DNA of 64,000 bases from Geosiphon pyriformis uo1 (taxonomy: Eukaryota; Fungi; Glomeromycota): assembly GCA_016748015.1 (NCBI GenBank), contig JAAOMT010000703.1:1114255-1178254 (forward strand), in the 5' to 3' direction. Both the position numbers and the translations under genes were made by a program. This document shows, one piece after another, positions 1 to 64,000 of the stretch (the stretch's first letter is position 1; the number at the start of each line of letters is the position of its first letter). The notes beneath the pieces are model-generated. The model had not been told where the DNA came from, ran no database searches, and saw only the letters and a program-made list of their open reading frames with translations.

Positions 1-290
1 CCCAAACAGTCAAAACTTGATAATTCCAATTCCACTATTATATAAAGAAATTTATTATTAATAAAACCCATTAAACTTCTAGTAATTCAAACTCTGGGAA
101 TTATTTAAAAACCTGAACATTCAAAGTTTGATAAATTTTAACTCTGCTATTGTACAAAAAAACTTATTGTTAATAAAACTTATTAAACCTCTAGCAATTT
201 AAACTCCAGGAATAATTCAAAAACCCGAACATTTAAAGTCTAATAAATTCTAAACTCTATTATCATACAAGAAAATTTATCTTCAATAGC
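1..290 (+). repeat. ~111-bp tandem repeat, ~2.6 copies, in gag-like region
   Basis: aaaacc(t/c)gaacatt recurs at ~108 and ~220, with a truncated unit at 1; following sequence aligns unit to unit. Confidence 0.75.
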
Positions 291-454
291 CCAATAAAAC
301 CTAATTCTCATAGTACCAATAAATTAGCAAAACTCACCTGACAGTCCTGAGTTAGAATATTGGGATAGAGTCACAATCCACTTTTATGTATTATATATTT
401 AAAAAAAAACCAATCAGTAAAAACAAATATGAATCAGAATTGGAACTTAATCCT

Positions 455-598
455 AATTCAAACTCCACTAATAATGACAATGATTCAAACTCTACTAATG
501 ACAGCAATGATTCAAACTTCACTAATAACAACAATAATTTAAACTTCACTAATAATAATAACAATTCAAATTTTGCTAACAACAATTCAAACTCCACT
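455..598 (+). repeat. 27-bp tandem repeat (Asn/Ser-rich), ~5.5 copies
   Basis: unit (a/g)attcaaact(c/t)(c/t)actaat..., visible as NSNST/NSNFT repeats in ORF 386-658. Confidence 0.8.
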
Positions 599-851
599 TC
601 AAATACTGAACAATATATTATGCTTCTAGATCTTACAATGGAGCAGAAATTAACTTAATTTAATAATAATAATAAAGACATACAGATACAAGATTTGAAC
701 TTGGATATTCTGAACAGACCACTATAGTTAAAAACCCCAGTTACATATAAAATTAAATTTAAAAATAGCAATAGAAATTATAGCAACAACATTGATACAA
801 AAGAGAAATTTATAATTTCACAGAAGTTCAATTCTAAAAAGAGAGAAATAA

Positions 852-1809
852 TATTACCTAAATAGAAAAACAAATCCAAGTTATGAAGAAATGTGATCAA
901 AAATATGATAATACAGAATAATACAAAAGAACACAGAATAACATATAATAACATAGAATAACATATTATAACATAGTATAACAAGTAATAATATAGAATA
1001 ATATGTTATAACATAATATAATTAGTAATAATATAGGAAAATGAAGCGATAACAGAAATAATGAGACAATAGTTAGCAAGAACAAAATAATTAAAAAGCA
1101 ATCCTGTAGAACAAAAAAATGTATAAAAACAAGTAGTTATAAAAGTTAAAAAAACAGAAAAAAATTAGACTTGTAAGTCATAATTATTAAATACTCCTCT
1201 CTTTAAGAATAGTTGCTATCAACCAAAATGGAGTTATATTAATAAAATATCTCTTTAATTCTTTAAATCCATGTTATTATTCACTACTTAATCTGCTGAC
1301 ACAATAGTTTTTGATTACAGTTATTAACAAGACACTTATTTTTTATTTTATTTTTGTTATTTCTTTATTTTTTTTCTTTTTTTTTCTTTTTTTTCTTTTA
1401 TTCTCTCTTATAGAGTGGCAACATAGAAAAATTGACTGTTTGGGAATAGACTTCATAATAGCCTGGTAAAAAAGGGAAGCTCTTCCTAAGTTTAGATATT
1501 AATATTATCTTGATAGCTTACTAAAAGAGTGAAAAAACACTGCCAGATCCTAATGACTGCACTCATTAGCTCAGAGAAGATAGTTCATATTCACATACAA
1601 AAAGTTGCAATACTATAAAACATCTTTCTGTGTCTTATAACCAAAGAACTCTACAGGTAAATTCATAACAATTAAACAGATCTTCAGAAACTGATAACAC
1701 TAACATAACAAACCAGCTTACTAAAAAAAAATCATTAAAAGCTTCTTAAAAATTCCAAATCTTAAACACTAAACATTATCACCATATTTTATTTAGTTTA
1801 TCTATAACA
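852..1809 (+). repeat. 3' LTR of element E (family-A type)
   Basis: starts ta(tg)ttacc after the PPT, ends tataaca; both ends and the U5 block align to LTRs 45368-46459 and 54515-55574. Confidence 0.85.
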
Positions 1810-4800
1810 ATAGTTATAAGCCTAATGGCCAAAATGAATAATACTAACTTGGATGTGAAAGATTTATCTTCTCAATGACAGATCTTATTTGGAAATTTGC
1901 TACATATAATGTTTGAGGTATTAATGTTTCTACAAAACAAAAAAATATTATTTATTGACATAAAAATTCAGATAATATGGTTTCTTTTATTATTAAGACA
2001 AAATTAAGATCTAGTGTTAGGTTATAGATTATAAACAAGTTTAATAAAGTAAAAATTTTCTTATCTGGTTTAGACAAAGAGTTTTTTGGTGCTAAGGTAA
2101 TAGTTATTATAAACAATTCTTTTGTATGTCATGTTTCTAAAATTAAAAAAGTCTCTGGTTGTCTTGTTTTAGTTTGGCTTTTCTTTAAAGACAAGTTTTT
2201 GGTCATAATTTTGGATTTATATGCTGGGGTTTCTGCTGAAACTAGATCCAGTTAGGCTTTAAAAATTAACTTTTTTATTGCCAAGACTGTTAACTTTAGT
2301 ACTTTTGCAGTTCTAAGTGGAGATTTCAATAAGAACAAATCTATAAAAAGTGCAAGTTTCAAGTTCTGCTCAGATTTGGGTTTGGTCAATTTCTTTGGTG
2401 AATATTTACTAATCAAAGCTTCTACTTAAAGCAATTTAAGAGGTGTTAAGAAAGTTATTGATTATATTTTTATGAGTGAAAATCTGTTATCTACAGTGGC
2501 CAGTTATAAGATTAATCTCATTTCTGAATTTTTCAATACAGATTACAAGACTGTTTTAGTTTTAATTAGTTTAGATGGTCTTTTAGATATTTGGTTAAAT
2601 AGTTTATGTAAACAGACAAACAAAGATTATTGAAAGTTCAAAATCAAAAATATGGATAATACCAAATAAGCAAAATTTAAAGATTATACTTCAAACAGAC
2701 TCTTAGTAATAGAGACTGGGTTTTCTATGACTAGAGTTCATAGTAATTTGGATATTATATGGGAGTTGTTAGAGAAGATATTGGTGGAGTTAGCTAATAA
2801 AACATTTTTTAAGTACTAGTTTAGTGAATTTGAGTGTTCCAAAAACAGACATTCTTTGAAATTTTTTGGATTAGAATTGCTGATTACTAAAATTGTTAAG
2901 AAGTTGAGCTCAGATAACATACATAAGTTCAATTGTTTTGCTAAGAAATAATCAATTTTGGATGGTAATGAGGCTTTTAAGGTTATGAACATGGTTCAAA
3001 TTGGTAAAAAATCAATAATTGTTCTCAAGCATTTGTCAATAATTCATAAAAAGTACAGAAAGTCCAAGCTTTATAAGTTAAAGTTAACTGAAGAAGTGTC
3101 TATTAAGAAGACAATTGAGAAATATATGAAAAGTTTTTGTTTTAATAAAGGTAGCATGATTAAAAGTATTCTGGACCAGTCTTTTTGCAAAATAGTTTTA
3201 GATCACTTAGTAGTAGAAGATAAATTAGTGGTTGAGTCTGATAAGATGAAACTTAAAATAAATAAAATTATAGAAAGATAGATAAAGAAGCAGTCAATGC
3301 TTCCAAAGATTTTCAACCTTTGGACTTGTTAATATATGTTTTTAAACTATATTGATAATAGTGTTTTTTCTGATGTGATAAAAGAAATTGATATGAAAGA
3401 GTTGTTTTTGGTTGTTAATAATTTGCCAAATAATAAGACTACCAAATTGTTAGAAATACCTAATAAGCTTTGAAAACACTATAGTAGAGAGATGTTGGCT
3501 TGTTTTTTGAAACTGTTGAATTTATGTTTGACTTTGGGTGTGGTCCCAACTCTTTAAAAGAAAGCATAAGTTTCAATGATCCCAAAACCTTATAAATAAA
3601 ATGGCATTTTAATGAATACTAAGCCTATTGTGCTAATTGAAACAGCCTAGAAGATATTGTCTAAAATTCTTTCTAATAGAATCTTATTGGCATGCAAAAA
3701 ATTTGATGTTTTTTATGGTAATAATTTTTCAGTATTAAAAAATACTTCAACTTAATCTCCTATTTTGCCATTAAGTTAGTTGTTAAAGATACTCTAAAAA
3801 AAAACAAGAAACTTTGATTGGTGTTATAAAACATGCATAAAGCTTATAATTTAATAGGCTGGTATTATTTAAAGACTAATTTGCACCACATTAAGATATG
3901 CAGTCAGTTTATCAGATTTTTTGGCAATATTCATAAAAATCAGATTAATAGAGTAATAATGAATTTTGGACTCTTAAATAGTTATAAAATACATGATAGC
4001 TTGAATTAGAGTAAGATTTTTTCTTTGCTTTTTTAGAAAATTTTCTATGATCTACTTTTGTGTAAAATGAAGAGGCATAAACATTTGTGTAAATATTATA
4101 TTAATACTAAATTTGTAGCAAAGACTAACAGAATTGAGACTGTTGGAAGAAGAATTTCTTTTTTAGTGGCTAGTGTCTTCATTAATGACATGATTTAGAT
4201 CAGGAGTTGTTAAGCTTTTACACAATATATTTTAAATATTGCCAGTAAATTTTTTGTTGTCAATAACATTTCAATTAATAATAATAAGACAATAGCTATT
4301 CTTATTAATCAAAGTATTAAGTTTACATTACTGTTAATTAATGATTTACTTATTTTGATTGCTAAAAAAAGTAAATTACACAAGTACTTGGACATTTTTT
4401 TGTCCACAGAGGGTCTTTTTAAGCCTAGTTTGGCTTAGACTTAGGTAAATGTCAGATTTTTTTGAATGTGGTATTAAAAAAAACTGTTATAGATAAGCAA
4501 TTTTCTTACTTGGTTTTAGCTGTTCTGTAGCCCATAGTCAATTATTAAATGCAGTTTAGTTTTGTTTTAACAAATATATATTACAAGTAAGATATGATGA
4601 TTAAAAAATGTCTTAAAATTAAGGCTAGTCTGCCATGTAATTTTTCCAATAAAGTTTTGTATCATTCTTCTCTATATGGTTTGAAATCTTTTAAATAAGT
4701 GCAGTCTAAAAGAAAGTTGGCTTTATTGGTCTTTTTTTTTAATGCCTATAGCATTTTTGAGCATTTGTTTAAGCATAAATTTTTGAATTTACAGGTTTTG

Positions 4801-6688
4801 GAGTGGTTCTTTTTGAATCTTTTATAGTTTTCTGTCAAGTTGTATGTTAATTCTGTAAATAATTTTTTGGCTGGTGTGATGAAAATCTTTTTGAAAAATG
4901 AACTGTCTTTGGCAAACAACTTGTTTAATGCTTTTTATGAATTAGAAAGGTTTTCAATATCTGGTATCCTAAAGCAATCTTTGTATTACAACTCTGTTTT
5001 TTTTAAAATGGTTTAGTGTTGCATTTGGTGACAGACTTCTGAACAAAAAAGAGAATATAATGAATTGGAAAACATTTTGGCAATAGAAAAAGTTGGATCC
5101 AAAAGGTCTTATATCTTATTGGTTTATGCTGGCATCTGAGTTTATAAGCAAAATTGGTTTTTTAGAGATTGGATCTGCTGTTGCTCCCAAATTGCCTGTG
5201 CTAAATGTCTTGAAATTCAAAGAGTTTTGCAATGTTCATAATTGTTTACTGAAAATTTGGTCTAATTATATTAAGATTTATACAAATAGGTTTTTAGAAA
5301 GTGCTAGTTCTACTAAAATGACAAGTAAAGTGGCTGTTTATTTTCTGACTGCAGATGTGAGTATTGAAATTAGAGTGCATGGGCTGTTGTTTTCTACTTT
5401 GGTTAAGTTACAGACTATTGCATTGGCTTTAAAGTGTGTTCTGTCTTTAAGTGCTATATTTGGATAACCAATCTGCAATTAGCATTTATGTGTCTGAGAC
5501 TTCATTTGCAGTATTTGATTTCCACAATTAATGTTGAATTAAGAGATTACAAATAGTCAATCTTATTAAGAATAAAAACATTTTAGTTAAGTGGGTAAAG
5601 ATTAAAAGACATTCAGGAATTCTGGACAATATTAAGGCTGATAAACTGGCTGGCAAGACAACTTTTTTTTTCTTTTCTTTGCATATAAAAATTCAGAAGT
5701 GATTTTTGGTTACTGAGAATATTGTTGTGTTTGGTAATACTTGTTATTTTATTTGTAATCTGTCTTGGTCAATTTGCTGTGCTTATTAGAAAGCTGGTTC
5801 TGGTTTTAATGTTGTTCTAAATGTTATAGTTAGGGAAATAAATTGGACTATTACTGTGATAGTTTGACATCCTAACTTATACATGCTCTTTGAATTTACT
5901 AATAAAAAATTGGCTAATCTGTGCACATATATGATAAAAACAATATATAGACAGCTACTGGTAGTGGTTAGAAAGAGATTATATAACAGGAATTATTCTA
6001 GGGTGTTGTGCTTACTGTACAATAAGGTGGAGTTTTCTGACTATGTTTTTATTTGTTTTGATAACATTGGTCTTCATAAGGACATTTTGACAAAAACTGC
6101 TAAAAAGTAAGTATTATTGTTAAATTTTTCTTACTCACCTACTTTTGTCATTTTGTGTTTACTTTTGATATATGCTTCAAATGTAATTCTGTACACTGCA
6201 ATTTGCAAAGACTTTGTGTTAAGAAATTGGTATGCTGAGGCTGTTATAATCTTTGAGGAAAAGAAAAAGATTACTTTGATTCTAATTAAATATACTTAGT
6301 TTGTGGTGGAGTTGCACTACACTAAAGTGTGATTAATTAGGTCTAAACATAAGGTGAATATAGAAAGGACTGGTTTGGTTAAAAATAATAGTTTGATTGT
6401 GACTTGTATTACTATATGGTATTTATATTGTCAAATAGATTAGTTTGTATGCTTGGTATTATAAAATCTTTTGCTGTTAATTTTGGTAGACACAAAATAT
6501 GTCATTTCTTTTCTGGTTTAAGTGGTAATGCTTTTATTAATATAGATATATAATATTGTCTTGACTGGCCCAAGTGGCTGGCCATATATAGTAAATGGAT
6601 AAACTGTATTTAGTTTAATCTACTTAGTTTGGTTCTATGTACTAAATAGCAGTTGGATTTTATTCATTAAATCTTATAATAAAAAAAA
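1810..6688 (+). mobile_element. LINE L1 (APE-RT-RNase H non-LTR retrotransposon); 5' part displaced by element E
   Basis: ORF1 tail ...DLSSQ* overlaps the ORF2 start (caATGA, 1875-1878); ORF2 remnants; 3' UTR; poly(A) at ~6681-6688. Confidence 0.9.
1875..6553 (+). pseudogene. LINE L1 ORF2 (endonuclease, RT, RNase H, C-terminal Zn finger), many stops
   Basis: WKFATYN and GDFN (APE); IPKP and FIND (decayed FVDD, RT); IYTNRFL/LQTIALAL/KIKRHSGILDN (RNase H); CLL...SDYVF-C. Confidence 0.9.
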
Positions 6689-6932
6689 TTAATAAATTTT
6701 AAATTTAATAAACAAATTTGCAAAAAACATAAAATTTTAATTTTTAATATTTATTTACTTAAAAAAATTAAAAAATTTAATATTACTATTTATAATTCTA
6801 ATAGCTATTTTATTATTTTAATTAATTACTTAAAAATTAAAATTATATATAGCAATATTTTTCAAAAAAAACTGTCATAAAAAGTTTTAAATTTTACAGA
6901 ATGAATTGATTATTTACTTTCAAAATTCAAAA
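6689..6932 (+). mobile_element. Fragment of old host Gypsy D (pre-RT linker)
   Basis: decayed NITIYNSN resembles KIPIYNNT of B; frame continues across the HAL TSD into 9228-9326. Confidence 0.45.
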
Positions 6933-9227
6933 AAATAAGAGGTTTAAATAATTTTTTGTCTTTTTAATTTTATAACTATGATTAAAACAAAAAATAAAAA
7001 AGCTATAATTATTATTTTTTTTATAGTAACTAATAAAATTTTAACATAAGAAAGTTTTTATATTGTTAAAGCAGTTAGACATAATGTTTTGGCTATATTT
7101 TTTTTAGTTATTAATAGTAATAAGCTGTCTTTAATGGCCATTAAAGCATCTTTTTCATTTTTGGCTGGTTCTTTACCAGTCAAAATTCTCTCAAAAAGAC
7201 ACATTTGGATTAGTCTTAGTGTTGCCTTTATTCTTTCTAAAAATCTGAAAGTTTTTAATAACAGATCAATTAACAAGCTGGTTTTCCTTATTATAGCTTT
7301 TATACCTAGTGCTGTTAGTACTATTTTTTTATACAAAATAGTCAAAAAAACCAAAAATTCAAAAAAGTGGAAGCAGTTGCTTGTTTCTGCTATTGTTATA
7401 CCAAACCTTTTTGTGGTTTTATCTGAGATCTTAGATGAGATCTCTACTGTTTTATCTGGCATATTATCTAAAATTAGCCAAAATTAACTATTGGTTGTAT
7501 TGCCAAATGTAATGTTTTCTAGCAAATCCATATTGGTTCTAGAAGCAAAACAATTATCTTCTATTAAGTCACTTGTTTTTGAAAGCTGAACTAATCAAAT
7601 AAAAACTGAATTATCTCTTCTGGTTTCTGGTGTTATTATTAATGGTGCCTGGGAAACTATTATTAATCATTAAAAATTTACTGGGTGAATAGTTTCTACT
7701 CTGATACTTAGTAATATCTTCAAAATTAAATTAGCTTATATTAGAGTTGTTTTTTAGTCTGTACATAGTTTCTTGAGTGTAAAGTCAGTGTTAAAAAACA
7801 ATATAAAGCTCTTTTGTGTGAAGTTTGCTTCCTAAAGTTCTCCAAATGCTGCATTTTTGGTTGAGCTTACAGGCTTTATTTGTTTTGCTACTTTTAAAAT
7901 TGCCAAGTTTTTGGTGATTTTTGAGTTTGGTTCTTTTTCTACTACTATTATATTACATAATATGTTCTTAAGTGTGTCTGCTGCTAATATTAAGTCAGTT
8001 CTTAATGTCTTTGATGAGGTTTCTTATGTTGTGCTAAAGTCTGCTGGTGTTTGGCAATACATAATTGTTTATTTTAATGAATTGAATACTGTTGTATCTG
8101 CTTTTAATTACTGGTTAGTATTAGTAGACAAAAATAGTGTTCGGATTTTTTTCTTTATAAATCAAAAAAAGACTATTCTGTCTTATAACAGGTTTAAGGC
8201 CAAGTTGATTAATCTTTTTTCTGGCTGTACTGCTTTTGAGATTAATAATATGATTTCTCAAGTTAGTAATCAGACTTGTTTCATTTTTCATTTACCTAAT
8301 TCTGGTTATTATTTCTAGTTTGCTCTGATTATATTTGGCTCTTAAGTTGATTTGGACTCTGCAGTTGTTAAGATTAATACACTAAGAAAATGCCATATTT
8401 GATAAAAAACTTTTGGTTATTAATGCTGTTTTAGATGCCAAGAGATAAGCTATTTGGCTGCAAACTGTACAGTTTTTTCACCTCCTTTTTCAATGGCTCT
8501 CAAGATGTTCAAATCACGTTTTGTGAGTAATATTTTTTATGTTAAGGCCTTTGCTTATTCTAATTCTTCTGAGTTTTTTTTATTGGTAGCTTTTGCTTTT
8601 TTTTTTGTGATTGTTAGTAATCCTCTGTTTTTTTTTTAGCTGATGTTTCTGGAATTTAATTTGATTAAGTTGTTAATTTTGGTTGAATTAATTGTTAAAT
8701 TTGTTGGTGTCTTGATTACTGTGTTTAAATATTTTATTAAGAATGATCTCACTTTAAGCAGTATTCTTAGTTTAAAGATCAATAAGCTTATAATTCATCT
8801 GGGTTTTTTTAGCAAGATTGTTAGTAATTTAAAAAGAGAAATAGTTTCTTTAAAGAAAAAGTGCTGCATGGATGATATTGTTATGTCTGATAATTTGAAG
8901 TATTTAATTAGTATAAATAATGATATGTTTTTTAACTTGATATTTCTTTAAACACATAAGCCTATTAGTATTAAAACTGACTTTTTAAAGACAGCCAAAT
9001 AACTGGTTGGATTGGTCTTTTATAGTATTGTTTTATTTAATGTTATTCAAAAGATGTTATTTTTACATAAGTTTTCTTCTATTGTATTAACTTAGTATAG
9101 TCTGAACTGATTTGAGTAGCAGGTTATATATAGAAAGCATATAAATTACACTTAGTTTAAAATACTTAGTTGTTTTAAAGTTCTAAGTAGTAATTGAGTT
9201 ATATTTATTAAACTTAATAAAAAAAAT
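6933..9227 (+). mobile_element. ORF1-only non-autonomous non-LTR element (HAL1-like)
   Basis: single decayed ~705-codon ORF, LINE-type 3' tail right after the stop, poly(A), candidate 11-bp TSD aaaattcaaaa (6922-6932 / 9228-9238). Confidence 0.8.
6978..9095 (+). pseudogene. LINE ORF1-like protein (RRM-like domains, CCHC knuckle, C-terminal extension)
   Basis: ATG 6978 in frame with ORF 7089-7487; GVWQYIIVYF..WLVLVDKNSVRI parallels LINE ORF1 GLWQK..VxF..; knuckle CFRCQEIS(H>Y)LAANC at ~8430-8468. Confidence 0.8.
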
Positions 9228-10899
9228 AAAATTCAAAATAATTTTTATTATTAAAAAATTATTTTTATTTAATATAAAACAATTAAAATTATAATTTAAG
9301 CAATTTATTATAAAATATGTTAATATTTTTTTATTTTATTACAAGTTTTACGAGTGAAATCCAACTGCTATTTAGTACATAGAACCAAACTAAGTAGATC
9401 AAACTAAATATAGCTCACATACTAACTACATGTGGCCAGCCACTTGGACCAGACAAGACAATACTATATGTTTATACTAACAAAAGCATTACTATCTAAA
9501 CCAGAAAAAAAATGACACAATTTGCATCTACCAAATCTAATAGCAAAAGATTCTATAATGCCAAGCATATAAACAACTCTGATTAACAACATAAATATTA
9601 CACAGTAGGACAAACCCAAAACCACACTGGTATTTTTAACTAAGCAAGCTTTTTCCATATTTACCCTATGTTTGGTCTTAACAATCCATACTTTAATGCA
9701 ATACAATTTCACCACAAACCTAATATATTCTATAAGGGCCAGAGCAGTTTTATTCTTTCTTTCAAAAACCAAAACAGCTTTAACATACTAATCCCTCATC
9801 ACAAAATCTTTACAAACAGCAGTATACAAACTCACATCTGAAGAACATATCACTAGTAAATACAGAACAGCAGAATTAAATAAATATAAAAGACTGGATA
9901 ACAATATCCATTTCTTAGCAGCCTCAACCAAAATGTCCTCATGAAGACCAGAGTTACCAGAACAAGTAAAACTATAGTCAGATAACTCCACTTTACTACA
10001 CAGCAAGCATAATACTTCAGGATAACCTCTGTTATACAACCTTTTCTTAACTGTAACTGGTAGCTGTCTATAAACTGTCTTTATTAAATATGTACACAAA
10101 TTGGCTGATTTTCTGCTAGTAAACCCAGAAAGCATGTGTAAATCAGGATGCCAAACTATCATAGTAGTCCTCCAATTTATCTTCTTAATTATAGCACTTG
10201 AAATAATATCAAAACCAGGACCAGCCTCCCAATAGGCATGACAAATTAATTGGTGCAGATTATAAACAAAATAACAAATATTGCCAGATACAGCAGTCTT
10301 TTCAGCAACCAAAAACCTCTTTCAAATTTTAATTGACAAAGAAAAAAAAGAGAAAGTAACATCACTAACTAATATATTAGCCTTAATATTGCCAAGTACA
10401 CCTAAATAGTCTTTAACTTTTACTCATTTAATTGAAATGTTTTTATTCTTAAGAAAATTGACTATCTGCAATCTTTTAATTCAACATTGATTATGAAAGT
10501 CAGACACAATAAAAGAAGCTTCAGACATGCAGGCATCTATTGCTAATTGGCTATCTAAGTACAGAACCATAGAGCATAAAAGTGGAACACATTTTAAAGC
10601 CAAAGCCACAGCATACAGTTTAGTCAAATTAGAGAACAAAAGCCTGGCTATCCTAACCCTAATATCTGTGTTTACAGCTGAAAAATACACAGCTGTTTTA
10701 CTTGCTATCTCAATAAAACCAGCATCTTTTAAAAATCCATTTATGTAGACTTTAATACAATCAGATCACACTTCTAACAAACTATCACAAACAACAGAGA
10801 ACTTTACAGAATTCAAAACATTGTTATTCATAGAATAGAAGAAGTATATTATTATTAACAAGTAGAAATTAGCCAATCAGAAGTAGACATAGTAAATGT

Positions 10900-11049
10900 A
10901 GAATTCCAGGATTCCTCTCAGAGGAATTGCAGAATTCCAGGAATTTCAGAATTCTCTGGCGAGGAATTGTAGGATTCCAGAATTCCAGAATTCCTCTCAT
11001 CAGGAATCGCAGAATTCTTGTCACAAGGAATTAAAGAATTGAGGAATCT
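10900..11049 (+). repeat. GAATT(C)/GGATTC micro-array in U3 of LTR B
   Basis: many g(a/g)att(c/g) units between CCAAT and TATA; also at 20231-20380. Confidence 0.8.
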
Positions 11050-11343
11050 CAAATATGTATATATAGCAGTAGCATTAGAAGCAAAAAAGACAGAATCGCC
11101 ACCAAGAATCTTTAGCTTAGTTACCACAATCCTCAAATAAATAATTATTTGCTATATCAAATTTAATTTTCACTATCAACACTTCATGTTGATAGTAACT
11201 GATACTTAATCATACTGGAATAATAGCTCTTGATTATGGCTATTGACAGGCTACTAACTTGCAAATCACCTTGGCTTATTTCTTATTTTCTCTTTTATCT
11301 TTTCTTTATTTTTCTTTGTTGGCTACTAACTTGATTGAAGGAT

Positions 11344-11463
11344 TTACTCTTAAAGGACTTATGGAGAAATAAAACTTACTTAAACAATACTTACTCTTGG
11401 AAGACTTATGGAGGAATAAACTTGCTTAAACAATACTTATTCTTGGAAGACTTACGGAGGAAT
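11344..11463 (+). repeat. 46-47-bp tandem repeat (~2.5 copies) in LTR B
   Basis: ttactcttggaagacttatggaggaataaa(a)cttgcttaaacaatac repeated. Confidence 0.85.
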
Positions 11464-11735
11464 TGACATCAGGAAACAGCACTGGTATACACTTATAGAG
11501 AATATTGTACCAGAAGAATCATCAACCATCCAGCTGAGCAAGCAATTGATAAAACTACAGTTTCAAAAAACTACTAATAAACTGTTATCTTTGAATCTCT
11601 GTCCATTATACAAAGAACTCAATTGGAAAACCTTCAGATAAAATACCTTCAGATTATCATCATCATCAATTGCTTTGCGTACCAAGTTATGAATTTGTTA
11701 TTCACTTGACACCCCAAAGAATCACTTATAACATT

Positions 11736-11752
11736 TGGTGCTTCCTGTAAGG
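11736..11752 (+). promoter_or_regulatory. Primer-binding site of Gypsy B
   Basis: tggtgcttcctgtaagg, 2 nt after the LTR; the same PBS occurs in family A. Confidence 0.85.
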
Positions 11753-11796
11753 TATAATCCTACAGAGAACCAGTACCAACAACACACCATTCAAAT

Positions 11797-14700
11797 GTGG
11801 CAGAATCAGAAATTATAGGAGCCAACCACTTAGGATTTGCAAAATCCTTGTTTTAACAATACAGCCAACAATTAGAATTAAACAGTAATCACTACCCAGC
11901 CGAATCAGCCTTCAACTTCTACATCAATGATAAAATTACTGACTGTTTAGGAGGAATGGTAAACATTGAATCAGCCAGAGAAAACTTTTATACGGAACTG
12001 TTTCAACACACCAACTTACTAAGGAACTATAGTTTTGCACCAATAATCAGAGAGATAAATCAAAGTATTGAAAGATACATACAGCAACAATTCCCCATTA
12101 CCTATGCAGATAAGGGTAAAAGAAGAATACAAACACCAACAGCAACACCAAAAAGAATACAATTACTTAGTTGGAAAAAACACAGAGTAAAATCACCAAC
12201 CACTCTATTATATCACTATACACTTGAAAGCACCATCAACATTTCATCAATAGACATGTCCACATTAAACACGACATCAGCATTTGGACATTTCCCATTC
12301 CAAAGTAAACAAAGGAAAGAAGATCTACTAGAACTATATGGCGAGTATTTTGAAGAATTTAAATCTCAATCACTGATGCCATCAGAATTTCGATTACCAC
12401 CACCTCAACCAAATTTCAGAATTGCGAGTTTTTAGGAAATTACTAAATCAGAAAGAGAACAAGAAGTAAAAGAGGAAGAAAAATCTGAGGATCAAAAATT
12501 TACTTACCAAAACCTGATCCTAGAAAACCCAGAAATTGAAACTCCGAATATTCAAACCCCACCAAATCAGAACAATCTAAACTCCGAAGTAATTAATCAA
12601 AACTTACCTTCAGTAATCATCATTGATCAACCACTGATTAATCCAATAGCCGAACCCATACAACAGCCACTTCAATTACCATCCCAACAACCCATGCAAC
12701 AACAACTGCTTCAACAGCCATCACAATAACTAAACGTAAACCAAATGGCCTACACACCCATTGCAAAGTTAGAAAACTTTACCAGTGAAGAAGATGATGC
12801 TCAAGCATGGATCAATAATGTCTCCAAGGCCATCATAGTGAACAATTGGGACAATGCCAAAGCCCTACAAATGATACCATACTTTCTTAAAAAAACCACC
12901 AATTCTTGGTATCAGAGTTTAGCTGTCAAACTACAAACATTCTAACAATTCAAAACTGTCTTTCTGGGATATTTTAGTAACAATAACAGTATTAATTGTC
13001 TAGCCAATACTTTTACCACAATCAAACAGAATAATACTAAAGCAGTTACAACATACCTAAGATGCTTTTATAAAATCCTACACCAAATCTAAGCCATTGA
13101 CGCCATGTATTTCACAGAACCCCAGATCCTCAACCAGTTTATTCGTGGCCTGTACAGTAGCATTTTGCAACACATATGCCCATTACACCCAGCCAATCTT
13201 CAAGCTACAGTTATACACATCAGAGATTTTGAATCAGCCGAGCTAAAAGCCAATCACACTCAAGCTGTAAATTTAGTAATGAATGGATCATCTGATTTGG
13301 ATTCCAAATTGAAGCAAATTAGTGATACCATCAATCAGAAAATCAAGGGATACTTAGCTAACAACCATCAGTCTATTTATCAACCTCCCCAAAGACACAG
13401 TAATTAGGGAAACACCAATCATTTCCAAAATTAAGCACATCTATCATTGTCAATTAATCAACCATGGCAGCAGAAAATGCATGTCTGTCACAACTGTGGT
13501 AAACAAGATCACATAAGAGCCAACTGCAACACTTATAACCAACAATCGGGAAATCAACATAAAAACTCTGATCCCCAATTCCAAATCCAGAATTAATATC
13601 AAAATCAAGATCAATACCAAAACACTTACCTGCTAATGACACAGCAGCCAATTTATTAAGCACCAGTATATCAGACCCCGGTTTATCAATCACAGCCACC
13701 AGCAATATATCAACCACAGCCATTTGTAATATATCAACCACAGCCACAAGTAATCTATCAATCTCAAACCATTCAAACACCACCCCAAAACTTACCTCAA
13801 CATGGAACCCAAAGACCGAGAATGACACAACAAAACTGAAAATCAGCAATGGTTGTCCACCAACTGATCCCCAGTTCTTTTAACACACCATCAGGATTGC
13901 ATTCTCAGAATTCGGGTACCAGTGTCACCCAAAACCCAAATTCTCAGAACTATTTAAGTCTCCTGGTTACCTTAGAAGACACTACCACCAACAATTTGGG
14001 ATCCAACTAACAACAAGCACTTACCAACAACATTCTACCAGCAACTGTCACCAACAATGAATTGCTTGCAATCATCTTTCCCTTTAACTTGGAAGAAATG
14101 ATCGAAATCTCATTGTTCAATAAAGCAGCTCTTAAAGAAAAGCCAATCACTGCCATGTATACAGATGCCAAAATTGATGGCCATGCCATCAAACTGATCT
14201 TAGATAGTGGATCAGCTGGCAGCATCATAACAAAACAACTCATAAATCAATTAGGTCACTGAGTTAACCAAGCTGCCAGTACAAGGATCATTACAGCTGA
14301 TGGAACAACCAAAACTCCAATAGGTGAAATAGACAACCTACCTATCGAAATTAACGGCATTATGGTACCCATCAAAGTCCTTGTAATAGAAGCCACTCAG
14401 TACCAAGCTCTTGTTGGAAATGATTGGCTATCCAAAACAAATGCCGTACTTAATTGGACAACACAAGAGCTCCAACTGAGCCAAAATAGTCAACATACTT
14501 GGGCACCAGCAGTATGTGGCCACTTTAAACCAACCAACTCACAGCCACTAATCAAATTGAAAAAAGAAGCAAAGAAACCAATATGGAAAGTGTATCAGGT
14601 TTTGTGGGCTGACGTTGACTACAATAAACTGCTGCCCATACTTGCCTGGGACAAAGACAACTATGGAAAAGGAAAGCAGAAAGAAGAACATACCTGGGAA

Positions 14701-17700
14701 ACCACCATTGGTGCTTGGATTGATGACAACCAAAATGAGTTGCCACCTACACTAAGTTGGAAAGAAAAAGGGAAAAGAAAGAAAAGAGAAGACAACATAC
14801 TAGAGGAAACTGAATCAACAAAAGATACCACCAGTGGCTGGACTTGTTCATACTCCATTCATGAGCCACTACCATAACCACCATACATACTGCTCAAATG
14901 CAAAGACTATGGGAAGAAACTTTCTTCCATGGAAGCATGGATCACGCCAGACGAAGACTACTAGATGCAAACCCACTATTATTATAAGCCATGTCATAAA
15001 AAATGCTATGGCTACCCAAAGAAACAGGGCAAGTGGGACAATGAACCATGCCTCACTTATGGCAAACAATTACTCGATGAAAGAATATGGAATAACATTT
15101 CTGGTTGAGGAGGAATGTATAACACTTTGTGCCAATACATGATCCTTATTAGTAACTGGGTGAGTCATGATACCCCAATTACAGCAGCATGGCACCAAGT
15201 ACTCGATTGTTTAGACAGTTACCCCCACAATAAAGAGGAGATCTGGCAAATGGCCAATGCCAAAGTAAAAGGTACTACACCCAGTGAAATACTGGAAATT
15301 AAGAACAACCCTCCAGAACTGGTTAATATCATTCATATTCCTAACCCAGATGCTTTTATAGATGAAGAAACAGATCCAGAAGACTTCCACAAATACTACC
15401 AAAATTTGGCACCTACAAAAGAAGAGCAGGAGCAGTATTTAGAACAACTAAACACCCAATTATGTGACCACTGTTTGATTCTCTGTGACTTCCAATATTG
15501 TAATGAATGTGACCTTATTTACAATCCACTACCATGCATGATCTACACAATCCCAGAGGAAATTGAACCAATCAACAGCTGTGCATCCGAATCAGAATTA
15601 CTGTTTGATCCCAATTTAAACTCCGACAATGATGACAACAAAAACACTGGTTCCAGCTCTGTTCAAATTGGCGATAACAACAATGACAATTCCAACTCAG
15701 ATTCAAACTCTGACCCAAAATATGAACAATACATTGCACTGCCAAACCTCTCCAAAGAACAGGAGTTGAAATAGTATAATGACAATAATGAAAGTATCAT
15801 GCCAGAACATGCGCATAATACTAATGCTAGGTTTAATCTGAGATATTCTGGAAAAGATGTTATAAAATTGGAACCACATTTGTGCACCTGCATAGATCTG
15901 AAAGTAGCACTAGAAATTCTAGCAATAACAATGGTTCAACTAGTATCTAGAAATAATTTAGCAAAAAGAGAGATTAATATAAGAAGAGGAATAATTGATG
16001 CAGGATATGTAAGAAATATTATTGCTATGCTACAAAATGACTCTGAAAAAGCCTATATCATAGAGCCAAACAAAAAAATAGCACAGGCAATATTCCTGTC
16101 TCTGGTGAAAATAGCTCAGTTAGTATTAGTGGGAAATAGGGAGGAATTAGGGATAACAGCAAGAAGAATACAGGGATTTGGATCAATGAATAGAATAGAT
16201 GTACTAGTCAATATGGCAGAAAAAAAAATTGTTGACCAAGGAGAAATTATCTCAATGGGTCAAGCAATTTCTATTCCACCATATGACTAGTACATGGTAA
16301 GGATAAAGTGGGAAGTAAAAAAACAAAATCAGATTTTTGAAGCAAAAACAACTCTTTATGAATCAAGAGAGATTGGATTTATCAATCTCCATATACCAGC
16401 CAAAGATTACAGCCACATCAAAATTCCCATCTACAATAACACAGGAAATGTCATAGTAATACCAGCTGGAATTACCATTGGATACTTAAGCAGTGAAATA
16501 GAAGATTAACCACCAAGCACCATTCCAGATTTTTCACAGCTTTGTGAATATGTGGACATTACATCACAAACAATATATGGACAAAGTGAATGTTATTTGC
16601 TCCAACCAAAGCAATTGGAACAAATAAACATGGGAGACTTAGATTCACTCCAATGTATGCAGCTTAAGATGTTGCTTAACAATTTCAATGACATCTTTGC
16701 CAATGAAAACAAGTTTGGCCGAACTGACATCATCCAGCATCAGATTAAAACTGGAGATGCAATGCCAATTAAACAAAGAGCATACAGAGTACCACCAGCT
16801 AGCCATGAGATCATTTGTCAAGAAATAAACCAAATGCTTAACAATGGGCTAATTCAATCATCAATGAGCTCATGGTCATCACCAGTGGTACTCATCTGGA
16901 AGAAAAATGGAAAAATCTGATTTTGTGTGGACTACAGGAAACTCAATGGTGTAACTCGTGGAGACAGCTATCTAACTCCAAGAATACAAGAATTATTTGA
17001 TGCTTTCAGTAAAAACAAATAGTTCTTAACATTAGACTTGGACAGTGGTTACTGACAAGTAGCCATGAATCCAGCAAACAAAAAAAAGACGGCATTCACC
17101 ACTAGAAAAAGGAATTTCAAATTTGAAGTAATGCCATTTGGCTTAACCAATGCACCAGCCACTTTTTAGTGATTAATGGAAATCGTTTATACTGGCTTAT
17201 TATGGAAATCAGTAGTTGTATACTTGGACAACACCAATGTATTCTCAAAAACATTTGATGATCATCTTCATTATCTTCAACAAGTGTTCGAAAGGCTAAG
17301 AAGAGCAGGACTAAAGTTAAATGCAACAAAGTGCTTCTTTAGCAAAACAGAACTAAAATTCTTGGAACACATAGTCAGTAAAGACAACATCAAAATGGAT
17401 CCAAAGAAAATAGAGATAGTAAAGAACTTTCCAGTACCAACCAATGTGACTAAATTGAAATTATTCTTGGAATTTGCAAGCTATTATCGGTGCTTTATAA
17501 AGAACTTTTCAAAGATAGCTAAACCATTTAATAATCACAAAATATGAATGGACAGAAAGTCAACAAGAAGCTTTTAATATTCTGAAAAAAAAGCTCATTC
17601 AAGTTTCAGTACTGATCTATCCAGATCACAACAAACCATTCATCATTACCACTGATGCATTAGGCCAAACATTGGGAGCAGTACTATTGCAGAAAAGACC

Positions 17701-18010
17701 AGATGAAAGAGAACATCTAGTGGTTTATGCAAGCCGAGAGTTAACCCCAGCCGAAAAGAACTATAGAACACCAGAACTGAAATATTTGGCAATCTACTGG
17801 GCAGTCATAAAATGGAGTGAATATTTGAGCCAGAAGTTTAATGTGTATACAGATCACAAAAAATTAACATCACTTCAGAAGCAAGAATTTGGAGACGGCC
17901 GCCAATCCAGATGGAAAATGGCACTCTTACGATATACTTATACTATACACTATAAGAAAAAAAAAGACAATGAAAATACTAACAGTTTGTTGCAAATAAG
18001 ACAAATCTAA
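11797..18010 (+). pseudogene. Gypsy B gag-PR-ZnF-dUTPase-RT-RNase H polyprotein
   Basis: ORF fragments 11956-17547 all in one frame; knuckle CHNCGKQDHIRANC; protease LILDSGSA; RT YLDN (decayed YLDD); RH TTDA..YASR..YTDH. Confidence 0.9.
15799..16195 (+). pseudogene. dUTPase domain of Gypsy B
   Basis: five motifs recognisable: ARFNL (AGFDL), SRNNLAK, GIIDAGYV.NI, KIAQAI, R.IQGFGS. Confidence 0.92.
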
Positions 18011-18072
18011 GAACATTTCAAACCCAAAAATATAACAAAACCAGAACAATACTAACAAAAATATAACAAAAG

Positions 18073-19455
18073 ATGAACATATAAAAATATCAACAACTTT
18101 AACATTATATAAACACTTAACAGTTCAAGAAGAATTTATCTTAAATGAAACGAAAGAGTATCAAACAACAATCAAAATATTTTATCACCTACCAAAATAT
18201 ACTTTATCAGAAAAATAGAAAAAATCTAGATCAACTAACCAAAGTAATTACAGAGCCAGAAAAAGAAATAATATTATTCAACATGCACTCAAATCCAACA
18301 GCAGGACATTTTCACAAAGAAACAACCATAGAAAAAACCAGAAAAAGATACTATTGGCCATCAATGTATCCAAACATCATTCAATATGTTCAAAATTGTG
18401 ATGCTTGTCAGCGAAGAGAAGGAACAAGACCCAGTGAACCATTAAGACCAATCAAAGTAAGACAACCATTTGACCATATTGGAATTGATTTAGTCAGACT
18501 ATTAACAATTACCAGTAGAGGAAACAGATACATAGCAGTAGTCATGGACTAACTCACTAAATGGCCAGAGGTGAAAGCAATTCAAAGAGTAAATGCAGAA
18601 TCCATTGCTAAATTCATTCATTAGGATTTGATTTGTCGACATAGATGTCTAAAAAAATTATTATCAAACCAAGAAATGCATTTTGTGAACAGAACATTAA
18701 CAGAATTGAGCCAAAGATTCAGAATTAAGAGACTATTATCATCACCATACCATCCACAAACCAATGAATTAGTCGAAAAATTCAACAGAACATTGTGTGA
18801 AACAATAGCTAAGCTCAGCCAAAAAAACCAGAATGATTGGGATTTGTTAATACCATCAGTACTATTTGCTTATCAGACAATGAAGCAAGATACTATACAA
18901 GCAACACCATTTAAATTAGTATATGGTAGAACAGCAATATTACCAGTGAAAATAGAAGTCAGTACATACTCAACTGAACCAATAACAGAAGAAAATTTCA
19001 AAAACACATTGTTGAGAAGAACATATGACTTAATGGAAACATTAGAAAACAAATGACAAAGAGCAGCTGATAATATACAAAAATTACAAGAAAAACAAAA
19101 AGAAAGACATGATAACCAATTACCAGATAAACCAGTTAAATTCAAGATTGGAGACAAAGTACTACTACATTGTACCAAAGTGGAAAAACAATGAAATGGA
19201 AAATTTGACCCCAAATGAGACGAACCATTTCACATAGAAGAAATTCTAGGAAATAAAGCTTACAAATTAAGATTGAATAACAAAATCTTGACCAAAGCAG
19301 CACATGAAGATCGACTGAAATCATATCACCATATAGTATCATCATCTACTAGTAATATTCCACAACTGGGAGTACAGAGAAAACTAGTCCAACCAGATGA
19401 GATTCCACAAAATCTGGAACCAATCATCATTATTGATAACAACATATCCAATTGA
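18073..19455 (+). pseudogene. Gypsy B integrase, separate ORF
   Basis: own ATG; H..GH..YYWP..CDAC zinc finger, IGIDL, SPYHPQTN, FKIGDKVL SH3/GPY-F-like tail. Confidence 0.88.
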
Positions 19456-19509
19456 TCAACAGAAAGAATATATAAAGGCATAGTCAACACGACAAAAAAA
19501 TGCAGAAAA

Positions 19510-20139
19510 ATAGAAATTATTAACAACATCCATTCATTAGCACAACAAATCTTCTAATTAATCCAACACCAGGAGATGGAAATTACAATCAATCAACAAA
19601 CCATTTGATACAAAAGTACTACAAGAATACCATAACACAAAGTACAGAGAAAACTCGAAAATATTGTTGACAAGATTATGACCAAAGTAAAATTGGTCAT
19701 AAAAGAACAACAAATAGTCAGATTACACCAAGAACTTACTGAAGAAACTTGGACTTGGTGGATGCAACAATTTCCGAAAAACTATTGTCATTTTCACTTG
19801 AAACAACATGTAAATATCCAGAATTTGTACACCAACAAAACAAAATGGTTATTTGACACAACAATACTGAGACAACTGAAACAATTTGTGGGAAAAAACA
19901 ATCTAATCACACAAGTTTGAACCATTTACCAGCTATATATGGGATTTCAAGACCAACCAGAAATCTTACTCAACATGGCAATGGATACAGTTACGAGTAA
20001 TCAATTGGGGAAAATGACCAATGCCCAATTTGAAGAACTACAAACTCAAATAACACAAGTAATACTCGAAAAAGAAGTTCAAAAAATAATTCAAAAGGGA
20101 AAATTAAAAGAGTTAGATTTTGACGGAGCTCAATATTAA
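19510..20139 (+). pseudogene. Gypsy B ORF3, unknown function
   Basis: frame contains ORFs 19678-19920 and 19939-20139; homologous to 53766-54500; start read as ATG>ATA; ends DFDGAQY*. Confidence 0.75.
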
Positions 20140-20152
20140 AAGGAGAGAATAA

Positions 20153-21053
20153 TGTTACTCATAGAATAAAGGAAGTATATTATTATTAGCAAGTAGAGAT
20201 TAGCCAATCAGAAATAGACATAATAAATGTGGAATTCCAGGATTTTTCTCAGAGGAATTGCAGAATTCCAGGAATTTCAGGATTCTTCAGCAAGGAATCA
20301 TAGGATTTCAGAATTCCAGGATTCCTCTCATCAGAAATTGCAGAATTCCTGTTATAAGGAATTAAAGAATTGAGGAATCTCAAATATGTATATATAACAG
20401 TAGCATTAGAAGCAGAAAAGACAGAATCACCACCAAGAATTCTTAGCTTAGTTACCACAATCCTCAAATAAATAATTATTTGCTATATCAAATTTAATTT
20501 TCACTATTAACACTTCATGTTGATAGTAACTGATACTTAATCATACTGGAACAATAGCTCTTAATCATGACTATTGATGGACTACTAACTTGCAAATTGC
20601 CTTGACTTATTTCTTATTTTCTCTTTTAGCTTTTTTTTATTTTTCTTTATTAGCTACTAACTTAATTGAAGGATTTACTCTTGGAGGACTTATGGAGGAA
20701 TAAAACTTACTTAAACAATACTTACTCTTGAAGGACTTATAGAGAAATAAACTTGCTTAAACAATACTTACTCTTGGAGGAACTGACATCAGAAAACAGC
20801 ACTGATATACACTTATGGAGGATATCGTACCAGAAGAATCATCAACCATCCAGCTGAGCAAGCAATTGACGAAACTACGGTTTCAGGAAACTACTAATAA
20901 ACTGTTACCTTTAAATCTCTGTCCATTATACAAAGAACTCAATTGGAAAACCTTCAGATAAAATACCTTCAGATTATTATTGTCATTAATCATTTTGCAC
21001 ACCAAGTTACAGGTTTGTTATTTACTTAACACTCCAAAGAATTACCTGTAACA
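20153..21053 (+). repeat. Gypsy B 3' LTR
   Basis: follows PPT aaaaggagagaa; ~90% identical to the 5' LTR over the first 249 bp. Confidence 0.95.
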
Positions 21054-24000
21054 ACATCTAGCACATTTTTCCCAAGAACAGCAGTAGTTCCAACTCCCAA
21101 AGAAGCAGAATTGCTCATAAAATCAAATGCCAATGTAAACTAGTAAGACACAGAATCTCTCAAATCCAACTGCTTCCAACACTGAAATGTTTTTCAGTTC
21201 ATCATCATCATCTTCTTGTCAAGAAGTCTGTTACTGAATGCAATGCCAAACCACCTTAATGAAAAAACAGATTTGTAGTACAAGAACTAACCCAAAATAT
21301 CAGACATCAGAAAAACACCAGATCCACAGAAGACACAAGGCAGATTGTTCACCAATGACAACTTATTTGCTAAAAAAATTTTCACCACTTTTGCCAAAAA
21401 ATTAATCACAAAACTAACACATAACTTGACAGAAAATTGTAAAAAATTTAGAGGAAACCAACCCAAAACTTGCAAATTCAAAAATCTATGATCAAATAAA
21501 TGTCCAAAAATGCTGCAGCCATTAGAAAATAAAATTAGAGAAGCCAGCTTTCCTTCAAACTGCACTTGCTCAAAAGGCTTTAAATCATACAAAGATAGAT
21601 GATACAAAATCTTACTAGAGAAGTTATATGGTAAACTAGTCTTGGCTCTAAGATTCTTCTTAATCATTATGTCCCACTTGTAACACACATCCAAAAAAAC
21701 AAAACAAAACTGTATATAATAGCTAATAATTGGTTGCAAGACTGCTGAAACCAAGTAACAGAATTGTTTATTTGTAATAGTTTTCCTCAACACCACATTA
21801 GAAAAAAACTTGACATCTACATAAGCTTGAACCAAATTGGATTTAAAAAGATCCTTAGTTGACAAGAAGATACCCAAATATTAGTGTGACTTACCTTTTT
21901 TAGCAATCAAAATTGGCAAACTATTAATTAACAGTAAAGCATTCTTAATATCTTGATTAATAGAAATAACTACTGTCTTATTGTTATTAATTGAGATGTT
22001 ATTGATTACAAAAAACTTACTTGCAATGTTTAAAATATACTGTATAGAAGTCTGACAACTTTTAATCCAAATCATATTATTAACAAAGGCATTAGCAGCC
22101 AAAAAAGAAGTTTTCTTTTCAACAGTCTTAATTCTGCCAAACTTTGCCACAAACTTGCTATCAATTCTGTATCTACACAAGTGTTCATGCCTTTTCATCT
22201 CACACAAAAGTGGATCATAAAAAATTCTCCAAAGGAATAAGGAAAAAACCTCCCTCTAATTCAGCCTATCATGAACCCTGTATCCTTCTGAGAGCCCAAA
22301 GTTTGTTATCACTTTGTTGATCTTATTCTCATGAATGTTGCCAAAAAACCTAATAAAACGTTTACATATTTTAATACAATACAGGCTTGCCTTTAAGTAA
22401 TGCCAATCTACTGAATTATAAGCTTTGTACATATCCTGTAGCATCAACCAAAGCTCTCTATTCTTCTCCAGAACATTCTCAATAACTAAACCAATAGCAA
22501 AAATAGGAGACTGGGTTGAAGTACCTTTCAATACTGAAAAATTATTACCATGAAGAACATTAAACTTGCTACAAGCCAAAAATATCTAATTAGTTAAAAT
22601 CTTAGATAAGATTTTATATATAGTATTAACTAATACAATAGGTCTAGTATTTGTCAAAACACTATTTTATTTGTAAGGTTTTGGGATCATTGAAATTCAT
22701 GTTCTTTTTCAGGGAGCCAAAATTATATCCAGATTTAGACACAAATTTAACAACTTTAAAAAACAGACCAAAACTTCTTTACCACAATGTTTTCAAAGTT
22801 CATTGAATATTTTTGACAATCTGACTGCTTTATCATTTGGTAGATTATCAATAACCAAAGACAATTCACCCATACCAATATTTTCTATTATATTAAAAAA
22901 AGCATTTTTATTTATATAATCCAGAAGCATATATTGTTGAGACCAAAGATTAGACATATTTAGGAATACTAAGTGCTTTTTTGTTTACTCTTCTATAATT
23001 TCATCAACCTTGAGCTTTATTCTATCAGGTCCAATTACCAGCTTATTATCTACTATCAAGTAATTCAAAACCACTTTGTAAAATGGATATTTTAGAATAC
23101 TCTTTATCATCTGCCTTTTGTCAGAACAGAAATTTTCTATATGACTGTTAATTGTCTTTTGAATGACTATATCTTCAACAACCTTAACTTCACAATACTT
23201 AAATCTCCAATACTTTTTTCTCATTACTGATAAATGTCTAATCACATCTATTGAATCTGCATTATCCAAAACTATGTTAGTAATTTTGAAAGCTTTAACC
23301 TTATCAATAGCTGACCAAACTTTAACAAGACAGTTAAAATTCAGAAGATTACCAAAATTCCAGCATTACACAATTTTTGCAACAAGCTGTTCTAATTTAA
23401 AGAATTTTGAAAATTGTTTATTCTTTGAACAATTATATTTATTATACCAAATTTTAGAAAAAACCACATTAACAGCTTGAACTATGACTTCTTTTAGCAT
23501 CTTCTACACTGTATTTAAGTTACCATTGCTTCTTGTATCCTTAAACACCTTTGACCTAACCAGTATTTTAACAGAAGAATAGTCTTTAAAGCCCAACTAT
23601 TGGTTGTTGTCTACATTCCCCAATTTGAACTTTCACCAGTCTTGGTTGGCTTGCTTGTGAACACTGAAAAAATGAGCATCCAGAAGTTCACCCAAACCAA
23701 TTGAAACTAAAACTGACTTATAATCCATATTGAAAAACTCTGACACATCATCAACTTTGTGTAATGCAATTGCAGACACCAAATTCCAATTCACAAAAAT
23801 AAAGTCAATCACTCTCTCAACACTTCTAGAATTGCTCCAAATAGAAGCTTTGGTTAGCAAGTGTCCATCAAAAGTGTTAACCAGGCCCAAACCCAAACAG
23901 AACTTGAAGCTTGCATTCCTCTTAGATTCATTCTTATTAAAATCACCACCCAAAATCACAAAAAAGCTGAAATTAACTGTCTTAGAAACCATAGAATTAA

Positions 24001-24387
24001 TATTAGCAGCTTGGCCAAAATGTGCACCAAAAGATATACCAGCATAAAGACCCAAGATTATAACTAAAAGCCTGTTTTTGAACAGAAGACATATTAAAAT
24101 CAGATGACCAGAAATTTCATCCATCTTTGACACATGTTGAGTCAAAAAATTGTTTATGATTATAACAACTCCAGCACCACAAAAACCAGCATCCAAACCA
24201 GAAGTGAAAACCCAGATTTCATTAAACTTATTTGTAATCCAAGGCCTAATATTAGATCTCAACTTTGTTTCAGTAATAATAAAAACCATATTACCTAAAT
24301 CTTTATGCCAATGAACAATATCATTCTGTTTAGCTAAATTTGTTATGTCCCTAATATTGCATGTAGCTATCTTCCAAATAAGCTTAC

Positions 24388-26238
24388 TCATTGATGCAAA
24401 TAATGTATCAGGAAGCCCAAATTTACATACAACAGATTTAACTTCCTTAAAATTGAGCCAATAGAAACTTCAAGAGCTACTATCTTAGATTCCAAACCAC
24501 TGACTTTGAAAATAAAAACTTTTGAACTACTCAGACCCAAATCCACAATTTTGTCCTCTACCACAGAAAATGGAGGAGAAAAAGATGGCTGTGGGATATT
24601 CAGAACCATATCAATATTTAATATTGACAGTATAGAAGTAAGAATAATTGAAAGTCCAACTTGAAAAACAAACACTAAGAGCACCAGTTCTACACCATTT
24701 AATTTGTGCACAATACTTAACACTTGATTAGCCAGCAGTTCTGAAAAGTATTCTAATAAAGCCAGATGATTGTTAATTGAGGAACTATCTTGAACAACCA
24801 GTGTGCACCCTCTATTATTTAAGACACTATGAAAAAAAGAACCAGATTCTAAACCTGAATTAAAATAAGAACCATCAGAAGAAGAGGCAAGTAAAACTAT
24901 TTGTGCTCAAAAGTTGTTGCCAAAAGCAGTAAAACAGAAAATAGGAATACTTTTTTTAGCATACAGCTTTGCCAGCTAAAGACAATGCACCTTTGAAGTG
25001 ACTCTTTTAACTAACTTTGAAGACTTAGAGGTAGACACAGTTGGTTTATCACACTCTAAAACAGAATGACCAAAATGCTCACATTTTTTACAATGAACCA
25101 AATCTAATCTAATTCAAAAAAGTTTAACACGACCAAATATTGGCTCAGTACAATAAGCAGATTCCAAACTCTCTTTAGATTCAAAGCCAATTACAGCACA
25201 GTAAACTCAATTACCAGACTTCATTAAGCAATTAATGATTCAGATTTTCTCACTAGCTTTATCCAAAAAAGTGACCAAATTATGAGCAGTTATTCCTATT
25301 GGTAAAGTATATAGCAGTGCTCTAAATCAATTTCTAAATGTCCAAGTCTCACAATTCTCTACTGTTTTAGCTATGTAAATTAAGTTCTTCTCAATTAAGA
25401 AAGACTATTTAGAAGCCAAATATACAGCCTGACCTAATTCAGCAAATTCCACCACAGTCTTTTACTATATTCTAATCAGTTGAATTTTGATTGACTTAAT
25501 TTCACCAAACTCAGCTACTACAGCAATGATTATTTTCTTAAACATGTCCATAGGAATTTCCTTAATAATTACAGTTTGATTTGAAAGCATTCTTTGTTTT
25601 TTGACATTAACACTTGTGATAATTTCTTTCTTTTTGGCCAATAAGACAGTCTTCTTCATGTTGATCTCTGAAATGAAAATAAATTAAATGATATCTTTAA
25701 ATTTTGAGGGAATAGTGGCTCTCTTAAAACCATTAACAGATGAAAATTTTTTCTAATTAACTGAGTTTTTGCTGTAACAGATTTGCTTTCTACTGCCAAG
25801 AAATTGATATCCAAAGTGAATAATTTCTTAATAACAAATTTTACAGGAGTTTTTACAATTTTGGGATCTATTCATCTCTTGTCCAAAGATATACCAAGAG
25901 AAGGTGAAAGAAGTTCCACTTTTTTTTTTATGTTATAATTGGGAGAACCAAGAGGGGATCCAAGAATCACATTAGTATTCACTTTTTTTGCTTTAGGAGT
26001 ATTAGCCACCAAGCCTAAAAGAGACCTGTTGTTAATACTTTCCATGATTATGTTTTTTTTTCCATAGTTAGACTCACTATCCAAATCTAAATACGTGCCA
26101 TCAGAACCAGGTTTGACTAAAAAAATGTCTTTTTCATCACCTGAATGCTTAATATTACTTAGAACAACTTTTTTTTTTGGGAAAAAAAACCACCAGTAGG
26201 ACCATAGAAACATCTTTGGGCATTTTTTTTTTAGACAT
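24388..26238 (-). pseudogene. LINE L2 ORF1 (RRM plus CCHC)
   Basis: ATG 26238; VIIKEIPMD..FGEIKSIKIQL; CxxC..GH..C near 25060-25095; stop overlaps the ORF2 ATG. Confidence 0.85.
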
Positions 26239-26391
26239 GTTACTGTTTGAAGCAGTCTTTAAATCCACAATAAAAGAGTTATTAGTTAAAAAAATAGTAA
26301 TATAGACTAACAAGAAAATTAAAAATAAAAAACTTCTTTTTTAGAAATATATTTTTTGGGGTTTTTAGAATGTAAGAGAGAAAGAAGTTTT

Positions 26392-27293
26392 TATGTTAAT
26401 ATATTTACAAAAAACTAATTTGGTTTAATATTAAATTTATATAAAAAATACAAAACCAAAATAATAATAAGTTTATTATTACTTATTAGTTATTAATTTA
26501 TTAAATAGATATTTACTAATAATTTTATACAATTTTAATTAAGTTTATAGACTTTATTTATAGTTTTAGTAAAAAAATAAGAAAATCTAATTTGTGTTAA
26601 CTATTATTAATTCAATAGTATTATAATTAAAAATACTTATTTTTTATTATAAATTAATAATATATTATTTGTTTTTAACAAATTTAAGTATTTTTAAATA
26701 TTAAATCTAAAAAATAAATACCAATAAGTAATAATAAATTTTAAAAACCATTCAAAAATAGCTTTTATAACATAAAAAAAACTATGAATTTAAAATAATA
26801 TCTTATAAATTATATAATATATTAGTAATATTTTAATAACTTATAAATATTGATTATTTTTAAAACTTATTTAATTTATTTATAAAAAGTTTTTTAAAAA
26901 TTATAAAAAGCAAGATTAAAATTAAACATTAAAAAATACAATTTTGGTAAAATAAATTTGGTTTTTTTTGGTTATATTATTAGTAAAATCAAAAAAATTA
27001 GTATTATTAAAAATTTTAAAATTTCTTAAAACATTATTAAATTAAAAAAATTTTAATTTTTTAACTATTTAATTAATAAGAATATTAAATACCAATAAAC
27101 AGTAAAACAACAAATTATTTTTAATATTTTTAATTTTGATTTATTTTAACTTTAATAAAAAATTTTAATTAATTATTAATATTTTAATACTGCTTTTAAT
27201 ATTATTTTATCTTAATTAAATAATAATAACAATAAAAAATAATTGTATATGCCAATAAAACCTTAAAACCAATTAAAAAAATTATTTAATTAT
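26392..27293 (+). mobile_element. Eroded RT-RNase H region of host Gypsy D
   Basis: back-reading A>G/T>C gives VVLVKK..CVDYR.LN..TIKDAYPLP.IDD, LDLKSGYWQV, KTAFIT, YASKTLKP.EKNY. Confidence 0.75.
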
Positions 27294-30200
27294 TGTTATT
27301 CAAATAGAAAAACCAATACAAAACTATAAAAAAAATACAATTAATATGTAATAATATAAAAAAATGTAATAATATGAAATAATACAAAATAACACATAAT
27401 AACTTAAGATAATACAAGATAATATATAATAATATAAAATAATACAGAATAACTAATCATAATATAAAATAATTAATTATAATATAAAAAATTAAAGCAA
27501 TAATAAAAATAGTAAGCAATAGTTAATAATAATAAATAATTAAAAACAATTTTATAAAACTAGAAAATATGTATAAAAACAAGTAGTTTTAGTAAATAAA
27601 AAAACAAACAAAAGACAAAAACCAATTTTTTTCTAATATTTTATCTTATTTTTTTATATTTTTGTATTAATTATTTAAATAAAAAATTTATTATTCAATC
27701 TACTTATATATAATTTCAAAATTTATGTTATCAAAATCAAATTAATTATTTTTTTATTTTTATTTCAGATTAAATACTATTTGCATAAACAGTTTCAGAA
27801 TTTTAACAACTTAAACCAATTACTTTTAATTATTGTAATTAATAATATTAATTTTTTTTCTTTTTTTCTCTTATTTTTATTTTTGTTTTTTCTTGTTTTT
27901 TTTTTTCTTGATTTTTTTTTTTTTTGCAAAGTAACAATATTAGAAATTAACTGTTTAAGAATAAACTATGTAATAATTTGATAAAAAAAAGAAGCTCTTC
28001 CTAAGTTTAAATATTAATTTTATCTTGTTAGTTTATCAAAAAAGTGCAAAGACAACATTAAACTTTAGCAATTATATTCAACTAGCTTAAAGAAAATAGC
28101 TTATATTTACAATTATAAACTGTCCAAAAATACATTTTTGTGTTTATAGTTAAAGAACTCTATAGATTAATTTACATATGAAAAAACTTTCAAAAACTAA
28201 TATATTCTAATATGTTTTCTGTCTATTTAAAACAAAAACTAATACATTCTAATATGTTTTCTGTATATTTAAAGAAAATTTTATAGTTATTTTACTCAAA
28301 TTCAGAATACTAAATATTACTACAATATCTTATTAGAATTTATCTGTAATATTTAGTACTTTCTGTAAAGTTATAAAATTTACAAAAACATTTCAAAAAT
28401 TTACAAAAATAATAATTATTAAGACTATAAAAAAAATCATTTGCTATTTAAAAAAACATTATATTATCACTTTAAAAAAAACTTAAGAATATTAATAAAA
28501 ACTATTATTACTAAAAGTAATTTTATTTATTAAACCAAATAACAAATACTGAAAAACTTTGAAAACAAATTCATCAAAAATTATTAGCATATTCAATTTT
28601 AATTATCACAAAAGCTATAACTAAAACTTTTTTCTAATTAACAAAAAAATTGAATTATATATTCAAAAACAGTACTCTTAATTAAAAAGAAAACAAATAT
28701 CAAAATTTGACTCTAAAGAATCTAAGTTTAACTTTAATAATAATACACAAATTATATAAAAAAAACTTTACCTATAATTAATAAAAAATTAAGATTTTTT
28801 TTATTAATTACTCTTTTATATTATTAAATTCTAAAAAACAAAATCTTACTTAATTAACTTATTAAATTACAATCAAAAACTTTGAAAACTTCTGAAAATT
28901 TTTACTTTTGGAATTTTAATTATAATCTTTGAACTAAATTCTTAAAAGAATATAGATTTTTGTTTAAAAGTTTTATTTCAATGTTATTAGAGATTTTTGG
29001 TATTTTTTTTTGAATATTGTTATTGTCATTTTGTTGTAGCTTTATTATTATTGAAAGCTATTAAATTTCTAATAACTGAATTTATCTTCAAATTATCTCC
29101 TATAATTTGAATTGCTAAACTTATAAGTAAAATAACTAATTCTATGTTGATTACTTATATAGTTATTTTGCAATAAAAGTCAACTCTTTTTCAGAAATTA
29201 CTTATCTAAAAGCTTATTAAAATATGTAGTTATTTTACAGTAAAAGTCAACTCTTCTATAGAAATCTTGTCTATAAGCTACCTTAATATATATAATAAAA
29301 AAAGTAAAAAAAAATAAAAAAATGTAAAGAAAAAAAAATTTTGTTAAAAGAATTGTTTTTTGTTTAAGCCTAAAATTATTAAAAAATTATTGAAATTAGT
29401 AGCTAATTAATTTCAAAATATTAGTTGGATTTCAAAGAATTTTAAGTGTAATTAATTAATAATTTTTGTTTTTCAAAGTATTTCTAAGATAAGATGATTC
29501 TAAATTAGATAAAATAAGATAGAACAAGATATATTTTCTTAAAAAGAAAAGTTTTTTTTTATACAATTTGTTAAAGTATTAGTCTATAAACTTAAACTTT
29601 TTTTTTTGCTATGATTTTGACAAACTAAAAATATATTTTAATAAACTACATATTATTTTTACAAATTATAAACTATTCTAATAAATTATCTATTATTTCG
29701 ACGAATTTTTACCAATTTTGACAAATTTTTAAATGTTATATAGTTCAAAGTATTGTGTAATCTAATTATTTTAATTTCTATTATACAAATTACATTATTA
29801 ATTAAATAGTAATATTTGATAGTTTTGATTAAATAATAAATAATAATTGAAAAAATAATAATATATGCTAATTAATAATAAAAATCATAAAAATAATTTC
29901 ATGTTAATTAATAATTAAAATTCTATTAGTAATACTAACAATTAGTAATTTAGTCAAAAGCACTTTTTTTTAACACAATTTTTATCATAGCTCTTAATTA
30001 AATTAATAACTATCTTCTTAAAAAAAATTTTTTATTGTAACTTATTATAACAATTAACAAAAAAAACAACTAGTCTTAAGTTCAATAAAGCAATCAGACA
30101 TATTTTATCAATAATTTTTTTGTCAACAATTAAACAAACTCTTATCACTTAGGTTATAACTTACAAAAATATTACTAGACTAGAAAAATTTTTCAGTAAA

Positions 30201-33200
30201 GAAAAAAATACATATATATGAATTACAAAAGCCAAAAAAACAATTACAATAAACAATTAAAACAAAACTAAAACAATTCAAGCTCTACTTTTTTTTAACT
30301 GAAACTGCAGACTTGTAATACCAAAATCTTGATAAAAAACTGACTGACTTTATTATTTTTAAACTTGCTTTTTTATAATATCTTTATGACTTAAATACAT
30401 TTATTAAATTACAAAATTAATTTAGCATAATAATAAAACAAAAAAATTATGAAGCTATAATCACTTATCTTAAAAAATTCAATCAAACTTTCTGCCAAAT
30501 TCAGATAATTGAAAGAAATTATTATACTTTAGATCAAATTTTCAACCAATTTATTAAAAGACTAAGAAACAATATCTTTTAATCTGTTAGATTCTAATAT
30601 TTTAACAACTTATAAGAGACAATAATACTTGTTTATAATTTTGAATTAGCAAAACAAAAAGTCAATTATACTTAAATTATTAATTTAATCATAAATAGAA
30701 CCTTAGATATTAATATAAAGCTTATCTAATTAAATAAAAATTGACTTAAAAAATTAAAAAATCTTTTATTAGAAACTTAGAAACTTATTTACTATTACAA
30801 TATAAAAAAAATACCAATAAATATCAACAATAGCAATATTGTTAACAACAATAGCAATCCTAAAAACAAAATCTTTATAATTGTTATTATTGTTAAAAAT
30901 CTGGTTATATTGTAAAAAATTGCTACAAGAAACTATCAAATTAGAATTATAAAAACCAATATTAACAACAACTTAGATATTTACAATTTATAAGATTTTA
31001 ATACATTTTGTCTTTATATTAACAATCTCATTACTTATTTTAAACATCATAAAATTATTATTTATATTTACAAACAATATTATAAACATCATTTTAGTAT
31101 TAAGATCTGCTATATAGCAATCCAAAACTTTAAATTATTAATTATAATCAAGAATAATAAAACAACAATAAAAATCAAACTCAATCTATTATAGTATTAT
31201 TTCGAACTATAAATTATAACAATCTATTATTCTAAACATTTTTAACAAAATATTCAAACCAAACTTTATATTTTGGTCTTATAAAAACTTTAAATTTCAG
31301 TAATTTTGTATCTTTAAAAAGAAAAATTATAATTAAAATTACCAAAATTTTTTTTCTTTTAGCAATAATAAGACTATTTTCAATATAATTTTTTCTGATA
31401 TAATTACCAAAAATAATATATTTATTGCAATATTTTTATTTAATATTAACAGCTTAAACACTACTAATTTCTTTAGCAGAGCTATTATTAATTAAAACAA
31501 ACTAATTATAACAATATATATTGAAGCCAAAATAGAACAAATAAATATTAAACTAATATTTAATAGTAAATTAGTGGACAACATAATTATAAAACAATTC
31601 ATAAATTAATTAGATTACAAAGTAGATTGTATAAATACTATTAAAATAATTACTATAAATAAAAATACCAAAACACTAATAAAAAAGATTGACAATTTTT
31701 TTTTTAATATTAATAAAATCAAAATTTAACTAAGTACTTATTATAAAAATTATTCAAAATTAAGCTCTTATAAAAAATAATTAGTTAATTAAAGTTTATA
31801 CTATGTTTGACTAGAATACACAAAAACTTTAAATTACTTTTAATAAATAACACATTAAAATATTTATTATGTGTAAATATTTTAGAATAATAGTTTCAGA
31901 ATAATTTTTAATTAAATTTAAAAAACACTTTTCAGTTAATATTGAAAACTTATCATGTTTTATGGACTAATAATTTCAAAATAAAGTTATTATTATGTTT
32001 CACATAAAAAAAAAGTCAGAAATAGAACTAACAAAAAACCACAGACATTAATATTAGTCTACTTAATTTCAAATCAAAAAAATTAATTATATTAACTTTC
32101 AAAATTAATTTGTATTAATTGTAAAAAGAAGTTATTCTTAATAGATGTATATGTTAAAAACAATAAAGTATAGCCAATTGCTATCAGATATTATTATCAT
32201 TTTTGTATATTAAAACAATTTAAGTGATTAAAATAACAAAACAAATAGAATAATACACTATATTTTATATATAATAAAATCTTATCAGATAAAAAACTAT
32301 AAAATAATGTCTTTAACAAAGAAAAAACATGCAATAAATTCTGTTAATACATTATTCTAATCAATAATTGGGCCCAAAAAAAACTTTATTTACTACAGCC
32401 TATAGTTAAACAATAAACCAACTGAATTTATACTTTTATAATAAAAAAAAAATTTGGAAAATAACTACTGTAAAGTAAAAAAACATAATCAAAAAAATAG
32501 ATATTATAAAAAATGTTTTAATAATCATAAAAAAAATAGATAATTTATTTACTAATAACTTTGAAGCATTTTAAAATTAGTATTAAGAATTTGTTCTTAT
32601 TCAAAAAAAACAAAAACAAGAATTAACCAACTTCAATACAAAACTGTGTAATTATTATTTGATTTTTTGTTATTTTCAATATTGTAATAAGTGTAATTTC
32701 TTGTTTAATCTATCTTTACAAACATTTTATCTTATTCTTAAACTTAAAAAATTCAAGAAAAAATACATATTAGCAATAGAAAACATAATATTTTAAGAGT
32801 TAAGTATGATTATTAAAATAAAACAGTATTTTGTCTATCTTGATTTTTCTAAAAAATTAGAACTAAAATAATATAACAATAATAATAATAAAATATTCCC
32901 AAAAAAAGCACATATAAATAATATTAAATTCGATTTAAAATATTTTAAACAATCTTTTATAGTTATAATATTTTATTTTTTTATAAAAATAGATCTAAAA
33001 TTAGCTTTAGAAATTTTTATTAGTATTATAGTCTAAATTGCATTCTGGTTTAGCCTTGTAAACAAAAAAATTGACATTAAAAAAATAATTAATACTAAGA
33101 ATATAATTATAATACTTTAAAACAATTTTAATAAGCTTTATATAATTAAATTTTAAGAAAAAATTACACAAATTATCTTTTTATTTCTTATAAAAATTTT

Positions 33201-34982
33201 TTAACTGATCTTAATAATCATAGAAAAAAATTAAGTCTTATTGCTTAAAAAATTCAAGGATTTAGTTAAGTGGAAAAAAAATATACAAGTTAATTTTATA
33301 GAAAATACTAATAATAAAATATAATTTATTTATATTAATATTAATATTTTTATTTTTCTATATTAATAATATATTTTGAAAATTGATTAAAAAGTTTAAG
33401 ACCAAGTTTTACCATTTAAAATGGCTTTAAAAATCTGTTTTTTAGCCAATATTGTAAAGCATAAAATTAATACTGAAAATACCAGACCTATAAAATAATA
33501 AGCTTATTAAATAACTTCAAATAACAACAACTTGATTAAACAGAAAGTATAATAAATATTAGATAATAGATTAATTAAAAAATTACTAAGTTTTTAGTCT
33601 TTATCTGTTATATTAATCATTAAAAAAATAAAAAAATCTATTATTGTGTAAATTATTAAAAACTTAATAGTATTACTTAAAAAGATAATTATTTAATTTT
33701 TCTTATTCAAAAAATTTTGAAATAATTTAGAAAATAAAAAATGATTTTTATTTTTAGATTTAGTTAAAAAATATTGGCAAATTAAGATAGATTTTTTAAA
33801 CAAAAAAAACATTATTTACTACTTAAGATAGAAATTTTGAATTCAATATAATGCTCTTTAAACTTTGTAATATTTTAACCATTTTTTAACATTTTATGAA
33901 TATTATATACGAGAAAATTTTTTGCAAATCAATTGTAATATATCTGAATAATACCAATATATTTTCTGAAACTTTTAATAACTATCTGTTTTATTTTCAA
34001 CAAGTTTTTAATTACTTTTAAAATTTAGAACTAAAACTTAATCTTAATTAATATTTCTTTAAAAAAACCGAATTAAAATTCTTGAAACACATAATTGACA
34101 AAATAAAGTAAAATTAGATCTTAATAAAATTCAAAAAATTAAGAATTTTTTTGTTTTAACCAATTTTTAAGAATTAAAAAGATTTTAAAAATAGTCAAAT
34201 ACTATTATTAATTTGTTAAAAGCTTCTTAAACATTGTCAAATCTTTTCATTACTTATTGTTGAAACATATTTTATATATATAGAAGACTAATTAACAAAA
34301 AACTTTTAATTATCTCAAATAATAACTTATAAAAACACCAATTTTGATTTATTTAAACTTTAATAAATATTTTATTATAGTTATAGATGCTTCGAAAAAT
34401 GTATTAAAAGTCATCTTATTGTAAATTAGATTTAACAATTAAGAATATTCAATCATTTATGTTAATTACAATATCAGCACTACTAAAAAAAATATACAAT
34501 ACTATTGATTTAAAATGTCTTACTATTTACTAAGCTATACAAAATTGAAAATATTATCTTTGCCAACTATTTAACTTATATATTAATCATAAAAAAATTA
34601 TTTGGTTACTTAGCAAACCATAACTCAAAAAAAAGTATGTAAGATAGAGTATTTATTTACAGCAATTTTCATATAAAGTATATTATAAAAAAAAGCTAAA
34701 AACACTAATGCTAACAGCTTGTTAAGAATAACTTATATTTAATTTCGGACCAATAAACACAATTACTTATTAATAACTATATCAATATCTGTTAACACTT
34801 CAGTTTAAAAAGACTATTTCAACAGAAACAAAATGCTATATAAAAACAAACTCAAAATTATCTTCTGTATAATGACTAATTATATTGCTAAAAATATTAA
34901 AATCATACTACACTATAACAAGTTATAAAAAATAATGAAAAAAAAATTGTTTTGTTTCACATATACTCCAATTTAATAACAA
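27294..34982 (+). mobile_element. Hyper-eroded family-A Gypsy copy A' (LTR 27294-28351, gag to start of IN)
   Basis: collinear with 45368-52540; decayed PBS ttagtactttctgtaaag; interrupted in the IN Zn-finger region by A''. Confidence 0.85.
28982..29934 (-). mobile_element. Probable solo LTR of another family inside A' gag
   Basis: absent from A'' at the homologous site (~36685); ends tgttattag...ttagtaata; flanks tcaa/ctaa fit a decayed ccag TSD; orientation inferred from the A-tract. Confidence 0.6.
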
Positions 34983-37900
34983 TATTATTTGAGTAAAAAA
35001 ACCAATTTAAAGCTATTAAAAAACACAATTAATATGTAATAACATAGAAAAATAGAATAATACAAAATAATACAAAATAATACACAATAACATAAAATAG
35101 CACAGAATAATTGATCATAATATAAAATAAATAATTATAACATAAAAAAATAAAACAATAATAAAAATAGCAAACAATAGCTAATAATAACAAATAATTG
35201 AAAGCAATTTTATAAAACTAGAAAATATGTATAAAAACAAGTAGTTTTAGATAAAAAAAGACAAATAAAAAACAAAAACCAATTTTTTTTTAAATATTTT
35301 ATTTTTAAAACTTGATAAACTCTTTTATTTTATTTTCTTTATATTTTTTTATTTACTATTAAATAAAATATTATTCAATCTACTTGTATATAATTTCAGA
35401 ATTTGTGTTGTTAAAATCATATTAATTATTTTTTTTATCTTTATTTCAAGCCAAACACTATATACATAAAACAGTTTTAAAATTCTAATAATTTGAATTA
35501 ATTGCTTTTAATTATAATAATTCACAATACAAATTTCTTTTAATTATAATAATTCACAATACAAATTTCTTTTCTCTTTTTTTTTATTTTTATTTTTTAT
35601 TTTTTTTATTTTTTTTATTTTTTTTTCTTAATTTTTTTATTTTTTTTGTAAAACAGTAACATTAAAAATCAATTATTTGAGAATAAACTTTGTAATAGCT
35701 TTGTAAAAAAAAAAGCTTTTTCTAAATTTAAATATTAATTTTATCTTGTTAGCTTATCAAAAAAGTGAAAATACAATATTAAATTTTAATAATTATGTTC
35801 AACTAACTCAAAAAAATAGCTCACATTTATAACTGCAAACTACCAAAACATAGTTTTGTGCTTTATAATTAAAAAATTTTATAAGTAAATTTATATATAG
35901 CAAAAATTTTCAAAGATTAATAATTTCAGTATGTTTTCTGTATATTTAAAGAAAATCTTATAGTTTTTTACTTAAATTTAAAACATTAAATATTATTACA
36001 ATATTCTATCAAGTTTATTCATAATATTTAGTGCTTTTTGTAAGATTATAAAATTCACAAAGACAGAACATCTCAGAAATTTACAAAAGTAACAATTATT
36101 GAGACTATAGAAAAAAATTATTTATTATTTAGAAAAGAATTATATTATCACTTTAAAGAAGACTTAAAAATACCAACAAAGACTATTATTGCAAAAAGTA
36201 ATTTTATTTATTATATACATGATAAAATTAACTATTTATTAAGCTAAACAACAAATACAAAAAATTCAAAAAGTAAATTTACCAAAAATTATTGATATAT
36301 TTAATTTTAATTATTATAAAAGCTATAGTTAAAACTTTTCTTAATTGACAAAAAAATCAAGTTATATACTTAAAAGCAGTACTTTTAATTAAAAAAACAA
36401 ACAAACATTAAAATTTAACTCTAAAAAATCTAAGTTTGACTTTAATAATAATACATAAATTACACAAAAAAAAGCTTTACTTATAGTTAATAAAAAATTA
36501 AGATTTCTTTTATCAACAATTTTTTTATATTATTAAACTTTAAAAAGCAAAATTTTACTTAATTAACACTTTAAATTACTATTAAAAACTTCAAAACTTT
36601 GGAAATTTTTATTTTTAGGACTTTAACCAGAATTTTTAAACTAAATCTTTAAAAAAATATGGATTTTTGTTTAAAAATTTTATCTTAGTAACTAGTAATC
36701 TAGCTAAAAACACTTTTTTTTAAGCATAAGCTCTATTATGATTTCTAATTAAATCAACAACAACTTTTTTAGGAGAAATATTCTTATTGTAATTTATTAT
36801 AATAACTAACAAAAAGAAACAATTAGCTCTAAGTTCAATAAAGCAATTAAATATATTTTTTCAATATCTTTATTATCAAAAATTAAACAAATTTTTATTA
36901 TTTAAGTTATAATTTACAGAAATATTATTAAACTAAAAAAATTTTCTGATAAAAAAATATATACATGAATTATAAAAGCTAAAAAAACAATAATAGCCAA
37001 TAATTAGAATAAAGCCAGAACAATTTAAGCTTTATCTTTTTTTTGACTAAAACTACAAACTTATAATACCAAAGTTTTGATAAAAAATTAACTGACTTTG
37101 CTATCTTTAAATTTGTTTTTTTACAGTACTTTTGTGAGTTAAATATACTTATTAAATTATAAAATCAATTTAGCATAATAAAACAGAAAAATTACAAAGC
37201 TGTAATTACTTATTTCAGAAAATTCAATCAAACTCTCTGTCAAATTTAGACAATTAAAAAAAACTATTAAACTTTATATTAAATTTTTAACCAATTTATT
37301 AAAAAACTAAGAAGCAATATCTTTTAATCCGTTAAATTCTAATATTTTAGCAATTTATAAAAAACAGTAATACTTGCCTATAATTTCAAATTATTAAAAC
37401 AAGAAGCCAATTGTATTTAAGACATTAATACAGAGCTTATTTAATTAAATAAAAATTAACTTAAAAATTTAAAAATTTATCAGCTATCACAATATAAAAA
37501 ATATACCAATAAATATTAATAACAGTAATACTATTAAGAACAACAGCAATTTTGAAAACAAAATCTTTATAATTGCTACTATTGTTAAAAATCTGGTTAT
37601 ATTACAAAAAATTGTTGCAAAAAACTATTAAATCAGAATTATAGAAACCGATATTAGCAACAACTCAAATATTTATAATTCATAAAATTTTAATATCTCT
37701 TATCTTCATATCAAAAATTTTAATACTTATCTTAACTATTACAAAATTATTATTAAAATTTACAAACAATATTATAAATATTAATCAATTCTAAGCTTTA
37801 ATATATAACAACCCAAAACTCTAAGTTATTAATTATAATCAAGAATAATAAAACAACAATAAAAATTAAATTCAATTTATTACAATATTACTTTAAACTA

Positions 37901-40900
37901 TAAATTATAGCAACTTATTACTTTAAGCATTTTTAACAGAATATTTAAATTAAATCTTATATTTTGGTTTTATAAAAACTTTGAATTTAATAATACTATA
38001 TCTTAAGAAAAAAAAACTGTAATTAAAATTACCAATTTTTTTTTTAATAACAATTAGACTATTTTTAATATAATTTTTTTCATTACAATTATCAAAAATA
38101 ATATACTTATCACTATATTTTTATTTAACATTAATAGCTTAAACTTCATTAATCTTTTTAGTAAAGCTATTATTACTAAGAACAAACTGATTATAAAAAT
38201 GTATACTGATATCAAAGTAATACAAATAAACATTAAATTAAGATTTAATAATAAATTAACAAACAACATAATTACAAAACAATTTATAAATTAATTAAGT
38301 TACTAAGTAAATTATGTGATCACTACTAAAATAATCACTACAAATAGAAATATCAAAACACTAATAAAAGAGATTAACAATTTTTTCTTTAAAATAAATG
38401 AAATCAAAATTTCAACTAAAATACTTATTATAGAAGCCACTTAGTATTAAGTTTTTATAAAAAATGATTGATTAATTAACACTCATATTATATTTAACTA
38501 AAACACACAAAAACTTCAGATTACTTTTAACAAACAATATGCTAAAGTATTTGCTATATGTAGTAATTTTAAAATAGTAGTTTTAAAACAATTTTTAAAA
38601 CTTATTTCCTAGCTAATTTTAAAAACTTATCAAGTTTTTTGGACTGATAATTTCAAAACAGAGCTATTACTGCTTCTTATATAAAAAAAAAACAAAAAAA
38701 AGACTAATAAAAAACCATAAGTATCAATATAGTCTACTTAATTCTGAATTAAAGAAATTAATTATATTAACTTCTAAAATTAATTTGTATTAATTGTAAA
38801 AAAATGTTATATTTAATAAATACATATGTTAAAAACAATTAAATATAGTCAACTACTATCAAATACTATTGCTGTTTTTATATATTAAAATGATTTAAAT
38901 AATTAAAATAACAAAACAAATAAGACAATTATGTCTTATATGTAATAAAATTCTACTAAATAAAAAACTATAAAATAATGTTTTTAGCAAAAAAAAACAT
39001 GTAACAAATTCTGCTAGTATATTATTTTAATCAATAATTGGATCCAAAAAAAACTTTATTTGCTATAGTTTATAGTTAAACAATAAACTGATTAAATTTA
39101 TACCTCTATAATAAAAAAATTTGGAAAATAATTACTATAAAATAAAAAAGTACTATAATTAAAAAAATACATATTATAAAAAATGTTTTAATAATTATAA
39201 AAAAGATAGATAATCTATTTATTAATAATTCTGAAGTATTTTAAATCCAGTATTAAGAACTTTTTTTTATCTAAAAAAAACAAAAACAAAAATTGGGTGA
39301 TTTTAATATAAAATTATACAATTATTATTTAATTTTTTGTTATTTCCAATATTATAATAAGTATAATTTTTTGTTTAATTCACTTTTATAAATACTTTAT
39401 CCTAATTTTAAACTCAAAAAATTTGAGGAAAAATACATATTAGCAACAAAAAACATGATATTTTAAGAGTTAAATATGATTATTAAAATAAAATAGTACT
39501 TTATCTATTCTAATTTCTCCAAAAAATTAAACTAAAATAATACAACAATAATAATAAAAAAATATGTTTTAAAAAACACATGTAAATAATCCTAGATTTA
39601 ATTTAAAATACTTTAGACAATTTTTTATAGTTATAGTATTTCATTTTTTTATAAAAATAAATTTAAAATTAGCTTTAAAAATATTTATTAGTACTATAGT
39701 CTAAATTATATTCTAGTTTAATTTTACAAACAAAAAAATTGACATTAAAGATAAAATAATTAATGTTAAATATATTAAAAATATAATTGTAATACTTTAA
39801 AACAATTTTAATAAGCTTTATAAAATTAAATTTCAAAAAAAATTATATAAGTTATCTTTTTATCTTTTTTAACTAATTCCAATAGTCACACAAAAAGAAT
39901 TAAGTCTTATTGCACAAAAAATTTAAAGATTTGGGTCAAATAGAAAAAGAAATATACAAGTTAATTTTGTGAAAGACACTAATAACAAAGTAGAATTTAT
40001 TTATATTAATATTATTATTTTTATTCTTTTATATTAATAGTATATTTTAAAAATCAATCAAAAAGTTTAAAACTAAGTCTTAATATTTAAAACAGCTCTG
40101 AAAATTTGTTTTTTAGCTAATATTAAAAATTTATATATACTTGTTAAAACTTACAAACATTTTAAAATTCTGATTCACAATTTTATAGAAAATATTATTA
40201 AAATTTCCAAAAAAACTTTTATTGGTTCTATTTTTTAGATATTTAAAATTCTAAAAAATATCAATTCATTTTTGATTTTATACAACTGTTTTTATTTTGT
40301 AATATTGCTTCATAAATATAGAATCTACTAAAAAAAAGCTACCTATTTACTACAAAAAAATTAATAAACTAAATTTGGAAAATTTAAATACTTTATAGCA
40401 AATTCAATTTAAAGTTTTTTTGAATCAATATACTAATATTTTTGTCAGTAAAAATAAATTTGGATGCACTGATATTATAAAACATAAAATTAATACTAAT
40501 GATGTCTAATTCATTAAATAATAAATCTATTAAATAATTTCAGATAACAATAACTTAATTAAACAAGAAATACAATAGATATTAGATAATAAATTAATTA
40601 AAAAATTGCTAAGTTTTTGGTTCTTATCTGTTATGTTAATTACCAAAAAAAATAAAAAAACCCATTTTTGTAAAAACTTAACAATATTACTTAAGAAAAT
40701 AGTTATTCAACTTTTTTTATTCAGAAAATTTTAGATAATCTAAAAAATAAAAAATAGTTCTTATTTTTAGATTTAATTAGCAGATATTGGCAAGTTAAAA
40801 TAGATCTTTTAGACAAAAAAAAATGGTGTTTACCATTCAAAATAGAAATTTTAAATTTAATGTAATGCTTTTTAAACTCTAAAATATTTCAGCTATTTTT

Positions 40901-41877
40901 CAATGTTTTATAAATATCATGTACAAAAAAATTCTTTAAAAATCAGTTATAATATACTTAAATAATAACAATGTATTTTTTGAAATTTTTAATAATTATT
41001 TGTTTTATTTTCAACAAGTTTTTAATTATCTTTAAAATTCAAAATTAAAACCTAACTCTAATAATATTTTTTTTGGAAAAACTGAACTGAAATTTTTGAA
41101 ACATATAATTAACAAAGTTTAAAAAGTTAAAAATTTTTCTACTTTAACCAACTTTTAAGAACTAAAATATTTTCTAGGACTGGCTAAATAATACTGCTAA
41201 TTTGTTAAAAATTTCTTAAATATTGTCAAATCTTTCTATTATTTATTGTTAAAACATGATTTATATATATAAAAATTAATTAACAAAAGACTTTTAATTA
41301 TTTTAAATAACAACTTATAAAAGTGCCAATCTTGATTTACTTAAACTTTAATAAATATTTTATTGTAGCTATAAATGCCTAATAAAATACACTAAAAACT
41401 GTTCTATTGTAAATTAAATTTAATAATTAAAAACATCTAATTACTTATGCTAATTACAGCATTAATACTATTAAAAAAATATACAGTATTATTAATTTAG
41501 AATGTCTTACTATTTATTAAATTATACAAAATTAAAGATATTATTTTTGCCAACTATTTGATCTATATACTAATTACCAAAAACTTATTTAATTACTTAG
41601 TAAATTATAACTTGAAAAAAAGTATATAAGATAAAATACTTATTTACAACAATTTCTATATAAAGTATATTATAGAAAAAAAGCTAAAAACAATAATGCT
41701 AACAGCTTGTCAAGAATAATTTAAATTTAATTTTAAACCAATAAACACAGTTACTTACTAATAACTATATTAATATTTGTTAATATTTTAATTTAAGAAA
41801 AAACTATCTTAATAAAAATAAAGTACTATATAAAAACAAGCTTAAAACTATTTTTTGCATAATAACTAATTATATTG
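34983..41877 (+). mobile_element. Hyper-eroded family-A Gypsy copy A'' (LTR 34983-36026, gag to start of IN)
   Basis: collinear with A' and A; decayed PBS ttagtgctttttgtaag; interrupted by the L3 poly(A) end. Confidence 0.85.
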
Positions 41878-44800
41878 TTTTTTTTTTTATTGCTTTATGA
41901 ATGAAATCCAAACATTACATACATCAAAAAAATAACTTAAACTAGGCATAAATTATGTATTTTCCATACGTGACCAGTCACTCGGATTGATCAGAACAAC
42001 ACTATGCAGCTATGTGAACTAAAACTGAGTCATTTACACCTGAAAAAAATAAACAAGATTTGCAAAAGCCAAAATAAACACCAAAAGCATCAGCAATACC
42101 AAGCAATTTGACCACTCCAGCCAACAACCCTAAAGCCAAACCAGAAACCAAAACGAAAACCAAACCATTAAGAGAAATCAATCTATTCTTTTCCATGTAA
42201 GCATGATGTTTGGCACAAACCAACCAGATATTACTTCTAAAAACAAGACTAATAGAGTACACAAATTTGACAATCTCCAAACCAGCAACTTTGAGATCAT
42301 GAAAAATGGTGACCATCTCACAAAACCAATCATTAAAAACAAAACTTTTATAGAGTGCTATAGACAAAGAGGAGTCAGAACCACATAAAGACAACAACTG
42401 TAGTATGTCCAAAAAAAAATGAGAAAAACCAGAAACCACTTTTTAGGAGTTCACATAAGATTCTAACAACTGACTTTGAATGAAATTATTAACCTTATAA
42501 GAGAACACATGATCCGAAGCTTCCATATTATCACAATATAAGCACAATACACTAGAATATGATCTATTATAAAGGCACTTCCAAATGGCAACTGGCAACT
42601 GGTGGTACAAAGCCTTCATGAAATAAGTGCATGCATTAGCTGAAGGTCTACTGGTGAAACTGGCAGTCATGTGCAAGTCAGGGTGCCAAACCAAAAATGA
42701 ACAGTACCAGTTAACTTCAGAAAGCAAACCACTTACCAAAAATCTGGAACCAGAACTAACCTTCCATCATGTATGACAAACTGAATGATAAATATCACAG
42801 ACAAAATGTCTGGAATTGCCAAAAACCACACCACCATCAGCTATTATGAAGTGTTTACCCAAGCGAGAAGGAAAACACCAATTAAAGAGAGAAACATTAC
42901 CAGCAATCACGTCAGTACGCTTATTCTCTGAAACACCAAAGTGGTTTTTAACCTTATGCCAACTGATCTTTAAATTCTTACTGCAAATAACATTGGTAAT
43001 ATGATGACATTTGACCCAACACTGATTACAAAAGTCAGGATATGCCAGACCCAATTTTGACTTACAAGCATCCAGAGCAGATTGACTATCCAAAAACAAA
43101 TTAACAGAGCACAAAGGGAAGACACACTCCAGAGCCAGTACTATAGCCTGCAACTCTGCCAAAGTGGACAACATCAAACCTAACACACCAACACCCAAAC
43201 CTAAATCAATGTCTTTAAAAAAAGTGGCAGTGCTAGCTCTACAGCCAACTGAGCCCAGATTACTAAGAAACTCATCTGTATATATCAACAAACTGTCAGC
43301 ACCAACCTGCGAGAGATGATCACAAACAGAAACAAAATCCTAAGATTTAAGAATGTTCAAAGAACCAACACTATCCAAAACTGAGGGGCAAGTAAGAGAT
43401 AGACTTCTACCATTTAGAAACACAACAGAAAGCTCAAACCATTTAAGAACAAAGCCATAGGGATCCAATTTTTTCCAACACTTGAAAATGTACCAATCAA
43501 AGACAGAACCACGATGATCACGAAATTGATCCACAAAAGCAATACCATACTATTGGAGAGAATGGAGAAACCTAAGAAACTGTAACTCACTCAGAACAAC
43601 AGACATAGAGATCCCACCACGAAACTAAAAAGGATTGGCCAGAGAGCCACTCAGAGACAAATTGCAATCAAGAAGAATACAAACCATGCCTACCAAAAAG
43701 TTACCAGAAGCACTGACACAAATACACACAGAAGAACTCAATAGATGAACAGAATATCAGCACAGAACTTGCAAGTCATAAGATCTGTGAGAGAACAAAT
43801 AACCCAAGATGTTACCAGAGTTTGTAAAACTAATAAGAGAGGCCACCTTGCTCTCAGACTAAACCTGAATAAAAGACTTCAAGCCATAAAGGGAAGGGTA
43901 ATGGATCATATCACTAGGAAAATCAAGAGGTAGGCTGGATTTGAACTTCAAGCTCTTATGAATCAAAGCATCCCATTTGTTGCATGTATTAATGGGAACA
44001 AAGCTGAACTGCATTCTATAACTAATTATAGAATAAAGAACTGCCAATACCAAATATAAGAACTGCTTATCTGAGACAGCTTTTCTCAAGACCAAATTGG
44101 TAAAAAAACAATTGTCCGAATTTGCCTTCACCAAACTAGGCTTTAATAGATTTTCAGTTAATAGAAAAATATCTAAATATCAATGAAATTCACCCTTTTT
44201 GACAATGGAGATTGGCGAGCCACTGATAGAAAAAAAAAGAATGCTAACTCTGCTATTGATGGAAATGGCCACTGTTTTGTTGTTATTGATAGAAATATTA
44301 TTTATCCAAAAAAATTTACTTGCAATATTAAGAATATGTTGAGTAGCTGCCTGACTACAACCAACCCAAATTGTATCATTGATGAAAGTGCTAGCAGCAA
44401 AAAAAGAAGAGAGTCCAGTCTGGAATTTAGCATGACCATTCCTTAAAATAAAATAAAAACTTAACTTATAACTACATATGCTTTTCTGTCTTTTGACTTT
44501 GTATTGCAGAGGATTATAAAATATACATTACAGAAGAGAAGAGAAAATCTCTCCTTGGTCCAAACTATTATGTACACAATAACCATCTATCAACCCAAAA
44601 TCTGTCATTACTCTGTTAGTACAATCTCTATGAATACCACCAAAAAACTAAATGAATCTGCCACATATCTTGATCTTAACTAAACATTTCTTGAGATGTT
44701 CCCAGTTGACTGAATCATATGCTTTCCACATATTCTGCAAAACCAGCCAAAGCTCCCAATTCTTTTCCAATGTATCCTCAACCACTAATTCGGATACTAA

Positions 44801-45367
44801 GTCATCATATCTTTTAAAACTGAAAAATTGTCCCCATGAAAAATGTTAAAAGTGTTGCATGCCAAAGAAATCCTATCAGAGAGTATCTTGAAGAGGATCT
44901 TATAAGCCATCTTAATTAAAACAATAGGGTGAGTATTTATGAGAACTCCCTTCCATTCATATGGTTTAGGAATTATTGAGACCCAAGCCTCCTTCCAAGA
45001 TCTGGACACTGATTTGCAAGAAAGACACAAGTTCAAAAGTACCAAAAAAATATCCAAAATTGACTTGTCACAATGTTTCTAAAGCTCATTTGTAATACCT
45101 AAAAGACCAGCAACTTTGCCATCAAGCAGATCAGAAACCACATTAAGCAACTTGCTAAACTCAACTGAATGCATTACACCAGAAAAGGTCTTATTAAAAA
45201 CATGATCCAACAGCCAATATTGACAAGACCAGACATTAGAGACATTAGCAACCACACCATACTTCCTGGTCCATTCTTCTATAATAACATTCACCTTAGA
45301 TTTAACCAAACTGGGCTTCAAAATAAGCTTATCATCAACAATCAGATGGTCCAGAACCACTTTGTGG

Positions 45368-46459
45368 TGTTATCCGAATAGAAAAACCAATCCAAAGTTA
45401 TGAAGAAATGTGACCAAAACATGACATAATACAGAATAGCATGCAATAACATTGGATAATGTATTATAATGTAGGATAACATGTTATAACACAGGATAAC
45501 ACAGGATAACACAGAATAGTGCACAATAACATATGATAATGTGTTATAACACAGGATAACACAGAATAATATGTAATAATGTCAGATAACATGTTATAAT
45601 ATAGGATAACTAACAATAACATAGAAAAACAAAGCAATAACAGAAATAACAAAGCAATAGCTAGCAATAGCGAAACAATTGAAAGCAATTCTGTAAAACC
45701 AAAAGAATATATAAAAGCAAGTAGTTGTAGAAGTGAGAAAAAACAGACATATAGATATGAATCTTTAAACAAGAATTAAATATCCATATCTCTTCATCAT
45801 TTATTATCTTCTCTATTTCATTTTCTGAAATAAACCAATTATTAAAGAAATCAGAATCACAAATTCATGTTCTCGAACTTTGTGGAATTTATGTGAATTA
45901 ACTCTTGTCTCGTATCTTTGTTCTAGGACAGATGCTCTTAACATAACTGCCTCGAACTATTAACAATTTGGACCAATCGCTCTTGATCATGGCAATTGAC
46001 AATACTAATTTATCTTTTTTCTTTTTTCTTTTCTTTTCTTTTTCTTTTTTTTTCTTTTTCTGTCTTATTTTTTTGTGGAGCGGCAACATAGTAAAATTGA
46101 CTGTCTGGGAATAAACTTCGTGATAGCCTGGTAAAAGAGGGAAGCTTCCCCTAAGTTTTGGATATTAACATTATCTTGTTAGCTTATCAGAAGGGTGAAA
46201 AGACAATGCCAGACCCTAACAACTGCACTCATTAGCTCAGAAAAGAAAGCTCACATTTACAGAAAACATTGCAATCGACAAAAGACAAACTCTGTGTCTT
46301 ATAACCAAAGAACTCAACAGGTAAATTCACATTCAGGAATAGATCTTTAGAGACTGATAATCAAGACTAAGCCAATAAAATTATGCAGAAAACACATTCC
46401 CAATAATTGAGAGGACCAAACATTACCAGTTCTATTACCCACCAAATTTATCCATAACA
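45368..46459 (+). repeat. Gypsy A 5' LTR
   Basis: tgttatccg...ccataaca; 10-bp array; TATA ~45708. Confidence 0.95.
45420..45625 (+). repeat. 10-bp tandem array (ataacacagg/ataacatgtt-like) in U3 of LTR A
   Basis: ataa(c/t) recurs every 10 bp, ~20 times; present in all A-type LTRs. Confidence 0.85.
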
Positions 46460-46461
46460 TT

Positions 46462-46478
46462 TGGTGCTTCTTGTGAGG
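46462..46478 (+). promoter_or_regulatory. Primer-binding site of Gypsy A
   Basis: tggtgcttcttgtgagg just after the 5' LTR. Confidence 0.85.
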
Positions 46479-46521
46479 TTATAAATCCACAGAGACAGAG
46501 CACCCTCAAAAATACACAAAA

Positions 46522-49500
46522 GTGGCAACTATTGGAACAATAAGAAAGAACCACTCCTCATACAGAAAAGCACTATTTCAATACTTTCGAAAAGACCTAA
46601 GAATACCAGCAGAAACTGCTTATGCAGAAAGTAATTTTTGTAACTATATCAACGCAAAAATCGACTGCTTGTTAGGCCGCACAACTAATATAGGAAAACT
46701 TGGAGAACAAATCTATCAAAGCTTATTAGGGTACTCAACAGCCACAACTACCTGAGCAATCACTGAAACTCTGCTTATAATCAATACAGACATTAAATAT
46801 TACATGGCACAATGATTCTCTCAAGTACAACAACCAATGGAATCCGACCTTGAGGAATACAAAGACAAATCCAACAATCCCATAACTGCCCAAGCCAAGT
46901 TCACAGTCAATAAGAAACCAAGGTTCCTCTCTCCAACAACTCTATTATACCATCAAACACCCCAAAGTAGAATTGTATTCAACCCACCCCCAGAAACCCA
47001 GTCAGAAACACCATAAACTTCTGGAAATCCACACCCTTGAAATCAACACAATTGGACCAAATTACTAGGAGAATATGGATTGCTGTTTGGAAATCTTATC
47101 CCAGCAGCCAATCAAACAGAAGAAAACCTGTCAACTTGGGAACAGCCACCAGCACAAAACCTAGCAGAATCAGCATTTTCCCTAACAGAAGAAACAGCTA
47201 TCTTACAATCTATTGGTTGAAGCAACAAAAGAAAGCAACCAGCATTAGCACCTGGAGAACACTCGAATACACAGACACCAATTCCTTTAAACATAACCAG
47301 TAACACCCCACTCATTAACCGGATCATAACTTATCAGGATATTGCTAAATTGGAAAAATTCTCTGGTGAAAAAGATAATGCATATTCTTGGATTGCGGAT
47401 GCCAAGAAAGCAATTACTGCTAACGGTTAGAACAATGACTGCACAATTTAGGCACTGCCATTTTTTTTGACCAGAACAGCCAATTTGTAGTACTAGAGCC
47501 TTGTAAAGAAGTCTACCTCCTTTACAGAGTTTAAACTCACATTTCTGCAATACTTCTGTGATCTCAATACATTAATCCGATTGCAAAATCAATTCAACAT
47601 AATTAAACAAAAAGATCATAAAACAGTAACTACTTATTTCGGACAATTCAATTAAATCCTTCATCAAATATTAGCTATCGAAAGAGACTACTACACTACG
47701 GCACAAGTTCTTAATCAATTCATTAAAAAATTGCAGAGTAGTATTCTAAGATCCATAAGATCCTGCCATCCGACCAGTTTACAAGACATCCTCACTCTTA
47801 CTCACAATTTTGAGTCTGCAGAACAAGAAGTAAACCATACCCAAGCCATTAATTTAGCCATTAATGGAACCTCTGACATCAATGCAAAGATAACCCAATT
47901 GAGTGAGAAACTAACTCAGAAAATTGAGGGATTCTTAGCTGGAACTACAGGAACTTACTAACCACCCCAACGGAGAGAAAATAACAACAACAGCAGATAT
48001 CCACAGCAACAGAACCATCAGCAACAGCAACAACCTTGGAGATCTGATTTCTGCAACTGTTACTACTGCCAGAAACCTAGACACATCACCTGTGACTGCA
48101 GAAAGAAAATCATAGACCAAAATCAAGGAAACTCATATCAGCAACCCAGATATTAGCAAAACATGGTGCCCCAATATTCCATACTTCAGAATCAATTGTC
48201 CCAATATGCACAACAAGTTCTATACACTCAACCACTGCCCTAGAATTATTATAAACCACCACCAATGACACAAGCAATCTCTCACTATCAAACTTTTTCT
48301 TACAGCCCATCCAGATCTTGAGCTATAGACTATAATCAGGGATGGAGGAATCCCAACAACAATCAGGTACAAACCAACAGTAGACTGTCTTGACCAATCC
48401 CTTATGGTCCTGCCCAATTTCAACCAATACCAACTGGATATCCGAATTAAGCTTCCTATCTCGGTCTTATGGAAAACCAGGGTTTTGATAAATCTACATC
48501 TGTAAAAGGAGGGGATGTAGAACAAATCTCCCAACCTTCCAAGCAAACAAAAAGCAATATTTCACCAGCCATTATTACCAAAGACACCATCCTAGCCACC
48601 ATATTTTCTTTTGACATCAATAAATTGAATACCCATAGCCTTTTTAGTGGAGCAGCCATTAATCAAGATAAACCAATAACGACCTTATACACTGATGCCA
48701 AAATCAAAGGAATAGACATTAAATTAATTCTAGATAGTGGATCAGCCATTAGCATAATCATGAAGCAGCTCATAGACCAATTAGGTCACCAAGTAGACTG
48801 TGCTGTTACTATTCAGATCATTACAGCGGATAGAAACACAAAAACCCTGATAGAAAAAATTGACAACTTCCCCTTCGAGATTAATGAAATCCAAATCCCT
48901 ACCAAAGTACTCATCATGGAAGCTACTCAATATCAAGCTCTAATAGGAAACAATTAGTTGTCAAAAGCCAATGCTACTCTCAACTGGAACACCTAAGAAC
49001 TTCAACTCACATTTAACGGACAGCATGCCCAAGTTTCAGCTATGTGTGAACACTTTAAAACCCAACATACTGAGCAACCTCTTATTGAATTTGAAGACAC
49101 ATCATTGCCACCAACCATCGAGACCTATCAGGTTTCATGGGCAGATAATTATTGAACTGAACTACTCCCACTACCAATCTGAAAAGAAAAAGAAAAAGGC
49201 AGAGCTGAAGAAAAACCCCAATTGTCATTACTAGAATATGTAACCTTGGACCAAAGAAACTTATTTTAACAACTCCCAAGACTAATATGTGTCGATTATA
49301 AAAAAAAACTATCCACTATGGGTGCATGTATCAGGAACAACAAAAAATGGCCCACCATCACCAAATACTATTGCAGACCTTGTTTACTGAAAAAATTTGG
49401 ACAACCAAAATAACAAGGCAAGTGAAACAACACGTCATGCCTTGCATGTGGTAAAATCCTGCCAGATAAAGGACTCTGGAATAATGTGCCTGGCAGAGGA

Positions 49501-52308
49501 GGAACATATGACGAGGCTTGTCAATACACTATATTAATCAATGATTGAGTACGAAAAGAAACTTCCATCGAGAATGCTTAGAAACAAGCACTCAACAGGC
49601 TGGACAGTTATTCACATGATGACCACAAAATCTGGAGAATGGCAAGTGTCAAGGCTGAAGGCACCATGCCTGAAGAAATATGAGAAATTAAGGACAACTC
49701 TTGAATGCCTAAATATAATGAACCTGACTACCCCAAGGATGATTTCTTCACAGATAACCCAAATGTATTTCAGAACTGATATTAGGAATTGGCTCCAACT
49801 TGTAAAGAACAAGAGCAAAGGTTAGCTGATTTGAATACCAAACTGTGTGATCACTGTTTGATTCTCTGTCACTTTTAGTACTGCGACAAATGTGATCTCA
49901 TGTTCAATTCACTCCCAAGAATACTGTTTCCAATCACTGAACTACCTGAGCCTGAAGAAAAAGAGATATTGATTACTAAGGACATGTTGTTTCAAGATTC
50001 AACTAAGGATACCAAAACAAAACAGTATCTCATATATCCCAATCTATTCAAAGAACTAGAGCTAAAATGATACAGTGACAATGAGAAAAAAATCTGCCCC
50101 AAAAGAGCACATGACACTAATGCCAGTTTTGACCTATGATACCCCAGACAATCACCCATTATTATAGCCCCACATTCTCTTGTAAAAATAGATCTTAAGA
50201 TAGCATTAGAAATTCCTGTTAGTACAATGGTACAAGTTGCCTTTTGATCTAGTCTAGCCAAGAAAAAAATCGATGTAAAAGGAAGAATCATCAATGCTGG
50301 TTACATGGAGAACATTATCATGATGCTATAGAACAATTTGGAAAGACTCTACAAAATAGAATCACAAGAAAAGATTGCCCAAGCTATCTTCCTACCCCTA
50401 GTCAAAATACCCCAATTAACCTTGGTAACAACCTGAGAAGAGTTAGGCCTCACTGCCCAAGGAATCAACAGGTTTGGATCAAGTGGAAGAGAAAACGTAC
50501 CAGTTAATTTCACGGAGAAAGACAATGACCAGGTAGAATTTATTTACACTGATACCATTATCTTCATTTTTCTATACTGACAATACATCCTCAAGGTGAA
50601 TTAAAAGATCCAAGATCAAGCCCTATTATTCGAAGCCAGTTCCGAAATCTGTTCCCTAGCTGATGTTGCTAATCTATACCTACTGGCCAAAGCCCATAAA
50701 CACTTCAAAATCCCACAACCCAACAGAAGATGTCATTGAAATCCCTAAAGGGACCCTTGTCAGTTCCATATCTGCAGATATTTAGAATCCTGAAAAACCC
50801 CAGTCCATTCCAGATTTTGCACAATTATTCTTATTCTATAATATTATTTCACAAGTATGGAATTTGCCAAAAAAAAGTTACTTGTTTACACCAAAAGAGA
50901 TCAATAAATTGAATTTAGGAAATTTAAGTACCCTGCAACAAATGCAACTCAAAGTCCTTTTGAATCAGTATGTCAATGTCTTTGCCAGTGAAAATGAGTT
51001 TGAACACATCAACATTGTGAAGCATCAGATTGATACAGGAGATGCTCGACCAATTAAGCAACAAGCTTACCATGTACTCCCATCTGGCAATAACTTAATT
51101 AAACAAGAAGTACAATGGATGCTTAATAACAGCCTAATCAAAAAATTGTTAAGCTCTTGGTCCTCTCCAGTAGTCTTGGTTACCAAGAAAAACGGAAAAG
51201 TACAATTCTGCATAGATTATCGAAAACTAAAAAGTGTTATACAAGAAGATAGTTATCCCACTTCCCTCATCCAAGAAATTCTGGACAATCTAAGGAAAAA
51301 GAAATGGTTCTCATTATTAAATTTAGCAAGTGGTTACTGGCAAGTTGAAATGGACTCCAAAGACAAAAAAAAACAGCATTTACTACTCGAGACGGAAACT
51401 TTGAGTTTAATGTAATGTTTTTTGGACTTTGTAATGCTCCTGCCACGTTTCAACACCTGATGGATGTAGTATACAAAAGAATCTTTTGGAAATCAGTAGT
51501 AGTTTACTTAGATGATATAAATGTGTTCTCCAAAACATTCAATGACTATTTGCTCCACCTGCAACAAATCTTCAAATGCCTTTATAGTGCTGAATTGAAA
51601 CTCAATTCCGAGAAGTGCTTCTTTGGAAAAACCGAGTTAAAATTCCTAGGACATGTAATTGGCAAGGACAGAGTTAAACCCGATCCAGATAAAATACAAA
51701 AAGTCAAGAATTTTCCAGCCCCAATCAACTTCAAAGAATTACGAGGATTTCTAGGATTGGCAGGATATTATCATCAATTTGTCAAAAATTTCTTGAACAT
51801 CACAAAACCACTCCATTAATTGTTGTCCAAATATGTACTGTACTTGTAAAAAGAAGATCAACAGAAAGCATTTGACTATCTCAAGCAGCAATTGATCATA
51901 TTCCCAATCTTAATTTATCCAGATTTCACTAAACAGTTCATTGTCACTATGAATGCCTCAAAAAATGCTCTAGAAGCAGTCTTATCACAGATAGGACTGG
52001 ACAATAGAGAACACCCAGTTGCCTATGCTAGTCGTAGCACTAGCCTAGCAGAAAAAAATTACAGTACAACAGATTTGGAATGTCTTGCCATTTATTGGGC
52101 CATACAGACTTGGAAACATTATCTCAGTCAACCATTTGATCTATATACCAACCACAAAAGACTTATTTGGTTACTCAACAATCCACAACTAGAAAAAAAA
52201 TATGTGAGATGGAGTACTTATCTGCAACAATTTTCACTTAAAGTTTATTACAAGGAAAGATCCAAGAACACCAATGCTGACAGTTTGTTGAAGATGCCAC
52301 AAACCTAA
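46522..52308 (+). pseudogene. Gypsy A gag-PR-ZnF-dUTPase-RT-RNase H polyprotein
   Basis: knuckle CYYCQKPRHITCDC; LILDSGSA; dUTPase ~50095-50490 (ASFDL, IINAGYM.NI, KIAQAI, FGSSG); RT YLDD; RH YASRS..EKNY. Confidence 0.9.
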
Positions 52309-52317
52309 TCCCAGACC

Positions 52318-53685
52318 ATGGACACACTCATTTATCAACAATTACATCAGTATCTATCGACACTATGTTTCAAGGAGATATTATCTCAACAGAAACAAAG
52401 TACTATACAAAAACAAGCCCAAAATTATTTTATTCAAGACAACCAACTATATTGACGAAAACACCAAAACCACTCCACCCCACAATAACTAATCAAGAAT
52501 AGTGAAAAAGAAACTATACTATATAGCATGTACTCAGATCCGACATCAGAACACTTTAACAAAGATGCTACCTTTGAAAGAACACTAAACTTATACTATT
52601 GGCCAATGATGTACAAAGACATTTTCAAATATGTGCTCAATTATGATACATGCCAGCAAAGAGAAGGAGCAAGATCAACAGAACCACTTTGATTCATTCC
52701 AGTTGGAAATCCATTTGATAGAATCAGGATCAATTTAGTTGGTTCTTTCTCAATTACATTCAAAAGAAATTGGTATATTGCTGTAGCCATTGATTATCTT
52801 ACAAAATGGCCAGAAGTCAGAGCAATTCAAGTGGCTGATGCCAAAACAGTAGCCGAGTTCATACATCAAGACCTAATTTGCCGACATGAGTGTCCAAAAA
52901 AATTGTTATCTGATCAAGAAATGCATTTTGTCAATAATATGCTAACAGAATTAAGCCAACAGTTTGGTATAAAATGTTCTTTATCGTTACCATACCACCC
53001 ACAAACTAACGGACTGGTAGAATGGTTTAACCGAACACTGTGTGAAGCATTAGCAAAAATAAGTCAAGAAAACGAACAAGAATGGGACCTATTCATACCT
53101 TCAATACTTTTTGCATACCAAACACTAAAGCAAAATATGACATACTTCACACTATTTGAACTAGTTTATGAAAGGAAAGCTATGTTATCTATCGAACAAG
53201 AAATATTGTTTTATCCAACAGAAACAATCACTAAAAAGAATTTTAAAGCTACCTTGTACTACAGAATGTACTAGCTAATGGAAACATTAGAAAACAATCA
53301 AAGAACAACAGCTGATAACATTAGTAACACTTAAAAATAACAAAAAGAAAGACATAATAAACACTTATCAGAACAACCAATAGAATTCAAGATTGGAAAC
53401 CAAGTACTGTTACATCATATGAAAGCTAAGAAACAGTGAAATGAAAAGTTTGACCCAAAGTGGGATGGTCCATTTCACATACATGAAGCATTAGGAAATA
53501 GAGCTTACAAATTATGATTGGAAGACAGGATTTTAAAGAAAGTAGCACATGGAAATTGGTTAAAAATTTATCATGCAAAACAGGAATCATTGTTATCAGT
53601 ACCTCAACTAGGAACACAAATTTCATTAATTAGACCAGAAGATATACCACGAGATCTAGAACCAATCATTATCATTGAAATGTAG
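52318..53685 (+). pseudogene. Gypsy A integrase, separate ORF
   Basis: accATGg 9 nt after the RH stop; YYWP, DYLTKWPE, LLSDQ, PYHPQTNGLVE, PKWDGPF. Confidence 0.88.
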
Positions 53686-53765
53686 ACAATGGGCAGCAAA
53701 TTAAATTGAAGAATTCAAATATATATAGCATCTGAAAAGCAGCAAAAAATGATAGAAATTTCAAC

Positions 53766-54500
53766 ATGAACTTTTTAGATCAAATTTTAAAATTATCTAA
53801 ACAATTATTTGAAACAATTCAAAAATCAATATCTCAAATAAAAATAACAATTGATAAAAAAGAGATACAGTACAAAGATAAGAGCAGGAGAGGGAAGGAT
53901 AAGAATTCAATTAAAACTAAACATTCCCTTCTCTACTCACCATCTGAAAGGCAATATTGAAGGAAAAATTGCTTTTGGGTGGGAGGTGGAGAAGAAAGAG
54001 GCAAAGAATGAGAAAAAGGTTACAAAAGAAGATACTTGGTCTCCAAGCTTGAAAAAATAAAACAAGCTTTAGCTTGTGGGACCGAACTCCCTGAAACAGA
54101 GGAGTAGACACCTAACAACACCCAGGAATAGAAAGAAAGACTTTTTTTAGCTTATTGGTTCTACAAAATTGGAGAACAGCTTGACTTGAAAACACCATAT
54201 GAAGACCTCAGCCAGAAAACATTCAACAAAGAAACAATACAACAAGTAGAAAAATTTGTAGAGAAAAACAACCTGACCCTACATTACAAAGCAGCATACT
54301 GACTATATGCCGCCTTCCAACATTGCCCAAACGTACTACTAAACAGATCTATGAAAACCATAACAGTTAACAACATAGGACAAATAACCAATTAACAATT
54401 CAAAGACCTACAAAAGGCAATACTTGAGGCAACAATTGAACATTATATGAATGAAGCCACAATAACAGATACATATGGTTTTGCAGAAGCTCAATTTTAA
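53766..54500 (+). pseudogene. Gypsy A ORF3
   Basis: MNFLDQILKLSKQLF..; WFYKIGEQL; FVEKNNL; ends GFAEAQF*; homologous to B ORF3. Confidence 0.78.
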
Positions 54501-54514
54501 AAAGAGAGAAATAA

Positions 54515-55134
54515 TGTTATCCGAGTAAAAAAACCAATCCAAAGTTATGAAAAAACATGACCAAAACGTGACATAACACAGAATAGTGCACAATAATGTT
54601 GGATAATGTATTATAACACAGGATAACACAGAATAGCACGCAATAACATAGGATAACATGTTATAATGCAGAATAACACAGAATAACATGTAATAACATC
54701 AGATAATGTGTTATAACATAGGATAACTAGCAATAACATAGAAAAATGAAGCAATAACAGAAATAACAAAGCAATAGCTAGCAATAGTGAGACAATTGAA
54801 AGCAATCCTGTAAAACCAAAAGAATGTATAAAAGCAAGTAGTTGTAGAAGTGAGAAAAAACAGACAAATAGATACAAATCTTTAGACAAAAATTAAATAT
54901 TCATACTTCTTTATCATTTATTATCTTCCCTATTTCATCTTCTGAAATAAACCAATTATTAAAAAAATCAGAATCATGAATTCATGTTCTCGAACTTGGT
55001 GAAATTTACATGAATTAACCCTTGTCTTGTATCTTCATTCTAAGACAGATGCTCTTAACATAACTGTCTCAAACTATTAATGATTTGGACCAATTGCTCT
55101 TGATCATAGTGATTGACGATACTAATTTATCTTT

Positions 55135-55178
<44 letters not shown>

Positions 55179-55574
55179 CTTATTTTTTTGTGGAGTGGCA
55201 ACATAGTAAAATTGACTGTCTGAGAATAGACTTCGTGATAGCTTGGTAAAAGAGGGAAGCTCCTCCTAAGTTTTGGATATTAACATTATCTTGTTAGCTT
55301 ACCAGAAGGGTGAAAAGACAATGCCAGACCCTAATGACTGTGCTTATTAGCTCAGAGAAGAAAGCTTACATTTACGGAAAACGTTGCAATTGATGAAAGA
55401 CAAACTCTGTGCCTTATAACCAAAGAACTCAACAGGTAAATTCACATTCAAAAATAGACCTTCAGAGACTGATAATCAAGACTAAGCCAATAGAATTACA
55501 CAGAAGACACATTCCCAATAATTGAGAGCACCAAATGTTACTAGTTCTATTACCCAACAAGTTTACCCATAACA
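54515..55574 (+). repeat. Gypsy A 3' LTR
   Basis: follows PPT aaaaagagagaaataa; aligns with the 5' LTR; 42-nt poly(T) at 55137-55178. Confidence 0.95.
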
Positions 55575-56883
55575 GCAGAAAAGACACTTCAGAACATTCC
55601 TAATAGTATGACCCTTATTCATCTCAAAGTTTTTTATCCTCCTATCTATAGCAGATCTAATGTTTGTTTTCTTAGCTGTCAGAGATTCAGCAAGTTTGGA
55701 TACATAATATAACTTTCTAATGCCAGAGAGGGTAGAATAAACATGATTAGAGTCTGCATCAGAATCAATGAGATCTTGAACAACTGAGGCTTTGACACCA
55801 TTCAAAGAGTCCCAGTGCTTCATAAGAGAGACAAAACTGACACTATTTCCTTCATGAGAGGCCTTGATAATTTTCGAAACCAAAAGTTCCAATCTGTGAA
55901 ACTTTGAAGAAACTTTGGTAAACACACTGTCAAATTTCTTGAACCACTTTTTTTTAAATATCTCATTTGCCGAAAGCATCATTATCCTGTATAAAACATC
56001 TCACATAACATCCAAGTCTGAGTGCTTGACAGCAGTAGCAAATTCATCAGAGAGCATTCCAGCATTGGCTGATGTAGCATTTTTAAAATTTTCTCACTTA
56101 TTGACATCAGCACTCTTGAAATTAAACTTCCACTGATCCCTATTCGCTTGCTTGCAAAGAAAGTTCAACTGTATATTCAAAAGTCCACCCAAATCTACAG
56201 ACACAGAAACAGCCCAATGGTCAGTATTAAAGAATTCCCCAATACTACACATATTGCAATTCACTACAGCATTAACCAAGTTTGAAGAAATAAACAGAAA
56301 GTTGATCGTTTTAGCCACATCATAAGAGTTGGCTCAAATAAGAGTCTTAACAAAAAAACTACCACCAAAGGAGTTGACCAAACCAAAATCAAAACATTTT
56401 TTGAAACTGGCACACTTATGAGAACCATTTTTATTGAAGTTGCCATCCAGAATAACAAAAAAAGATTCATTTACAGCTTTAGCAATCATAAAGTTGATCT
56501 TACCAGCTTGGAAAAACCAAATTAACAAAGAAACACCAACATAGAGTCCCAAAATTGAAACAGAAAGTTTGTTTTTGAAAGTAGCCTAACAGTAAGAAGC
56601 TGACCAAGAACCTCAGAAATTTTACACACATGACAAGCCAGAGAAATGTCCATAATAATGGTAACACCAGAACCTAAGTCACCAGAGTCCACACCAGAAG
56701 TAAAAATCCAGACACCATCAAACCTATCAGCAATCTACAGACAAATCTTACTTTGCAACTTGGTCTCAGTAATAATTGAAATCAAATTGCCCATATTCTT
56801 GTGTCAATGAACAATATCCTCCTGTTTTGCAGAATTATTTATACTCCGAACATTGCAAGTAACAATTTTCCAAACTAGACTGA

Positions 56884-58837
56884 TCATTGAGATAGATGAG
56901 GAACTAATAAACCCAAAACAGAACACAAAAAGTCCAATCTCACCAAAACCAAACTGACCAAAACCTTCAGAGCCATTATCTTTGATTCCAAACCACTTAC
57001 TTTGGTGGTAAGCACTTTTGAACTGCTCAGACTTAGTTTAGAGATAGCCTTATCAACCAATGGAAGAGAAGAAAAAGAGAGCACCACTACATTATCAACA
57101 GCCATATTCAAATCTAAAGTTGAATCTAAGGGAGGAGCAACAAGAGGGAGGGGGAGCACAAAGTGATAATAACATTAGCATCAAATTTACAAGGCTCAAT
57201 TTTTTTAAAATATCTGAAACCTGATCTAATAAAAGCTCCAAGAAGTGCTCCAAAGAAGCCAAACAGTTGGCTAAACCAGAATCATCAAGAGGGTTGAAAG
57301 CCATTACCAAGAGTTTCACACTTAAAAGCAAACCAGCACCAGAAGAAACTGACAAAGACACATGAAAAAGAAAGCCACTCACAATTTGAGCCCAAGTTTT
57401 TCTACCAAAAGACACTGAGCAGACAACTGGAGCCTGCTTTTTCTTATAAATATTAGCCAAACAGACCTGATTTTAGGAAGACACTACCTGCTTACAACAA
57501 ATTCCAGAATTCCCACCAATTGAACACACATCAAAAATATGACCAAATTGTTTACACTTGGTACAGCAAGCCAAAAAAAGACCAGCCCAGCATAAATTCA
57601 CACCCTTATAAACCAAAACAGAACCAATAGCAGCCAATTTAGATGCCTCATTATCCAAACAGACCACTACACATCTATTATAAGCATATAAACCAGGATT
57701 ACGGCCAATAAAACAAGTTTTCCCACCATAAAAATTCACTAAACCTGACAAATCATGAGCAGTGGTGCCAACTAGAAGTGTGTACAACAAAGCCTAATGA
57801 TGATTTCTGACCACTTACAATTTCTTGTTATTTAACGTCAATGCAACATAAACAGAATTTTTATTCATGAGAATAGATCATTTAAAAACAGCCAAGCTAG
57901 CCACATTTGATGACTCAAATTTCACTAAAACTTTTTGCCAAAGCCCAATTAGTTGTATTCTAATCAAAATCACTTGACTAAACTTAGAAAATACTGATTC
58001 AATTGCCAATCTGAGAAGATCCACTGGGATCTCCTTGACTATTACTTCTTAATCTGAATGGCTGTTTGGCTTCCTAACATCAATATTTACCAGAATTTTT
58101 TACTGATTATCATTTCCTTGGCCTTGATTAAACTTAATTTGGAAGTAAAAGAAGATTTAATGATGCCTAGGAGTTTTGAAAGAGCAGATACACCTCCAAA
58201 ACCATCTATTCAATAGAAAATTTTTTTACAACAATCAACTTGTCACCAATAGTTTTGTCAAGCAAGACAAAAATTCTAATATTCAATGCAAATGACTTAA
58301 TAGGATCAAAAATATGCTTTTCTGAGACATGTGACCCAACAAAGTGCAATTTTTTGAAGTCTGTAAACTTAGGAGATGAAAGAGTCATCATATCATCATT
58401 ATCACTTAAGATGTTAAACAAAGAAGTCTTTAAGAGTTGACTTAACATGTATGTATAAGTGTGTGTTTTCCTGGGAGTGATATCATCCTCTATGTCATTG
58501 ACCACAGAAGTGTCCGAGTTGGCATAACTAGTTTCCTCAGCGATAGTATTTTTTATGTTCTTTAAGTCTGACAGGCTGCTCATGTTACTTGCCTCGCTTT
58601 CTATTTTACTGCCTCAAAATTTCAAAAACTTATCATTAGTGTCATTAATATCAGCCAGGCTCAGTAGGCCAGCAGATGAATTAACTACTCTGACATTGAC
58701 TTTGGAATTCTTAGGCTTCTTATAAAATACACTATGAGAATACACACTATTAATCCTCTTTTTTTTGCATTAGGCTGGATCTCTAAACCAGCAGAAGTAG
58801 ATTTAGAGCCATTAGCAACAGGACTCGCTGGTTCCAT
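56884..58837 (-). pseudogene. LINE L3 ORF1
   Basis: ATG 58837; LYTLLVGTTAHDL; knuckle CTKCKQFGHIFDVC; stop overlaps the ORF2 ATG. Confidence 0.87.
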
Positions 58838-58855
58838 ATTCACAAATAAAGGTAT

Positions 58856-59593
58856 TGTTATGGGTTGGAGTAACAAGCTAACAGATAGCAAGGGAGAACA
58901 GAATTGTAGAGTGATGAAAATAATCAAAGGGGATTCAACTTCAATAAGTGAATTGAATGAGTATGGATTCAATGTGCAAGATCAATCTCATAAAATATCT
59001 CAGTCGCTATTCTTTTCAAAAGGTAACAAGAGAATCTGAAGGTAAAAGGATAGTCCATACTGTCAACAATTGATCACCACTGATATAATTCTATGCCTCA
59101 TGTCAGTGCTCTTAGAATTCAATATCAAGTATCAACTTGTGCTTTTCAGTTACGTTTATACAAATAGTCTTCAAATACTACAATTATTCAAGCAGAAAAA
59201 GGCCAACAAGTAATCTTTTATCCTAAGATGTTCGAATACTTGAAAGTAGGGAAAGAAAAATTAGCAATAAGAGAGTGATTGAAATGAAAGTTGTTATTTT
59301 TATTTATTTGATTCTTGTTTGAGAGATGATTTTCTACAGCTAAGAGACTCATTGCTTATATAGCTATTGAAAGTGGTCAATGACCAGATCAACAACTAGG
59401 TCAATGATCAGGTCAATGATCAGGTCAACGATCAGGTCATTGATTAAGTCAATGATTAGGTTAATAATCAGGTCAACAGTCAAGTTATTGATCAGGTCAA
59501 TAATCATTATCTAAAAATAGAGTGGCTAATTATATGAAATCAGTGACTAATACATGTAATAACTAATAAAAATTATGGGTTTCAACCATAACA
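58856..59593 (-). repeat. Gypsy C 3' LTR
   Basis: 8-bp terminal inverted repeat tgttatgg/ccataaca; adjacent PPT; TATA tatataag at ~59354-59362 (minus). Confidence 0.9.
59375..59506. repeat. 12-bp tandem array ggtcaatgatca x11 in U3 of LTR C
   Basis: units counted directly. Confidence 0.92.
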
Positions 59594-59602
59594 TCATCCT
59601 CT

Positions 59603-60219
59603 CTAAAGAGATTGAGCTCCAGCAAAATCAAGCTATTTATAGGGTATTCTAATTGAAGGGTTTTGTCTAACTCAAAACTAACTAGTTTGTTGAAGTCTTT
59701 TGTGGATAGAGTATATAGTACTTGAGGCAAAATAAGCTTTGTATCCAAGAGACCAAATTTTTGTATAAGAGTTTTGGCTCTTTTTGCAATGGTCAAAACT
59801 CTTGGGAGATCTAAACGTATAATGCCCAAAATTTCCACTTGTATCTCTGAAGTTGTTTTCTTTATGAGCTTTATTTCTTTTATGATTTCACCAAGATGAC
59901 TATAGAATTCTAGTTGCCTTCCATATGACACGTTTTTGTCTATGGGCAAGATTTCCTTAATTGTTTTTCCAATTGTCATGGAAGGTGTAAGTATTGCTGC
60001 TGTTATGCTTTCTAGCAAATACTTATCCATTTTGCTACCAATTCTTTTTCTTCTGGTAGTGGTTTTCTTTGGTCTAATAACAGTATGTGTTCTACTGTTA
60101 TCAGTTATGGTGGTTTGTTTTCCAATGGTCAGAGTAGCATTTGGATAATTTTTGATCCAGTACTCATAGAGAGTGTAGAAAGTGTTTTGAATGTTTTGAT
60201 CCAGGAAATAATTGTTCAT
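59603..60219 (-). CDS. Gypsy C ORF3 (nearly intact), unknown function
   Basis: open frame within ORF 59563-60315; first ATG after the IN stop is 60219; FYSHLGEII motif; 3' end ambiguous (DFAGAQSL* lies in another frame). Confidence 0.7.
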
Positions 60220-60260
60220 GTCAATTGAAGATACCTCTGTTTTGGGAATGGTGCATTTAT

Positions 60261-61574
60261 TTATATTTGATTTTTGCTGATCATTTGGGTCAGTATTACC
60301 ACAACAGGTAACCAATCAGGTCGTTTGTGATATTTCTTGAGTCATGTGCCATGAACAGAGCAATCACTGAATATTGTTCTATATTGATCTTGTAAGATAT
60401 ATGAATTATTGTTCAAAACTTTGTTGACTATAAAAAGTTTTTTCCAGTGGCTAGAAAATTTATTACTCTAAACATTGTCTTTGTCTGAAGGGTATTCCAA
60501 AACTAAGTCACCAACACTTAAGGAAAGTGTTTTATAGGTTTTTTTCTTTTTGAGCTTCTCTTGAAACTGTTTTATCTTTTCAAAGGCAATTATCCGTGCT
60601 TCTACCAATGAGTCAAGAATGGTACCAAGTCTTTTTTGCAAAATGTTTTTGTAATCTCCTATTGTTATTTCTTTAAAAAGTATTGTTTCTATATTTGTTT
60701 CTATTGGTAGAGTTGCCATTCGTCCATAGAGCAGATAAAAGAGTTCATAACTTGTTATGTCATAATTCACAGTTCTGTAGACGAACAAAGCTAAAGGCAA
60801 TACTTTGTCTCATAGGTTGGTTTTTTCACTGTTTTTGGCTAGGGTTTTACATAGTATTCTATTGAAATGTTCTACTAGGCCATTTGTTTGGGGGTAATAA
60901 GGGGAAGAGAGTTTATGATGTATTCCCATTTTTCTGCAAAGTTCTTCAACCAGTGTACTGAGAAAAGCTTTTCCTCTATCAGATAAAAGTTCTTTGGGGC
61001 AGCCATAGTGACAGATAATATCTTCATAAATGAAATTGGCAATTGAGACTGTTGTTTGATCTGGGGTGGCTCTTGCTTCTACCCACTTTGTAAAATAGTT
61101 GGTAGCTGTGATAATGTATCTGTTGCCATCAGGAGTTACTGTTAAAAGTCCAACAACATCTATACCAATTCTGTCAAATGGTTGACCAACAGAGATCAGA
61201 TGGATATCTTTCTTGCAATTGGGTTTTCCTCTTCTTTGGCAGATATCACAGGTTTTGATGTATTCAGCAATGTCTTTTTCCAAAATAGGCCAATAATAGC
61301 GAGCTAAAGTTTTCTGAATCGTTTTTGTTTTTCCAAAGTGTCCAGCTAATGGATCAGAGTGCATATTGTAGATCACAATTTCTCTTTCTTCAAATCTAAT
61401 GACTCTCTGGGAGCGGTCAAAATCTTTTCTATTTTTTTTATATAACTGGTTCTGGTAAATCAAATAAAAATTTGATTGTTTGCACAAATGTTCTCTTTGC
61501 TGTCAAGTATAGTCTGACAGGTATTGTCTTTTACCCAAAAATTCCATTAAGGCAGAGTAGTTGTCCAAGTCCAT
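60261..61574 (-). pseudogene. Gypsy C integrase, separate ORF
   Basis: ATG 61574 in frame with ORF 60810-61487: HSDPLAGHFG, CDICQ, IGIDVVG, LLSDRG, PQTNGLVE. Confidence 0.9.
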
Positions 61575-61639
61575 TATCGTGTTTGTTTATGAAAGAGTTA
61601 CAAATAATTAAGTTGGGTTGGTTTGAGAGGGTTTTACTA

Positions 61640-64000
61640 TCACTGGATGGTAAGTCTGGAGAAAGCATCGGCGTTTTGATGATTAGCTTCTTTGCAGTGT
61701 TGAATGTTATAGTCAAATTCATCCAAGTAGAGTATCCAGCAAGTTATCTGTTTATGTTCCAGGTTTTTTTTGTTGTATAGCCAAACCAAAGCTTGGTGAT
61801 CTGTTACCACCAAAAATTTCACACTTTTAAGATATTTGTTCCAGTAGCTGGTAGCCCAAACTACTGCTAAGCATTCTTGCTCAGTAACTGAGTAGTTTCT
61901 TTCTGCTGGTGTGAGAGTTCTACTGGCATATGCTATGGCATGTTCCCTGTCATCTTCGTCTTTCTGAGAAAAAACAGCACCAAGTCCATAGCCAGATGTA
62001 TCAGTATGGAGGGTAAAAAGTTAATTCAGATTAGGTTGCATAAGAATGAGTTCTGTAACCAGTTTTTCCTTCAGAATTTCAAATGCTTTTTGTTGATGAG
62101 TGTCCCAGTAATAATTGATGTTTTTCTTAAGTAGCTGATTGAGAGGAGCAGTGATTTTGAAGAAATCCTTGACAAACTTGCGATAATAAGAGGCCAACCA
62201 AGAAAAGAATGTAGTTCATAAACATTCATTGGTTGTCTAATGTTTTGAACTTTTTCAATTTTGGCTGGATCAGAAAAAATTCCATCTTTTGTAATAAGAT
62301 GGCCAAAGAACTAGGTGGATTGATATCCAAAGAATGATTTGATTGGATTGATCTTGAGGCCAGCATTTCTAAGGAGATCAAAAACCTTTTGCAAATGTTC
62401 AAAGTATTCATCCCAGGTTTTTGAGTATACCATTATGTCGTCCAAGTAGACTAGAACAAAGTTTTCTTTTACTGATTCAAATACTTTGTCCATTAAGTGT
62501 TGAAAGGTGGGAGAAGTATTTGTGAGACCAAAAGGCATGACTGTGAATTTGTAGGTGTCATACTTGGTGATAAAGACAGTTTTCTTTCTGCTTTCTGGAT
62601 CCATCTCTACTTGCCAGAATTCAGCAGTTAAGTCAATGGTTGAGAAGAAAACAGCACCATGGAATTGGTCTAGCATTGCATCAATCTTGGAAAATGGGTA
62701 CATGTCTCTTTTAGTAATGACATTTAATTGGTGATAGTCAACACAAAAGCGTAGGGTTCCTCCTTTCTTGGATACCACTACAACTGGGAATGCCCATTCA
62801 CTCTTGGTTTCCTGTATGAATTCAAGGTTTTTCATTCAGGTTATTTCCTTTTTGATAAACTTATTATTGTGCCAGTTGGATTGATAGGGCTTCAAATGAA
62901 TGGGGCAAGTTTCTCTGGTGATAATGGTGTGTTGTATCACATGTGTACGTCCAGGAGATTTACCTTCTTTTAAGATAACTGGGCTGTTTCTAGCCAGCAG
63001 GTTTTCAATGTTTATCTTTCTTTCTTCTGGAGAGAGTTCTTTTTGTTCTACAACCAGTGATTGGATTTCAGGTGGTTTGTTTTCAAAGGACTTTTGGACT
63101 TCTTTTATTTCCTCACAGAGTATCAAGCTGATTGGTTTCCAATCTTTGTAATAGATTAGGCAGGACATGCATTCATTGCTAGAAAAATACAATGGTTTGT
63201 CGCACCAGCACCAGGCACAAGGACCATGCCACCAATAACTGTATTTGGCTTTCTTGCCTGGCTTTCTGTTAAAGGTTTTTCTGAGCATGTCATAATAAGG
63301 CCAGCAGATCAGCTTGTCATTGACAATGATTCCTTCTTTATCTGCCTTGACATTATCTAGTGGTTTGTTATTGCTGGTGAAGATGGTATAGGTGAGTTCA
63401 GCAGTTTTTTCTTGTTTTTTTTTGTTTTTCTTCTTCCTCACTTTTTTCATCATCTGATTTGTCTGATTTATTTTCTTCTGGGCTCTGCTTGGGTACTGGG
63501 GAAGTTGTCCAATGGCGACATTTAACCACAATGGGTTTCTCACCACATCTGATGGTTAGTTCACAGAGTTCATAATCAAGCAAAGCTTTTGCTTTCTTGA
63601 GCCATTCATTGCCAACAATGATGGTGTATTCTTTCACTTCAGATATTTCCATATCAGTTTTAATGCTGATGCCATTGATGCGAACAGGAATAGCTTTGGC
63701 TATGCCAAGCCCTTTCTTCTTATCACCATACACATTGGTCATTGGTCATGTGGATGGTTCATCAATTTTTCTGCCAATTGCTTCAAAAAAGTGTTTAGCA
63801 ATAACACTAACAGATGATCCACTGTCTAGGATCAAATTGATGAAGTAGCCAACCACTTGGACTTTGCAAATTAAAGGAATGACATTGCTATTGTCAACAA
63901 GTCCAGCTTGGCGAGGGCGTTTGTTGGTTTTGGGTGTCTTTTTCTTTGGAATCAGAGATTTGTGAAGATCTTTTCTGAATTGTGGATGGATCATCAATTG
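61640..64000 (-). pseudogene. Gypsy C PR-Zn ribbon-RT-RNase H
   Basis: ORFs 63746-63997, 63398-63742, 62836-63546, 62311-62835, 61640-61822 (TDHQAL, NADAFSR). Confidence 0.9.

Follow-up and report, generated by a model that had tools for sequence, protein, structure and literature searches.

LTR retrotransposons are thought to load integrase (IN) into their particles within Pol, and foamy virus Pol, which like the IN described here is made apart from Gag, is translated from a spliced RNA and retains IN. To our knowledge, caulimoviruses possess no integrase. They resemble the present elements in the close spacing of cistrons on one polycistronic RNA, for which CaMV has a transactivator (PMC10275272, in its available text). 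Further likenesses are found among Athila/Tat-type Gypsy elements with a YPYY-motif integrase, which share TG..CA LTRs, a primer site, a polypurine tract and the order PR-RT-RH-IN, and differ in that IN here forms a gene apart, opening at an AUG of its own and followed by a third conserved cistron (ORF3) of ~150 aa. Ginger1 transposases are likewise stand-alone integrase-type proteins of ~400 aa that carry H2C2 and DDE domains and begin at the same N-terminal helix, and share with one element of the window (B) a 4-bp target duplication. However, in place of the terminal inverted repeats and absence of RT-RH that define Ginger1, the present clade has LTRs and also encodes gag, PR, RT and RH; the INs of the window end near 440–460 aa, and P0005 has no protease tail by Pfam. 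Whether Ginger1 transposases derive from Gypsy integrases, or the reverse, is a question set out by Bao et al. (2010; PMC2836005), and a lineage with a separate IN bears on the direction of that descent.

Downstream enzyme genes are also known from non-LTR elements. According to the available portions of PMC5972666 and PMC10275272, LINE-1 reinitiates across a 63-nt spacer, SART1 requires a structure downstream of the stop, and TURBS-type reinitiation operates with stop and start within about 20–30 nt of one another, with Kozak context irrelevant (the last from PMC10275272). As in LINE-1 and SART1, an enzyme ORF here lies behind a long ORF, and the LINE-1 spacer is matched by spacers of 62, 62, 63 and 65 nt in B, L007, L009 and C; in contrast, those elements are non-LTR and divided between ORF1 and ORF2, whereas here an LTR element is split inside Pol and reinitiation is a proposal by analogy.

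The window, the whole 64,000-nt stretch of DNA that was analysed, consists of nested, decayed repeats that are poor in CpG and have a GC content of 14–39%. Element B, on the forward strand, is bounded by a 5' LTR (10822–11733) and a 3' LTR (20153–21053) that share TGTTA..TAACA ends and 89.5% identity, with a primer-binding-site-like TGGTGC 2 nt behind the 5' LTR and a 4-bp target-site duplication (ACAT/ACAT). A stop-broken region with aspartic protease and dUTPase lies upstream of RT (14263–16290), the protease matching Pfam RVP_2 at E 9e-4, under that family's cut-off, and the dUTPase, between protease and RT, matching PF00692 at 15775–16290 (E 7e-8). A dUTPase-similar motif can also be read upstream of RT in the translation of element A, at about 50000–50500. 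The RT-RNase H gene of B (16729–18010) ends at a TAA (18008–18010) and is followed by an A/C-rich, G-poor and ATG-free spacer of 62 nt (18011–18072) with no predicted structure, the 60 nt upstream of the IN ATG folding at 0.0 kcal/mol. The stand-alone integrase gene then runs in one frame from ATG 18073 to 19455, and residues 1–420 of the family profile match 18073–19338 with 516 bits. A decayed ORF3 region and then a polypurine tract (19456–20152) precede the 3' LTR. Troyka elements were considered as a designation; the CG..CG termini and 3-bp target duplication given for them in the available text of PMC12440569 are not those of B.

Element A is a full LTR element like B, on the same strand, with TGTTA..TAACA ends, a TGGTGC primer site, a purine tract, LTRs of 87% identity (45368–46459 and 54515–55574) and flanks (GTGG/GCAG) that fit a decayed GCGG target duplication. 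Its RT-RNase H gene (51011–52308) ends in TAA (52306–52308), and after a 9-nt spacer its integrase gene opens at accATGg (52318–53685). Element C lies on the reverse strand, with an RT-RNase H gene (61640–62940) ending in TGA, an ATG-free spacer of 65 nt (61575–61639) with more stops directly behind the RNase H stop, and an integrase gene (60263–61574) opening at ATG 61574. A Pfam scan of ORFs of at least 100 aa placed RT_RNaseH just upstream of the stop and the integrase domains downstream of it in B, A and C, and in all three the IN profile starts matching at position 1, the ATG, and continues in one frame. Nonsense changes are the only breaks within the first 430 IN codons (9 internal stops in B, 8 in A, 4 in C). 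Two further forward-strand junctions, A' (34740–34755) and A'' (41728–41743), show TAA, a 10-nt spacer and ATA where the start codon has decayed. These copies are heavily decayed (GC about 16%) and contribute little: A' matches the integrase profile at only 20–22 bits, A'' has no match to it, and the likeness of A'' to A and A' stops near 41877. The spacers of the window are G-poor and unfolded. All five junctions agreed to the letter with those described in the earlier note (18010/18073 in B, 52308/52318 in A, 34742/34753 in A', 41730/41741 in A'', 61640/61574 in C), as did the spacer lengths and the observation that four of the five copies are out of frame, A being the one in frame. The tandem of A' and A'' (26000–42000) shares LTR-like repeats, and its GC content near 16%, compared with 35% in A, reflects a much stronger loss of C and G.

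For the B family, conservation of the junction was assessed with DNA contigs of run X1, possibly the window's own source, of which 1,093 pieces were aligned to 17970–18110 and differences of at least 8% listed, contig depth being distinct from copy number. Differences were listed only at 18053, 18054 and 18058, along with a one-base gap at 18020, leaving both stop and ATG untouched. Because 84% of the depth at 18053 reads C rather than T, the TACTAAC that had been proposed as a branch point in B is private to that copy. Some X1 contigs fuse position 16255, the end of the dUTPase, to 18149–18152 (IN codon 26–27), skipping ~1.9 kb with RT-RH, and are possibly non-autonomous deletion derivatives.

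Relatives of the C integrase, used as query with X at its stops, included 348 proteins of 261–832 aa. Among the best 120 of these none matched RNase H; 87 begin exactly at the family Met, 27 further in, and six carry N-terminal extensions of up to 33 residues. A second search covered proteins of 768–2190 aa, and among the best 120 of 511 the three closest are eukaryotic gene models (P0125–P0127), two of them bearing RT but lacking the RNase H end and the IN start, and one joining Gag to IN; the others, of 31–45% identity, are mostly fused. Eighty metagenome and three viral loci were then compared, of which 12 clade members, all metagenomic, carry both RH and IN. In all 12 the RT-RH frame stops before IN, so that a continuous RH-IN frame was found in none, and in nine of the 12 an unbroken IN of 418–542 aa stands behind the stop. 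The spacers measure 89, 365, 163, 62, 63, 30, 727, 39, 74, −8, 110 and 278 nt; nine loci are out of frame and both phases are represented. L069, with an AUGA overlap of stop and start, is a thirteenth split locus, 23 more distant loci are labelled fused, and the remaining loci lack RH or are broken. Viral contigs gave only three weak integrase matches. The split is thus confirmed as a lineage-wide organisation of these Gypsy-type elements rather than decay, and the three-cistron layout gag-PR-RT-RH / IN / ORF3 put forward in the earlier note, with a separate and conserved IN start, extends across the lineage. The hosts that could be named belong to the Glomeromycota genera Rhizophagus (R. irregularis among them), Cetraspora, Entrophospora, Ambispora and Paraglomus, with one stand-alone IN in Lichtheimia; the lineage likely belongs to arbuscular mycorrhizal fungi, and the window's host would accordingly be a mycorrhizal fungus as well.

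Other parts of these loci vary. The gag-pol link differs within the clade (L011, L014, L007): the frames overlap, an in-frame stop stands behind PR, or there is a single ORF. Long acidic tails follow RNase H in some RT-RH ORFs (L007:2-4438, L014:3361-6702, L002:2-541), among them tails of 313 aa (L007) and 585 aa. Some of the tails contain Cys/His clusters, and none has a convincing Pfam match.

The start of IN bears several signals. A purine occupies position −3 at 22 of 25 IN ATGs, compared with 313 of 573 other ATGs (p = 7e-4) and 101 of 162 in-frame Met codons (p = 0.012), in keeping with a genuine start site. Within the 12 spacers of 163 nt or less a single ATG occurs where 8.0 were expected (P = 0.0016), and the seven IN-ORF3 spacers hold none against 6.0 expected (P = 0.0006), a count that omits the UAAUG of L001, which overlaps the IN stop and opens a short ORF. 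For the 11 of 12 short spacers that are free of ATG, the ATG-free zone extends a mean of about 46 nt into RNase H coding sequence; since the background is one ATG per 52 nt, the zone ends about at the stop. The three long spacers (278, 365 and 727 nt) contain 22 ATGs against 23 expected and so show no depletion overall, although their last 80 nt have none where 3.7 were expected (P = 0.019). Stop and start overlap as AUGGAUAA in L022, and AUGA recurs at the IN-ORF3 boundary of L005. Outside the loci with the structured element described below, no 5- or 6-mer was common to more than seven of the 16 spacers, and several of the top words were RNase H codons.

A 39-nt element was recognized 3–17 nt before the IN ATG in nine loci (L002, L003, L005, L007, L012, L017, L018, L024 and L026; for example L002:585-623 and L007:4463-4501). 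Its modelled fold is a three-way junction that contains a 5-bp stem and a CAnnGUGA loop. Of the cells, 94% pair, compared with 24–41% in slid controls; both partners vary in eight of the 13 pairs, and none of 500 shuffles reached the score. Given that the structure was drawn from these same, related sequences, the covariation supports but does not prove it. The eight element-bearing INs placed in the tree form one subclade (94 SH-aLRT). An Rfam search of 14 loci returned three chance-level matches and none to the element, and its motif pattern had no match in viral or prokaryotic contigs. When the RNA model was run against the window and the 83 loci, scores above 50 bits were confined to the nine training loci, the best match in the window being one of 19 bits in another repeat (3551–3604) without the stems. 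The element is described here as a new, putative structured RNA.

The synthesis of IN from these elements is best explained, tentatively and with somewhat less than even confidence, by termination and reinitiation on the full-length RNA of a tri-cistronic Gypsy-type lineage. Ribosomes would terminate after RNase H, the 40S subunit would remain on the RNA, cross the short G-poor spacer, or barely move where stop and start overlap, and reinitiate at the next AUG. A separate IN would need no protease cut from RT and might enter the particle by binding RNA or Gag, and independent packaging, as had been proposed, would follow from the layout. In the one subclade that has it, the 39-nt RNA would aid restart or IN binding; the copies in the window do without it. 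Reinitiation is favoured by the stop-bounded ATG-free zone, the recurrent overlaps and the 62–65 nt spacers like that of LINE-1. Against it, the long spacers are free of ATG only in their last 80 nt, which fits a start chosen near the AUG independently of the stop, and a TURBS-type process in particular is opposed by spacers above 30 nt in 10 of 12 loci and by the presence of UGGGA, the upstream motif of such a process, within 150 nt in only two of 22 loci. For ORF3, repeated restarts after a frameshifted pol (L011) would moreover be expected to give very little protein. Subgenomic RNA and internal entry stay candidates in view of the structured element, the long spacers rich in ATG and the strong context of the start, and the mechanism may differ between subclades. 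Internal promoters giving IN and ORF3 their own capped subgenomic RNAs would leave spacer length free, as its range of −8 to 727 nt appears to be, would account for the clean last 80 nt of the long spacers, and would suit scanning to a start in strong context. TATA-like boxes within 400 nt are found in all three long-spacer loci, at −347 (L004), −249 (L014) and −45 (L035); however, the DNA is AT-rich, only five of 22 loci have such a box and 17 do not, L022 has three ATGs in the 60 nt upstream of its IN start, and the ATG-free zone ends about at the RNase H stop. We rate a promoter-based origin as rather doubtful. Cap-independent entry at the IN AUG, by way of the structured element or, in other subclades, of an A/C-rich unstructured spacer, is unlikely: the conserved junction ends just before the AUG with two-sided changes, and in L007 and L002 it sits after the stop, where it could hinder plain scanning, but neither the other loci nor the junctions of the window have it, it lacks an Rfam counterpart, and it was derived from the nine related sequences that display it.

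The earlier note had named reinitiation and a spliced mRNA as candidates, and it is the former that gained from the comparison. Splicing could bring IN to the 5' end of an RNA, as in foamy viruses, or remove the stop as part of an intron and yield a fused RT-RH-IN. The gene models P0125–P0127 do join RT/RH or Gag to IN, and in L007 both IN and ORF3 are preceded by pyrimidine-rich stretches that end in AG; yet the three models join at differing places, with the RNase H end and IN start missing from the two that bear RT, and the branch point seen in B is private. The 'gctaat...tttctccag' of C, put forward as a splice clue, falls within RNase H codons (E-A-N...F-S-R). For four of the 25 IN starts the upstream 60 nt lack an AG, and no common 3' splice pattern, acceptor position or branch point was found, although an acceptor further upstream, within RNase H coding sequence, is possible. 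Splicing is on balance improbable. Very improbable is a fused Pol made by readthrough or frameshifting, or a split that is decay after all. In A (9 nt) and L009 (63 nt) the frame is kept across the spacer and meets no further stop, and readthrough could hold for single families. As a general rule both readings are excluded: IN lies out of frame, in one phase or the other, at nine of 12 loci and in four of five window copies, it is unbroken in nine loci, and the Met and its context are conserved. Termination and reinitiation remains the preferred reading for the lineage.

The lineage has the Ty3/Gypsy features of TG..CA LTRs, primer site, polypurine tract, 4-bp duplication (in B) and the order gag-PR-RT-RH-IN, and departs from the rule that IN is the C-terminal part of Pol. 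In an RT tree, built without Copia, BEL or retroviral outgroups or named GyDB references, the clade nests among fused elements: a group of 98 support unites 14 of the 15 split elements with L069, P0126, P0129 and ten plant-type loci, L035 lying outside. An IN tree of 147 rows, which include an unbiased representative search, has a branch of 100 support whose 62 rows comprise seven Ginger1-like, 45 stand-alone and 10 fused sequences, the fused members scattered inside it. Neither the IN nor the RT trees are rooted by an outgroup. Split elements were monophyletic (99) in one quick IN tree; this was not recovered in the careful and larger trees, and an AU test did not reject it (p = 0.24). By RT and by IN alike, the fused elements placed nearest are the plant-type loci L028, L041, L042 and L064, which from their motifs, and with no named reference in the set, we take to be Athila-like; unnamed plant-type elements are sister to the clade in the quick tree and nested in the careful and larger ones. 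P0130 and P0206, presumably Ginger1-like from their OTU- or Ulp1-bearing domain content, join the clade with 100 SH-aLRT in the 147-row tree and 100/99 in the careful tree. A free-standing IN may even be ancestral to the whole YPYY-integrase branch, with the fungal elements linking Ginger1 transposases to LTR retrotransposons, Athila-like Pol a later re-fusion, and a three-gene RNA run by reinitiation or internal entry with a new class of small structured RNA helping one subclade; this scenario is speculative, and we regard it as more doubtful than not by a wide measure. One fused Pol within the clade (P0169) retains a Met at precisely the residue where IN would begin, a single case of what would be expected of a recent re-fusion.

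In the literature searched no Gypsy lineage was found described in which IN has a gene to itself; Repbase, Dfam, GyDB and subscription journals lay outside that search, and the layout may already be catalogued in one of these three databases. If IN is made on its own throughout a large lineage, its translation and packaging must take another route. In mycorrhizal genomes the separate IN genes appear to be mis-joined by gene finders, and intact split elements could be misjudged as broken.

The third cistron encodes 119–230 aa from its own ATG and, in eight of 13 loci examined, lies −4 to 129 nt behind IN; in L001 and L007 it extends to the purine tract. Its products make up a family (27 matches) with no Pfam match at the curated cut-off. 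The predicted model is all-helical (pLDDT 89), with no Foldseek match at E ≤ 0.001 and no clear fold match in VIA (best Z 5.7). Atlas matches of 0.92 with 130–138 shared features, to a closterovirus coat and a RegA-like repressor, serve as leads only, and nothing in these results points to an env glycoprotein. Within the window the ORF3-family profile matches A alone, weakly (54240–54419, forward strand, the C-terminal part; 11.4 bits, E 0.0036), and neither B nor C. More repeat families surround these elements, at 1872–5186, 21076–24394, 42000–44982 and 56362–57032, and at 5258–6751 paired with 9271–10768; with an RNase H match at 42770–43339 and endonuclease-like motifs in translation, these are probably LINE copies.
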